Part shown: piece after piece, positions 1 to 64,000 of the stretch
Position numbering within the stretch: the first letter of the stretch is position 1
How the letters are laid out: each line of letters opens with the position of its first letter
Assembly (NCBI GenBank): GCA_051294905.1
Contig: CM119372.1
Location: 1,550,001 to 1,614,000, forward strand
Direction of reading: 5' to 3'
DNA from: Botryllus schlosseri
Taxonomy: Eukaryota
DNA length: 64,000 bases
Notes under the pieces: generated by a model
The model's input: only the letters and a program-made list of their open reading frames with translations
Databases searched by the model: none
What the model was told of the DNA's origin: nothing
Program-made: the position numbers and the translations under genes

Positions 1-341
1 TGTTGGCCAAACATTCGATATTGATTTGTCTGTTCGTCAAAATGGTTTACACCGAATTGCCCGTCTTTGCGATCTGAGTAGACAGGGGAACACAATGCAC
101 CCTAATTTTAATTCGTGTGCGTCAGGCATATTTGCGTTTCGTACAGCTGTTGTCTGCTCGTTCTAGCTTATACTAATGTTAAAAGTGAATTCTCTTTGAG
201 GTGGGAGGCTTGGGTCGCGAGATGCAATTCAAACTCAGATGTGGGTCGCGGTCTAAAAAGTTTAGGAGCCACTGAAATATACCGACGAACATGCTTTGCT
301 ATCAAGAATACATTATGTTCGACATGTAGCCTGGCACTCAC

Positions 342-3300
342 ATTCATGTCCAACGTTGAACATACTGCTGTAGAGTAAATGAAGGATTGAAAAACCATCA
401 GGTTTGATACGCAGAACATATACATGAAAATGAGTATGAAAAGCACCCAAACTTCCTTGATTGGTCGCTCTTGTGGGGCCTCTGAAAGAGAGTTGCAGAA
501 CAGGAACATTTTCAGATTTTCCAGACTAGATAAGAATTAGAATTGAAATTGCTGAATTCGCAAAAACTAGAAAATTGATATAAATACCGAATTAAAAGAT
601 GTACAGCATTATACAAGTTCAGCTCATATCAAATCAAAGTTCATTATCATAAGCATTAGAATGGAAACTGTCTGTATATCAGGTTTGGATCGTTCCGCAC
701 TAAACAGTTCTCCTGCTGTAGCATTTTTGGGAAAAGAAGACATTCAAATAGAATTGAAATGAGAGCATTGATGTATTTCACTAGATTGGAACTAGATTAC
801 CGGCAATTCGCGCTAATTATTCTCATAAGATTGCTAGAATTATATCTATGTGTTCAAGTGTAATGTCATGGAACCGGAACCGGAACCGGAACCCAAAGGC
901 TATAACGCGGGCGTCAAACATACGGCGCACGAAGCAATTTCGAGTGGATTGATTCAGCACATTTCAAAGAAACGTTAAGATTTTTACTAAGAAATACTTC
1001 AATTAAATAATCCCTCAAGATAGCAGATGTCGCGTATATTCAGGGATCACATTATAACCACCAGACTGCGGAGTTGCGGTTTATAGTCACCATTAGGAAC
1101 AAGTCGCTGACATCGACACCCAATTACGAGAACGCAATAAATTGCATATTGACATCAGGGTTCTATGACAAATTGATAAAAAAATCGTGTAATTGACATA
1201 AGCGAAAACGCCAATCCGAAACCCTTATATGCAAGTTACATAGAGAATAAACTGAAATATACGTGGTCGCACTAATGCTTCCCTTCTGATTCGCCCGAAT
1301 CACAATATAATATCAATGAACATGAAGATAATTCCAACGTTCGTGTTGCAGCTGAAACTCTTTCATTTCTTAAAACGCATACGCAGGTTAGACGCCATTA
1401 TACGACTAAAACAAAGAAAGCATAGAAATATGCCAAGTTATATCGTCGTTGGAGTCACTGTTGTCTCGGTTTATAACTGTTTTTTAGCCGCCCAATCATC
1501 GCATTATTGCCAATTTCATTGTTTTCGAATAAAGGTTGCCAGAATTAAACTCCTATGACATGTAATATGTAATATAATCAGGGTTGCCATCGACATGGAC
1601 CCAAAAATAAGGACAGTCAAAATTTAGATTGGCATGAAAAAGCGTTTTTGTACATACGTTGTATTTATTCGAGCCGTGGCATATCACATTCCATACTTTT
1701 CGCCAGAAACAATCCAGCAACACCTTGTTATTAGAAAGTGCTTCATGGATCTCACGACAGCTTATAGGTCTAGGTTTACTTGAGCCGAAACAGCACTTCA
1801 CCCCCCCCCCCCTCCATAGGGTGATAAACCAACGTTCTTCACCTCGTTGTGATAAGAGGCGTCAACAAAGATGGAAAAATGCCGTACACCAAGTTTAGAC
1901 AAATTCATTTTTGGGCGCATGGAGCAAGAACCCCACTACAATGCTTGTACTCTTGGTCCTGGCCGGGGAAAACTTATTTGCGACGTTGGAGTCAGGGAAT
2001 ATTGTTTTGAACAATTGCGATGTGCAATTGTTGGTGAGGAATGATAGCTGGTGTTTGACAGTATGGAATGCCCCTTTACCCTCTGCAGCAGCTGCCTTGT
2101 AGTTTGTGGTCGTTGGTGCTGATCGACTTGTGGAAAAATTATTCACAGACTGTCTCAAATTAATCATTATGACACACTTCTTGTGTTTCGGGGTATCAAT
2201 GTGAGTTGAAATTGCGGTCTTTCCTATGGCCTCCAGGTTAATGTCACTATTGCCGATATTACAACGTGAGAAACCTTTCAAGTTTCGTAAGATACCTTTG
2301 AATTCTCTCTTACAATCGTCATGAAAAAAGTTTTTGCGTCTGCGCATTTTAACTAACCAGATTTGGCCTTATTAGTAGCTAAAACTATGTGCACAAGTGC
2401 AATATAATTTAGAAAATTTGTCAATGATTTATAGCTTTACTACTTTTTAACCAATTTGTCGACTGCACTGCGCCTTTTTTCACTGTGCAACAAATGCTGC
2501 CTTCGCCACAGCTCGAGCTTATTCTGATGTAGACCGACTGCGGCAGCTTGGTGCAGACGAAACTGCTATACCACCACTCACCAGGGTTGCCAACTACTGG
2601 AAGGCTCTCGGAGCCAAATATATTGTAAAATAGTGCCAAACTGACTGAAAAAGTGCCAAATTATCTCAATTGTTCGAAATGACCATATATTTAAAGAAAA
2701 ATGAGCTTCAACATTCCATTTAAGCTTAAATTAGGCTACAGAAGGAAGATCGTACACCTTGGCGGAATTTGTTTTGCACTGCGTATACAGGGTTGTCAAG
2801 TAAATTTAAATATGCAGAAGTCCACAATTCGGAAACAAAAGCGGCACGAAAACGAGCAGCACAAACTTTACAATGGATCAGCTCGCTTAGGCATCACGAA
2901 TTATAAATATGCCTTAACGATCTAATCTTAGCCAGTGTTCGTTCTTCAATGTTCATATGTACGTACAAGAAAGGGAGACCATGTCTGGTAGCCTAACTGC
3001 TGAATGATAGTTGGAATTACACACTGGATTTTTCCATGGAGAGCAGATAAAATGATCTTCGACCTATTTCCATGTACACCACGGCAGTTTTTAGCAGGCC
3101 ATGTGTAGTGTGTACTGTACGTATGGCAGTGCAAAATAACGATTTATAATAGGACGTATGACATGTATGTCCCTACTGAACTTATATATTTCTCTAATTA
3201 ACGTCAATTACTTCCTTGTGTGCACGAGCAAACAGCACTTTAATATAATGATATAATGAACTTTTACCAAATTTTGATTGTGGTAGTTGAAGAAAGTCGA

Positions 3301-6300
3301 AAGCCCCAAAATAGTGCCAACGTGCCAAACTCGAAGTTCCGGTGCCAACCCACGTCAAAATGAGCCAAAGTACAGAAATGCAACTCACTGCCCTAGCCCT
3401 CACCAGTTAGAAGTCAAATCTTCTGGTGTGTAAATCTTGAGAGTTCCTATCATTTTTGATGTCATAAAATCTCGACGTAAAAGCATAATTTTAGAATATT
3501 ATGCAACACTACCAGAGAAAAACGATCGAAGTTCTTCAGCGTTTTAAAATAAGACAAAATAAGGACGCAAGTCGAAAATAAGGACATATCTTAGAAATAA
3601 GGACAGTTGAATTTTCTAAGACGTGACCCTTCAAAATAAGGACAAATCTTAAAAATAAGGACGGTATGGCAACGCTGAATATAATACTATCGTGTATGCT
3701 TGATAATAAAGTATTCAAATGAAAAAGAAGGACGTTGATTTTGAGGTAATATTTTGGAATCATTCGACTGGTGCGGTCCGCGAGCTATCTGAAGGTTTGA
3801 GTCCGGCCCGCGACGTCATTTGAGTTTGACGCCCGTGTTCTACATCAATATTGGCAAATCGCCAATTGTTACATTTCGATGAAATTCCGATACCATAATG
3901 TGAAATGAGCGTCATACCTATCTCATTCCTTTTATCGTGGAAAATCTTCTTTTCAATGCCACATAATAGAAGGACGACGAAGATTATTGCTACCAATGTC
4001 ACGTACGAGCCAATCGCCACAAAGCACCAAATCACGGGGTTGAACGTATCGGCTTCTGTAATCATGAAATATCATCAAACGCGACCAATTGTATACGAGT
4101 TTTGTGCGCTCATCTTTTATACTTGTTGCAGATGGAACGATACACACGATATTCTCGCTAAATTAATGAGATAGTCAGTAACCAACTGCTGTACGACGTT
4201 TCCGGAGTAATCGAGTAGTTACTGGCTACTTGCAGAAGGGCTACTTCCCCAACTGCTTATGTTTTCATATGAAATGTGCTAGTACTTTTTTCGTTAAATG
4301 ACAAAATTTCTACACTAAATTTTCAAAAGTACAAAATAGTTTTGAGACAGGTTTGCATAATTTTCAGTTGGAGAATTGTTATAAAAACGCATGAAATATC
4401 TTTCCAATGATTGCATCAGTTTGTAGTGCACTTAGCCATTTTTGTCAATAGCGAAAAAGATCTTCTAGTTCCAAAATTACACTTCCACTTCTTTCGAACA
4501 ACTGCAAAAAGTATTCGGCCTATCTATCGAATCTACTTCGTGATGCTCTACTTCCTTCAGTACTACGGTTTTACTTCCGCTTGAGTATTTTTACCAATCC
4601 GCAAACTAGCATTACACCTATTCAAGATCGGTTGCCAGGATGCCCAACATACGAGCATGCGACACAAATGAAAAACGACAGTTGAGCATGGGACACTTCA
4701 GCAGGGCACTTCATAACCCTAATACTAACCCTAACCCGAGACATAGCCCTGGAATTAACCCCCATATATATACTTACCCCAAGCCTTACCCTAACCCAAA
4801 CCGAAATCCAACCCTAACCCACCCCTAACCCGTAATTTAACCCACATGCTCATGCGTCACATGCCCAATTGTCGCATGCCGAAGTGTCGCGTGCTATAAT
4901 ATCGCATGCTCATATTTCCGTGGACCGCTTCCCACTCTTTGAAGCTGCAGGATTTCAGTCTCTCCGGGAAGTTGCCTTTGGTGGATTTGGAAGATTTTCT
5001 CCCCTTCTGATACCTTCCCGTCATTTTGTTAACGATGGAAGTGTCTTTGCCGTTACTCTAGCCTTGGATAACCCTGTCAGTTTCCAGCGTTCTCACGCAT
5101 GTTGCGGCTACTTCGAGAACGTCGTCAAGGGATGGATAGGTTTGTGTTAGACAATGCCGTCTCACATCCGCGCGCGGCGTTTCGTCAATGATGAGATCAA
5201 GCATTGGCTCGTCAACATAGCTCTGATCACAGCCTTCTCTTGAACGCGTGAAGTGCAATCTTTGGAGATTCCGCGTAGAGTAGCAATCCAATCGGCATAC
5301 GACTGTCCTGGTTTCATTTTGTAATTGTAAAATTATTACCTGGCTGCTTTTACATGAATGGAGTCCTTGAAGTGTGTAGACAGCTTCTCAGTCAACACGT
5401 CGAAGGATTGCACACTGACATCAGCAGCACCAAACAAATTACGTAGGGGCGAGTACGTTTCAGGTCCAACCGATGAGAGTAGACACGCTCTTCTTTTCTC
5501 CATGCAGGAAATGCCGTAAATTGCTAGGTGGTGGCTGAATCGTTGCAGATATTGGTCACGTTTCTACATTGATTTTATGAACGAATCAAACTTGGGAGCG
5601 GTAGCTTCAGATGTTGACACACCGGACTGACCCTCTGCGTTAATTGCGCCATTTCTTCTTTGTGCTGAGCATTTTGCTGCTTCATATCTTATTTATGCTG
5701 TGCCATCTTTTCTTTGAGCTGTGTGCGTTGTCCCGCCATCATTTCCTGCTGCTTCTCGAGAAGCAGCATACGTGACTCCATGATGTATGTCAGTCGCAGA
5801 AATAACTATGAATCCGACTTCTGACACCAAATGTTGTGCTCTTGATTTTTTTTGAACAATAACTCGTACGACGAGGTTGCAATATCAACTCCAGCAGAAT
5901 AACTTCGAGGCAGCGACACGATCCAGAGTGCAGATTAACAAAAGACCAGTAGACAACAGAACACAGGGTATAAATACGAAGCACGACACACGAGAAAATA
6001 ATGATTGGCGGTAATTACTAATCCTAGACAAATAAGAACCAAACGATACCAACGTAAAATGGACGAACATAACACAACCCTCGCGAATTCTTCATCTACC
6101 GCAATTCTGTAATCTGACCTCCTCATATATTGCATAGGAATAACAATTTGACTGTGTTACTGAAATTTAAAAAAATTACTCCAATCTCGCTATTTTCCTT
6201 TGGGGACAGGTTGCTCGCCGGATTATGTTTGTATTTACCAGTTTTACTGTGAATAAAGAATATAATAATAATATTTCGTAGAGATTTACGGCTACTTTGA

Positions 6301-9300
6301 TCACCTCTGCCAAATTGATGTCGAAGAGAAATACTACAAACCTGCAAGACGGTCCGTGTCATACAGGGCATTCTTTGAGTCGATGTGGCATGTTCTGGCG
6401 TTGGTGTGATGCCGGCTCTCCATTTCAAGGAATGGCTTCGCTTGAATATGATAATGAATTTTAGACGTCATTTTAGTCAACTCACATTCACGCTTCCATT
6501 GAGAATGGTATGCACGTGATAAAGATAAATTGGATGTACCTAAAAATGGCGTATATATTTGAATCTCTCCTGAATTGTAAACGATGCCACCTGTGAATTA
6601 TTGGAAATTATCTATATAATCAATTTGAGTGAAAAAATAGCTGGTACGTTTTACAGTACTTGAAAATAGATTTTAGTACAACATCCATTGTAGTAAAAAA
6701 ATCCATTATTTTGAGTAGGAGGTTTCTGATCTATATAGGCTCTATATATATTGGTATCAATTCTTACCTATGATTGGTGCAAGAAATGCTCCGACAATGA
6801 AAAATACGTTCGTTATCTGTACGAATGGTCTGGCTGTAGCCTCGCTCCAATGTTTCAGATACATAGCTTCTATACCTGCAGTGAACAATAATAAGATCTT
6901 GTTGATCGACTACCCGGCATGCTTATTACGAAGATTCACATTCAGCATGCAATTATGCATACGGCACACGACATGTGTGTGTGACTATTTTACTGTATGC
7001 TTTTTCTTGGTGCCTGATGTAGCTTTGTGAAGGATCATCCACAATCTTGCGGTATTCAGTGACAAGACAATACTGTGCTAAGGTTGCCATACGTCCGGAA
7101 CTTGTCGGGCATGTCCGAATTTCACCGTTCAAACTGCGCCCGGGACGAAATTCCAAAATATGCATAAATGTCCGGAATTATGAAGGCTTAAAGTAGGATC
7201 ATTTTGTTCGTAAATAAATAAAACAAACGATACTAGTTTTGAGCGGATTAATGCCGCTGGAATTTTTCTTCGCGATGCGCACGATTTAGGGTCGCATTCA
7301 TTGATTTTAGTATGCGAACCACCGCCCTTGCCAAACATGCAATCAAAAATATATAAATTACCCATAATTTATTGAAATAAGTCTACTTGTATTCGCAATT
7401 ATAGGAGAACGGTATATTCCTAGAGACAGTTAAGGCCGTTAGATGCTCCGGACAAAATTACTGGCTCCAATCCTGGGGGTCGTTTGCCTTTATTCTGGGT
7501 TTCGCGAAGATGTTGAACGTAGTCAGCTTCCAAAATAGGCCCTGAGTAAGTCTGGACAGAGGTGCTGACTATGCTTCAGTAATCAGCTTATCAAATTTTG
7601 ACCTGGGCCACAGAACATTTTCAAGTTAGAAATGAAGTCGTGACCATAAAATTTCAAAAACCACTTGATGTGCAACCTGCTGGAGCGGAGTGGCATTTAG
7701 GCTCATAAATTCGTGTGACATGACAGGACTTTAGCGACCAGATGCATATAGAACCCGATAAGTTGCATCAATGACCCTATGGTGGGATCAAGATCAGTAT
7801 TTATTTGGACGGGAGAGAGTTGAAAATATGTTGCTTTGGTCCTGGTTACAAGATACAACCACATAAATGCAGCTACCTAACATTAAAGTGGCTCTTGATC
7901 CGTATCATGACCACCCCTGCCCTATACCATACAAATGTATAATCTATACTGCGTACAGTAACATATCCCATATATATTTGAACATTTATATATGAATATA
8001 TATCAATTACATATCAATATGGACTGCTTCGAAACGCGTGCAACATACGAGGTAGCATTTACTAATTGAACCATCCTTATTTGCATGCAGTCGACTTCGT
8101 GTAATTCGGACACTCTGTTTCCGCTCACTTTAAGTCATTTTAAGCGGGAAATCGATTGTGTGTTATCGTTACATGGTCATGCGTATAGGGCAGGCAGACG
8201 GTGTATCCAGGCAACTTCTTTTCCAAACTCGAAGTTTGAGAGAATTACAAATAATTTTGTTAATCAGATAAAGTAGAGTATTTCGGGGGCAGATTTATTA
8301 CTAGATTTAGTGTATTCGAATCAAACAGACGGCTTACGTTCAATATACTCCAAGCCTTCTGGCGGCTCTGACGGACCTCTAAATATGTCATAAAAATAAA
8401 AATAGATGATAGTTGTTGTTTGTTTCTATAAATAGTTGAAGTGTTTATGTATATGAATGCTAAAATGAGGGATATTAGTTATGTTTAAAGCCGTAGAAGG
8501 CCGCTTCTGAAAACCGGGAAAGAGAATTCTTGAAGACTAGGATCAAACGCATGGATCAATTCTCGTATGACAAGGATATATCGTGAGTTCTCCTGGTCAT
8601 CTACCTTTGTATATCGTCTCTGTGGAGAGTTAATCTCGACACAATTTTACTAACATCAAAATAACGGCTCATAGGTAAGTATAAATTGCAATAAGTCCAA
8701 TAATAATCGGCGTAAAATCTCCTACAAACGTGTGTATCAAGTGCTGGACTGTACGAAGAGCTATCACATAACGACATAATAGTATGTTGTAGTAATGATA
8801 TGCATTTTCAGTTTATTTCAAAGTATAGCAGTCGCCGATCTGCGTCTACCAATGCTAAAATAACCGATATAGAATCTATAGAAGTCCATGTGCATGCTTT
8901 TGAATTAGCTTGATGATGAGATCGTGAAGTGGGCAAGCTGCCTATACATTTTCGTAATAAATAGCCGACTGTAGTGTTTTTATGTGGCTCGGTACGTACT
9001 CTGAAGTTTGAAATAAGGCTCCGAATTCCACCAAGGTTGCGAACCAGTGGCCTATCTGTTCGTCTCGATTATTATTCGAATTTGCATGCATGTCACGTCA
9101 TATTTGGTGATACGACTGTTCATGTACTATTTCCTTTTGAAATATTTACTAGCTGCCGACTGTTACCCCCGACGACAGACAGCCGAAAAATTCGGGTTTA
9201 TTTTAATAGGAACATTATATTCAATGGTATATTAAAGTTCTGTGCCTAAGTGCCCATTGAAATCTAAAGCTTCACATTATTTTCAACCAGAGGATTGCCG

Positions 9301-11675
9301 GGAGTTACAGGTAGAGTTAAATCCGTTTTGAACATATCTTTGTCCAACATTTCTCAGTGCTGCATCTCACCACCATAGAAGTACCCGAACATGATTCCAC
9401 CGACGGCTTGGACAATTCCAAGCAGTGCCCTTGAGTGAAGGAATGGCGTGACAGTCAGCAGAGCGCCTAGTGCCAGCGAAGTAAAAGCTGAAATAATTAA
9501 TTCAAAATCAACGACGTGCTTATCCGGTCCTCATTAGATAATTCTAGTTGTCGGATTAAACTAATTAGAACTTAATGTCGGTAGTCCAATTCTAATCTAA
9601 TTTTTGAGATGTTTCTGTGATCCCATATTAATCTAATCTAATTTCTGGTTTTCCTGGGAATGCTACAGGAGAACGGTATAGTGCCAAACGTGCCAAGCTT
9701 GGTCTTAATTCAGTAAATCTACTTTTAATCTAAATTGTAAACGCTGAAAAGTTTCCAGTTGTCCGACCCTGCTCATAATCTGTCTCTCACACAAACTCCA
9801 TAGGTGATGTGACCTCTTCATAGAGGACGAGAGGGCGCTGAAAATGATTGCTCCAACAAATACTCCGACAGATCGTACTACGAGTACTACAGACACTTGG
9901 TCGATTCTTGAATCCGTGTTTACTGCCAGGAATTGCAGCGTTGGTCCGGTAATCGATATGAAAAGCCCCTGTGAAGACATCCCTTATAATTTCTTCTGCA
10001 GTACTCTTGGTGAAAAGAGTATACATTCACCAGAGGTGGTGAAAGTAAACAAAAAAGCTACCCAAGTAGAAGTGGAAGTAGCGACGCACAAATCTACTCA
10101 AGTGCGAGTATAAATTTTAAAAGCAACTTCAAGCTACTTAAGGTAGAACTAGAAATGACTGACTTTAAATGTTCTCAAATATGTAAGTAGTTTTGAAAAC
10201 AATCTCAGTTCGTTCTTATGGACTGTCAAAAGCTGCAAATTGAGCTATGCGGAAGGTACAGAGAGCGTGATTCGTATTGATGCAACACAGGAGGTGTACA
10301 TTCTCGACAGAAGAAGCATTCTTTCGCATCATGTGAGACAAATTATAGTAGTGATATGAAAATGCGATACTAACCCTTTGTTTACTCGAAGACCCCGTTT
10401 TAGGGAATATCATGACATGGCGCCATACCCCGTTATAAGGCCCAGAGCCTAAACGAAGAGCAATACTAAGAAATTGTATCGGATACAGTTTCAATACTTT
10501 GCACGATTAGTATTCCTTAATAACAAACGTTGTGTATCGTAAAATTGCCATTTAGTGCGGCTTTATTTTCGGAAAACAGAAGCATTAGCCTACTGCACTT
10601 GCTCTTATACTTCAATATGCCTATGTTGTGCAGACAAAAGAACTGAAAGTAAATAGAACTCAACGTATGATACTTGGAATTGAAAGGGAAATACAAATAC
10701 TACTTCTAAAAAGTGGAAAATATACTTCATGTCTTTTGTCCATAAATCTTCAAAGGTGGTCTGCTAAAATAGGTGTAACGTTAAAAAAGCCGGATTCTCC
10801 AGATTAGTAGGAGACGTCATGGACTGCTAGATCACGATATCGTAAGTAATTGCTAGATTGCGAAACGGTCATATTTACCATGATGAAATATTTGATATGG
10901 ACCACAATGCGGTGTGAGTGAAACCACGCAATCCGGTACGTTAATTATAGTCACTGGTACTTTCGTGAAAACACAATTGTCACTCCATAACTACTGTGCG
11001 CGAAACGCAGCATAGGTTCTGGTCTTTTCTTGACTTCTATGAATATTAAATGTTGGAACTCCGTGAAAGCAGCCCCGAAATTTGATCGTCATCATTCCTT
11101 GGGACGGAAATACTCATGACTTTGGGCAACAACATTACTCATCTCTAGCTATAATACATATGCAAACGTGCACTACAATAGCATGATTTCTCTATAAAGA
11201 CCTAAATTATCTAACTACCGCTTTCAGCCTATTGGTGTATCTCGACTTTCAATACTTTCCTTAGCAATGAAAAGCATACATAATCAGCTTCTGCAGTGTA
11301 TTCTACTTTGATGCGCTCTGTATTATTGTGCGGCAGCTTCATGCACCGTAGATTCATAGGTCGAATATAGGTGTATTTATCAGATTTCCACGATAACGCG
11401 GAGACTGAAACAGGTAAACTGAAGTTTCCTGTACCAAATCATCTGTGCCGGGTATGGGCGGGTTTTATGCTTATCGACTATTATAAGAAGCACACACATC
11501 AACAGTGCAACACAATCACGACCACGAGCAAGTCCAGGTCTGAAGATTTGGGTTATTGCGACTCTCCAACCATTCGAATTCGTAATACTCACATAACAGC
11601 TCATGGCGAGCGATGATACCGTTACGAATAGCACGACCCAAACAAGGGTTTTCTGGTCTCGCCTTTCACGGTGAC
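342..11675 (-). CDS. MFSD4: MFSD4/NaGLT1-like MFS transporter, paralog A (partial; exon 1 not located, 3' exons beyond the window start)
   Basis: GT-AG exons on the - strand: 11675-11593, 9968-9791, 9487-9371, 6875-6768, 6440-6342, 4055-3918, 481-342. They splice in frame (WVVLFVTVSSLAMSCY/GLFISITGPTLQFLAVNT.../GIEAMYLKHWSEATARPFVQ...VGAFLAPII/AKPFL.../NPVIWCF.../YMFCVSNLMVFQSFIYS). The GPTL, G-x-LAP and KPFL motifs are typical of the family, and intron phases match paralogs B-D. The symbol denotes the family, not 1:1 orthology. Confidence 0.88.
489..860. mobile_element. CTAAT/AATTAG-rich MITE, copy 1 (gene A intron 7, abutting the acceptor)
   Basis: Starts AGAGTTGCAGAAC..ATTTTCAG..TTCCAGA and has AATTAG repeats. 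It is similar to copies at 9535, 23244, 37348 and 62027. Confidence 0.72.
869..892 (+). repeat. (GGAACC)4 microsatellite
   Basis: Read directly from the sequence. Confidence 0.9.
906..3837. mobile_element. Older hAT/Charlie-like MITE apparently enclosing the 1579-3677 element
   Basis: The ends CGCGGGCGTCAAAC...GTTTGACGCCCGTG are inverted repeats, and the right part (3690-3837) matches 19050-19185. No TSD was recognisable. Confidence 0.5.
1579..3677 (-). mobile_element. Defective hAT transposon with an N-terminal transposase relic
   Basis: TIR CAGGGTTGCCAT...ATGGCAACGCTG, subterminal AAATAAGGAC repeats and TSD AATATAAT (1571-1578, 3678-3685). ORF 2347-1895 contains AAEG..FHTVKH.LSF...FPDS.VA.KFS.ARTK. 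Confidence 0.88.
4629..4927. mobile_element. Small MITE-like element with central degenerate (CCCTAA)n repeats
   Basis: CGGT...ACCG ends and inverted subterminal GAGCATGCGACAC / GTCGCATGC motifs flank AACCCT-type repeats. Confidence 0.6.
4930..6074 (-). mobile_element. Truncated Gypsy-like LTR retrotransposon: 5' LTR (6074-5832), tRNA-Leu PBS (5829-5811), degenerate gag
   Basis: The LTR runs TGTT...AACA and is followed after 2 nt by TGGTGTCAGAAGTCGGATT. The broken gag reads DQYLQRF...RACLLSSVGPETY..LRNL...KPGQSYADW..TLR. Confidence 0.8.
9535..9771. mobile_element. CTAAT-rich MITE, copy 2 (gene A intron 3)
   Basis: AGATAATTCTAG...TTTCCTG..AATGCTACAGGAGAAC...CCAAGCTTG...GTTGTCCGACCCTG is shared with copy 4. 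The left TIR is deleted. Confidence 0.72.
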
Positions 11676-12005
11676 CTGTCACAAAGTAAAATGCTCAGTC
11701 GTTGAAACGATGACATTCTATTTCTATATCTGGGGCTGGACAGAATTGGGTACCCCAGAACGAATGTAATGCCGGTTTTACATCCCATTAAAGATTAAAT
11801 GGAATTATTTCCCAACCATATCTATTTTATGTCACTTTGTGTCAATGCTGTTGATCGCGACTTTAGGAAAATGTCATTTCAACTAACATGCGTTGCGTAG
11901 CTTTGTACTTCATTTTTCGCATGTCGTGATATTACCAATCGAGGTTTACTGCCTTCCACAGTGGAAAACAGTATCGAAACTACTATTCGTGTTGATGGAT
12001 TAGGC

Positions 12006-13713
12006 CAGTGCTCTTCAACCTATTTCGTCATGGTACACTCTTTTAACTTTCATTCGAAACTCATACACCCCTGACCACATGACACGCTGATTCCGCAGTA
12101 AGCTTAATCCAGGGGAGTCGAACAATTTCGCTAGTCACAGACATTTTCGATTAGATTAGATATATAGCATACAGCCGTCATGGCATCTCGACGTCATAGT
12201 CACGATAAATTAGCTTCTGCAAACTTGCCGTAGGCTTGGGCTACTATATCTATGCACCAATACCGGCAGTTCAAATGCTAGGGAATGTTATATGGATTCC
12301 TTTTCTACTTGAAAAAATAATTTCGTCGATAATGCTGGTTGTTTCATATAATACTGTCAAATATTTATTCATTCTTCGCCCACGTGATCAGACTAACGAA
12401 TAGAGCTGATATAGGAGGTGTCTTCGAAAGTTTTGGGCACAGAATTAATGATGGTGCATATTCCGGTTTATTAAGTCACTTTGTTGCATGTTGCTATTTT
12501 TGACGTCCCATCAGGATTGCAGGTATTGTCGAAATCTATATTGGAATCGCCCAAACGTAGCAGAAAATAACCTTTATTGGTGAAACGCACACAATTCTGT
12601 CTGATATTTCTTTATTGGGTGCATCATTTTCCTCTGCGTTTTGATTATGTATGGTGTGGCGCAGAATACACAATTATATTAAAAAAGGAAAAATCACCTT
12701 GAATCGCACCAAGCGTGAATAAGATTTTGAAGTTTAATTAAAATCTCTCAAAGATTTAGGAACCAATTCGTTCAATTCAAATTGCAAATTGACGGCCGTC
12801 AACACACGCTAATTTAATTATGTGTAAAGGGCTCGCATAATTATTGCTAAACGGCTGCATGCGACCGTACGTACGCCTGCAGGATTCCACATATGGCCTG
12901 GTGAAATATTGATGAACAAGGCTGCAACGTATTAGGAATGCGAAATACTAATCAGGGCTCTAGGTTACCGGACCACCACCTAACACAGTGTCGCTCAAAC
13001 TCGACCCATTACCAATAAACGATGAATCAATGAGGTTAAGTATTTGCTTATGTACCACAAAAGGAATGTTATTTACAAGCTGCGTGCAGCTGATATGAAC
13101 ATTGCACTATACTGCATAGGGTTACCGTACGTCCTCTTCTAAGAGGATTTGTCCTCTTTTTTGACTTTTTTGAAAGCGTCCTCGAAGGACCCCCTTTTGT
13201 CCTCTTTTTTGAGATTTTGTCCTCTTTTTTGAAAATTTAGGTCATCTTTAGAGCAAAATGCGAGTGATATGCCGTAAATTAGCACAGCAGTGACGTTCAA
13301 ACGGTATTTTGAGCTCTGAGCAAATAGATGACTTTTCTTTCAGTCAACCACCCGGCAAGGTGGAGGAAGAAACGGTATTTCGGGCTCTGAGCGGGAAAGT
13401 TGACCTTTTTTTTTAGTCAACCGATCACAAAGTGGGAAAAGTTCACCGATTTTTGAGAATTCTTCTCCGGTTTTGCAAGTCTTAAATTTCTGAAAAGTGT
13501 CCTCTTTTAGATTTCCAAAATATGGTAAGCCTAATACTGCACAACCTGTCAACATGTTCTGAGGCATTAACATGCCTATTTATTGTGATATCTAGTCAGT
13601 GGTCCATTTCAATGCGGGTCTGGTACACCCCAGGACACCCCATCTGAGTGGTACACCCTTTTATAATTTTGGTACAGCCCAGAGTGTACGAAACATCCGG
13701 TTGAAGAGCCCTG
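12006..13713. mobile_element. Non-autonomous hAT element
   Basis: TIR CAGTGCTCTTCAACC...GGTTGAAGAGCCCTG with TSD GATTAGGC on both sides. Confidence 0.88.
13117..13533. mobile_element. hAT MITE (TAGGGTTACC family) nested in 12006-13713
   Basis: TAGGGTTACCGTA...TATGGTAAGCCTA with TSD ATACTGCA on both sides. Confidence 0.9.
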
Positions 13714-15176
13714 GATTAGGCTCCCTCTTAAGTTAGTGTAATGAGCGTATCATTTCAGTTCTCGAAAGCAATCACCTCTCATTACTCGAATCGTTGTACA
13801 CAGCCATAATCGTTACCTATGTGTGCGTATATCTCAACACCAAAATCAGGCACACAAAAATAGCGTATATACCATCAGACCTCAAACGCATTGCACTAAC
13901 CATTGTCGAGTAAAGTATCCTCTTCATGCATGCTGCAAAGTTGGAATAATATGTGATCTGCGTCTCCAACCAATCAGTCACTTCATATATCGGGTTTAGA
14001 CAGTAACTGTAACGGATGCTCATAGTCATACATACGATGAAATTAGAAGTGTCAATCATTTAATACCGCCATATGAAGTCATATTTCTAGGCTTCCGCTA
14101 TCATAGTTACAACGTACGCTATAAGAGAGTGGTAAAGGGAGTCTTTATGTCCATCCAACCGAAATACATAACAAACCGACAGCAATAATGGTGGTACAGA
14201 AAATAACCATGCTCAGTATTCGGTATCAGATAGGAATGATCGATACGATAACTAGTCTGATCATCTGATCACACCCGTATCAGTCAGATACGCTTGTCTA
14301 TGCGCAGTCTGGCTGTAACAAAACATGGTTAAAATGAATTTAAAAAATGAAATAATAAAAGGTGGTAGCAAATGTCATTCTTCCCTTCATATCAACTTTG
14401 TCTGTGCATCAATATCTTGTCAGATTCGTCAATTTGGCGCGTAAATGCTTGCTATCCACTAACTTATAATTATAATATTCCTCTCAGCATAAAGGTACTG
14501 TCGATTTTATTCCTCCAACAAATTGCTCGCTATAATTGAAATCTGAAATTGCATTGCAGCTATATGAACGGAAAAAGCATATCAATATTCTTCAGGATGT
14601 TTATGTTGTTCTATGGCAGTTTCCTTGATCATTACGCGTGCGTCGACAATCAGCACATGTGCTATCTCGGTGGTTGCGCTATCGTGGTATGGTGTGCTGC
14701 TATTACGCGTACAATTATATTATCACTTCCTTTTTATTACTTTCATGATATCTCTTCTGTTACTTTTAATTCAATGTGCATCACTCATAGTTATACATGT
14801 TCCAATAAGCCAGTGTTGCTTATACCCTTATGAGGCTCCACGCCAATGGCACAATTTCAACTGTTCAATGTTGACTTTTCCTGCAGTCCATCTTCCACAA
14901 ATCAGTCTTTCATCATACGTCGGATCTCTGCTGAGGCTTTCAAGCTCGCTGTACTTGCTAGGCTATTTAAGTTACCGCAATCGCAGTGAGGTCGGCGATG
15001 AGGAGCCCAGATAAACCACCGACTCATAGAGACTTGGTAGAGTCGAGAATCGAACCAAACACCATTGTTGTCGCGACGGTGTCGCTTATTAGCACACAAA
15101 TGCGAGGCTTCGTCTTGGTAAGTGTCGCCGCATTGTTCGGTCGAAACGCAACTAGCGTGATACCAATTGCTTAATC

Positions 15177-15477
15177 TAGGCTTACCATATTTTGGAAATC
15201 TGAAAAGAGGACACTTTTCGGAATTGTCAGACTTGCTAAACCGGAGGGGAATTCTCAAAAAATGGTAAATTCCTTCCACATTGTGGTCGATTGACTGAAG
15301 AAAAAAGTTAATCCCTCTCGCTTAGCGCCCAAAATACAGTTTTTCCCTTCACATTGTTAGGTGGTTGACTAAAATTTAATAAAAAAAGGTCAATTTCACG
15401 CCCAGCTCCCGAAATACCCGCCGGAGCGTAACTTCGGTGCTGCAAATCCTCTTAAAAGAGGACGTATGGTAACCCTA
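15177..15477. mobile_element. hAT MITE (TAGGGTTACC family)
   Basis: Reverse-oriented relative of 13117-13533, with TSD GCTTAATC/GCTTATTC. Confidence 0.85.
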
Positions 15478-16878
15478 GCTTATTCACAAATGATCATATA
15501 AATATCGTAGATGGAATTGACACTACAGAGGGACGATTGCGATTTCGAACCACGGCCTCAACGGCGTACGCCACTCCACACAGCGAACCACTACGACAAC
15601 TTGCAACCAACGATGTCCAAGACGGTGCGTCACATTACAAATCACAGGTATGAGTTTCTGTATTAACCTCCAGGGAACCGCTGACACTGGTTCGGGGAAC
15701 CACTATTGGTGCTTAGAACATCGGTAAAGAACCGCTGTAGAGGCGTCTATAGTCCGTTTGAGACGGATGGCGGGGATTCTATTTTAATCTTCGGCCATTG
15801 CACTGGCTCATATGCAATATTTTTCTGTTATAAGTTTGTAATGTTTGTCTTTAGTTCTGCTTAATGCTGATTGTAAACTGAGGATGTCCCATGTTTGATC
15901 AATTTTGGATTTTTAATAATTTTGGATGAAGAGTGTATAACAGCGCTGGCTGACTGACTTTGCAGATACGTACAGGTTACTTTTGTCAGGTAATATCTGC
16001 TCTTGAAGTTTCGGAAATATCGAGGAAGACTCAGTTCTCATTCCTCAATGTTTGACTGAAATGTGTCTGTGTAAGATATTGACTGCTTGACGAGCATGCG
16101 TTCAAATGATGAATAGGACATTGCAACAGTATTTTATGCCGTGGATATTTGTGGCGGAGAGTCGACCGGTATGATGACTTCCAGTGCAGGAAGCACGGAT
16201 TGAATATATCACGCATCATCAAATAAAATAGGCCTAATCCAAGTAGAGATGTTTTCTTTAGTACTTCTTGCGTGACACCTAGCTTTGTATCTTCAGGTAA
16301 ATTTAACTTCATTGTCGTACAAGGCAGCGGGCATGTGGTTCCACTGTCACAGGTTAGTCATGATTAGTCCATACTTATACGTGGCAATAGGACCCCTATG
16401 GTGGATTAATCATGGCAGAAGCAAAACATCGATACGAGTATTGTTAGAGCAGGCTATAAAAGTAGCCGCTTCGCCGAAATCTGCAAATTTACAATCTATT
16501 CGTTTCTGCAAGAGTAGGAAGCGATATAAAAGAATTAGGTGATGAATCAATAAACATGCTCGTTAATCTTCTTCAGACCAATTAAATTAGTTAACTTGCA
16601 TTTGGATATGACTGAGAAGAGTCACTTACTTGGTAAGTTACGAAGTCAGTGTGTAGACACACGACATATGGACACATGAAGCCTACAATGCAGCCATGGG
16701 TTATCTGGGTGCAAATGGGTTCGGTGGTGATATTTTCCCAATGCTATCTAGATTTGTCAGCAAACAATTCGACATGAGGTGAATGAGACAAAATATTAAT
16801 TCGCAAAAGTTCCCCACTCCTGTTCAATAATTATTTACTCAATATCTGACTGTCCTCCGTACAGTCAGTCATGTAGAG

Positions 16879-18451
16879 CAGTGGTTCTCAACCGCCGGTC
16901 CGCGACGACTTTTCTTCCGGTCCGCGAGGTGTATTTAGATTTTATACCTTACAATTTGAAGATGCCAGATGTTGAAGGCTTGTCCATTGGAAAAATAAAT
17001 GAAACGTCAAATTTCAAACTGATGCAGAGCTTCGTGAGGTAAATTAGGCCCGGAAACATGTTCGATTTGACTTAAAGTTCAAGCTGTCTCCGGTGACGAC
17101 ATGTGAGCGACTCGCTAACCAAGAGCTGACTCGCTAAACCGCGCGATCCGTACGATCATTCGTTCTCGATTCATTAATTTTGTGGGTGGCCACTGGCCAG
17201 GTATCGCTGTAATCAGGCGTTTTCGTGCAGGGCATTGTACTCGTAACAGGCTACGTCTGGTAGTATAGTGGGAAATCAGCAAGATAGCTCGACAAGGTGC
17301 TTCGTCCTACTCCAAAACGCTTCATCTCTGGATATTGTCAGAGATAAGACTATTATTACAATTTGCCCGGTCTGTTCATGCACGGCAGTCGGCTCAAAAT
17401 TAGCCATGTTTATCTGGGCAAGTCAATTTTACCTCGACTCAGCACTCAGCAGACACTACCGTAAAATCAAATGAATACCAGCATAAACATATTTAATTAC
17501 GAACAAAATCCTCACAATTTCATTCTCTAGTACAGGGGTGGCCAACCTGCGGCCGTAAAAGGAAATTTGCGCTGCCGTGGACACGTTTAAATTTTTACAT
17601 TAGCATGTGTCGGCGGCCGTAAACATGAAAATTGAAATTACGAATTGTCTCCCGAACTTTTGAGATATTTTATTTAATATTTAAATTTTCATCGCGCTAT
17701 ATGCGCGACTCAATGCGACTTCATTTTTTCGATTTTAGTCGTAGCGCCCGTTGCAATCTGAGCCCCGCAGTACAGATGGGAACAGCGGAGGAAAACGATG
17801 CACCCCATATATAAATAACAATCTGGAATCGTGCGCTCCTCACGAAATAGCAACAGGCTCAAAGTAACTATTAACAATTGGTCCACCCAAAGATGCATCC
17901 ATTTGCTCTAAATTTTCGAAAACACTCCCTCCATCAGCTCTACCGATGGATCTGATCACTTTGGTTGAGAAAGAATCAATATTTCACAGTAATATGTGAA
18001 ACTACGAATTTTAATGACGAAATTCATTTGTGAATCAGAAAAAATTTTCGCGCATGGCGAGACCATAACCGATCCCAGTTGTTATTCATAACATTATCAC
18101 TATGCCGGGATTTCGATGACTATAGTAAGACGACATGAAAAAGTAGATTAGTCCGTTGTTCACCAGTAATTGACATGGACTTGGACGTGCACAGTTTAAA
18201 ATGGGTATGGTGTCCAGTTAGTTTATTGCGACTATGTCCTGGATGCAGCCGTAGGCTGTATAAGTAATCGAAATGCGGTCGTGAATAGCAAAAAGGTTGG
18301 CCACCCCTGCTCTATAGTACCATATACTTGCAGAAAATCGACTGGATACATTACATTTGGTGTTGATTTCAATCTTTTAAGGTTTACCGGTCCGCCAAAT
18401 ATCTATTGAAATTTTACCGGTCCGCGAGGTGAAAAAGGTTGAGAACCACTA
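16879..18451. mobile_element. Non-autonomous hAT (Charlie-like) element
   Basis: CAGTGGTTCTCAACC...GGTTGAGAACCACTA with TSD ATGTAGAG on both sides. Confidence 0.9.
17533..18309. mobile_element. hAT MITE nested in 16879-18451
   Basis: Perfect TIR CAGGGGTGGCCAACCT...AGGTTGGCCACCCCTG. The TSD reads CTCTAGTA / CTCTA(TA)GTA. Confidence 0.85.
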
Positions 18452-19542
18452 ATGTAGAGCATATAATCAAGTGTCGTCTGAGCTCAGTGCGAGTGGAATG
18501 ATGCTGGATACGAGGACAGCATACTGCAATCTCGTAATCTCATTGGAGTAGTTGCATATTTGGTTGTTTTATGTTATTTTGTGTGAACTGTAACGGTTAG
18601 CTTAATATTGTGAATATATTATAGTCCTTTACAAATTTGATCAATTAGCTTGTGTTGTTGATGAAATGATTTGGCTTGTGATGCAAAAGACCTTTGTTGT
18701 TATGTACACCTTGATATGATTTTATTGGTAAATAATAATAAACACTTGATATAATGATAAAACGATGTTTATGTTGAATGCAGACAATGCTGGCAGGTTT
18801 TTTTGAACAAGCATCACAAACGACTTGCCTGCCAGAAGTTTCGCGAACGGCTGACGCGTGATGTCGAGTGACCTCGATACCACCTAAATAGATGGGGTGG
18901 AGCGGTACTATTCGTGAAATGTTCTAGCTGCAGTTTCAGAGGCGTATAACTGTATTCAACCGGCCAATTATCCTAGTTATGTCAATTCCATTGCTTGCGA
19001 TTAAAGGTGTCGCTAGAATGGAGCCCATTAATGGTAGTAACATAATATCACGTGTATAAGCTTGGTAATAAAGTATTCAAGTGAAAAACAAGGGCATGGA
19101 TTTTGAGGTAATCCGACCCGCGAGCCATCTGAAGGTTTGAATCCAGATTCCAGCCCGCGGCGCAAGTTGAGTTTGACACCCCTGGTGTAGAACCTACCAA
19201 AGTTCGTTTGTGAACGCTAACCTCTGAATTTCTGAGGCTCACACACAGAACGCGAACGTCAACCCCACGTTCACACCATCACTACTGATAACCCAAGTTT
19301 CGACAGGCATGAATACAAAAGGTAAGGATTTGGGTAGCTCATTTTGTTCATTCTCTCAACAGAGTCGTCTAATCAGAGTTACATCAAGAGACATGTTATT
19401 TGGGCTGCTGTTTGCGTGAGTGTGGTTTCACTTGCAAGGATGTGCTTCGTGAGTACTGAGTAAGCTATCTGTTGCATACACTTACTCTTACACACACTCA
19501 CTCAATCAAAATCACATACGGCTCGTCAGCTATATATGCCTA

Positions 19543-19882
19543 TAGGGTTAATATATTTCGGAAATCTGAAAAGAAAACACTTTTTCAAAATTTTCAGAAT
19601 TTCAATACCGGAGGAAAATCCTGAAAAAATGGTAAATTTTTTGCAATTCGTGGTCGGTTGACTAAAAGAAATCAACTTTCTGGCTCAACTCCCGAATACA
19701 GTTTTTCTTTCACATTATCAGTTGGTTGACTAAAAAAAATGTCAACTTCCGGCTCAGCTCCCGAAATAGCTGCCGGAGCATTGCTGGAGTGCTAATTTAC
19801 TGTATCTCAGTCGAATTCTGCCCTATATTTAACCGAAATTCAGAGGACAAATCCTCTTAAAAGAGGACGTATGGTAACCCTA
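19543..19882. mobile_element. hAT MITE (TAGGGTTACC family) in gene B intron 2
   Basis: Colinear with 15177-15477 and ends GAGGACGTATGGTAACCCTA. Confidence 0.82.
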
Positions 19883-19884
19883 GC

Positions 19885-21212
19885 CAGGCGCGTATCCAGA
19901 GCGCGAAAAAGGGGGGGGGTTGCGTTACGAAATTGGCTATTATGACGTCATCATTATGATCACTCGTCTACACGCCATGGCAAATATTTACGATATTGTA
20001 TAGTTTAATAATAAAAAGAGATTCGCGGTGAGTGGGAGATGTACGAATACGATACAGACATTGCCTGAAAATCGCGTTTCTTGCACGGTATGATTGAAAG
20101 AAATTCGTAATTGCTCACATTTAGTCATGAGCCAGCAAACGCCGTCCGTCTCCAAGCGCCTAGTTCCGGCCAGAGATGCGCGATTTTGTTGGGTTTTGAC
20201 GATATTATGCGCACGGTCGGTAGTATCGCAGCGGACGAACAAGCGCGGAATAAGGCGGTAGCATAAACGAGGGCGATCGCAATCGCCACATAGAGGTGTG
20301 GTGTGAACAGTACGTCGTACACAAATGTGTGCTTTTCGATGGCTTTGCTAGCCGTTCGGCTGAAAGTGTAGTACGCGCGAAGGTAATTAGACCTTAATTG
20401 CAAGTACGCAAGTCAGTCAATTAATACAGAGTACACACAGGGATAATAACTGGATCGGCAGAGAAACTTGTCAGCCGATATAATTACCGTAGGTTAACTT
20501 TACTACTAGGCCTACTCAATTCTCCCGTTCAGCAACAACACAGGCCTGTATTTGGACGCCAGCAAGCCACCTAACAATCGGGAACGTGGATTGCTAGGCT
20601 TGTATTTTGAAATGTGAATGCCAATCGAAAACCATTTCTCGCCAATAATCGCGAAGACAATGTGGATTTGAGAATAGCATTGTCGTACTGGTGCCGTCGT
20701 GTCTGCGTCTCGCTGATCAATTAACACGCCGTGCAATTCTTAATTAGGATTTCAAGGCGAGCAGGTGCAGCGAATTCGCGGGCGATGTTGATTGCCGACA
20801 ACTTCGTCTTTGCAATTACGTATCGCGTCGGCCAATTAGATTAGATTTTCCTAAAATGCGTCTCTCGTTTTAGCAAGGCGAGAGAGAAATCGAGGGAAGA
20901 AAGTTGACAACGTCAGCAACTACCGCTGAAATGTAGCTGAACAAGCGCAGAATTCGTATGGAATTAGCGAAATATAATGACCTATTTTATCCTTTCGACT
21001 ACTAATTCGACGCATGATTCCAAGATTTGGTATGGGTTTTGGTCCCCTTAAATAACATTAACACGTCATATTCGCCTTCTCATACGTAAAAACGAATATG
21101 TTAAACTAGTAAATTAGCAAATATTAGAGGCTATATTTTACATCAATTTTTAGGATTTTGAAAAAGGGGAGGTTCCGACCCCCTAAACCCCCCCCCCCTG
21201 GATACGCCACTG
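19885..21212. mobile_element. Non-autonomous hAT element
   Basis: CAGGCGCGTATCCAG...CTGGATACGCCACTG with TSD ACCCTAGC (19877-19884, 21213-21220). Confidence 0.88.
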
Positions 21213-21899
21213 ACCCTAGCTATAAATATAAATATCATGGATGCCCTAGTCGTAGCATAGTTAAAAAAAATCTCCCATGTTTTGCCTCGTGTATTATTAT
21301 CTAGATAAACTATGTTTAATACAGGGATTATGTGCCGGCCTAATCGGGCCGACACTTCAGTATTTGGCAGCCAACACGAATTCGGGAGTGGATAAAATTT
21401 CCACCGTAATTACTGGAAGGTCGATTGGAGGCATTGTGGGTTCATTGACATTCAGCTTTATTGCTACGAGAATGGAGAGTTCCAGACGGTTTCATAGTCT
21501 AGGTAAGCCGTTGATATAATCGACATTCCGTTTTCGAAGTTCAATTTACTATTTCAGCGGTGGCGACATTGTTGTCTGGCTTGTTGTTCATTAGCACGCC
21601 GTACATGCGCTCGATAATCACGTTGGTACTAATTCAAACGCTTGCCGGGATCACGCATGGATACTTCAATTCTGGTGATTATGATGTAGCAGAAATCTGA
21701 TTCAGTCGAAATAATCTCACCTGCTGGCTCAAGCCTGTCGTAAAATATGAATACTCTTAGATACAAGTATCATGTATTTCCTACTTATTGTATAAATATT
21801 AATTTCAATACTAATATTAAAAACAAGAATATTCTTGATGATACTGCTAACTAATATTGTCGTTTGCCCCATACAACAGGAGGTAATATCGCAATCAAC

Positions 21900-22196
21900 C
21901 GACAAGATAACGTAATGGTTAAGCGTCCGGCTTCTCGGTCAGTAGGCTGTAGGTTCGATCCCCGGCCCGGTCAGACTTGTTGGTAACGACTTCCCCGCTT
22001 GGCGCCCATGCATTACTGGGAGAGCGTGGAGGGGTGGTGTAAGACTTAGAAAGCCGTACAAGGCTATATCTGCACTTTCCTTGTCCAGCGGCATATGCAC
22101 ATCATGCACTCATGGTATGCATGTGCACAGATCGTGTGTATGTCTATCATGAGTAGGTGTACATGCCGCAAAAACATCAAGGGCAAAAATAAACTA
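21900..22196 (+). mobile_element. tRNA-derived SINE-like element
   Basis: An A-box-like TAATGGTTAAG (about 21913) and a B-box GGTTCGATCC (21952-21961) are followed by a non-tRNA body and an A-rich end. Boundaries are approximate. Confidence 0.6.
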
Positions 22197-23243
22197 TACG
22201 TCCTTTCCTATCTTTTCATGGTCTTCGGCTTTTTAATTGGAATTTTGGTACTTGCGTAATGCGTATGCTGTTTATTTGTATGTATAGTAACATGTCTCAA
22301 ATCATGTGTCCAGGTTTTACCACGTCATCAGTAACGGTGAATACCTTCCGCTCTAGGAATACAAGGATGGTATTTAAGCAAGTGCGGAGAAACACGATCC
22401 AGATCGTTCATTCAACTACATCAATTCTCGTTAAGTGTGGGGACATTTCTTGCGCCACTCATTGGTGAGATCATGGAAAGCTAGTCTTGTTTACTTTTGC
22501 CATAAAATGCACATAATGTACACACCAATTCTATTTGTTATGGGTTATATATGTATTATAATTTCTTTTGCAGCCAAACCGTTTTTGGAAATGGAAAGTC
22601 AGAACAATCGAAACTTGAGTACGCTTACACCGGACACTGCGATCGAACATTCGCAGCACTCTGGTACGTTACGCGCGCAAATCCACCCCGAATGAAATAG
22701 AAAGCATAGGAATAATTCGAGGCTCATCCGACACTCCCCTGCAATTAACGTCAGTTGCAGTACTGAACCATAAATCCGGGTTTACCAAGATACAGCATTT
22801 CGGCCCCTCACTGTAAAGAAGAGGTAAGGAGCAGCTCCATTTTACAGTGAAAATTATGAGTCAAAATGAACGTCACAATATAGTCGTGACTGCACATGTT
22901 TCGCATCTATATTCTTAGACTAGTAGCACATCTATGGCCCAGAGTTCATTGACACTATCAATTATCACTCTAAGAGTGAGACTGTTCCACTATTGAATGT
23001 TTACGTTCGATAGTTCCACATTTCATATTTACGCAATAGTATACTTGATATATTTCTTGATACCGAATGAAAGCGATTGTATTTGCAGTCTATTTTGACC
23101 CGGTCAGCTGGTCCTACATCACGATCGGTGCTATCGCTACATTTGTGTCCACAATTTTCTGCATCGTTGCCACGTTCAAAATAGAAAATATGGTCGCGGA
23201 AACAGCGGACATGAAAATCGGTAAGAAAAAAGGCTATGCAACA

Positions 23244-23600
23244 GAGAGTTGAAAAACTAGAAATTTTTCAGCTTTTCCAGATTAGATTGGATTACAATTA
23301 GAATTATGGCTGCATATTTTTTTTAATTGGATTAGAATTAGAATTATTGAATTCGATATAAACTTGAAAATTGGATAAAATTCAAATTAGAAGGAAGTAT
23401 AAAAATCACGTGCATCTCATTACAAATCAGCTTGTACAACAAGCTTGTCTCGTTTCGAATGATACAGCCCGCCCGTCGAATCTTCAGGAAAGGCAGAAAT
23501 TATATAGAATTCAAATGGGAGTCATTTCACAAATTAGATTAGAGTTAATTGCATTTCGCTCTATTTAGACGTACAGAACTTTCTAGTTGTCGCAAGTCTG
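23244..23600. mobile_element. CTAAT-rich MITE, copy 3 (gene B intron 7)
   Basis: GAGAGTTG...GTTGTCGCAAGTCTG is flanked by ATGCAACA / ATGTAACA (8-bp TSD, 1 mismatch), which implies hAT-type mobilisation. Confidence 0.78.
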
Positions 23601-26072
23601 ATGTAACAGAATAATTGGCCTACATAACACATGCAAATTATCTGTTTCTCCAGGTGAGAAATCGGAACAGCCACTGCGGGAAGTTTGGATTTTTATCATG
23701 CTAGTCGTGATGTACATGTTCTGCTGTGTTTCTGGCTTGATTATATACCAGTCATTCATCTACTCTGTCGCCGTGTCTTCCGCTTTGAAAATGAACGTAA
23801 GTTGTTCAAAAAAGCTCGCGCTGCATATTTAGAAGACCTTCTTGTGTAGTTTACGCGAGTTTCATTGTCTTTTATGACGTCACATTTCCCTCCGGCTAGC
23901 CTGTTAAAAGTGCATCAGGGCTAGCAGAATCGGAATCCGGCATTGACGAATGAAGTTTTGGTGTAACGCAAATGATATCACTAACAATCATGCATGTATT
24001 GCTAGGCAGCTATATAATCTGCCTTTAAACTGAGAAATTTAGTGGTTTGGTGAAGCCTACCGCAGGTTGGGAAATCGTTCATTTGAAACCCTCAACCTTT
24101 TTTATAATTGTGGTTCATTCACAGGAAGGCAAAGCGGCAATACTTAATTCTCTCTATTATGCTGGATACGGGGTTGGATGTGGCTCAGCAATACTTGTGT
24201 CTAGATTTGTTAAACCGTCGAAAATCATAATCGTGGATCTCATCGGGTCCTGCTCTGTATCGGTAAGTATGAGCCTGTATTCTCTGGATAAGAACCGACC
24301 TCGACAACCGTTTTTACTAATGTCTTGGATGTTGATTATAGTTATTCCATTTAATATGTTGCATGGCATGTTTATGACTTAAGGTTTAGCGTAATAGTAC
24401 TGAAGCACTAATGTGAAAAAAGGTTGGAAGCGATTAGGATGAATTTTTTATTTATTTATTACATGGCCAAGAAGATAGAAAATGGGGCTAAAATGTCAGA
24501 TGGTGGATGCTGCTGCTAGCAAGTATTGTACAAGGGCTTCTCATATTTAGGCAAGGATAAAACGGGACGTCCATTCCATAATATGTACATTTACCCAGTA
24601 TAGTAACGTAATGAGTCTGATGCAACCCCTCTTCAAGCACGGCTACAATGTTACCTGCGATAACTTTTATTTACGTCTCTGGAATGCTACTGTGTGCACT
24701 TGGCGAAGAAAATAAAGGCCTAGCTGAACCTATTGGCAAAAGTTGCAAGAAGCTTCTCTAGGCCGCGAAGTAAAAACAGCAGCTTCATGTAGCCACACTT
24801 TTCAAGATTATCACCTCGTTCATAAGCGTAACCGCGATGCACCAGTGCAGAAATCGAAGTCTGTACTGACACATATATCGAGCACACTTCAACCGGACGT
24901 AACTGTTTCCTTCAGAAACAAAACAAACAGGAAACCAGAGACGGGTATATTTCATTACAAAACCAAAGCAGGAAGATATTGTTGATTGTAAGATAGTATT
25001 CCATAAGGGTATACCAACAAGTCGATGATGGTGCGTGCATTTTTTTTTAATGTGATGGATCTTGCATTGGCCAAAATGCCGATGCTGTAAAATATACAGA
25101 TCGAGAATTACTCGCAAGATCGCAATACGAAACTCTCAGCTGATGAGCTTTGCGATATGTCAGCAAGATCTAATAATGGTGATGGGGCTAACGCGGATCT
25201 CGAACCTACCCCAAAATCTCAAAGAACATGCTCAAATACCAATTGCGCACCAGAACGACCCTGATCTGTCGCACCAATAGCGATCTGCGATAAGTGTTGC
25301 AAAAAAGTGTGTTTAGAATATTGCACGTAACAGTGTCAGCAATAAACAACGATTTCTGTAGAGCGTCGATCTTTGTGTTGATTTTTAGCCTCCTTGAATG
25401 CAATGAATCGGACAAAATACAACATGCGTCGAAAAGTCACTTGGTAATTCTAGTGTTAATAAGTATTTTCGTTTAGATAATCATGAACGTGTGGGGAGAA
25501 CATTCCGAACCAGTCATGTGGTTTGTAACCTTCGCGATAGGCTTCTTTGGTGCAACATTGCTTCCTAGCGGTGAGGCTCTACACTAATTCTTAAATTCAT
25601 TCATGTACTACTTTTCATTTGCATGCTTCGGTGGTAATTACTTGAATATGGCACAAAAACCTTTTCTATTCAATCAGTTCATGCTACTCAATCTCGTTAG
25701 TACTGATGATTTGGAGTGCTTTCATCTAACGATCGCATGACGCTACGACATGTGCACTGGCATAAATTGAAATTTAATCAAGCACAACGAAAACGAGTGT
25801 AGCTGATTGCGAGGTGAAGGTCGCCGATCTGTGATTTAAAACTACTTTTGTTGCGACAATAAAAATGCTATATCTCTCTAAACTCAATACCGTGTATTGC
25901 TGAAAGTAGCTGTACGACGGATTTGCAGGAATATCATGGTGCAACGAAGTGACAAACATGTCCGGGAAATATATTTTCGTTTATGTTGTTGTTGTTGTTA
26001 GTATTTTAAATATGGTGTTCGGCTACTATGGCCTTTTACACCAGGTCTCAAGAGTCTGATAATCCATTAGGG

Positions 26073-29000
26073 TCACAACTGTCTGCCGGTGAGGATAACG
26101 AATTCAGCCACTGGCAGTATAATCCGTGGGTCTGATAACAGTTTTTTGAGCTGAAACGGTATGCCTAGATTCGCCGCTGTAGTCTTCAAGTGATCGCGGT
26201 GGGTCGAGTAGTGTTCGCAATCAATTAAAAAGTGGTCGACCGTCTCGTTGACATCGCACGCATCGCATAAACCCGTGTCATGACACCCGATTCTGCGAAG
26301 GTGCCAGTTGAGTCTGCAGTGGCCCGTTTGCAATCTTATGAGAATTGATGAGATTTTTCGTGAAGATATGCTGCAGCTTGGCATGATTGTTTGCGAAGCA
26401 AATATTTCGCGATATTGCGAATATTCATCTGAGTCCTTGAATTCATCATTCCATCTTTGCTCACAGTGTTTGGCGATTTGCAGTCGTACTTCCTTGATTG
26501 ACAGCGAGATTTGTTCGACGTCACGAGCTGACGTTGGGCACGCTGCGTTTCTGGCTAGCTGATCAGCCTGCTCGTTTTGCCCCACTCCACTGTGCCCGGG
26601 AATCCATATTATATGCGTAATTATGTTGCTCCGCGACAGATTTCTGCAAGACAGAATAATTTGAGTGATTAAAAAATTCTCATACTGACGATTGGCTATG
26701 GCCCAAATAGCACTCAGACTGTCTGAAAAAATAGCTAATTCACACTGTGGGCGAAGATTGTTTTCAGCCCACAAAAGACCCTTTATTATCCCGACAAGCT
26801 CCGCAGTAAATACGGACACTTGTTGTGGGAGAGCGACATTAAAAGAGTACTTAACACTCTCGACAAAGAATCCTGCGCCACATCCGTGGTCGTTTTTAGA
26901 GCCGTCACTGTAGATCCTTGTGTGGTTCCTATATTTTTCATTAATGTACTGGTTGCAAGTTAGTTCAATGGCAATAGGGTGGTGTAAATTGGCAATTTGC
27001 GAATACAAACTGTCGTCCACACATATATAAATATCATCCCATGGGGGATTAGGCGGGGATTGTATGCGGTGAAGATGTAGCTCATCTAGCCACCGAAGTT
27101 TACTCAACATATTGAATGTGATGAATTGCTGAGAGTCCGGAAAAATTTCATGCCATGATTGAATTATCATGTTACGGCAGGGGTGATTTTCTCTTGCTCT
27201 AATGTTACAGCGATATTTTAGGCAGGAATACAAGTGTCTAATTTTTACGGGTTGTTCCCTGCAGGAGTGCTGTAGCGCATAGATAGGGGTACTATGCATA
27301 GCACCGCTGCATATCCTGAGCGCGGCATTCTGGATTGTTTGTATAGACCTCAATACGTAATTTGGAGAGAATAAATAAGCTTCTTGTCCGTATTCAATAA
27401 CTGATCTAATCAAGGACCTGTAAAGAGCTAGCAGGCACTGTTTTGAAGCACCCCAGGATGTACCTGCTAAAGAGCGAAGAAGGTTTAGGCGCTTAGTGCA
27501 TTTTTCAACCACCATTCGGGAATGGCTTCGGTAATTAAGTTTGGAGTCAAAGATTACCCCCAAGTATTTATATTCCGGTTGAACTTGCACGGGAGAGTCG
27601 CATAGCCGTAAATTTATTTCAGGGGTTTTTCTCCGCCGGGTGAAAAGGACTGCCGCTGATTTCTTAATGTTGACTTTGAAACCCCACCGTATGCACCATT
27701 CCGAAACACCGTCAAGTGAATTTTGAATTTTACTAGCGAGTTCCGAGATTTGTAAATCCGACTCCCATAAACAGACATCGTCGGCAAACAAGTTGACACT
27801 CGATGCAATAACATCAGGAAGATCGTTTATCATGATTGTGAACAGCAACGGGCTAATTACGCTTCCTTGGGGTGTGCCATTTTCTAATTCAAACGTATCA
27901 GACAACGTGGTACCAACGCGAACTTGGAATGTGCGTCTGCTAAGGAAAGAGTATATCCAATTAATTATGTGACCAGATAGCCCAAGCCTTTGCAATTTGA
28001 AAATCACTCCTTCCCTCCAAACCATATCGTACGCCTTCTCAAAGTCGACAAATACAGCTAATACTGATCTCTTGTTCCAAATTGACTTGTATACCTCATC
28101 GTGAAGAGACATAATACAGTCAGTGGTGGATCTTCCTGGTCGGAAACCACTTTGATTGATGTTGAAAAAATTTCGATCTGTGAGCCACCAATTCAACCTA
28201 TTTGCTACAAGTCTTTCCATAATTTTGCAAAGGTTGCTGGTAAGGGAGATTGGTCGGTACGACGACGCCGCGTTGGTTGGTTTACCCTGTTTTGGCAGAG
28301 GAATGATTATGGAGTGTCTCCAAGAGTCTGGGCACCGTTGAGATGCCCAACATTTGTTTATTGATTCGAGCAGTTTAACTAAGCAATCTGTGTCCAAATT
28401 CAATATCATCTTCGAGCATAGTCTGTCTTGGCCTGGAGATGTGTTTTTTCTAGGTTTCAGGATTTTTTGGAACTCTTCCCAAGTGAAGGGAGAATTAATA
28501 TCTTCACCGTCTATCATGTTTTCGTGCAATGCACACCGAACTTCCCTTTCAACCTCGCACCTTCTGAGAATGTGTGAAGGATCAAGGTTACGGTTGCTAC
28601 TGGCTGATGCAAAGTGCCGAGCGAGCTCATTTGCTTTGTCGATGTCTTCAGTCAGTATTCCATTGGAGGAGTCAAGTGATTGAATGTGACTCCATGTTTT
28701 CGAGCCAGACATTGATCGAATGGTCCTCCAGACTTCTGACAATTTCGAGTTGTTCGTGAGTCCGTCGCAAAACTTCCGCCAGAAGTCTCGTTTGGCTGAG
28801 AGTATCGTCTTCCTTGCTAAGGCCCGTTGCCTTCGGAATTCAATTATTTCCGTCTCGTGGAAAGTTCTTTTCATTTTCAAGTACGCCACCCTTTTGAGAC
28901 GCGTAGCTTTTGAACATTCCTTAGTCCACCAAGGAACGCATGTCCTTTTTGATGACGGTTTAGTCAGCGGGATAGTTTCAGTGGCCGCTTTAATGATCGC

Positions 29001-29858
29001 GTTAGTTACTGCGTCAATAGACAATGCATCAGCCCCGTCAGAAGCGGATGAAAAATATTTGTGTGCATTGTCTTTAAATTTGGCCCAATTTGCATTTCGG
29101 AATGACCAAGACAAGACGTGGGTCTCTTGACACTTCACGTGGAAGTTGGATTCACTAGTTATTATATAATGATCGCTTCCCAATAGTTTATCCGTCACAG
29201 AGGTTGATATCTTGTGACTGACGTCTTTCGAGCATATGGTAAGATCTAACAGAGACGTGGAACCAGGGTTCGGTCTCGATAGGTTCAATCGCGTAGGCAC
29301 CGTCGTATTGTTGACAACAAGTTCCATATCATCTATGATATGATATAGATGTCGTCCGTTCCGGTTTGAAGAAGAGGCGCTCCATAGCGTGTGGTGCGCG
29401 TTGAAATCGCCAACGATGATACTTTTCGCGCTACGTCCCGAGAAACAGCGTTGCATGACTGGTCGTGATACAACTCGATTCGGTGGAATGTAGACGTTCA
29501 TAATAGAAATATCGCCTACTTGGATAGCTAACGCTTCTACTGGATCAATGTCTCCGATGTTTATCTCGCTGAAATTTATCCCACACTTTATAAAGAGACA
29601 AATTCCTCCACCGTGGATATTTCGGTCTTTCCTCAATAAATTGTAATTAGTAATCTTCGGCGTGTATTTGGATACAAGATGAGTCTCTTGTAACGCAATG
29701 ATATCTGGTTTCGGGTTGGTAGTTTCGATGAAATGCTTAAACTCGTTGATTTTGCGGTATATTCCCCTACAATTCCATTGTATTAAAGAGAAAAGGGCGT
29801 CCGTTGACTGGTACTCGCAGTGTTTTCTGTCATGTTGCTCATACTGAGGTCCATGCAT
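26073..29858 (-). CDS. LINE ORF2: AP endonuclease - reverse transcriptase - RNase H - CCHC finger
   Basis: 1261-aa ORF. APE: WNCRG, LQETH, GDFNAH, SDH. RT: YRPISL, DFEKAYD, PQGSVISP, FADD, YLG. RNase H: YSDGS, AEL, SDS, WIPGH, NEQAD. C-terminal finger: CDAC...H...C. Confidence 0.97.
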   Translation of the reverse strand: MHGPQYEQHDRKHCEYQSTDALFSLIQWNCRGIYRKINEFKHFIETTNPKPDIIALQETHLVSKYTPKITNYNLLRKDRNIHGGGICLFIKCGINFSEINIGDIDPVEALAIQVGDISIMNVYIPPNRVVSRPVMQRCFSGRSAKSIIVGDFNAHHTLWSASSSNRNGRHLYHIIDDMELVVNNTTVPTRLNLSRPNPGSTSLLDLTICSKDVSHKISTSVTDKLLGSDHYIITSESNFHVKCQETHVLSWSFRNANWAKFKDNAHKYFSSASDGADALSIDAVTNAIIKAATETIPLTKPSSKRTCVPWWTKECSKATRLKRVAYLKMKRTFHETEIIEFRRQRALARKTILSAKRDFWRKFCDGLTNNSKLSEVWRTIRSMSGSKTWSHIQSLDSSNGILTEDIDKANELARHFASASSNRNLDPSHILRRCEVEREVRCALHENMIDGEDINSPFTWEEFQKILKPRKNTSPGQDRLCSKMILNLDTDCLVKLLESINKCWASQRCPDSWRHSIIIPLPKQGKPTNAASSYRPISLTSNLCKIMERLVANRLNWWLTDRNFFNINQSGFRPGRSTTDCIMSLHDEVYKSIWNKRSVLAVFVDFEKAYDMVWREGVIFKLQRLGLSGHIINWIYSFLSRRTFQVRVGTTLSDTFELENGTPQGSVISPLLFTIMINDLPDVIASSVNLFADDVCLWESDLQISELASKIQNSLDGVSEWCIRWGFKVNIKKSAAVLFTRRRKTPEINLRLCDSPVQVQPEYKYLGVIFDSKLNYRSHSRMVVEKCTKRLNLLRSLAGTSWGASKQCLLALYRSLIRSVIEYGQEAYLFSPNYVLRSIQTIQNAALRICSGAMHSTPIYALQHSCREQPVKIRHLYSCLKYRCNIRARENHPCRNMIIQSWHEIFPDSQQFITFNMLSKLRWLDELHLHRIQSPPNPPWDDIYICVDDSLYSQIANLHHPIAIELTCNQYINEKYRNHTRIYSDGSKNDHGCGAGFFVESVKYSFNVALPQQVSVFTAELVGIIKGLLWAENNLRPQCELAIFSDSLSAIWAIANRQYENFLITQIILSCRNLSRSNIITHIIWIPGHSGVGQNEQADQLARNAACPTSARDVEQISLSIKEVRLQIAKHCEQRWNDEFKDSDEYSQYREIFASQTIMPSCSISSRKISSILIRLQTGHCRLNWHLRRIGCHDTGLCDACDVNETVDHFLIDCEHYSTHRDHLKTTAANLGIPFQLKKLLSDPRIILPVAEFVILTGRQL

Positions 29859-31192
29859 TCACTATTTATTTCCTCTGCGGCTGCAGAGTGCATGGTCGTT
29901 GTTCGCGATGACGTGGACTCGTTAGGAACAAATCTCTGTACTTCTTGAGGCTGTCGCATTGCAATTTGCGGGCTAGCAGGTGACGATATGGCAGTTTTAT
30001 TGGTTTGACCTTCATCGACATTGTGGACTGGCGTGGGCATCGGTATACCGAAATTCTCTCCGGCGGACTGAGCGATAATTGCGTCAATTTGCGGAGCTTT
30101 TCCATCCGCCATAGACAGTAGCGTGTTCTTCATAACCTCGGCTATAAAGTTGAAAAATGTTGCCAAGGGGATCGTGATGTTTCCGTCGCTAGTGACCGCG
30201 AGAGGTGAAGGTGCGGAGCTTTTATTCATGACAGTATGGGGCGATTTCGCAGCGTTCAATATGTTCGAGGTTGAAGCACTCGCGCGATGAAAATTCTTAT
30301 TAGGTTCATACACTGATCCCGGCAAAGTAGGAAATTCGGAATGCGATTGGATATCAGGAGCCTGTGCTTCTCGCAGATGCAGCTGTCTCGCCTGCCAATA
30401 ATTGATTTTTTGATCAGTCATTATTGCGTTTATCTTCGCCTCTTGTTTGTACCGTGTACATCCGCCGTAACTCGCCGAATGAGCCGCTCCGCAATTAACG
30501 CAATACGGTTCATTTGAACATTTCTTGTCTACATGCCTCATCCCACATCTGGTACATCGCTGAGCACTACGACAGTGTTTGGACTTATGACCATAACGAT
30601 TACAATTGAAGCAACGGGTTGGGGGTGGGTTATACGGACGTGTCCTAAATCTAAGAAATCCGATATTGACTATAGGCGGTAGTATGGTTGAACCAAAGCA
30701 AAGCAACACAGATCTACTAGGCTTTGATTCTCCGTCGGATCTATACGAAAACCGGCGCACGTACACTACGCGTTGATCACCCAAGATCTGTTTCAAATCG
30801 TCGTCTGACATATCCAAGGGTACATTAGCAATAACTCCACGAACCTCCGGCGCTCTCACTTTATGGACTTCGGCGCGAACTTCCACTTTTTTGTCGTTAT
30901 CTCCAAGATTATTGCAAGCCAGGAGATTAGATAGCTGTTTGGCATTGCTGCACTTAACCCACAAATCACCCGATGGCAAAACTTTGATGTCACTATAAGG
31001 CCCCCCAAGTACACGATGAAGCCCGTTGTTAATGGTAATCGGGTTATATTGACGTAAAGGTTTCGTTATTCCTTTGACCACTGCAGCCAAATTAACTTCC
31101 GCGACTACAGTATCACTAGCCATCCCTTTAGACGCAGGACCTTCTAAAACATCGCTAGCGGAACGCTTTTGTCCGCCGCTTACGCTAGGCAT
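29783..31192 (-). CDS. LINE ORF1 (gag-like nucleic-acid-binding protein, three zinc knuckles)
   Basis: 469-aa ORF with CFNCNRYGHKSKHC, CTRCGMRHVDKKC and CVNCGAAHSASYGGC, preceded by the RGVI.NVP region typical of I/jockey-group ORF1. Confidence 0.93.
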   Translation of the reverse strand: MPSVSGGQKRSASDVLEGPASKGMASDTVVAEVNLAAVVKGITKPLRQYNPITINNGLHRVLGGPYSDIKVLPSGDLWVKCSNAKQLSNLLACNNLGDNDKKVEVRAEVHKVRAPEVRGVIANVPLDMSDDDLKQILGDQRVVYVRRFSYRSDGESKPSRSVLLCFGSTILPPIVNIGFLRFRTRPYNPPPTRCFNCNRYGHKSKHCRSAQRCTRCGMRHVDKKCSNEPYCVNCGAAHSASYGGCTRYKQEAKINAIMTDQKINYWQARQLHLREAQAPDIQSHSEFPTLPGSVYEPNKNFHRASASTSNILNAAKSPHTVMNKSSAPSPLAVTSDGNITIPLATFFNFIAEVMKNTLLSMADGKAPQIDAIIAQSAGENFGIPMPTPVHNVDEGQTNKTAISSPASPQIAMRQPQEVQRFVPNESTSSRTTTMHSAAAEEINSECMDLSMSNMTENTASTSQRTPFSL

Positions 31193-31335
31193 CTGATGCC
31201 AAATATGTCAGTTGACGAACTATTTCTATATTCACTATACTGTTATAACAACAAATATAACGACTACACCTGGTTTAGAGACGTAAATCTCTTGTCGATG
31301 TCGCAGCAGTCGTACGTTCCGTTGATTAGGATTGG

Positions 31336-31370
31336 ACGTCCTTCCTCGACGACGTTCACCACTCGAATGA
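31336..31370 (-). promoter_or_regulatory. Internal Pol II promoter of the LINE: Inr (TCATTC) + DPE (GGACGT at +28 to +33)
   Basis: The - strand reads TCATTCGAGTGGTGAACGTCGTCGAGGAAGGACGT. With A+1 at 31368, GGACGT falls exactly at +28..+33. Confidence 0.7.
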
Positions 31371-31932
31371 TTTTCGTTTATAACACGGGCGCAGCTATCG
31401 GCGCATCAGTGCTGGTCCCACTAGCAGGTTTTCTTTACCAGGAAAATCCGTTTTCAGCGGTGAGTGAACTTAAGTTGCTGTACAATACGATACTTATCTG
31501 AAACGGGTAATGCTAATATATAGGTAGGGATGGTGTGAACGTGAGGTTCATGTTCGCGTTCGGTCCGTGAACCTCGGGAATTTAGAGGTTCACGTTCACA
31601 AACGAACATTGGTAGGTCGACATTTATTGCATTTCGACTGCGAGCCACTCTATGCATGGCGCTGGCAGCATAAAAAATCAACACTAAACGAACATGCACC
31701 TGACAATCGCAAAAATTATAGATGCTTTGTTGCAAAAGTTTGCTAGATATATCCAGCTTTCCGTTTGTGAATATTTAGCGACTCTCTGCTGTGAGCTTGA
31801 TCACACAACATCAAGAGCGAAATACACTACATGTAGGTAGTCAGCGAATGATGTTTATTCCACCAATCAATGAAATTGATATCGTTCTCTGATGTAAAAA
31901 AATCTATCAGGCGTACGGGGTCAATCTCGATT

Positions 31933-33300
31933 TCTGTTCTGTTCTGTTCGGTTTATTAGCAATTTATATCAGTTCAATACACCACAAAAATTGCGATACA
32001 ATGAAAAGATAGGAAGGTGTCGGAACGACTTTGAGTAGTCTACCGAATCAGACACCCACCTTGGCCTAGGGCAGAGGTCTCAAACACGCGGCCCGCCAGA
32101 GCATTTTGTGCGGCCCGCGACGGCATTTTAGATTTAAGAAAGGCTTAAGTGTCACATATATCTTTTCAGGTTATAAAGTAAAAATTCCCTCTTAAATTGC
32201 TCCGAAAGCCTTAAACTATTCATCGAATTTCACTATCACATCAATTGCAAACGCTACCGCAGTGGAAGATTCACTATTTCGCCACATGTCCAATTCATGA
32301 TGACAAAACCTGACCCTTAGACGATTCGTGACTGAAATTTGTGAGTTGAACTTGGACATGACCTTTCTTAGGATTAGTCAGACTCGGGCTAACTCAATAG
32401 CAAAATGAAAATGACTCGAGTGGACTAGGAGTGACTCGGAATGCCGTGAATTTGTTAGAACCATGGACGCAAAAAACTAATCGCGTGTCAGGGGAATAGT
32501 AATAAATCAGAAGGTCGCAGCTTGGTATTTCGTAACTGAGCAAGTAGTTCTGGCAACCATTGGCAATCTGTTAGTTACATCTTCGGTCGCTAAACCATGT
32601 TAAGGCCACTTAAGGGTACCGAGTACCGTAGTGGTACATTCCAACGATGTAACAGCAATTGGCCGTTCGGCGTTCCGACATTTCAATCACTAGGACACAT
32701 TCAATAATATATTTATATTATTTTCTGCTCCTATATATGAAGATATTGGGCCATGAGATTATTAGTCTATAACTTATCAGAAGTATACTCGAATCCTGGA
32801 TTGGAATTACTATGCTCAACTTGAAAATGTTTTTATATCTGATCAGTCTCTATTATCAATCTGTTGAATTCAAAATATTCATTGTAGCTGAAAAATTATA
32901 ACCCGATAGCTTTTATGATGGCATCATATATTTGTCCGCCCATCAAGTACAACAGCAATTATATTCAAATAGTTATAAGTGTGATGATTCTTTTTGTGCC
33001 AGTCCTAAATTGATACATGAGTAAATCACATTTTGACGATGTGTGTTTACTCTCAGTCTGCTGGATCGGCTCACTCTCAATAGGACAATTCATTCCCGCC
33101 AAATAAGGCCTACTTGGAAAGACATAGAATACCCCTATAAATGCTGCGGCCCGCGGCGTCGCCAAAACTGGAAAACTGGCCCACGAGCACATTTGAGTTT
33201 GAGACCTCTGGCCTAGGGCCTAGGCAATGTAAAGAATAGGCATGCACACTGAATGAAAAGTAACAGAAGAGAGTATAGAAAAGCAAGCAACAAAAAATTT
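31933..33300 (-). mobile_element. Retroelement 3'-end fragment (AATAAA + (GAACA)n tail on the - strand), split by 32072-33210
   Basis: 31951-32070 plus 33219-33290 join to match the uninterrupted copy at about 41581-41765. A partial opposite-strand copy lies at about 51025-51110. Confidence 0.7.
32072..33210. mobile_element. Non-autonomous hAT (Charlie-like) element
   Basis: CAGAGGTCTCAAAC...GTTTGAGACCTCTG with TSD GCCTAGGG on both sides. Confidence 0.92.
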
Positions 33301-35934
33301 GGTGGCATATCACGAAAGGCGAGATCGATAAGTCAGGTCGTGATCCGGTAATCTTGATGACGGACTGTAGTATTTCATATGTTTATTGTATCATAAAAAC
33401 TAAAGCCGTGCGATTGAGGAGTTGGCTACTGCTGTATAACTTATTAATGGGGAAATATCGGCAGCAAGTAAAGAAATCCGTTTTACACTCTGCTCAATAT
33501 TAACGTAGCAATACGCTGACGCCGAATATATTGTCCGGTCTGACCTATATAGACTGTGAAGACATAAGCTTTTACTCCCTTGCATGTCCTCGTCGAAAGA
33601 TATTGGTTTTATGGGATTATTATATCATTTGATTGCCTCAGTTGATACATTTGGCGATGTTTAAAACGTCAATATGTACTTCAGCATCGTGGCATTATGT
33701 GGCCCTAGCTGTCGCTAGGTATCGTGTACGGTAGTTTAATATATAGTCAATCACTTCACTGAAATGTAGGGTTGCAATTAGCAATATGAAGTCACGTGAC
33801 GTCATTAGGTTCACAATACCATCCCTGCTAATAGGGACCAGTAGTTTTACTTATATTTTATGTGGAATAACGCTATCATGTCGAATACAAACTGTGACAC
33901 ATCAAATTTGTAAAATAATTTCTCAACTTCATCAGATGTATCTCGTGACTGGAGCCAACATTGCGACCGTCGTGTTTTTCGCTCTGATGAATGTATTCAG
34001 ACGTTACGCGCGAAAGAAACGCGGAGAAACTCCTTCCTGAGAGTTCGGAACACGCGACTGTGTGTAAAAGCCAAGTTCGAAATGGAGCGTATTCGAGTGT
34101 CGTTGATCATTTCGTAGAGTGTGAAGTTGATATTTTATCACATATAAAAACTGGGCCTATCCCGCAACTGCTGCGTATACTCTGCGAAATAGGCAGACTT
34201 ATTTCGTCATTGATATAATCACAGTCTCTCACATGTGACAACAATAGGATCAAAAGGCAACTGGTCTTCCATTGCATGTCCCCTCATAGAAGTTCGTAAG
34301 TTTGTTTTTGGTTTGGCTGTAGACCTATTTGGATTCAGCGAGGGATATGTAGAGTTCAAGATATTCCTGGATTCAGCGATCCGTTCTAAACATTTTGTAT
34401 TGTTTAGTATCGTATCATTCGTATGTATGCTTCTACGATTATGAGAGCGCAGGTAGTGGAGTTATCTCACGGGTTCATCTTAAGTTGACAGTCGTCCATA
34501 GTCGAGGTACTGTCTTCCAAGAGCGAACACCTAACTGCACGAAGGAGTACATTCCCAGATTTACCGCGTAAGCCCCTTCGGCATATACACCTAGTCACCT
34601 ATAGCTATGTCAGTGGTTCTCAAAGTATGAGGCGTTCGAATAACACGAATACACACCAATAGGCTGGTATGCATTCGATGTTCTCCTACTGCAAATATCG
34701 TCCCCTTGGTAACACTATACGTCGATTGGCAGTAACGACTAACGAATCAGCTTATATGACCTCCATTGTTGTTTTCAACGAATAGCGGTACTACCAACCA
34801 TAGGGAGCCAACTGGATTATTTTGGAAAAACCCAAACGCGAACAAAACCTCGCGTCACTTTAGAAATATAACAGAACGACAAACGGAATGCTGCGCATTG
34901 TATTTTCGGATAACTTCAATCGAGAGAAATTTAATTATTGTCCATATTTCTTTCTCAAATGACTGCCTTGCGAAGTTGATACGAGTACCAACTATATGGA
35001 CAGCTGTCGTTACAGCAGCACTAGCGCAACTATGGCGGTGCCAAATGACGCGCTCTCCCCGATCTTTAAAACCGCGTGAGGCTATTTTCATAGGCAACGT
35101 CACTGACAATCTGTGAAAAGTCAAACCCGCAATTTTCGTAGCAGATTACCGGAGTGCAATGAAAGGATATTTACTGTTGTCTAAATATGTTGCAATTAAT
35201 AATAGCCGGTAGGAAAATGAACTGCAGGCTGACATCAGCACAAAATCCACTGCTTTTGCGTAACTTAAATGTACTGTCGTGAGCACGAAACATTGCTCTT
35301 ATGCAGTTTATTAATTCGGCTTTAATGAACAAATACCTTCAGTGCAAGAAACAGATAGTGGTAGACAGTTTCCAATCAATACAGCCCAAGCCAGTATTAC
35401 GACGAATGAACAAAAAAGAGCAATCCTAATCACTAAGAAACTGAATCAGCCCCAAATTAACACCAAATATACAACATATACACATAATATGGCAATAAGG
35501 TCCGTCATGGAACAAGTTCGGCCTCATATATCATGGAACCAACACCAGGATTCTTTCTTGGGCGTGTATCCGTCAGCGAATTATGAAGGTTGGTAGGCCT
35601 ATATACCGAACACGACCCATTCCTATATTATAAACGCGTCTACTGTAAAATAATGCTAGTTGACGAACCTAGTTTTATTGCAATAACGATACAAATACAC
35701 GTTTTATCCATTAATGACCACTGACCACGCTCGTACACGCTTCGAAGCGGATTTATGAGAAGTCGCGCTTTATCAAATGCATTGGCCTACAAACAATGCA
35801 CAGCTTATATCAAACAGTGATGTTTGTAATGCTAACACGCATTATACACAATTGCAGTTACGTTGAATCAAGTCTGCTGCCGTATACTGTTGTGTGTGTC
35901 GGTAAGAACGAACGATAACGTTTATAGTCCGGAC

Positions 35935-36112
35935 CAGGGCTACTGAACTATTTCTTAGCAAAGGTCTAGTTATAAAAGTTTAAAATTGGCTACGCTCCGT
36001 TATAACTGCCATAGAAATAACTTGCAACTGTTAAATACTGAGACTGATAAGATCAGGCATCAAGACTGAACGGTCCATATTCGGACCTAGGTCCGTCAGT
36101 TGAGTAGCCCTG
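35935..36112. mobile_element. Short hAT-like MITE just upstream of gene C
   Basis: CAGGGCTACTGAACT...AGTTGAGTAGCCCTG with a degenerate TSD GTCCGGAC/GTCTATAC. Confidence 0.7.
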
Positions 36113-36247
36113 GTCTATACTCTACTATTAGTGCAGAGTGTGCGAAGTACTGTATGAAATAATTCACAAGCAAGTATCGCTTCAGATACTATTCTGAGAT
36201 ATTGCAACCGAATTTCGTATGCAAGAAAAAGAAAAGACTGGATAGGA

Positions 36248-39200
36248 ATGGATGAAAAGAAAGAGACCGTAGAAGGTTATTTATTCGATAATCCATTTCA
36301 ATTCCATTAAGCCCGAATGCATGGCAAAAAATTACCACAGGTCACGATAATTGCCGTTCGCTATATTCTCTGACCAATTTAAACCGCAAGAGGTTGGATA
36401 TTCAGTTATTATTGATCCCTAATGGAGTTATCATAGCTATGGGCAGTATGTCTTGACCCTATTCATCATCGCACCCCTTTGCATGGAAACACCAACCATT
36501 TGACGCCACCCCTTCTCTACCACATCATAGAAGTAGCATAGTTGCAATCGTACACATAATGGGTGAAGCCAGCATGACAGTTGAGAGTCACATAGATTTC
36601 AACAATAACATCAGGACATGGATCCCCAATGACGTCACAATTCCTGGCCTAGTCCTTTGCCAGTTCCAGCACCTTAAAAAGACAGCATTATGACTTGAGT
36701 TCTTGAATCGCAAAGAAAGTAAATGAATACAACTTAGTAATTTCACTGTGTAAGATATAGCCTATACTTCGCGTATATATCGGCACCTATACTATATTTT
36801 CAGGGTCATATGGATCATCCATAGATATGGCGGAAGTCAAGAAACGAAAGGGATGGGTGGTAGCACTGGTTGCATCAATTACGCTAGCGAGGATAAGTAA
36901 TGTGAGCCTCACACACTGGGCCTATATGCCATATATGATGCAATGTTATGATTGGTCAGGTCATGTCATGCTATCTATTCATGAAAATCCGACCAACTAG
37001 CCCGAACCAGAAGCTAATTCCTGAATCGATACATTAAGCGCGTATTTATCCACCTATACAAGGATTAATCGTATTTAATGTTAATTTTAAGTTTGAATCA
37101 TAGAAACCAAAACAGTATTCAATGAATTTATTGATGAAATCATTCCAGGAAACTCTCTGCGGGCCGATCAAAATAACGTCGTGGGCCGTATGTTGCCCGT
37201 CCCCACCCTTATGTAAACTCAATTATAAGATGAACTATGCAGTTTAGCAAAGTCGGTTGACAATAGATGCCTATCGACATCAACACTCAACAGCTATATG
37301 GAGCATTTACACTATTTCGCTTACCCGCAGTGTTCTTATCATCGCAGCAGACTTGGACAACCAGATAATTCTAGCTATTAAATCAGACTAATTAAAGCGA
37401 AATGATGACAATCCAATTCTATAATCCAATTTTGTTGATTGTTTTTATGCTCAAATTCCAGTTCTAATCTGATTTATATACTTTTCCTGAAAATGCTACA
37501 GAAGAACTGTATTGTGCGCAAGGAGCCAAGCTTGTTGTACATGCACTTGTACAAGTAGCCTACAGGCATGTGCTATTCTCGTGCTCATGAGAATAACTCC
37601 GATTTAATATGAGATGAACTTAATGAATTTCCAAGTTCTCGCGTGTTTACTAACCTTACTCCAATTCTAATCTAACTCGGAAAAACTGTGTTGCTCCAAT
37701 TCTAATTTTAATCTAATTTGGAACAGCTGAAAATTTTCAACCTGTCCAACTCTTCACAGGGCCTGTTCCTCTCAATTACTGGCCCCACTCTCTTGTTTCT
37801 GGCCGAAAACACAGACTCAAGCGTGTCGCAAGTGTCAAGCATGTTCAGTGGAAGGTCTGTTGGCATGTTAACTGGAGCGATATGTTTTGGAGCGGTTAGC
37901 AATCGCTTTCCAGACTACAAGCCGCTATTCACTTTGGGTAAGAATTCCTTGGACTCCTCAGATGTGCCTGATTTAAGCATCCGCGCACTTACGAACGTTG
38001 TGCATAGCTTATAAGTTTTGAAAACGTTGCCGTATACATTCAAGGTATCGGACTTGGAATACACGGAATTGTAATGATACTCACGCCATTTATGACATCA
38101 CTGGCGGGCCTTGTGACTATAACGATGGTCGGTGGTTTAATGTTCGGATACATCAACTCAGGTTTGATTGTGATTGTGATTACAGTGCATGCTATCTTGT
38201 TTTAAGGCAGAGGTCTCAAACACGCAGCCCGCGGACCGCGAGAACATTTTGTGCGGCCCGCGAAGGCATTTGGGAATTTCAAGTATTCGACAATATATTC
38301 CAGTGCCACATATCTTTTTCAGATATAAGAACTTGAAGTTCCACCTAAAACTGCTATAAAAACACTGAAATCTCAACAAACTACACTATCGCGTCACTTT
38401 TAAAAGCTACCATGCGGTAGAAGATCAGCTATTACGTCACATTTCTCGTTCATGATGATAAAACATGACCCGTTGATGATTCGTGACTGAAAATATTGTG
38501 ATTTGTTTTTTTGCGATCTTTGGTAAAATTACTCGATTTCAGATTGACTGGGTGGTTAAATAAAAAGGACTCGAGTTAAGTCGAGTCAAACGTTAAAATC
38601 GGAGAAGGACTTGCGACGCGGAACGGTGACTTGGCAATCCTACGGACGTAACAATCTATGAAACTGTGGCGGGGAATAGTAATATATCAAAAGGTGGTAG
38701 CTTGCGTTGCGTAGGGTATATATTGCTATCTAATCAGGTCAGTAGTGCAACCATTGGCAATATGTGACCCCCGTGATGTAAAGTAGGTTACATGCTAGGT
38801 GTTGTCTGATCTCTTTATCCATGTTATGATCGGTGGCGAGTAAGGTAGTAGTACGCTCAACAGCTGTAACACCAATGAATTCATGGGTGATTGGACATTT
38901 ATACTCTTAACCATGGTCCGTAGACCCCTTTGGGGTACGGAGCACCACACCGTGGGGTACGAGATGCATTGTGGAACTAGGCCTATATGCTGGGGAATAT
39001 TTTCTTGACCAATTTACTCAACTGGAAAATGGTCTTCGCGCTACGCGCGATTTTACGTGCATGGGCTTTCTAATTTTAATATAGGTGCAGTCAGAAATTG
39101 TGTTGAAAATGAACAGGGGCTACGAGAAATCTTATTGGAAGCACGAGGGGTACGATCGCTAAGGTTAAGAAACAATGCTATTACTATGGCTCAATAATGA

Positions 39201-42200
39201 TTATATTCAAGTTGTTATCGATATGTTCGAATAATAATCGAAGGCAAAATCTGAAGCTGATTTAATTTGACTTTGGCAATGACATAGTAGCAATCAGGGC
39301 CGTAACAGCACTTCACCAGCCCCCCCCCAAAACGTTGGTCTTGGGCCCCCCATATGATGATGAACCGAACTTCTGGGCGGCTTCGCCCCCAGACCCCCTC
39401 AGGCTATTCGCTATTTACCGCTACTTACATATCATCTACATTGAGGGCCGTTTAGTGGGTCAGCTTTTATAACCTAAACGAGCCAAGCGCGAAAATTTTC
39501 CATCATTCATGATTCAATCCGTCAATATGATCGGGAATTGCATATATGTTGCTATCAATTTTTATCCTCTCTGCTGACGTAATCAGATTTACAGGTAGAG
39601 CTGAGTGAGGTGTGTTTGAAAAGGTAGGATGCCTCAATATTATAATTAAACATCTTAGGGCGTATAGCCGTTGGCAGGAACGAAGCAGCACTTCCTCAGG
39701 CCCCGCAAAAAAAATCTTGGGTCTTGGACTCCCATAGGGTGATAAACCTACCCCACATCATCTTGTTCGCTCTTGCCAGGAAATGAGTGGTACTGTCGAG
39801 TGAGCCAGCGCGAGGCGCAAAATTTTTCGAAAATTCATGATAAAATCGGTGAATAAGATCGGGAATTGCAAATATAATGCTATCAACTTCTTGTGCTCTC
39901 TGCTCAGGTAATCAGATTTACCGGTAGAGCTGAGTGAGGTGTCTTGGAAACTGTAGGGCCCGTTGATATAAATCCTTAACAGGATGTTATTTCGTGATCT
40001 CCTGTCTGCTATATAAAAAAAATATATAGAATTGCCATAACGTAGGCTAGGAAACTGAAAAACGCACACGATTTCAAATTGGTATTTCTTTACTGGCATA
40101 TAATTTTTCCTTGCGGGATGGTATTTGTCTTTGTATTTGTAGGGTTCCGGTTTAAATCATTTTGCCTCTGATTAAAATCGATTTTAATCGAGTAATTAAT
40201 TCAAACCATGATTTTTTTGATTTTTTTGGTTTTTTTACTCATAATAACAACAACATGAAAAACAGAAAATGGGATGAATGACGACACTGTCAATCAAGGT
40301 GATGAAGGATAACGCTTAAACTTTCATAATGTGGGGCTGTGAATCATCATCCACATAGCTGTAAACGTTTAACCTGCGTGGTAATGATGGGTCGTTAGAA
40401 TCATTACTGATCCGTTCTAGTAGCGACGAAACATGTTGATTTATCTCGGGACCATCCATAATAGTTGCATCTTCATCTTGATTGATGGATTGGTCTCTGC
40501 CAGTAAACTGTTGATATTCACGAACTCTTTACTGCTTTGTTAGTACCATAGTCCATGAAGTGATCTTTCACTCGCAGCATTACTTCAAGATTTGCCTGTG
40601 GCAAGCAATCACGACTATTGTTTGCAGTTGCGGCCGCACATGACTGATGCCCCGCACAAGATGCAGCATGTGCAACGGCCGAAAGGCGAGTCTTGAAAGT
40701 TCTGGAGAACACCGGCATGATCCATCCAGAATAATGCTGGCTGATGAATTAGATATGGTACCGAAATACTCGATTCTTCTTCGAAAACTCCTAAAAATCG
40801 AGGGAAGATAAGAGACATTCGGTGTGTGTGGAGTATACACAATTATACTCACCAACTTTACAATCATAATCAATCCAATCCAGCGTTCGATTATAGGTTA
40901 CCAGCAGACCAATCATTGCATTATGGTTCCATCTTCGAAACAGAAACCAATCATTTTGCCAGGTCTCGAACAACTCTTTTGCGATTCATGTCCAATGTCC
41001 AAGCCACATACTCTAACTCATCTTTGACAACATCAGACTTTATAGTCCGCACAAAGAGCAATAGTCTTTTTAATCTCGAGCTTGAGCCACATCCAGCTTG
41101 ATAAGAAAAGGGCAGCAGAGGTATTGTCAAGAGATGGCTGCAAAAATGCAAGATTTTTAATTCAGACATGCGATTAGTCAAAAAAAGTTTTGAAACCACT
41201 GGTCGAAATCTTTTCTTTCTATATGTTTTGATGTCGCTATCAGTACTTAGTTATTCTATGTAATTGAAGCTTGCTTGTTTTGAGCACAGTATGCATGTTT
41301 AAGTCAAAAATCAAGTGCCATATTGCCTCTCTCTTTCTGAAGTAAAATTAAATGTAAATGGCAATCTCACGAGCTACCATATTTTTGGTTAACATATACA
41401 AGCGGGATTGTCCAATAGATGTTCGCCAATGGCAAAAGTTATGGCCTTTGATTGCTCAGCATAGAGCTTGAGGGGATGAGGCAAAGGTGAGATTTTCGTC
41501 GAACGTCGTGCGCATGTTCTGATAAATCTAGCCCTAGGGACATGCTATTTTACGGTATCCGTTCCTGTTTATCATCATTGGTTTATTAGCAATTTTATCA
41601 GTTCAATACACCACAAAAAATGCGATACAATGAAAAGACAGGAAGATGTCGAAGCGACAAGGAGTAGTCTTATGGAATCTGACACCCACCTTGGCCTAGG
41701 CGATGTAAAGAGGAGGCATGCACACTGAATGAAAGTAAAGAAGATAGTATAGAAAAAGAAAGCGACACACAGATTCGTTTCTATTTTAATCTATAACCAG
41801 TATTCAAGCAGCTATATAAATATGAATCACACATAATGACATGGTATCTTACTTGCACTTGTGTTCACATCCCACAGCCACACAGCTAGCTGGCCCATCG
41901 TTCCAACCCACAATAGCTGCAAACTACTTTTTGCAACGCTTAGGCATCAGAGATGAGGGAATCTTTCGATAGAGACTCCGGATTGCGATTCCTTTTCGGT
42001 ATCCCACGAGTGCCTCGGAAATAGCAGCAGCATGTCGTAGACAACTATCCACAGCACAAACGCTAACATATTGATTGACTATAGATTGACTACCGCTCTT
42101 TGCTCTTTTCCCGCCTGTCTGTCAAATAGCTGAACCATAACGGTGCCGGTGACGAAATACTGCGTCCGGTTTATATAAAACGCACATGATTGTCCAATAA

Positions 42201-45200
42201 TAGACCACATTCACGCATCTCGTCAGATAATTTGAAAAAATCGAAAAAATCAATAAAATCAAAATGGTGAAATTAAAATCAAAAATCAATGAAAAAAACC
42301 TGATTTAAATCACACTGATTTAAATCAGCCTGATTTAAACCAGAACCCTATGTATTTGTCGATATGCCCATTTCTATAAATCTTGCGTATTTTTTCTTGC
42401 GGAAAGAGTACCCAAAAATCAAGAGAATTGGCGACTTGAAATCGCGCAGGGCACGAAATTTTTTGAAAAAGTTTCATAAATTTTCGAAAAATACTCTATA
42501 ATTTATGCTAATTCACAAAATAATTTTGGGCCCCCTTCGAGCTCGGTCCCCCCCCCAATTGGAGGGTTTGGGGTGCGGCAGTTACGGGCCTGGTAACAAT
42601 AGCCTACTTATCACGACTATATCATAACCCGGATCAGGCTACACCGCTCAAATGCTCTGACATCAGATCAATCTTTAGTATATTTTAAAATATTCTACAT
42701 AAAATTGTGGCACGTCAAAGGTCCACTAGCTGCAATATTATAACCCGACAGTTTGACGATGTCATGAGCAATGCTCCCTCTAACTTTTGACGCATCTGCC
42801 CAGACTCACCAACTCACTGCGCAGACCCTTGCACAACAGTCCGTAACGACTAAAAAAAAGGTCATCACTTCGGATTTTTTTGTGCGCATCTTAGATTTTC
42901 TGTACGCAGATACCTTGTCAGCACTGCACATTTGCGCACGTGGCAGCTTAGAGGGAACATTGTTAATGATGCATCCTCTCGCATGATGTCTATAACTCAT
43001 TATTTGAATAAATAATGCCCGGCATAAAATCAATTTTATTCAAATATTTGAAAATATGATTTCTTTTCCGTGTCAAGCGTGAATAGTACAATAGTAAATT
43101 ACATATTTATGATGTTTCTGGAATGCCTGTCTTCAAGCTCCCGTCAAATAAGGCCTACTTGGAAATTTTGCGTTGAATATCCCTATTATTGTTGGTGAGG
43201 CCCGCGGCGTCATCAAAACTAAGAAATTGGCCCGCGAGCACAGTTGAGTTTGAGAGCTCTGTTTTAAGGCTAGGAAAAACCACCTATATTTATGCATTTC
43301 TTTGCCATTTCTTTCTCATCGTGGTTATGTCTTGTGCTGTATATGCAATAAACTCAGCGGCGATTGCTATAATCACGTGTCCTGAATAGGAACTGATATT
43401 TCGTTTCAAACTAACGCCTTTCAGTCTCAATTAAAAAGCCTTGAAATAATCTCCATTTGATTTTCTTCGAAAGGAAATTGCTGTCTCCTATCCAGTGTCC
43501 GCAGTGGCGGCTCGTCCTATAGGGCAACTGGGGCATTGCCCCACCTAAAATTCTCTTCAATGACAATTATTTACCATTTGTAGACGTACAGCAATCAATA
43601 TATACCGAAATCACAGCGAAACCCGCATTATTCTTGTGCTTTCTCTTGTAAATGCCCATACGTAGCGAAGTCTCCGCGAAAATCGAATCCTCTTCTGTGT
43701 TTTCGCTTTGTGAATGCCTAGCCGGGGCTTGCCCCGGTAGCGCTCATTACAAGCTTTCACTGTCTGTTCTCTCAAAGCAGCGCACAATAAAGAAACGGTG
43801 ATTTACTCTCTCCTATTCATAAAATTATCGAGCAAGTGGGGCAACCTTGCCTGGTTGCCCCTAAGGTGTGATGTAACAATCGTATCTATATCTGAACTCG
43901 GTTACCGTCATATGCGTTGAGTCGACCTTTGCTGGTATAGGTAGATTTTGACGATATTTCGCTCCATGATAATTGTTGAAACTTGGTATGTTATGTCATG
44001 AAGGTCGTATTTAACACTGCTCCAAGTTTCAGGATTGTTACTTAAAGTGTAGAGTAGTAATTTCGTTTCCAAAGTTGACTGTGTGCTGATCCGTTATTTA
44101 TCGCGAACAGATTTTACTCAAAAGCGGGTATTGGTCTCCGTTGGTTTTGATGATGTTTCATACCGAAATCGGTCATCACATTTGGCATGGTTAGTTGTGG
44201 TGTTAGTATCGAACTCCTTTCCAAGTTTTAAGTTTATCACTGAACTATGTGGGTGGTAATTCGGTTCCCTAAGTCGAGTGAGAGCTTACTCGCAATTTAT
44301 CACTAACAGATTTTACGCAAAACCGGTATCGGTCTCTATCGATTTTAACGATGCCTCCATACCTACATCGGCCTTGAGCTTTTGGACGGTATATCTTGAT
44401 TTCAGTATCGAACGCTGTGCCAAGTCCTGAGGTTAGCACTCAATGATCAGGGCAGTAATTTCGTTATCAAGGTCGCGTATGGTAGAGATGTATGCTGATC
44501 TGACACATAGGCCTAAGGCTGACTACGGCATTGCGGATTTCACGCAAAAGCCGGTGTTGGTCTGTGCTAATTTTAACTGTGTTTTTTACTGAGATAGGTG
44601 ATGAGATGATGATCTCATGAAACAGTTTACTAAGATTCTCGGTTTGCCTTCAAATATTCACTTTATCTTATATTCTCCAATGTCAATTTCACCGTGGAAT
44701 TTTGGCGTTCGAGCCATTTGCTGACAATCCCATGTCAAGCGCGTTAGCTAGTTCGTTTTCGATGACGGCTAACAGCTGATCAATTGTTCAGCCTATTCCT
44801 CAATATATTTTAAGCAAAATTCATTATTTTTACGCAAGATTCGGCCCTTATCAGCCTGGAAATTGTCCATTGATCTAATCGTACACGGGAGGAAAGCTCA
44901 CTCCTACCTTTTTCTCAACGTATTGCGATAAAAAATGAAAGGCTGAGGTATAAGCGAGGATAAGGGTGCCTTGTTATACACTCCTACACTGCTGGTGCCA
45001 AGCGACAGTGTCTCTAGTTCGACTGAAATTGGGTAACGTGATTTGAAGCATGTGGTCTACTGCAAACGGTGTCTCGATATTACCCGATGGTCGACAATGC
45101 TCGGCTCGAGTTGACTTGTTTATACTCCAATACATCTTTTCCCGAAGTAGTAACCGCTAGTGAACTATCAAAATTCCTATGGGTGAAAAATCGCTGTCTA

Positions 45201-48200
45201 TCAGCTTTACTGCAGTGATTAGGCTCGACGCGTTTTAAATGTGCTCACTGCTCACGATTCTCAACGCTCTCATTCTGGGTATTCCAGATTTCAATGAACT
45301 CGTGAACGTCATCAAAGATTTTGCAACCATGAAATCACGCCGCCCGCAAGAGGCCTACTGATACAAACGTTAAAATATGCAGAGATGAACTACTGTTCTT
45401 CATATTTCTGAAATAAGCAAGCCTTGTTAACCATACCTAATGTCTATATCCCATTCAAACTGCGTGTGACCACCACGAAGTCACATTTTCACGTTGGAAT
45501 ACACTATTGTGACATCAATAAGACAATTAAAATCGCGTACACCCCTTGCCCCACCACCCGATATTGCCACGAGCCGCCACTGAGTGTCCGCATTTTTACT
45601 ATTAGCGTATTTGATATAGTTGACAGTGCATATGAACCGATATTACTTGAGTAACGAGGAGTATCAATAAAATATGACATATTGCAGAAACTTACTGTTA
45701 TACCTTTGCTTTGTGAAGAGTCGTACTTTTTGCAAATATTCCTGACTGAGACTGTAAACAACATCATTTCGCAGGGTTACAAGCGGTTTATTTAAAGCTT
45801 TGGGGTCCAGAAAAATCGAGACCGTATCTCCAATCTGTTCACTTTGGATTCAGTATCGGCGCATTGCTCGCGCCCATTATCGGTAAGTCATCGCGATGTG
45901 TATAGTCGTCATGATGTTAACTACACTGATATTTACGGTGTTTCTATATGTCTATTGTTTGTGACGTCACATTATAACAGTTAAAGTGCGGCGGTTTAGC
46001 TTCTGGGCTAATCTGTGAAAGAACTGCTGGGATGCATCTCACCCACTGCATTAGAATTGAGAGTTTTAACGAAAGAGCTTTTTTCAGCAACTCCTTTCCT
46101 CGTGAAAGCAGACGCGTCACAGGAAGCAGGGACATCATGTCCAAACGAAGAAGACATTCTATTTACTACACCCCTCACCTTACTGAACGCGACAGAAGCA
46201 ACATCGCCACCTGGTGAGATCCGATGTTGAACTTATTAGCGAAGGGGCTCTGAAATTGCGGTCGAAGAACACTTTGAGGGCCTGCGAACTAGTTTTAGGG
46301 GGTCCTTCAGGAATGACGCTGTGAGTGAGACTTTACCTTATCATTATAATAACTATAGTTCAATTATTTTAGGCACGGAATAGCTTAAATAGAGTCGAGC
46401 ACGATGCGATCGCCTTTTCGTAGTCAGAGGTAACTTTCTAGACATAGCCTAAATCGAGATGAAGATCCTTTTTCTATAGTCATCGGTGTCTGAAAATCTG
46501 TGGGTACACGCAATCGCACACACAACATGAAAGGGCTCGCCGTCACAAGCGTTTAAGAACAGCTGAATTAAAGCACAGTGCTGCCCAACTATTCGCGAAT
46601 TGAATCGGAATCATAACTTAAGTTCAAATGTATCAGTGTCGACATTAAGCATGAATTTCTTAACTAAAGTTGTTTCGTAGTAAATTTCCGTGTCGCCATT
46701 TCTGTCATTTACAGAATCAATTTTATTCATAGGTCTAAATGAGCAAAACACTAGTAAGCCAATATGTAAAATAACTATGGATACGTGAAGGGATTCGAAT
46801 GGTAGGCAAATTTTAACCTATACACAGTTTTTCGAGTAAAGACTAGAATAATTGGATGAATATTACGCGCAGACACCCCTGATCACAGTGTTCATGGTAA
46901 TATATTATTTTTATTGCTGTAGTTACGGAGCAGATCAATCCAGTCAGTTGGAGCTTCATCATAATCGGGGTTTACACGATTTTCGCGTCACTGCTACTAT
47001 GTGGACTAGCCCTGTGCAAAATTGAGGAGAAAGTGGCTTCACACAACATCGAAAGAAAGGGTGAGACATTTTAGTGTGGCCAATTTGAAATCAGAGGTCT
47101 CACTTAACTCTTGCTGTCAGAATCTCGCCCCGAGGAACCGATTAAAGACCTTTGGATGTTCTTCATACCTCTGTGTTTCTTCTACTTCTGCCTCGTCTCT
47201 AGCGAAATGCTTTATCAAAGTTACATATTCTCTGTGTCACTTTGCTCAGAGTTGGAGTTCAGTGTAAGTAAGCATTATATAATTGGATAAGTGAAACTTC
47301 AGTCCGTGTTGTGAATTTTCTGATGCAACATTCGACTTTCTATGGGGACGCCTCGCTCAAATCTCAACTTTGTGCAATGTTACAATTAGGGCCGGGCAAA
47401 ATCGGATTCCCGAGTGATTCGATTCTGAATCGAGTATTCGGCAACATGTCGAATATTCGAGTATCACTGATTATGACGCCACAATATTAATGATGTAGAA
47501 AGTTAAAATATGTGCATTTTACGCTACCACAAGGAATACAATGCCCGTTATATAATATATTAGTGAGTATTTGATATTTTTTCGACTGTACCTACTTCAT
47601 TGCACATTGTGACAATGCTATGGCTTGATCATGACTTCGCAGTAGGGTTGTTCGAAAATAACTTTTTTTCCCGTGTCCCGTGGATTTACCGATTAAAATG
47701 TTAGGTCGCCGAAAAATGCTGCTTCCCAAATTTGGTGTTATTTGAGTTTTCAACCATAACTTTGGAATTTTCAACCGTATATGCTATTTTTGCAACTTCA
47801 AAACTTCAAAACGATAACTTCGCTCCTACGGCTTTGAATTCCATGTAATATATTTTGCGTCGTTTTGTAGACAGCTGAACAACTGAATTGGGTTGGCAGT
47901 AAAATTTGAAATTTTTTTATTTTATTTTTTATGGTAATTTCGAAAATTTTAATTGGCTCTGCGTCGGCATGCACTGGTTGAATAGAGCCAAATTTGGCGT
48001 GCAGCGTTTTTTTAGGCGACCTAACAATTTAATCGGTGAATCTCCGGGATCCGAAAAAAACAGTTATTTTTGAACAACCCTACTTCGCAGATACGTCATT
48101 TCAGTAACGTGTGTGGCTTTGTACTACTTGTTTCGTATACTGCGATACGCCCAATCGATGTCTACAGCTTTCAGCATTAGAATATGGTATCGAAACTATG

Positions 48201-50871
48201 ATTCTGATTGATAAGTTAACGCAAGTGGCAAGCGGCATATAATTACAGTACTCAAAAAACTCATCTTTTACTATTCGACTAGAATCACGAGAAATGATAC
48301 TAGCGTCACCATACTTCGAGATCCGGAAAAGAGCGGACTTTTTAAACAACTTTGAAAGCTGAAATACCGGAAAAATAATATGGTTGACTTCAAAATTTTT
48401 CGACCAATAATACCTGTGTTGACTAAAAAAAGAAAAAAAAAGAAACAAAGGTCATCCGTTCGACTCGACCTCCGTTTTGCCCGTTCTTTACGAAACTCAG
48501 TCGTATGCTACGTCGATGTCGCGGTTTCTAGAAAAAGAGGAAGCATTCCCAAACAAGAAGACATTGATGCGTCCTATGAGGACACAATTTATTGAAAGAA
48601 TCCTCTGAAAAGAGAACGAATGGTAACCCTAATTATTACTCGATTCAGACTTGAGTGCTCTACTGATTCATTGTTGCCAGGGCTAGTTACAATTGCTGAT
48701 TATTTCACTTTCTCATCATGCCCTTCGCAATTCATTGCATTCATTTCATGTGCTTGACCGGCGTGACTTGTTAGTACTATCTATCGATCATTATCTAATG
48801 AACTGTTTGAAGTATGTACGGCAACGTGCGAATCTGAAACGCTATATTAATAATGACAGTCTTTTTAATACAGTAGACCTATTAACTAGTGAATGCATGT
48901 TGGATCATGTCATTCAATATGTCATGGAAACAAGGCGTTTTATTTAAATGTTTATATCTCTGAATTCGTAGTGGTTATGTCTCCGAATTGGATGTGTGCC
49001 TACAGATCACTCAAATATGCCTGTGTATGCCTCTGTCGACGATTTTTTTTTTTCATCATTCTAATATTTCTTGGATCAAAAGTTCGTGCATTTCTCATAT
49101 GCATGCTATGGTGTGACGCAAAAGGCTTTATTGTGAAAAGCGTCACTATCTTTTCATCGTTTTTATCAATAATAATAATAATAATATTAATAATAATAAT
49201 AATAATTTTTGGGAAACACTTGACAAAAAATATTACCGCCAGGGGTACATTCTGCTACGCTTGCACAGTAAGGGAATCCATTATTTCGACAGTAGTGGGA
49301 AATTTATTTATTGATTTCACTATTTCGAGTTATTTTCAGGCAGAGCAAGCTAGTCTGCTAACTTCTGTTTTCTGGACCGGTTTTGCAATCGGTCGCGGAA
49401 CTGGAATCATAACGTCGAAATATTTGAAGCCCGCCACCATCATTATTCTCGATCTCATAGGAACTACGTCAATAATAGTAAGTTTCGTAATACTTTTATT
49501 CTGGGCTATATATTTACACTCGAATTTCTTTTTCCTCAAGCTTGATGAAAACAAATAAAAAAAGGATGTAGGCCTATATTAAAATATCACTGTCAAAATA
49601 TGTTGTTATTTACTACATATACATTCTTTTCGTATTTTGTGATTTCATAATGACATTTTTGACTTGATATTAATGCGGCCGCGCAAGGATCGTTCGTTAT
49701 GCTCCGTTCAAGCATTTTGTGATCATTGGTTTAAATTTGAATAAAATCTGTGTGCCTGAACGTTTCGAAAGCAGTGTAATGACTAGCATTTATCTTATAA
49801 AATTGAAATCTATGTAAGATGTAAAGTGATCGTATGATTATATTTTTATGAATATCCGTTACGTCCACTTTTTGGCTACTTATGCAGACGCTGATGTGCA
49901 TATGGGGGGAGCAATCCGCCATATTGACATGGATAGTGACCTTCATACATGGACTTTCAATCGCTACCATGTATTCAGCCGGTAAGCTTTCGACATTTCC
50001 TAGCCTTTGAGATCAAGTTAAGTATGAATTACCCATGAACATGGATTGTGAAGATGTAAATAATTTTCTGTTTTGACATTATTGCTATTGCTTACTATGT
50101 AGAAATGATCCAATTTATCGTCTTTGTCATGCATCCAGACGCATGCATGGTTCAACTGCAAGTACAGAGTTTGTGGTTCCTATCTTTCAAGGTAACATAT
50201 ACAAAGGAACGTTAAATACTCAGATATATCAGTTATTTTCTAGATTGTATCTTCTTCACAAATGCCCCAACCAGACTTGTGCAAACTACTGGATTCACAA
50301 AAAGGGCAACTAGAACTATATAAGTATACTAAAAACAATAGTTACTTGACCATCAAGATTGATAGCTTGTAAATTGTAGCCTACATTGTACAAGCCTGGC
50401 CTAACGACATTCATTACATACCGACCCCCCTGTTCGCATATAACCATCACGTAAGAACCCTCCATCTAATATATCCCGCTTTATTTCAGGGGTTTCTTGG
50501 ACGTCGGAAGTCACAAATATGGCGGGGACCTACATATTTGTATTTTCCATTGGTGGAACCGTGGGTGGATTCTCAATGTTGCCGGCAGGAGGAGTACTTT
50601 TTGACAAAGAACCCTTTTCTGTGGTATGATGCTACTAATTACTCAATAATACACTCGACAATGGTTCGAACGTCCTTTCGTTCTTTAGATGTATCTCATA
50701 CTCGGATGTTGCGTCTTTAACATCATATTTTTCATCTTGATGAATGTCATCTGGAAATGGCGCATACGTCGCGGCATTGGATATCAGCCCGAACAGAACC
50801 AGCAGGATCAATTTAAAGGCAATTCGAACGCAGGATTTGAGATTGAAGAGTCCAAATACACGGAGTTTTAA
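36248..50871 (+). CDS. MFSD4: MFSD4/NaGLT1-like MFS transporter, paralog C (complete, about 494 aa)
   Basis: Exons: 36248-36275 (tentative), 36804-36901, 37760-37937, 38045-38161, 45775-45882, 46088-46213, 46923-47060, 47121-47263, 49340-49477, 49888-49981, 50490-50623, 50689-50871 (TAA). The total of 1485 nt is in frame. Motifs include GPTLLFLA, WG-EKSRPYLQSVHFGFSIGALLAPII and FWTGFAIGRG. AATAAA lies at about 50979-50988. Confidence 0.92.
37348..37753. mobile_element. CTAAT-rich MITE, copy 4 (gene C intron 2, at the acceptor)
   Basis: CAGACTTGGACAAC...TGTCCAACT(CT), flanked by CATCGCAG and CTTCACAG. Confidence 0.8.
39295..42592. mobile_element. Nested hAT-like element (level 2)
   Basis: CAGGGCCGTAAC...GTTACGGGCCTG with TSD GTAGCAAT/GTAACAAT. 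It contains an internal duplication (about 39480-39650 vs 39801-39975). Confidence 0.85.
40140..42350. mobile_element. Nested hAT-like element (level 3)
   Basis: TAGGGTTCCGGTTTAAATCA...TGATTTAAACCAGAACCCTA, subterminal GATTTAAATCA repeats and TSD TGTATTTG on both sides. Confidence 0.9.
43502..45582 (+). mobile_element. Defective hAT element with internal about 199-bp tandem repeats and transposase traces
   Basis: TIR CAGTGGCGGCTCGT...ACGAGCCGCCACTG with TSD AGTGTCCG on both sides. The relic VIKDFATMKSRR (about 45308-45343) resembles hAT transposase C-termini. Repeat cores lie at 44057, 44256 and 44455. Confidence 0.88.
47387..48685. mobile_element. Non-autonomous hAT-like element in gene C intron 8
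   Basis: TAGGGCCGGGCAA...TTGCCAGGGCTA (degenerate TIR) with TSD GTTACAAT on both sides. Confidence 0.75.
47643..48082. mobile_element. MITE with about 70-bp TIRs nested in 47387-48685
   Basis: TAGGGTTGTTCGAAAATAAC...GTTATTTTTGAACAACCCTA with TSD CTTCGCAG on both sides. Confidence 0.92.
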
Positions 50872-53800
50872 CAAATACCATATTATTGTACTGATGCACT
50901 ACGACTATAGTATACCACGCAGTGATATTTCCTCAGGGTGAATTTATTGTAGCGTGTGAATCAAGCTATCAATCAATCAATAAATAAAAGAAAATATAAA
51001 TGACTGCTGCGTTGTTACACTACTCCAAGTCATTTCGACACTTTCCCATATCTTTTCATTGCATCGCAATCTTGAGGCGCTTTAAAATGATGAAATTATA
51101 ATAAAATGAACCGGGGGAAAAATTTCGGGTTTCGCAGTACATAAGCCGGATATAGTTCCTAGGAGATATATCATGGATCTGCGTGTAGGGTTGGGACTTC
51201 GGGAACAAATTTGAAATCCCGGGATCGGGATTTCCCGGGATTTGCGCTTCTCAATCCCGGGATTAGTAAAGTAGTAAAATACACATACAAGCTACACACA
51301 CAACATATATTACTTGTAGTGTTGACGAAAAAACATGCTCCCGTGAATACGAATGAAATCCAGCGACCGAAGGCCACCCGGATAATGAGTGTTTAAATTC
51401 ATGTACCGCCTGTTTCGTGTAGAAAATGATTCGTCAAATGTGATCGAAAAACATCCAATGCTGCGTTTCATTGCCATAAGCTTTCTTCCGCACACTTACG
51501 GATTTATTTGCTGTGCTCGACCACCAAGTCATGAGCCCGTATGCGACATCTTGACAAGTCACAGCCATAAGCCTTGAAGGCCCGACGAATTTGCTCACTT
51601 TGGGTAATTGAAGAAATGTTGACCCGTTCACAGCAGTTAACTTGTTAAGAAATTCATCGAGGAGAGGCTTATGAGTAGTGTTATCATCTGGGTTATAGAC
51701 CGCCCCTCAGGCTATTTAGAATGTAAACACTCTCATAATATAAGTAACCTCGGACTATGGCCGGTCCATGCTTCCGAGAAATAAATAACATTAATTATAC
51801 GTTAGATGATACTTTCCTTAGATATTCTATTATGTGTATTTAGGACCAATATTCTAATATGTGTATTTGGGACTAATGCGACTACTTCGAAAACGCGTAC
51901 TGAGCAGTTTTTGGGAATATGAATTCTGGCTTATTCTTATGTGAATTTAGAACTTTGTATTTTCGCGGATCAATAATAAATTAATGTTCATTTATTTCGA
52001 AAAAAGAGCATAATACATCAGTAATAGCGTTAACGTCACAATCGAATAATACTCATCAACGTTGAACTATTGCCGCGGTTTTATGTTGATTACGCTTTTC
52101 GTATCTTCTAACACTTTACTCAGTCTCATAGAAATAGCATTGTATAGTGTACGATTTTATTTCGAAAAAAGAGCATATCAATGATATCGTTGATCGTTAT
52201 TGCGTTATTACGCGCGGGAATGTTTTTTTATGCTTATACAACTCAACGAATACCCATCGGCCTGCTTACTACATTTTAAAGATTCTCTCCGCTATTGTGT
52301 ATACAAGAATATACTTCTCTTAGTAAGCAATTTCTCGTGAATTCCGAAGCACATTGACGTGTGTTAACTTCTGTATTAGGTTATAATATCATTTTCATGT
52401 CTGATAATGTTACTTGTCAAGGTGATACAAACGTAAGCTCAAACTACTTTAAAATTTAAAGTCTTACTGAATTTTATCTAAAACTGAAACTGTCAAGTAC
52501 CGATAAAGCACTCTAAACTCTAGTCACTTTTTACGTGGAGGGAGTACATAGCGAAGTACTTGTACACTTTGGAGTACTCAAGTATAGGTTTGGCCTGATT
52601 GCGCTATACTGAATGAAGTGATTAACTATTTACACTGCATCTACTTCTATTTCAGAGTTTTACGGTTTTCGAGCGAACAATACCTTCAATACATACTTTT
52701 TAACTCGCTCGGAAATCATCACTTCTTGTACTTTACTAGAAATTTACTGCTACTAAATGTTGAAATGTACTGTTTTCAGTGGTCCTGATGAGTGCTGCTA
52801 GTTTCCTCTATATCCGACGACGCATTTTCGCGCCGCAGAATGACTTATCGCAATAAAAATAACAAAAATACTTCGAGAATTTGCGAACTCTCACTGCGCA
52901 ATATTTAAGTTTTACGAAGTACCCTTCAAAGTGACCCTACATCTTGGATATTATCCAAAACCCCATAAAATTTCGCTTCGAGCGAGGAATCCTTTAAAAT
53001 AAGGTAGAAGCAGTCATTTCCGAGTAAGTAAAACGTTAGTACTCTAGGTCTATTTCTGTTTTATACTGTAGCTATCATGAAGTTGATGTACTCCAATAAG
53101 GACTTGAGAGTATTTGGTGCATGTAGGCAAAAAACCTACTTGGGTATTCTCAAGAAGTACGTGTACTTCTATACTTAACAACTCTGAATGTTAGCGCGGT
53201 TTGTGGCATTTGTATGCGATCAAAGTTTGCGTGCTTCTCGCGTACCTTATGATAGTAGTTTTCCTCTTCTATCTACTTTACAAGATTCAGTGTAGAAGTT
53301 TAGTGAAAGTGTAAGAGTTTAGCAAAAGCAGTTTTTGATGATAGCACTTGTCAAAGTGATACAAACGTAACCTCAAGCTACTTTAAAATATAAAGTCCTA
53401 AAAACCGCTAAGTATAGAAGTGTAAATAATCTACAAACATAACCACCTATATTAGTTACTTTTTAATCCCTAATTGTACTTGTATTCCAGCAAAATTACG
53501 AATCGTTGAGTATCGAGCGATAGCCTGTATCATACTTGCGGAAAATAGGGATTAAGTACTCGAGTGTCAAATTAGAGTAAATTGAGTAAACTTTAGAGGT
53601 TATTAGTGATTCTGCTGGAGTTTATATGAAGGGAAGTCCTGATAAAACCTTGATTATTTCAGAAAAGAATAGAGGGCTTCTGTCGATATTTTGATAGTCT
53701 CCGTCGTACTGTCGGATGTCATGAAATTGTATACATACCATCTAGTGCTACGCGAAATTTCCAGGTTGGTACTCAATGGTTCTGTTAGTAACTATATGGA

Positions 53801-54196
53801 ATGTATGGGAGTCGAATTGGAGCGTAAAGTATGCTCCTATGGCATAGAGCCCTTCGAAATGAGTCCACATACCTCGTAAAATTCCACTCCAAGCGCTGCG
53901 GCTCAGCTCAAGCGAACAAGTATTTCGTACTTTAGGATTCAAATCATCTTTCTTATGATAAATTAACATAGGGAGAATTAATCAGAAAATTTTGTAGAGT
54001 ACCGTAGGCATCGATACATTGAGTGAAATGGGTTCCCTTATCTTAAATTGAAACTGACAGAATAAATCGAAACAATTTGCAGATTCCTTCAAGACATAGC
54101 TCAGGCTGAGATCATAGCCTAATAACGAGGGCTTCGAGTGGGATGTTATAGGAAGCAAGACGAATCATTATAAAGTGTTGAAACTTAATTACATCT

Positions 54197-56330
54197 GTAA
54201 TTCCGTCATTAAAGTTGACTACGCATAGGTACGTGCTACGCTCCCGCAAACAGATTCACGTGAAATCGGTATAGAACTGCGTTAGTTTTAAAGGTGTTCC
54301 ATCATGAAATGTGTGATGAAATTTGATATGTTCCATTGTCATAATGTCCTACACCTGTGAACCAATTTTCAAGTTGCGCATTCAATGTATAGCATGGTCA
54401 TTTCGTTATTAAAGTTGTTCAGGAATAGGTACATGCTACTCTCCCGCAAAAGTCGCTGTCGAATTGCGCTAGTTTTAAAGTTGTTCAATCATGAAATGCG
54501 TAACCGAATTTGACATGGTGCATTGTGTTACAACTGCGTACCGAGTTTCAAGGTGGGGAGTCGATTATCAACATGGTAATTTCGTTATTAAAGTTGACTA
54601 TGTATACTGTATAGCTACGTGCTACGCTACGGACAAATAGATTTAGTCAAAAGTCGGTATAGAACTGCGTTGGTTTTAAAGGTGTTACATCATGAAATGT
54701 CTGACGAAATTTGGTATGGTGTATATTCATTATGTCCTACAACTGCATGCGTACCAAGTTTCAGGGTGGGGATTTGATTATAAGCATGGTACTTCCGTTA
54801 TTGAAGCTTACTATGTATAGGTACGTGCTACGCTACCGAAAAACAGATTTACGCAAAAGTCTGTAGAGAACTGCGTTAGTTTTAAAGGTGTTACATCATG
54901 AAAAATCGACGGATATTGTGTGTTCTGGTGTGTGTGTGTGTGTCTGTGTGTGTTCCGGTTCGTGCTTTAGCCTCCCACAGAGTCAATATGTTGAAATTAG
55001 CAACCTCCATGACTTTGGTAACTGCTTGGTACACGGATAATGGTTGAATTTATGTCCCCGTCGCGCTAACAAATCCGGGTTACTTGTGAGTTTTCTCATA
55101 CATGTTTACTATATTGTGTCACTCTTTATTGGTCAATACATATCCCACCGTTCAGTTTGAAATCGGAAACCCGAGAAAGTATTAACCGGATCCGGATATC
55201 AACTCTGAATCGACAAACCAATGAACAATATTCAAACATGTTACACCCTCGTGTTTCCATGAAAATAACAAGACATTACACATCCAGTATACTTCACGAT
55301 TGTTCATAGATACCAAGTATTCGCGTAAAGGAGGTGTGTGACATTACATACATCATGGATAACATCATGGCCGGCACTACAAGCATCATGGATTACAAAT
55401 TCATGTTCTGAAGTCTCATACATGCACCGACTCTGTACATTCAATGTGGGGGTAGCTGACTTGGAGACAGAAAAACACACATATTTGACCGTAACATGGT
55501 CTTAGTATGAACCGTCATGCATTCGACTTGCGGAAAAATGTGTCGCACACTATTTCACCGAGATTATAACCCTTTCACGGTTCACAACTTGATATATCAA
55601 CTTCACAGGGTAGTTCGGATTCTCAGGTAGACTTGAATCGTGATCCGGATCTCGGAATATAGTAAAATCGGGGTATGTAGTTTAATTACTCACTCACTAC
55701 TCTATATGTTGGTGGTGGTCATACCCTGCAAACTTTTTTTGGTGTGAACGTAGTGTTTCACCTTACATCAGTTGGTTCAATGTATGTACCGGGTTGTGAA
55801 AACTGTCGCTGTTTTGACTATGTGTCACAATCAATACTAAATACGAGAATTCGTTACTCGTCGAAACGCCGCAGTCAGACATCGTTAACAGCGATTCCGT
55901 GTATGGCAATCTTGAGTTACCGTTATTAAAGTTGAGTATGCATAGGTACGTGCTACGCTCTCGCAAAGGTCGGTATGGAACTACGTTAGTTTAAAAGTTG
56001 TTCAATCATGAAATGCGTAACAAATTAGACATGGTGCATTGTCATAATGTCTTACAACTGCGTACCGAGTTTCAAGGTGGGGAGTCGATTATTAATATGG
56101 TAATTCCGTTATTAAAGTTGACGATGTATAGGTACGTGCTACGCTACGGAAAAACAGATTTAGCCAAAAGTCCGTATAGAACTGCGTTGGTTTTAAAGGT
56201 GTTACATCATGGAATGCCTGATGAAATTTGGTATGGTGCATTGTTATTATGTCCTACAACTGCGTACCAACGTTCAAGGTGAGAATTTAATGTTTAACAT
56301 GCTAATTCTGTTACTAAAATTGACTATGTA
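54197..56330 (+). repeat. About 180-213-bp satellite-like tandem repeat (two blocks, 54197-54902 and about 55915-56330)
   Basis: The monomer core GTAATTYCGTTATTAAAGTTGAC...GTGCTACGCT...GTTTTAAAG...CATGAAAT recurs at 54197, 54397, 54576, 54789, about 55915, 56100 and 56302. Confidence 0.9.
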
Positions 56331-57467
56331 TCGGTAAAAACGTCGTGTAAAGGTAAAGTACTTGTACATTTCGTAGTGCTCAAGTATAAGTTTTTAACCT
56401 GTTAACTTGACAAAACTTTCAAGTACTACTTAAAGTGTTATAAAATATGAAAATGTGTACAAGTAGAATTATTATTATGTCATGAATAAGTAGTTTACAA
56501 ATTCATACGATTTTTCTTGTTGCGTTCCGGGGATTTGCATAAGTTTCATCGATATCGTACAATGCGTTTACGCGGTCCAGAATGACTTATGGCGATGAAA
56601 AAATAGCAAAAATGGTCTATTGAGCATTGAGCACGGTTCAAGAACTATGATATTCCTGTACTTGCACTTCGAAATGGTTTACTGACCGTCGGTTCATTTA
56701 GATACCTAAGCTACTTTAAAATTAGTACTCGAGTATTTGCCTCAATTATACTATTGGGTAGTTATAGCCAGAGGGATTCGATGGTGACGTACTAGTATAA
56801 TGCACATTTTGGAGAGATTAAGTAAAGCAATGATCTCAGATAAATCCGTTAAATTAAGGCAGAAGTAGCAATTTACGAAGAAAGTTAGCATTCTAGGCCT
56901 ATAATTCTGTTTAATACGGAAAATGTCATGAAGTTGAAGCGAACGGAAATCATAAACACTTTAGTATTAGGTCCATATACGTGATAAGCTACTTTAGTAT
57001 TCTGATGGTTTGGGATAAAATGTAATTTTTCGTGCTTTTTTATTTTTTAATAAAATCAGTATTCATTTTACAGAAACATCGTGTGAAGGTAAAGTACTTG
57101 TACATTTCGAAGTACTCAAGTATAAGTTCTGGTCAGCTAAATTTCGATGTCATAGAAATACCACAAACTGTGCAACTTGTACTTCTTCAGAGTACTCAAT
57201 TAGGTTTTTAGCTATATGCAACAAATACTTTCGGGTGTTTTTGATATTGGACTGCTTCAACTCCATGGTAATTATAGTATTAAGCAGAAATGAACCTACA
57301 ATACGAACGTTTTACTTACTCGGAAATGACTACTTTTACGTTAATTTATAAAACTCAAGTAAAGCTCACGAAATCCATAGTGTAAACGTCTCTAATGCGC
57401 TGAAAAAGGCAGAAAAAGTACTCAATACGCTACATTTGAATCTAAAAATATTAATTCTCGTAAAACG

Positions 57468-57897
57468 TAGTGGGTGTGGGATTCGAACCTATATGTGAAC
57501 ACTTGTTCATTGGAACTTAAATCCAACGCCAAAAAGCTATACTTTACAAAAATTTTGGAGTACTGACTTTTTTAGGTAAATTCTGTTACGCGCTTAGTTA
57601 CTAACTCTGAAAGCCAGCAAAGTTTGTGGTATTCGATCAATATGGAAATTCGTGCACTTTGCGTTTAGGTTGTGTTGTAAACATGAGTAACTTATAACAC
57701 TTGTTCATTGAAACTCAAGTCCAACGCCTTAACCGCTCGCTCAAGCCAGTTCCGTTGCTACGATATCTGAGAAATCTATTAATTTAGGGTAGAAATAACT
57801 ATTTCCAAGTAAGTTTCACGAAGTCTCGATACGCTATATTTAATCTAAAAATTAATATTAATCCCCATAAAACGTACTGGGTGTGGGGTTCGAAGCC
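57468..57897 (-). pseudogene. Three degenerate tRNA-Leu(TAA)-like fragments (57468-57530, 57696-57750, 57875-57897)
   Basis: The - strand reads GGCGTTGGATTTAAGTTCCAATGAACAAGTGTTC...GGTTCGAATCCCAC, CGAGCGGTTAAGGCGTTGGACTTGAG... and TTCGAACCCCACACCCAGTA followed by a T4 run. These match the D arm, anticodon arm, long variable arm and T arm of eukaryotic tRNA-Leu(UAA). None is complete. Confidence 0.72.
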
Positions 57898-58834
57898 TAG
57901 AATAATAAGCGGATCGTGATTGAAAATAGAAGGAGGATCACTGGATTAACGTTTATGGAATACTCCGCAATGTAAAATTAGTATATACTGCACAAAATCC
58001 AGAGTGTAAGAGTCTTTACTGCATCGGAATAGTGTAGTTTTCCATCTACTTTACAAAATTTATACGATTTTTCTTGCTACGTTCCGGGATAAAATGTAAT
58101 TTTTCGCACTTTTTAATTTTTAATAAAATTAGTATCCATTATACAAAAACGACGTGTAAAGGTAAAGTACGAATACAAGTACAAGTAGAGATTTCAAAGT
58201 AAGTAAGTGGTTATGTTCGTAGACTAACCCCACTTCTACGTAACGATTTTTCAGTAAGTAGTCATGTTTCTAGGCTACTTTTACTTCTATTTAACGAGTT
58301 TTCATACAAACCTGCTTTCTTTAAAATGACATTCAAGTAGGCTACTTACTTTAGATTATTAAAAGTATAGTGATTGAAAATAGATCACTGGATTATAGTT
58401 TACAGAAAACTCCACAATTCTATGTGACGTCCTTGCATGCCAACAACCTTCGAACTATTCGCCACCTCATAAACACTTGAGTAGGCCTACATTTGATGCG
58501 TGTGGGGAAAAACCTAGTCAAATTTTCATGTGCATTTAGTTTCCAGCTCTGAAAGCAAGCTTGGTCTATGATCAATAGCAACTTTTGCGTAAACTCCGTT
58601 CTATTTCACTTCATACCTATACAATGTAGATAGTCTATTCGAATAATTCGATGTATAATTGAACTTTCCTCTGCATGATCATTAGGGCTTCTATTTTTTG
58701 TTGCAGGGCAACTTTGTTGTAGCCGAAAGCGGTATTATCTAGCAACAAGGTTTAAATGACTCGCCTCCGGCGTTTATTGACAGTATTACCCGTATTCTCG
58801 TCATGCAAAAATTATGCATGTATTAGTATGAAGC

Positions 58835-59170
58835 TCAGATGCAGCAAAGTGTGTCAGACTGGCTGTAAAATGACGCGAAGCAGCGACTCTAATTTCTCGG
58901 CTTATAGCAAACAACGACGCTGAAATTCTACTTCAGACGCAGCAAAGTGGGTGAGACTGCCTGTAAAAATTGCGCGAAGGTACATTTCTCGGCTTATAAC
59001 AAATAACGACGCTGAAATTCTACTTCAGATGCAGAAAAGTTAATGCGTTTGGCTATATAAATTGCGCGAAGGTGCATTTTCCGGCTTATAGCGAATAACG
59101 ACGCTGAAATTCTACTTCAGATACAGCAAATGCAGCAAAGTCTGCGCGAATAGCCGCATAAATTGCGAAA
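58835..59170 (+). repeat. 92-bp tandem repeat, about 3.5 copies, near the right TIR of the Polinton-like element
   Basis: AACGACGCTGAAATTCTACTTCAGA occurs at 58913, 59005 and 59097. Confidence 0.88.
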
Positions 59171-61142
59171 AGATGATCGCAGCGTCGGATGGCAGCAAAG
59201 CGGTGTACCTCGAAACATCAACCGATCTGGAGGATTTCAGCACGCGAATCGACGCAATAACGATCAACGATATCATTGATATGCTCTTTTTTCGAAATAA
59301 AATCGTACACTATACAATGCTATTTCTATGAGACTGAGTAAAGTGTTAGAAGATACGAAAAGCGTAATCAACATAAAACCGCGGCAATAGTTCAACGTTG
59401 ATGAGTATTATTCGATTGTGACGTTAACGCTATTACTGATGTATTATGCTCTTTTTTCGAAATAAATGAACATTAATTTATTATTGATCCGCGAAAATAC
59501 AAAGTTCTAAATTCACATAAGAATAAGCCAGAATTCATATTCCCAAAAACTGCTCAGTACGCGTTTTCGAAGTAGTCGCATTAGTCCCAAATACACATAT
59601 TAGAATATTGGTCCTAAATACACATAATAGAATATCTAAGGAAAGTATCATCTAACGTATAATTAATGTTATTTATTTCTCGGAAGCATGGACCGGCCAT
59701 AGTCCGAGGTTACTTATATTATGAGAGTGTTTACATTCTAAATAGCCTGAGGGGCGGTCTATAACCCAGATGATAACACTACTCTTATGCGATTTATTTT
59801 ATAGGAATCGATCTTCCTCATCTTTATTTTTAGCTGATCTTTCTTTGACGTGTCCGATTGAATCATGCATGATTTCATTACTATCATTTGTACGGACCTT
59901 AAATGCGTTATTAGTCCCTTTGTGCTAGACACTGAAGCTTTCAAAACGTCTTGACAAAAGTTGCATTTGGCTTTTTAGGTAGATTTTAAAAACAAACAGT
60001 TTCGCTAAACATGAGTTTTCTCTTTGCATTGACATCTTCGAAATTCGCCATTATTCGACCTCTATTTCACCCCCACAGCACCGTCCTAGAGACTTTTCGA
60101 TACTCAATTACATTGCTACGATTCGTAGACTACGACGAAAGTGATTGTGTAGTTCATTGTTATGCCATAGCTGGCTTTAATATCAAATAATTGTGAATTG
60201 TTTTAGACAATCAGCAGAGTTTGTGACATTGCTTTATTACCAAAATAAGAGATATGGCGCTACGTAAGCCTTGGAAAATGCTCTTTACAAATCCCGGGAT
60301 TTCATTGGGAGTAATCCCGGGATCGGGATTTCCCGGGGTCCCAACGCTATCTGCGTGCCGAGGCTCATATAACTGGATTTACAGTTGGTATGGAAGCAAT
60401 GGAATATAATATAGTTTTTCTTGTTTGATTAAAATGTCCCATTCCTGATTCCGTGCTATGAATAAAGCATCACAGAATATCGAAGATCGAGATTAAGAAT
60501 AACAGGATATAGAATAGAAGCGGGGTATCTCAATCATTAATTCAAACCGATATCTCATTTCTTAATTGCGAATCGATATGCGTTTTTCCTCAATTCATAC
60601 TATACACGACTGAACTATCATACTGATCCGACATTTCCGAATCCATATTAAGTGCGAAAAGATTACGGTATGGCGCGATGAAAACATCGTAATTTCGAAA
60701 CGTAGTGCACTTGTCGAGAACTATTGTATCGTCTTTTTTCGCGACCTTCTTTTCGCCAACATACAGTTGCACCGTAGAAAATGTTGCACTGTACCACACT
60801 ATACCAATTTGCTGCGTTTAACCTTTTAGAAAGGTACCACCAATGACTGTTTAGCTCTGCATGTGTGGTGCGGTTTTGTGAAACTGAGTAGCTCACTGGC
60901 TTGTAGAAGTTCTCCGTTTAGCCTTGCTACAAACATTAACATTTGTTTGCGTAAACCGGGCTCGTGAAACAGCTCTAGGTCACTCTGAGTGATCTACAGG
61001 CCTATATATAACTGATAGTTATATGTACCCTCGAGTAATGTTTGAATATATATCGTTTGATGTTACAGCCATTTGATAGCCAAATCATTGGAACAAAATA
61101 TTCTTATACATGAACGGGAGGAAATATAGTCTATAAGTGACG

Positions 61143-63403
61143 ATGGAAAATTCATCGAAGGATACGAAAGATAGCGGTTAGTTTGTTCAATTGCAACTTT
61201 ATTGCAAAATATGCACGCGTAGTGCGGAGATGCAGGTTCGTCGTAAACAGCGCTATACCACTTTGGGAAGTTAGGGATTTTAGTCTGTATCGAATAATAA
61301 AAATATTTTAGAATTACGGAATATAATTCTATCCAGCACCATCACATGTTTCGTGACTATCTCAGATCCTAAATACTCGGGAACAGCAAACCATTATTTC
61401 TTCGACTAAATCGTAACGATAACTCTACGAACTAACCAAGAGCCACCGCAACAGAATGGTGGTTATATACCAACAAATGATTTGATAGTGACTACACTGC
61501 TGTCATCTATAGCAAGAGTTAGCAGATTTTATGCAACCGAAATAGTAAAGGGATGCGTTCATATTCCATTACAATGATAATATTGCATCATGCATTTTCG
61601 CTTTTATAAAATATTTTCTAGAATTCCAAGACAGCGACATGAAGAAAAGTAAAACTTCAGGTTGGGTGGTGGCACTAGTTGCAACTATTTCATTGGCCAG
61701 AATAAGCCACGTAAGTTTCAACATTATTGAAGTCGATAAACTTTTATATGTTCCTAATGCTTGATCAAGAATCACATTGACATTGTTCGAATTATCGGGT
61801 CAATAAGCAATGATTGTATAGTGTGAATAGTTTGACACATTATATAACCGACAGCTATAGATAATATTTACTCAATCAACTCGATGCTGAACCTGTATGC
61901 AACCGCGTAGTTGGACGAAAGTAATAACCCGACCCTTTGTATAAGTGAACCTTTATGATGGACGCTGCATTGTGTGCGGCGTTTACAAATATGTCCCAAG
62001 ATCCAGCGCTTGAATTTAATTCACAGCAGTCTAGGGCCACTAGGTAATTCTAGCTGTCTAATTACAGTGGTTCCCAGCCTTTTTCGACTCATCGCCCCTA
62101 TATACAACTTGACATATATTTATCGCCTCCCATATTTTCGGATCGGAGATAGCGGATATATGAACGGAAAATGTATACAGCTAACTCTGGCCGCTGGTAA
62201 ATTGACTAAAAAGTCACAACAATGAAAGTCAGCATTCGCGGTCATCCCTGAAAATCCCGGTATTTGAAGATGTGTCGAGTTGACCTTTTTAGTCAACTTT
62301 CGCGGCAGTTCCATAATAACACGTTTTTCGTGTGTATATTATGTCTAGGGTTGCGTTTAAAACAAAAATCAATTTAAAACAAACATGTTTAAAACAAGGC
62401 CCTAATTTAAAAGATGTTTTTTATTTGTTTTTTTTATAGTCTTGACGTCACGAATATTCAATTGTGACGTCATAGTAAAATTGACATTAACAATTGAAAA
62501 TATAGGGTAAATATAGCTCCTTTGACGAAATACCTGTACTATTAATGCCGAACCGACATTTTTGAGGGTTCCAACCATCTCATATCGATATGCGTCGCCT
62601 ATATCGGGTATAGTAATTGTCCGTAGGCTCATACAACAAGTTTTTTGGAAAGTATTTACACAATTATGGCATAATTTTACAACTTAAAAAAAAAAACAAT
62701 TTTTTGAAGGCCTTTGTTTTAAACACTGTGTAAAACCTGTTTTAAACAAAGAGTTTTAAAACACCGTTTGTTTTAAATGCAACCCTAATTATGTTGGTGT
62801 CCGGTTGCCGGTTAGTTAAATAGATCTGACTGGACGTTCTAAGATTTTCAACTCCTGTCGCTCCTTCGTAAGTTTTCGCCATCCAATTGCCCACGTTGTT
62901 ATTTTCGCCCCTGTATTTCAAAATCGCAAACTGAGGAGGGATACCGCCCACGTTTGCAACCAGTGAATTAGCTTAAATAAAGCGAAATGACGGTAATCTA
63001 ATGACTCTAATTTGTGAACGATATCTATGTTCTGATTTGAATTCTAATCTAATTCCTGCTTTTCCTGACAATTGCTATTCTCATGCACTAATATATCTGA
63101 GTTCTGGCGAATTCAGTAATCCCAATTTTAATCTAATTCGGAATAAAACTGTAGCTATAATTCTAATTCTAATCGAATTTGAAAAAGATGAAAATGGCCT
63201 ATAGTTTTCCGAATCTACCTCGCAGGGCCTCTTTATTTCAATCACGGGACCGACTCTTCTTTTTCTGGCCGAAAACACAAACTCGGACGTGACTCAAGTG
63301 TCTGCGATGTTCAGCGGAAGGTCGGTCGGGTGCTTAGTGGGTGCTGCATGTTTTAGCGCGGTAGTAAATCGCTTCACCAAGTTCCAGCCGCTTTTGAGTC
63401 TGG
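61143..63403 (+). CDS. MFSD4: MFSD4/NaGLT1-like MFS transporter, paralog D (5' part only; closest to paralog C)
   Basis: Exons: 61143-61176 (MENSSKDTKDS), 61622-61710 (GWVVALVATISLARISH) and 63226-63403 (GLFISITGPTLLFLAENTNSDVTQVSAMFSGRSVG...). Exon 3 is 178 nt, as in A, B and C. Confidence 0.85.
62027..63217. mobile_element. CTAAT-rich MITE, copy 5 (gene D intron 2, at the acceptor), split by later insertions (about 62065-62965)
   Basis: The left end CAGTCTAGGGCCACTAGGTAATTCTAGC aligns with the left end of copy 4. The element resumes at AAAGCGAAATGA (about 62979) and is flanked by ATTCACAG / CCTCGCAG. Confidence 0.7.
62346..62787. mobile_element. hAT-like MITE with GTTTAAAAC repeats
   Basis: TAGGGTTGCGTTTAAAAC...GTTTTAAATGCAACCCTA with TSD ATTATGTC/ATTATGTT. 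Confidence 0.85.
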
Positions 63404-63739
63404 GTGAGTTATTTGTGGGGGATATATCACGTAGGTAATTCCAGAGTCGCTGAAAAATGTTTTACCCCAATACAGGTGATCAGTAACGAATTCTTTCTAC
63501 TTTTTTCAAGTACCCATGGTTTTGCGTACTTACTGAAGCGGGTATTTTTTGATCACTTTTAAGTTCCTCTGGTCTCCTAGGAGCGTACGTCATATATCCT
63601 CCAATCTCCATGGTTTCTCTGCTTCTTTGTTATGACAGTGTACACACCTTCTCAGCATGCGAGGGGCTAATACTGCGATGATTTAGTCAAATAAGTTACC
63701 GTCTATACCAGGAGCCAGTAGGTAGTCATAGCTGCATGA

Positions 63740-63890
63740 CAGTATTGGGATGACTCGAGTCACCTTTTACGTATGACTTAACTTGACTCGAGTCACTTTA
63801 TAAAAATGACTTGACTTGACTTGACTCAGCGAAATGGGGATTGACTCGTGACTCGGAGCAAAATTTACGAGTCAATTTCAAGTCGTCAAG
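63740..63890. mobile_element. Left end of a DNA transposon with (GACTT/GACTC)n subterminal repeats
   Basis: CAGTATTGGGATGACTCGAGTCA...TGACTTGACTTGACTTGACTC. The other end is not in the window. Confidence 0.55.
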
Positions 63891-64000
63891 TAATCGGTGT
63901 CGACAAAAATAGCTGTATGCTTTACAAATGTTCTGATTGTTCTCGATACGCTGGTGTGAGGGCGAAAAATCTCATTCATTCAATGATTTTGTGTTTTACT

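Follow-up and report, generated by a model that had tools for sequence, protein, structure and literature searches.

The locus described here raises the question of whether a retrotransposon that seems to interrupt a coding exon of a transporter gene arrived there by genuine transposition, how old the insertion is, and what it does to the gene. The window, a stretch of 64,000 nucleotides of Botryllus schlosseri contig CM119372.1, contains at 25985-31369 a minus-strand non-LTR retrotransposon of 5,385 nt, within exon 11 of the plus-strand gene B. The features of the gene and of the insertion site are listed below.

19309..34040, plus strand: gene B, MFS/NaGLT1-like paralog, 12 exons, 445 codons without the element and one target-site duplication (TSD), from a homology and splice-site search
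19309-19321, 19363-19448, 21325-21502, 21558-21674, 22357-22464, 22574-22663, plus strand: gene B exons 1-6
23089-23220, 23654-23800, 24129-24262, 25477-25570, plus strand: gene B exons 7-10
25929-25984 + 31382-31459, 33936-34040, plus strand: gene B exons 11-12
25929..25984, plus strand: gene B exon 11, first part, 56 nt
25973..25984, no strand assigned: left TSD copy (ATTTTCGTTTAT), codons I-F-V-Y of exon 11, 12/12 against the right copy
31370..31381, no strand assigned: right TSD copy, 12/12 against the left copy
31382..31459, plus strand: gene B exon 11, second part, 78 nt
50490..50623, plus strand: paralog C exon 11, uninterrupted, 134 nt, by comparison

The gene B model was built from homology and splice sites, not from RNA. 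Without the element and one TSD copy it comprises 445 open codons, with canonical GT-AG boundaries at 11 of 11 introns. The initial annotation had described the rest of the gene as free of stops and the other 11 exons are indeed open, an observation that adds little, as only ~2 substitutions are expected in the 1,338-nt coding sequence at 0.17% divergence. The predicted product is colinear over its full length with the homologs P0003 (41.4% identical at 442 aligned positions) and P0026 (28.5% at 445 aligned positions), the latter carrying the NCBI name 'sodium-dependent glucose transporter 1A-like', and the nearest named homolog belongs to the tunicate Styela clava. P0003 passes the Pfam MFS_1 cut-off of 33.4 bits with a score of 45.7; exon 3 of gene B on its own scores 15.8 bits against the same cut-off, the queries being single exons and not the spliced protein. 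In these full-length alignments gene B resembles transporters of the NaGLT1/MFSD4 type, from which both it and paralog A differ in the absence of a conserved family charged residue. The exon structure is the same as that of paralog C, and at least five paralogs lie within ~100 kb. Gene B is best described as a putative NaGLT1/MFSD4-like MFS transporter belonging to a tandem array.

The sequence ...tttgcag precedes exon 11, whose first part begins at 25929 and has the sequence (G)ISWCNEVTNMSGKYIFVY to its end at 25984; from 31382 the exon continues with NTGAAIGASVLVPLAGFLYQENPFSA as far as 31459, next to a gtgagt donor. The insertion point falls exactly between codons 385 and 386, within the second-to-last predicted membrane helix of the product. 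The element is flanked by the 12-bp duplication ATTTTCGTTTAT (25973-25984 and 31370-31381), identical at all 12 positions and differing at the 13th base; such identity would arise by chance at one fixed pair of positions with a probability of ~6e-8. The two exon parts (56 + 78 nt) sum to 134 nt, the length of exon 11 in paralog C. On each of these points, namely an exon cut by an antisense LINE and resumed at 31382, a perfect TSD and a restored exon as long as that of its paralog, the initial annotation is borne out. These observations support true retrotransposition, with a coding exon as the target in a gene that is otherwise intact.

A partial second copy of exon 11 and intron 11 lies 77 kb downstream (C2:1658062-1658337) and is 92.5% identical to gene B. 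It aligns from 25942 to 31515 as one ungapped block that spans the insertion point, and shows the pre-insertion colinearity of the two exon parts. A search of the assembly for an alternative haplotig with an empty site returned this stray fragment only. A MITE-like repeat of ~95 nt flanks the fragment on both sides. The expressed intron repeat gave no match in the Rfam and tRNA scans.

The element has the following parts.

25985..31369, minus strand: full-length I-like non-LTR retrotransposon (LINE), 5,385 nt, with termini common to copies L002, L003 and L004
29783..31192, minus strand: LINE ORF1, 469 aa, from the ORF list, with three Cys-His knuckles
26073..29858, minus strand: LINE ORF2, 1,261 aa, with AP endonuclease, reverse transcriptase and RNase H, from Pfam
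25985..25999, minus strand: 3' tail, (AAC)5, the same five triplets in 4/4 full-length copies

The full-length copies L002, L003 and L004 have the element's 5' end (CATTCGAGTGG...) as well as its 3' end (...ACT(AAC)5), and the two ends, as read from the termini, are dissimilar. The two reading frames, reported as open in the initial annotation, proved to be so (469 and 1,261 aa); they lie in different frames and overlap by 76 nt. Three knuckles were located in ORF1 by regular expression at residues 194, 213 and 231 (CX2CX4HX4C, CX2CX3HX4C and CX2CX3HX6C). Their resemblance to the knuckles of retroviral nucleocapsids is weak (E 0.004-0.08), and the Pfam search returned no match for ORF1 at E<=0.01 and none to zf-CCHC at E<=1. 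ORF2 begins with an N-terminal AP-like endonuclease (Exo_endo_phos_2, 1.3e-20; Exo_endo_phos, 9.2e-13), followed by a reverse transcriptase (RVT_1, E 1.5e-37, 129.8 bits against a cut-off of 29.6) with a FADD motif at residue 697, and then by an RNase H (9.2e-12, residues 979-1106). Residues 25-787 align with the solved human L1 ORF2p (E 1.7e-26).

Reverse transcriptase, AP endonuclease, a TSD whose length varies among copies and 5'-truncated progeny characterize the element as an APE-type LINE, and RNase H downstream of the reverse transcriptase together with the Cys-His motifs of ORF1 are features of the I superfamily. In a published account of the Drosophila I factor, this element is 5.4 kb long and has a pair of long ORFs that bear cysteine-rich motifs, AP endonuclease, RT and RNase H, and triplet repeats at its 3' end (PMC4122939). 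The architecture seen here matches that of the I factor in size (5,385 nt) and order of parts, and the I-like assignment is a putative one based on domain order. The differences are the host, which is not Drosophila, the tail, (AAC)5 instead of TAA repeats, and the 76-nt ORF overlap. With human LINE-1 the element shares an ORF2 with AP endonuclease and RT, TSDs, 5'-truncated progeny and the disruption of genes at exons. Animal L1 elements have a coiled-coil/RRM-type ORF1 and are not known to carry RNase H; membership of the L1 clade was rejected, as the element has zinc knuckles in its ORF1 and an RNase H downstream of the RT, and its tail consists of triplet repeats instead of poly(A). I-factor insertions in the white gene are classic insertional mutations, and the L1 in exon 14 of the factor VIII gene is a textbook exonic insertion. 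The type of event is ordinary and well documented.

The age of the insertion was approached through other copies in the assembly, for which the best 40 of 352 candidates were scored. Near-identical copies, for which the initial annotation had proposed a search, do exist: among these 40 the closest, L002, differs at 22 positions and aligns without gaps (99.59% identity), and L003 is 98.0% identical. The four full-length copies share termini and are all flanked by TSDs (12, 10, 11 and 14 bp). Many of the 52 genomic matches begin at the 3' end of the element, and of seven additional young fragments five have lost the 5' part and retained the 3' end, the pattern expected from 5' truncation. The gene B copy carries nine private substitutions in 5,385 nt (0.17%), absent from all ten other copies examined; three are synonymous and six nonsynonymous, and the replaced residues are invariant in all other copies covering those sites. 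No daughter of the gene B copy was found, in that none of the ten other copies examined shares a private substitution at the sites it covers. The element is young, as its closest relative indicates, but the sequence comparison places it as not brand new; 'very recent', as it was first called, is too strong in view of the private changes. The description 'transposition-competent' is likewise stronger than the data: the frames are open and the motifs present, but no daughter appeared among the copies examined, and six of the nine private substitutions change conserved amino acids, so that competence does not follow from the open frames. We infer present mobility of this copy from its coding capacity only as a possibility.

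Contigs from other sequencing samples bear on whether the insertion is polymorphic. In the independent sample X5, a 721-letter contig (record 12) matches 25470-25972 with its letters 1-492 and leaves the reference exactly at 25972|25973, the start of the TSD; the remaining 229 letters are too few to hold the element. The sole X5 contig over 31484-31495 among the matches listed has the same depth value as record 12 (88.8) and ends near 31561. If both belong to a single contig, 37 letters remain unexplained between 25972 and 31370. The joint 25984 to 31382 is not among the matches listed for X5, in a table swamped by repeats. The four X5 contigs on gene B (records 9-12) differ from the reference at 52 of ~1,845 letters, so that allelic divergence in X5 is ~15x the private divergence of the element. 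X5 and the source sample X4 carry letters at 31484 and 31495 that occur in the stray exon-11 copy as well, and the two loci may be merged in contigs. A minority X4 contig (13.4 of 33.4) was considered as a second allele and rejected; it is no evidence of heterozygosity because the stray copy has the same letters. Among the matches listed, X4 yields no read or contig across a junction, and X6, labelled organism B, has depth-2 contigs that are identical to gene B, none of them at the junctions. A 30-nt stretch from the first part of exon 11 gave 0 matches in a metagenome scan. The proposal that the insertion is possibly polymorphic is thus upheld as a suggestion, by the X5 contig that departs at the TSD start, the decisive joint being unseen among the matches listed. 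That contig points to an apparent empty allele, and the insertion is young on the scale of allelic divergence in the species and probably not fixed.

Reading through from the first part of exon 11, translation would meet a stop after 24 foreign residues. The predicted product of 409 aa would lack the last two helices, so the gene B allele of this haplotype is most likely null, a loss of function predicted from sequence. Bulk RNA (X21, ~6% read) has a mean depth of 0 to 0.54 on gene B exon bins, too little to address expression or splicing; on the element the depth reaches ~3 at >=90% likeness, and any copy could be its source. One further feature lies across the 5' end of the element.

31196..31501, plus strand: chimeric ORF, 101 aa, joining the antisense 5' UTR of the element in frame to the exon remainder

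This ATG-initiated frame replaces the limits 31169-31501 given for it originally. The concern that gene predictors could hide the insertion holds, since the plus-strand frame is open from 31148 and the antisense 5' UTR offers two in-frame AG acceptors (31212 and 31281).

We consider it likely that an antisense I-like LINE lies in exon 11 of gene B as a young insertion, most likely creating a null allele and probably not fixed. A full-length element would have inserted antisense into the exon, presumably by target-primed reverse transcription, and read-through would truncate the gene product on this haplotype. That the assembly misplaced a LINE copy into the exon is very improbable: junction-spanning contigs from the source sample are indeed missing among the matches listed, but a mis-join would not generate a perfect 12-bp exon duplication at termini common to other copies, at least 22 substitutions separate the element from every other assembly copy compared, which is not expected of a pasted duplicate, and the assembly search gave no alternative contig with this locus. 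The gene might also escape inactivation if most of the element were spliced out as a new intron, or if a chimeric exon restored an in-frame protein. Across the element, 48 canonical GT-AG pairs keep the frame open, one of which (26000|gt to ag|31395) would yield an exon peptide one residue longer than the native one, and exon 10 could be joined to either of the two acceptors that the antisense 5' UTR provides. However, the native peptide is recovered with none of these 48 pairs and a membrane helix is altered in every variant; judged by eye, the donors are weak (gttgtt, gtattt) and the acceptors lack good pyrimidine tracts, and the shallow X21 sample holds no supporting read. We regard such a rescue as improbable.

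More weight, though still that of an unlikely alternative, is given to an insertion into a paralog that was already dispensable or decaying, perhaps fixed and a step in pseudogene formation within a redundant array. The number of neighboring paralogs is in keeping with this, as is the divergence of gene B from outside homologs, the greatest of the three paralogs compared (identity to P0003 in exon 3: 39%, compared with 57% in C and 74% in D). Gene B retains 27 of 37 strongly conserved family columns and has lost ten, including conserved charged residues (e.g. E to L, R to C), and the private changes of the element look neutral (three synonymous, six not), which suggests that it has been in place for some time. 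Yet all 12 exons are open with canonical splice sites, and the X5 contig points to an element-free allele. Furthermore, paralog A, which looks intact, has at least the E to L change, a sharing that suggests a trait of the subfamily rather than decay. The preferred reading remains a young insertion that most likely inactivates an otherwise intact gene. A more far-reaching extension, in which this copy is still mobile within an active I-like family, the null allele segregates in nature and the locus is a recurrent substrate of transposon-mediated exon shuffling, is conceivable but doubtful.

What is known of LINEs or of MFS transporters is unchanged by this locus. For genome annotation it carries a warning, as the open antisense frame could lead automatic models to span the element and predict a false chimeric protein. 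The locus offers a clean and fully resolved case of probable gene inactivation by a LINE, with an exact target site, an exact TSD and the pre-insertion sequence kept in a paralogous fragment, and it is evidence of recent activity of an I-like LINE family in this genome. Confirmation of the empty allele would make the insertion a natural presence/absence marker as well as a natural null for one transporter paralog.

Gene B, a 12-exon transporter gene modeled by homology and a search for splice sites, is one of four tandem MFS transporter paralogs in this window of a 495-Mb eukaryotic assembly, with more paralogs beyond it. The model runs from 19309 to a stop at 34040 with GT-AG at every intron, and its exon 11 is divided by a LINE precisely at the boundary of codons 385 and 386. 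Once the element and one copy of the target-site duplication are removed, exon 11 measures 56 + 78 = 134 nt, the length of exon 11 in paralog C (50490-50623), and the gene comprises 445 open codons, in agreement with the initial annotation on both the exon length and the absence of stops.

Features of the insertion and of the transporter array (window coordinates unless a locus is named)
25985-31369, minus strand: non-LTR retrotransposon, 5,385 nt
31192..29783, minus strand: LINE ORF1, 469 aa, three Cys-His knuckles
29858..26073, minus strand: LINE ORF2, 1,261 aa, AP-endonuclease, reverse-transcriptase and RNase H domains
31196-31501, plus strand: chimeric ATG ORF from the element's antisense 5' UTR into exon 11b; frame open from 31148
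C2:1658062-1658337 (L023:4062-4337), minus strand: stray exon-11 copy, 92.5% identical, comprising exon 11 from position 25942 onward and the beginning of intron 11; 77 kb downstream
1-9974, with L026, minus strand: paralog A, running off the left end; its 3' exons lie between about -2.7 and -3.8 kb
L027:1583-6435 (-18.4 to -13.6 kb), plus in L027, opposite strand: further partial paralog
61636-64000, with L019-L020, plus strand: paralog D, continuing to about +78.8 kb
Gene B 23654-23800 and 24129-24262, paralog A 336-485: gene B E->L / R->C changes, helix after the central loop / GxGRG-like motif

The duplication, ATTTTCGTTTAT, is perfect as first reported (25973-25984 and 31370-31381, 12/12), with identity stopping at the thirteenth base, and both LINE ORFs are indeed open; they lie in different frames and share 76 nt. 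ORF2 contains a FADD motif, and the solved human L1 ORF2p aligns with its residues 25-787 (E 1.7e-26). The element terminates in (AAC)5. It matches the Drosophila I factor, as described in PMC4122939, in its size, the arrangement of its ORFs, the cysteine motifs, the order of its domains and the triplet-repeat tail; the term I-like denotes this likeness to the description rather than a clade placement by RT phylogeny.

A genome search with both flanks of the insertion yielded one additional place, the stray exon-11 copy, which aligns from 25942 to 31515 as a single ungapped block straight over the insertion point. This confirms that the original sequence is recovered once the element and one copy of the duplication are taken out. 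No other exons of the transporter family were found near the stray copy, and copies of a ~95-nt MITE-like repeat lie on both sides; it may have arisen by exon capture or transduplication, or be the remnant of a partial duplication. The MITE-like repeat also occurs at 31525-31617 and 19202-19288, with matches in both orientations and 612 first-look candidates genome-wide.

Read-through from exon 11a would add 24 foreign residues before a stop, for a total of 409 aa. Of the GT-AG pairs spanning the element, 48 canonical ones would keep the frame; none of them restores the native peptide, and their splice sites look weak by eye. From the sequence, we infer loss of function of gene B on this chromosome. 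The one bulk RNA run aligned, X21, of which about 6% was read, has next to no reads on the exons of gene B. The warning that gene predictors could hide the insertion is sound, as the plus-strand frame is open into the exon remainder and has in-frame acceptors at 31212 and 31281 that could follow exon 10, but the ORF begins at 31196 and not, as given initially, at 31169.

Among the homologs of gene B, P0003 passes Pfam MFS_1 (41.4% identity over 442 positions) and P0026 from Styela clava is named 'sodium-dependent glucose transporter 1A-like'. Gene B keeps 27 of 37 strongly conserved family columns and lacks charged residues that >80% of 17 family members retain, with changes such as E->L and R->C. 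The E->L change looks like a subfamily trait because paralog A has lost the same residue, and the two genes may form a subfamily of altered function. The array exceeds the window on both sides. Intron 4 of gene B holds a SINE-like ~294-nt repeat (21903-22196, plus strand; 3,180 first-look candidates genome-wide) with no Rfam or tRNA match; X21 covers it at very high RNA depth (~775 in each orientation), template-switch oligo letters immediately preceding position 21903 and poly(A) following 22196. In intron 11, a ~1.4-kb block (31934-33371) has no counterpart in the colinear stray copy or in another copy of the repeat around it, is skipped by many contig joints, and is probably a nested transposon insertion.

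The whole-genome search with the element gave at least 52 matches (a lower bound; 40 of 352 first-look candidates scored). Those listed include four uninterrupted full-length copies, counting the window's, all starting with CATTCGAGTGG and ending in (AAC)5, with duplications of 12, 10, 11 and 14 bp, one per copy, and unrelated flanks. L002, on contig 17, is the closest among the matches listed (99.59%; 22 differing positions, no gaps), followed by L003 (98.0%) and L004 (95.4%). Of these four, only the window's copy has both ORFs at full length: ORF2 of L002 is broken near its start, ORF1 of L003 is shortened, and both are shortened in L004. Of seven further young fragments fetched, five have the 3' end without the 5' part and two the 5' end only.

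Comparison with other copies (L002-L006, L008 and L010, and L028-L034, two partly overlapping sets) sorted the 22 differences into 13 private to L002 and nine private to the window's copy, a private divergence of 0.17%. At the sites each covers, the 10 other copies examined all lack the window's state at these nine positions, and no daughters of the window's copy were detected among them. Three private changes are synonymous and six nonsynonymous, a split suggestive either of copying errors or of neutral substitution after the last replication of the element under selection. Given this divergence and these changes, the insertion, initially called very recent, is young but not brand new. The proposed transposition competence is favored by the open ORFs, but open frames alone do not show present mobility, and six of the nine private changes are nonsynonymous.

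Whether the site is polymorphic was addressed with four runs aligned to 19200-34300, where intron repeats swamp the tables and 979 joints and >144,000 pieces lie beyond those listed; the joint 25984->31382 is absent among the joints listed. In X5, a different sample and study sharing the source's organism label, letters 1-492 of the 721-letter contig record 12 lie on 25470-25972 (exon 10, intron 10 and exon 11a; 30 other letters, 25 gaps). At the very first base of the duplication the contig diverges from the reference, with 229 letters remaining, and is read as lacking the element because a filled allele would continue into 25985 and beyond. Among the contigs listed, only one from X5 covers 31484-31495, also at depth 88.8 and ending near 31561; if this is the same contig as record 12, 37 letters remain unexplained. 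At 31484 and 31495 the stray copy has the letters seen in X5, so that the contigs may merge gene B and the stray copy. On balance, X5 probably carries an allele without the element. Indirectly, and in the same direction, the four X5 contigs listed for gene B carry 52 differences from the reference in ~1,845 letters, ~15 times the private divergence of the element, so the insertion should postdate the split of the X5 and reference haplotypes.

A minority contig (13.4 of 33.4) in X4, from the source sample, was rejected as a sign of a heterozygous animal, since the stray copy matches it at both 31484 and 31495. X6 carries the label of a different organism. It contains contigs, at depth 2, that match gene B with 0 differences (21583-21908 and 22484-22851) and others near-identical to the element; these come either from a very close relative or from Botryllus schlosseri DNA in that sample.

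Gene destruction by LINE insertion into an exon is a textbook event. The insertion in gene B is a further instance, well resolved rather than surprising, and is useful as a marker and as a warning for annotation.

Follow-up and report, generated by a model that had tools for sequence, protein, structure and literature searches.

Introners are described as elements that insert in exons and create introns whose ends match the ends of the element (10.1101/2022.06.06.494994, PMC12130899, PMC11282704), and the introner pipeline of Gozashti et al. was, by its own account, built to exclude most secondary insertions into existing introns (10.1101/2022.06.06.494994). The AGGT model places both splice sites inside an exon (PMC3443670). 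As regards landing spots, hobo, a hAT element, is reported to make 8-bp duplications at NTNNNNAN targets (PMC3276498), and in the account given for NF1 the same acceptor was hit twice independently by Alu (PMC3219598). Whether some transposons are made prone to splicing by their sequence and choice of target is a question raised in reviews (PMC3443670), and one for which the family described here offers a test.

The locus lies in a window of 64 kb, by which we mean the whole stretch of DNA that was analysed. The reading that we hold to be probable is that an old hAT-type MITE came by ordinary transposition to be flanked on both sides by the eight bases that end a pre-existing intron of gene C, and that this gene splices to the downstream copy. 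The event is likely an ordinary consequence of hAT target preference and of the tolerance of an intronic insertion, confirmed in part by RNA. It thus provides an RNA-supported example of a transposon that lengthens an intron from its very end, leaving the gene unbroken, with a measured reason for its landing spot.

With the introners described as Micromonas IE1 and those of Chrysochromulina, the element shares a MITE-like structure with terminal repeats and a used AG in the duplicated target; it is unlike them in that it sits in an older intron with a native donor and brought no gain. The same phase-0 intron occurs in paralog A free of the element, gene B has its acceptor at the same codon, and the element starts 446 nt after the donor, so that its similarity does not reach both splice boundaries. 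It is therefore not an introner, and the class 'introner-like', proposed in the preliminary description, does not apply, since no intron was gained and one boundary only is involved. What is shared is the co-option of a splice site from the duplication: position 37759, in the downstream copy, is used in sequencing run X1, and the corresponding use in gene D is predicted. The origin of splice signals from a duplicated target is also a likeness to maize Ds, for which Giroux et al. reportedly described intron creation in 1994.

The 8-bp duplication, the palindromic target with its T in second and its A in seventh place and the CAG start are as described for hobo and other hAT elements (PMC3276498), whereas the AGGT model differs in that here just an existing acceptor was copied (PMC3443670). 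The Alu insertions at the 3' splice sites of NF1 are comparable in that the target of the enzyme fits the acceptor and pyrimidine tract, so the element lands there; unlike the present case, they are retrotransposons, reported with exon skipping and disease (PMC3219598), while here splicing is normal via the duplicated AG. In the literature covered, which takes in few subscription papers, we found no precedent for an acceptor copied by the target duplication of a transposon with a branch point, nor an ascidian case of a hAT MITE concerned in intron splicing.

Host intron and acceptor use

The window contains a cluster of paralogous multi-exon genes, A, B, C and D among them, of which C and D are the closest pair. 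They are named major-facilitator (MFS) transporters on account of weak Pfam MFS_1 matches in three of seven exons tested (two submitted out of frame), and they may resemble MFSD4/NaGLT1. Exon 3 of gene C (37760..37937, plus strand) matches MFS_1 at E 4e-05, under the curated cutoff, and a search of its protein among longer proteins gave no match at E 0.001 (59 candidates). The exon 3 of gene D is open and conserved, with 73% amino-acid identity to that of C; between the two, dN is 0.23 and dS 1.1, which indicates purifying selection. Rfam gave no matches across 36800-38100.

Intron 2 of gene C follows the coding exon 2 (36804..36901, plus strand) with a phase-0 GT donor at 36902 and is 858 nt long. 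After its native, element-free part (36902..37339, plus strand) stands the 8-mer CATCGCAG (37340..37347, plus strand), the original acceptor, apparently unused; then comes the element (37348..37754, plus strand; 407 nt), which has decayed terminal inverted repeats, subterminal repeats rich in CTAATT and no ORF of 70 aa. The working acceptor is the downstream 8-mer CTTCACAG (37752..37759, plus strand), identical to the element-free acceptor of the homologous exon in gene A (positions 9976-9969, minus strand), which serves as the empty-site reference. In gene D, the element (62027..63217, plus strand) lies between ATTCACAG (62019..62026, plus strand) and CCTCGCAG (63218..63225, plus strand), the latter being the acceptor of exon 3 as predicted by exon homology, and is split by a nested insertion at 62065-62965. 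These four 8-mers are thus present where the preliminary description had placed them.

One contig of run X1 (1173 nt, depth 27), which covers exon 2 at 36802-36901, joins 36901 to 37760 across GT..AG and skips the next intron, likewise GT..AG. Gene C therefore uses the downstream copy, as had been proposed, and the choice between 37347 and 37759 goes to the latter in the one informative run; this result comes from a single contig of presumed RNA status, and rare forms tend to be lost from contigs. In the raw RNA, runs X17 and X21 have zero reads on exons 3 and 4 and are uninformative for acceptor choice. Among the 15 joints listed of 25, none leads to 37348 or 37351, as a product of the upstream acceptor would, and X1 depth is zero in the element bin 37598-37658; the assembly of this run thus contains no isoform that retains the element. 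By its sequence, reading through from the upstream acceptor would meet a stop at codon 7, in C as in D. Transcripts with a premature stop are probably degraded, and so, in all likelihood, would be the product of this acceptor. The earlier suggestion that the upstream site could yield a non-productive isoform is thus borne out as to its coding consequence, while the isoform itself was not seen in the informative run.

The strength of the two sites does not account for this choice. Scored on a matrix of 23 predicted native acceptors, the upstream site of C reaches 7.2 bits though unused, against 4.6 for the one in use, so the last 14 bases do not explain it. Gene D probably splices at 63225, its own downstream copy. 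The insertion is present in organism B as well, since a contig of run X11, labelled with that organism, spans 37052-37798 with nine differences and no gap. In the copy of gene C, a substitution made a CAG at 37724-37726, 33 nt upstream of the acceptor in use; as the frame is kept and no stop intervenes, this CAG is a possible minor acceptor.

Branch points lie at a usual distance from the acceptor. As the last 412 nt of intron 2 in C are the element plus the duplicated site, a branch point at that distance must fall in the element, and it is likely from this geometry that the branch point of C is inside it. The nearest CTAAT (37713..37717, plus strand) has its A at 37716, position -44, and is a candidate; a further one stands at -55, and in D the candidate is at -54. 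The element is indeed rich in CTAAT/CTAAC on the sense strand, as noted earlier, with seven CTAAY in C and eight in D against none and one on the antisense strand, the window having about two per kb per strand. In Ciona introns, CTAATT is reported as the commonest branch-like hexamer, yet at only 8.37% (PMC2483917). CTAAY occurs between -45 and -11 in 1 of 23 native acceptors of the cluster, equal to the 5% background. The motif homologous to the CTAAT at -44 is CGAAT in D and is also mutated in the copy in intron 7 of gene A, and we found no selection on the last 60 nt of the element, where C and D are 72% identical compared with 73-78% elsewhere.

With gene C splicing to the downstream copy, the 3' end of the element likely supplies both branch point and pyrimidine tract. 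Three features would have made the insertion tolerable: no part of the element leaves the intron; CTAATT repeats and pyrimidines are present at its end; and two AGs in the terminal repeat of the family would fall 12 and 21 nt ahead of the duplicated acceptor, both in frame. Gene D retains the terminal AG at 21 nt with an open frame, and these in-frame AGs may have eased fixation.

The element family and its target preference

A profile of the element finds five copies within the window. Besides those in C and D, there is a truncated copy in intron 3 of gene A (9534..9771, plus strand; antisense to the gene), an independent copy in intron 7 of gene A (488..862, minus strand; sense to the gene) and one in intron 7 of gene B (23244..23600, minus strand; antisense to the gene). 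The five are 63-74% identical to one another and are therefore old, and all sit in introns common to element-free paralogs. The homologous intron 7 of genes A (482-3916) and B (23221-23653) carries the family at different places and in opposite orientation; intron 7 of gene C has 60 nt and is empty of it.

The ends of the family were derived from two sources, namely the consensus of loose ends in the runs of this organism and relatives in metagenome contigs. In the runs, other copies leave the window sequence at 37738 with the consensus TAGTTGTCCAAGTCTG (21 X1 contigs), 34 reads of X17 give a near-identical consensus, and this sequence is the reverse complement of the 5' end of the element. 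Up to 48 alike contigs at a single position in X1 show that the family is repeated. A scan with the 5'-end motif gave at least 121 metagenome loci (L001-L121; about 430 stored stretches estimated), of which 113 match the profile; an earlier, longer 3'-end pattern had found no metagenome loci. From 124 ends of relatives, nine were untypable, and 91 unique ends and 12 full elements were retained. The relatives are a sister subfamily from another host, 500-670 nt long, in a clade of their own (support 100/98); this subfamily is younger, is abundant in the host DNA of the metagenome contigs and has 18-nt repeats, perfect or near-perfect, at both ends.

Relatives in public contigs fix the terminal repeat as CAGACTTGGACAACTAGA; in C, its arms of 22 nt (37349-37370 and 37732-37753) are 73% complementary. 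The element is a hAT-type MITE, assigned to this superfamily by its ends, duplication and target only: it has terminal inverted repeats, an 8-bp duplication and a palindromic nTnnnnAn target, and is short, non-coding and repeated.

The target preference was measured at 89 sites of the relatives, in a sister subfamily of another host chosen for its perfect terminal repeat. It is palindromic, (C/G)T-nnnn-A(C/G): of the 91 unique ends, 49 have T in the second place and 45 have A in the seventh, and each stands at 51% in the symmetrised matrix. On this matrix, CTTCACAG stands at the 99.6th percentile of the 8-mers of the window; within the final 302 nt of intron 2 of gene A it ranks first of 295 and takes 3.7% of the insertions expected there. 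The 25 native acceptor 8-mers have a mean target score of 2.8 versus 0.96 for the window. The copy in gene B fits the matrix poorly (28th percentile).

Among the targets of the relatives, 14 of 89 end in AG and 22 of 89 start with CT, both above the 5.4% background, and a sense bias is absent (p = 0.24). Since AG targets are enriched in both orientations, the sequence taste of the enzyme suffices and a targeting aware of splicing is unneeded. It is likely, then, that the preference of the family itself explains the landing at the acceptor. In the mechanism we propose, the palindromic preference would fit an acceptor ending in CAG, and an ordinary transposition would have copied the last eight bases of the existing intron.

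Timing of the insertion and a second copy beside a predicted acceptor

The preliminary description placed the insertion before the duplication that separated C and D. One insertion at that stage is in our view the likelier history, held with some reserve. In its favour, the elements of the two closest paralogs share intron, offset and orientation, and the native part of intron 2 in C is weakly homologous to 61711-62018 of D (local alignment, z = 5.1 against 300 shuffles). Less favourable are the star-like tree of the five window copies, which has no clade of C and D, and the low divergence of the elements.

The competing history, in which C and D each received the element once the genes had duplicated, through two hits on the same preferred 8-mer or through gene conversion from one paralog to the other, is possible though doubtful. 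The tree speaks for it, as does the fact that the C and D copies are as like the independent copy in gene B (77-82% identity over the parts compared) as they are like each other (72-78%). Derived sites exclusive to a pair number 3 in 227 columns for C and D, 5 in 296 for C and the intron 7 copy of gene A, and 4 in 191 for D and the latter. Moreover, the elements of C and D are 74% identical (206/277) against differences at 18 of the 34 four-fold sites (Fisher p = 0.002), so that the elements have diverged less than the coding sequence around them at such sites; with CpG left aside the difference is 11 of 24 (p = 0.053). The acceptor 8-mer is a top-ranked target, and Alu is on record as having entered a single acceptor of NF1 more than once (PMC3219598).

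However, a duplication soon after the insertion would also yield a star-like tree, and the four-fold sites number just 34. The upstream intron is homologous between C and D with an identity not significantly below that of the element (p = 0.09, by a method that saturates near that level). Together with the shared intron, offset and orientation, these points favour the single earlier insertion.

The copy in intron 7 of gene A ends 6 nt before the start of exon 8 at 481, an acceptor predicted from frame and homology, and forms its pyrimidine tract. Its flanking 8-mers mismatch (3/8 alike); it lacks both terminal AGs, neither of which would have been in frame at that place. Between the two antisense copies and the acceptors there are tens of bases. 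One could imagine from this that the family acts time and again as an 'acceptor swapper', or half an introner: the hAT preference would steer it to YAG acceptors, and sense copies would be kept at the 3' ends of introns for their ready-made branch point and tract, with the CTAATT end and in-frame spare AGs, having replaced 3' splice signals at least twice and perhaps three times (C, D and intron 7 of A). We consider this improbable.

What recommends it is that both independent sense insertions in the MFS genes of the window abut acceptors, at 0 nt for C/D and 6 nt for intron 7 of A, while the antisense copies do not. Furthermore, the terminal AG that would be out of frame was lost in intron 7 of A, whereas the in-frame one was kept in D and both antisense copies keep it, and CTAATT is the top branch-like hexamer reported for Ciona (PMC2483917). 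Yet there are two events only, one of them being the reason for the finding, and hits near an acceptor are likely in any case, since several introns measure about 55-110 nt without an element or after its subtraction. The 89 targets in the relatives have no sense bias, the last 60 nt are not more conserved than the rest, and the CTAAT closest to the acceptor is mutated in the copies of both gene D and intron 7 of A. As to the AGs, the one lost in intron 7 of A is also missing in three of seven unselected ends of relatives, and the other is missing in all five window copies, antisense ones included; a selective loss of this outer AG was accordingly ruled out.

A single locus does not show that the family turns over 3' splice signals, and ordinary transposition with a target preference that fits acceptors is still the reading we prefer. 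If the recurrent replacement of acceptors were true, an animal genome would offer an intermediate on the way to an introner; and were sense copies piled at acceptors genome-wide, old introns would be seen to have their 3' splice signals renewed by transposons, as a possible step towards introners.

The duplication and the improbable introner event

That the flanking 8-mers are a target-site duplication, as the preliminary description held, agrees with the family duplication measured in the 12 full relatives. Their mean flank identity is 0.73 at 8 bp versus 0.12-0.32 at the other lengths from 2 to 12; the duplication is perfect in 4 of 12 and at 6/8 or better in 8 of 12, and two of the four poor cases (L052, L085) possibly have mis-paired ends. 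The copy in gene B has TGTTACAT/TGTTGCAT, 7/8 alike.

When the ends of the copies are set by the consensus, the 8-mers of D flank the element (62027-63217) exactly, although only 5 of 8 positions agree. In C, CATCGCAG adjoins the element at 37348, and only five bases, CACAG, remain between the consensus end at 37754 and the exon, so that the first 3 nt of the downstream 8-mer belong to the terminal repeat as well; the two 8-mers of C agree at 6/8. The missing 3 nt would be a single 3-nt deletion. The register expected of the flanks is thus exact in D and off by these bases in C.

Chance look-alikes without any target duplication are very unlikely. They would accord with the modest matches within each gene and with the shift in C, and the D pair alone is weak, 5/8 having a window frequency of 1.7%. 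But the family duplication is 8 bp, D is in register, and the matches across genes are close: the upstream 8-mer of D agrees with the acceptor of gene A at 7/8, and the upstream 8-mer of C with the downstream one of D at 7/8, where only 0.038% of window 8-mers are at least 7/8 like CTTCACAG and 0.02% at least 7/8 like CCTCGCAG. Judged by these cross matches at window frequencies of 0.02-0.04%, the duplication is real despite the modest matches within genes.

Least probable of all is a true introner event, in which the whole intron, or a second one nested in it, would owe its origin to the element. An acceptor derived from a target duplication is an introner trait (10.1101/2022.06.06.494994) and D has a GT 17 nt inside the 5' end of the element, but 446 nt separate the donor from the element, gene A has this intron with no element in it, and neither C nor the aligned relatives have the GT of D; for gene C the event is ruled out by the joint of 36901 to 37760 together with the element-free paralog.

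The GT gained in the D copy (62044-62045) is donor-like (AG/GTAATT) and stands just behind the old acceptor; a micro-exon of 17 or 14 nt, or a recursive site, is conceivable there. The nested insertion in the same copy starts with CAGTGGTTCCC and ends with GCAACCAGTG, has weak terminal repeats and holds another element with inverted arms of 35 nt (62346-62380 and 62753-62787). Elsewhere in the cluster, late exons of the transporter family occur at 31349-31462 and 33936-34007, 5-8 kb beyond the exon of gene B at 25925-25990, whose match to its counterpart in C is confined to the first part of the latter; a split exon or a further partial paralog is conceivable. Finally, 51667-52205 and 59252-59790 form an inverted pair of 539 nt with 99.6% identity, which by this likeness would be a very recent duplication or a young element.

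Follow-up and report, generated by a model that had tools for sequence, protein, structure and literature searches.

The 8110-bp insertion at positions 51674-59783 of the window (the 64,000-nucleotide stretch of Botryllus schlosseri DNA analysed here) is, with a probability of about 0.7, a gene-less palindromic satellite that has lost most of one arm and whose ends carry a barcode, which the polymerase of a helper Polinton reads as a lock-and-key replication origin. Recognition of the barcode by the helper's protein-primed polymerase B (pPolB) is likely on the basis of co-variation and not of contact, and binding is to be understood as putative. In the literature searched, no earlier description was found of such a barcode or of a polymerase that varies in step with it.

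The element starts with AGTAGT (51674-51679, plus strand) and ends with the same motif in inverted orientation (59778-59783, minus strand; ACTACT on the plus strand). On both sides it is bordered by the 6-bp target site duplication (TSD) CTTATG (51668-51673 and 59784-59789, plus strand). The alignment of the arms 51674-52205 and 59252-59783, each 532 bp long, contains neither a mismatch nor an indel. These results bear out the initial annotation, which had reported perfect 532-bp terminal inverted repeats (TIRs), the AGTAGT...ACTACT ends, and the TSD; its statement that no open reading frame exceeds about 95 aa was essentially right, as the three longest stop-to-stop frames comprise 110, 95, and 82 aa. 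In this frame scan of the element (maximum 110 aa), neither a pPolB nor a retroviral-like integrase was found to be encoded, and genes for capsid, ATPase, and protease were absent. The perfect match over 532 bp is unremarkable (P for zero mismatches 0.02-0.59), because whole arms of most sister elements are approximately 99-99.9% identical. Contigs from all four runs contain the target repeat uninterrupted and with a single CTTATG; since the target is a high-copy repeat, these copies may be paralogues and do not prove polymorphism at the window locus. Both flanks of the element are repeats, and none of the examined contigs crosses it.

The insertion is real, and neither a chance match nor a one-off assembly artefact, because its end motif recurs and its sisters possess exact TSDs: CCGCCCCTC-type ends gave 81 matches in the genome, located at 79 distinct places, versus 2 for a reversed-pattern control, and the 6-bp TSD is exact in 24 of the 29 sisters with both flanks readable. 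Many further copies with 6-bp TSDs, for which the initial annotation had proposed to search, were thus found. For CCAATCCCA-type ends, 194 matches were obtained (control: 1). Among 30 sisters, 26 are largely palindromic, with sizes of 12-27 kb; the palindromic share is at least 87% in 19 sisters, 58-79% in seven, and at most 26% in four. Most palindromic sisters are centred on a conserved loop of approximately 40 nt, and the full centre motif is present in 20 of the 30. An ORF for replication or integration, or one of capsid size, was found in none of the 30 sisters.

The window copy is likely a deletion derivative of such a satellite, consisting of one full arm and a 532-bp stump of the lost arm, which appears as a TIR. 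Behind the terminus, the stump (51674-52205, plus strand) comprises barcode positions 7-26 (GTTAT CATCTGGGTT ATAGA; 51680-51699, plus strand), whose modules recur in sisters and in helpers of Polinton family C, the head sequence of CCGCCCCTC-type sisters (element positions 27-421; 51700-52094, plus strand; copies 92-98% identical), and a piece 99% identical to the left end of a family-C Polinton (52093-52205, plus strand), inside which the arm ends. The stump is separated from the full arm by the junction letters TATTA (52206-52210, plus strand), which repeat adjoining GTTATT; we infer that they are an end-joining-like scar. The complete arm extends over 7573 bp from the centre motif to the terminus (52211-59783), the corresponding distance in fully palindromic sisters being 6.8-8.1 kb, and is a mosaic of family-shared non-coding modules. 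It begins with the centre-flanking module starting CGCGCGGGAATG (52211-52466, plus strand), which in palindromic sisters flanks the central loop left and right. Two clusters of ~200-bp repeat units (54197-56336, plus strand) constitute a family-wide module of variable copy number; further outward lie a 92-bp tandem repeat with 2.6 copies (58892-59130, plus strand), a 190-bp piece (59175-59364, minus strand) that is 99.5% identical to part of a family-C Polinton's left end region, and the right-end barcode (59758-59777, minus strand), which is the same as the left one. Head, centre-flanking, and interior modules of the palindromic family are present in the element; the central loop and the left copy of the centre-flanking module are missing. 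With a palindromic share of 13% and half the centre motif, the window copy is not a palindrome over its whole length.

According to the initial annotation, the element would be an ordinary non-autonomous Polinton built around pristine 532-bp TIRs, with a decayed or host-derived stuffer as interior. The perfect repeats and the TSD fit this proposal, and short inverted ends also occur in 4 of the 30 sisters. The interior, however, is composed of modules shared with sisters: 7040 of its 7046 bp matched 58 sister loci at an identity of at least 90%. Moreover, the stump joins straight and exactly onto the conserved palindrome centre, and among the 40 of 1183 candidates that were scored, only the window copy matches over the full 532 bp. 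An ordinary TIR-bounded element is therefore very improbable; the assignment to the non-autonomous Polinton/Maverick type with 6-bp TSDs, sister copies, and autonomous partners stands, whereas the decayed or host-derived interior does not. In the rest of the window, the interior has no match. The palindromes might also be fold-back artefacts, produced during long-read sequencing or by the assembly; a 26.8-kb sister is a double palindrome containing a gap of 100 N, and no examined contig crosses an element. In view of the matching TSDs in 24 of 29 sisters, of the differences between arms (0.1-4%, and nested insertions), and of a centre motif shared by independent loci, such an origin is next to negligible.

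Helper Polintons with a length of 17-18 kb exist in the same genome; they encode a pPolB of approximately 1290 aa, located via its match to PF04665, and ORFs in the ATPase/integrase/capsid/protease layout. In this genome, every Polinton family examined has the AGTAGT terminus, the window element sharing it with helper families A-E; for family B, the terminus was recovered in one of nine newly fetched stretches. The helper of the window element likely belongs to family C, judging from shared cis sequences, namely the 190-bp piece (99.5% identity) and barcode modules that occur in both; a likely autonomous partner, as expected by the initial annotation, was thus found. Since the element has TSDs and no genes, we infer that it was mobilised in trans by a helper. 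When 37 satellite barcodes were compared with 28 helper barcodes, the allele at bases 22-26 was shared in 32 and the allele at bases 14-18 in 24 cases; only two agreed with a sampled helper at all 24 barcode positions, and for the barcode of the window element the agreement is module-wise only. An inverted pPolB pair on C4 was considered as a palindromic autonomous element and rejected, because what lies there is a group of separate ends, among which four different barcodes occur.

In satellites and helpers, the terminal bases 7-30 form a variable combinatorial barcode, which the initial annotation had overlooked together with its link to the helper polymerase. It is identical at both ends in 26 of 29 sisters and, in all families examined, lies directly before a motif that we take to be a CCAAT or GC-box-like element. 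Copying of the barcode from an internal template was rejected, as two helper copies tested contained no internal 9-mer run. Bases 7-11, which are equally variable, had no coupled partner in the approximately 14 kb scanned; the idea that these bases are read by the integrase or another gene was rejected for want of a signal, the right part being covered by 22 copies and the polymerase C-terminus by 20.

Coupling was tested with 28 family-C copies (3 of 31 with duplicate barcodes were dropped; one further copy lacked a readable finger) by determining the best 60-bp window over 5.3 kb with 1000 permutations. Barcode bases 12-19 correlated with pPolB residues ~294-334, a zinc finger (r = 0.66, p = 0.001), and bases 22-26 with residues ~164-204 in the segment before the vOTU cysteine (r = 0.62, p = 0.001, in both cases the permutation floor); bases 27-30 correlated with residues ~184-214 of the same segment (r = 0.47, p = 0.002). 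As the copies are related, these p-values are too favourable; the intervening DNA of ~3 kb serves as the actual control, with best r-values of 0.28, 0.14, and 0.30, respectively. No correlation of the barcode modules was found with the polymerase C-terminus and 7.1 kb beyond. The best partner bases of finger helix positions 6, -1, and 2 are 14, 16, and 17, which corresponds to the n/n+2/n+3 spacing of classical C2H2 fingers. Arg6 occurs with G14 in 12 of 12 and Lys6 with T14 in 10 of 10 copies (Fisher p = 7e-7); one helper copy, L161, which has different barcodes at its two ends, violates the rule. The pairing of Arg6 with G belongs to the classical C2H2 recognition code, and the pPolB finger also shares the CxxC-x3-F-x5-L-x2-H pattern and the predicted beta-beta-alpha fold. 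In contrast to classical fingers, it is a single C2HC finger inside a polymerase, and position 3 hardly varies (25 of 27 copies have Asn), although the expected partner base 15 does.

Family D, which is ~38% identical to family C in the coupled region, was represented by 18 copies after 4 of 22 had been dropped for want of a D-type terminus. Here, the pre-OTU segment tracked bases 22-25 (r = 0.84, p = 0.001). For the finger, the correlation (r = 0.62, p = 0.013) overlaps lineage structure, r-values of intervening DNA reaching 0.58; the same confounding applies to the residue match at helix position -1, where Glu or Leu accompanies G18 or C18, respectively, in 18 of 18 copies. As far as these alignments tell, barcode and pPolB co-vary beyond linkage, for both modules in family C and for the pre-OTU module in family D. 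The apparent finger-base code is not simply canonical, because position 3 is Asn-fixed opposite a variable base 15 and the order of helix positions -1 and 2 in family D is opposite to that in family C. The predicted structure (mean pLDDT 67) has a beta-beta-alpha fold at the finger and supports the TP-vOTU domain order in the helper pPolB; the best Foldseek matches are OTU folds, none of which reaches E ≤ 0.001. A single-sequence search yielded no pPolB homologues, an alignment-based search 10 proteins, and a metagenome scan two distant loci; finger-helix variation in unrelated pPolBs suggests that the proposed system is widespread.

In a variant of this reading that keeps the palindromic satellite family, barcode and helper polymerase might co-vary only because the copies descend from a few founder lineages, without functional recognition. 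The copies are indeed not independent, the family-D finger signal overlaps lineage structure, and pN/pS is below 1 throughout (0.53 and 0.31 in the coupled modules, 0.06-0.19 in the rest). Against this, the family-C modules at bases 12-19 and 22-26 vary independently of each other (r = -0.04) at a spacing of only 3 bases, and each tracks its own polymerase segment at a distance of 4.0-4.4 kb, whereas the DNA in between does not; furthermore, the residue-base register fits a zinc finger and the pre-OTU coupling recurs in family D, which makes common descent as the sole cause quite improbable. A rather unlikely alternative is that finger and pre-OTU segment read the barcode for another task, such as end protection, genome packaging, assembly of the pre-integration complex, or autoregulation of a terminal promoter, for which the location directly before the CCAAT or GC-box-like motif would speak. 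However, the barcode is located where protein-primed origins lie, and no coupling to it was seen in the regions for ATPase, integrase, and capsid. In addition, the reader is part of a TP-vOTU-polymerase polypeptide, a domain order also given in sections of PMC11161782.

If the barcode is an origin read by the polymerase, the helper pPolB would bind bases ~12-19 via the C2HC zinc finger behind the vOTU domain and bases ~22-30 via the segment immediately preceding the catalytic cysteine of the vOTU; protein-primed synthesis would start at AGTAGT. The displaced strand of a palindromic satellite could then snap back into a putative hairpin intermediate of ~7-8 kb that has a single origin. If the ~40-nt loop were copied through, a duplex of 14-17 kb with near-identical arms and identical barcodes would be regenerated, and the helper integrase would insert it with a 6-bp TSD. 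The window copy would have lost ~7 kb of its left arm plus the loop before or after insertion. Recombination among co-replicating genomes may shuffle barcode and polymerase modules such that only matched pairs persist, the driver likely being rivalry between helpers together with escape from satellites, which acquire barcodes again and again. At odds slightly better than even, we favour the wider proposal that Polintons carry a combinatorial self/non-self code, composed of a modular end barcode and separately shuffled polymerase modules (zinc finger and pre-OTU segment), with many replication-specificity types in one host genome and an arms race with palindromic hairpin satellites, of which the window element would be a relic.

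A kalilo derivative is reportedly a hairpin or palindromic form of a protein-primed linear plasmid, and snap-back defective viral genomes are gene-poor fold-back molecules relying on a helper polymerase. The satellites resemble such molecules in being gene-poor and folding back, with a protein-primed end and a helper polymerase; in contrast to those sporadic, extrachromosomal forms, they are dispersed and integrated, with a conserved centre and non-coding modules of their own. In geminiviruses, according to sections of PMC10653810, a variable origin iteron co-varies with the variable N-terminal part of Rep, the iteron-related domain, and sets replication specificity; origin-initiator co-variation and satellites are thus common to both systems. 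Whereas geminiviruses are rolling-circle ssDNA replicons with an HUH Rep and vary mainly between species or strains (PMC10653810), the Polintons described here are linear and protein-primed, and at least two modules, one of them a zinc finger, are shuffled independently within one family and genome. Known Polintons/Mavericks (polintoviruses, adintoviruses), as far as covered by the available sections of PMC8097293, PMC8502044, PMC11161782, and PMC6431247, share AGTAGT ends and 6-bp TSDs with the window element, which differs in encoding nothing and in belonging to a family palindromic over its whole length. TIRs of vertebrate Mavericks measure 46-1447 bp in the section of PMC8097293 concerned, and a word search of the available text of these four papers retrieved no zinc finger in pPolB, palindromic satellites, or variable end code.

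If the proposal holds, a single Polinton family would be split into many replication-specificity types inside one host genome. The co-variation names residues and bases and provides dozens of naturally occurring pairs, both cognate and non-cognate. It suggests virus-like animal transposons with plasmid-like incompatibility types and satellite parasites of their own, and the palindromic family is likely a fossil record of hairpin replication intermediates. The palindromic family has also spread copies of anti-apoptotic genes (Bcl-2, IAP) through the genome; both are known as accessory genes of adintoviruses from sections of PMC8502044.

The element extends from 51674 to 59783 of the window, as delimited by its inverted arms and the flanking TSD, and is real. 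The initial annotation had described 532-bp inverted repeats without mismatch, AGTAGT...ACTACT ends and a perfect 6-bp TSD, all of which were confirmed: the left arm (51674-52205) and the right arm (59252-59783), each 532 bp long, align without mismatch, the termini are AGTAGT and ACTACT, and CTTATG occurs on both flanks. It had also noted no ORF above about 95 aa; only short frames indeed exist, but the longest stop-to-stop frames comprise 110, 95 and 82 aa. With a longest frame of 110 aa, an autonomous Polinton is ruled out; the element behaves like a non-autonomous Polinton, whose testable features were all found. Contigs from four of four sequencing runs contain the uninterrupted target repeat with a single CTTATG, which is in agreement with a true TSD; as the target is a high-copy repeat, these copies do not demonstrate polymorphism at the window locus. 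None of the contigs from the runs examined spans the element.

The element belongs to a structured family. A genome search with the TIR, in which 40 of 1183 candidates were scored, gave at least 56 matches; among the scored candidates, the full 532 bp matched solely the window's own ends, the other matches covering about positions 27-322 to 27-421. For the end type AGTAGT-N17-25-CCGCCCCTC, 81 occurrences at 79 positions were counted (control: 2), and for a second type, AGTAGT-N20-27-CCAATCCCA, 194 (control: 1), of which 100 were listed. As sisters, 30 further elements poor in genes were sampled, 20 with the first end type and 10 with the second; none of the 30 contains a polymerase, integrase or capsid-size ORF. 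Their palindromic share, i.e. the fraction of bases that pair with an inverted counterpart at ≥95% identity, is at least 87% in 19, 58-79% in seven and at most 26% in four cases, and in 20 of 30 the centre motif TTCCCGCGC-loop-GCGCGGGAA is complete. Arm identity is mostly 99-99.9% (95-98% in one older copy). The barcodes, i.e. the variable bases 7-30 counted from the terminus, agree between the two ends in 26 of 29 sisters and are 1-2 bases apart in three. The 6-bp TSD is exact in 24 of the 29 sisters with both flanks readable; two differ by one base and three by more.

In the window copy, the left 532 bp are followed by five junction letters and then by CGCGCGGGAATG, which in the sisters opens each arm at the palindrome centre. 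The start of CGCGCGGGAATG lies 7573 bp from the right end; the centre-to-end distance in fully palindromic sisters is 6.8-8.1 kb. Centre sequence behind the stump and an arm of this length thus indicate that the copy consists of a complete arm and a stump, and it is likely a deletion derivative of a palindrome of ~15.2 kb, which lost ~7 kb including the loop. The view of the interior as host stuffer is contradicted, since 58 sister loci account, at ≥90% identity, for 7040 of its 7046 bases, and no part of it has a match in the remainder of the window. The pristine ends had been taken as a sign of recent mobilisation in trans; at the arm divergences observed in sisters, the probability of 532 bp without mismatch is 0.02-0.59, so that the copy is young, yet not exceptionally so.

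Autonomous partners, as postulated, are present in the genome. A degraded Polinton was located starting from a weak ATPase hit; its piece of protein-primed polymerase B (pPolB) gave at least 118 matches, with 117 of 261 candidates scored. Open frames of about 1290-1310 aa are present in many of them, and the matches fall into several families, labelled A-E. All Polinton families examined have AGTAGT termini. The left end of family C, the likely helper, shares with the window element a 190-bp piece at 99.5% identity and little else, and the variable 24-mer of the satellites also occurs at family-C ends; the one family-C copy checked has a TIR of ~125 bp and a 6-bp TSD. Satellites and helpers share an end code: among 37 distinct satellite barcodes, 28 use at positions 7-11, 24 at positions 14-18 and 32 at positions 22-26 an allele also found among 28 helper barcodes, and only two match any of the latter at full length. 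The family-C right end contains units of ~480-700 bp repeated in tandem, all of which include an AGTAGT internally (L101:7200-9700, L110:1000-3000); pieces of these units are present in satellites. Family-B ends (L097, L098, L169) are variable before a CCAAT motif.

The new result is a modular barcode which, judged from sequence co-variation, appears to be matched to the helper polymerase; it is statistically strong in one family and partly repeated in a second. For family C, 31 copies were recovered and three duplicates dropped; for the remaining 28 with distinct barcodes, pairwise barcode distances were compared with pairwise distances in 60-bp windows across 5.3 kb. Significance was determined for the best window by 1000 label permutations (floor: p = 0.001). 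Family-C pPolB variability peaks at aa ~165-215 and ~295-330. Bases 12-19 correlate with aa ~294-334 (r = 0.66, p = 0.001), bases 22-26 with aa ~164-204 (r = 0.62, p = 0.001) and bases 27-30 with aa ~184-214 (r = 0.47, p = 0.002). Bases 7-11 had no partner within the scanned 5.3 kb (p = 0.11); they comprise 15 alleles among the 28 helper barcodes.

The first of the coupled segments corresponds to a CxxC-x3-F-x5-L-x2-H-x4-C finger that begins at aa 303. Among the 27 copies with a readable finger, helix position 6 pairs best with base 14, position -1 with base 16 and position 2 with base 17, which is the spacing of classical C2H2 geometry. Arg6 is paired with G14 in 12/12, Lys6 with T14 in 10/10 and Gln6 with C14 in 2/2 cases. 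The sole non-Arg copy with G14, L161, carries different barcodes at its two ends. It lies in a cluster (G000:C4:11.82-11.87 Mb; L130, L159, L161) where four family-C ends each have a barcode of their own, and its finger fits the barcode of a neighbouring element, which suggests local recombination. The code is only partly canonical, as Asn occupies helix position 3 in 25 of 27 copies despite a variable base 15. The second coupled segment directly precedes a D-x-x-C motif. An AlphaFold model of pPolB (18 sequences, mean pLDDT 67) predicts a beta-beta-alpha fold at the finger; its best Foldseek hits are OTU domains (best E-value 2.6e-3, none ≤0.001). The predicted finger and OTU match agree with the TP-vOTU-polymerase order given in PMC11161782. 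In 20 copies, the two segments have a pN of 0.14-0.15, versus 0.01-0.05 elsewhere, and their pN/pS is below 1, which would fit a reshuffling of old alleles better than a simple sweep.

For family D, 22 loci were considered, and the 18 that had a D-type terminus were used. Bases 22-25 correlate with the pre-OTU segment, the stretch before the vOTU catalytic cysteine (r = 0.84, p = 0.001), bases 26-31 with windows adjacent to it (r = 0.53, p = 0.005), and Glu/Leu at helix position -1 is paired with G18/C18 in 18/18 copies. Finger helices are also variable in families A (L092, L095) and B (L097, L098, L169). Distant pPolBs from other sources (P0007-P0009 clusters, P0012-P0043) have 2-4 N-terminal C2H2 fingers; within the P0007-P0009 clusters, both the helix positions and the pre-OTU loop vary between members.

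We propose, with a probability of about 0.72 for the mechanism as a whole, that pPolB recognises its own origin via finger and pre-OTU segment. The palindromic satellite would replicate via a snap-back hairpin, which would keep arms and barcodes identical, and the duplex would be inserted by the helper integrase. Recombination would shuffle the modules and selection retain matched pairs, probably driven by competition and satellite pressure. Pure linkage might instead underlie the co-variation, and the family-D finger signal, including the 18/18 match at helix position -1, is not separated by the window test (r = 0.62) from lineage structure (0.58). In family C, the best windows of the intervening DNA reach r = 0.28 (bases 12-19), 0.14 (22-26) and 0.30 (27-30), modules 12-19 and 22-26 are mutually independent (r = -0.04), and neither the polymerase C-terminus nor the 7.1 kb that follow show a correlation with any module; we consider linkage quite improbable. 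The main rival, unlikely but ahead of linkage, accepts genuine recognition of the barcode and assigns it another purpose. The closest conceptual precedent for the end code is the geminivirus iteron/Rep iteron-related domain (PMC10653810). Full-text literature searches (supplements, Repbase/Dfam and most subscription literature being outside their scope), with word searches within the accessible text of PMC11071296, PMC11161782, PMC8097293, PMC6431247, PMC8502044 and PMC10748475, gave no description of palindromic Polinton satellites, of a variable end code or of a pPolB finger reading it.

Some satellites carry in both arms a Bcl-2-family ORF (PF00452; L035:3523-4104, L037, L048-L050, L077-L078) with ~80% DNA identity to a family-B Polinton gene. 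A 211-aa ORF in both arms of another (L144:1092-1727, L145:6210-6845) equals the family-C BIR/IAP ORF (PF00653, L118) in length, the only property compared. Bcl-2 and IAP genes are reported in adintoviruses (PMC8502044). The ~40-nt loop at the palindrome centre (L044 ~7370-7415, L148, L154) is strand-asymmetric, rich in TTAGG-like, telomere-like units and variable from copy to copy; no such loop was seen in two helper copies. Other elements also lie within satellites: two of them (L033-L034, L042) contain ORFs that are presumably retroelement-like, and one 53-kb end pair (G000:C11:2510280-2563859) encloses a family-B pPolB. At G000:C10:21033776-21060588 (L048-L050), a 26.8-kb palindrome is itself built of palindromes; it has two centres, is interrupted mid-way by 100 Ns and represents either a concatemer or an assembly error. 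The window also contains, at 13112-19887, short related repeats in inverted and direct orientation, for example 15443-15479 and 19848-19884, which are identical over 37 nt; they point to a further family of small TIR elements.
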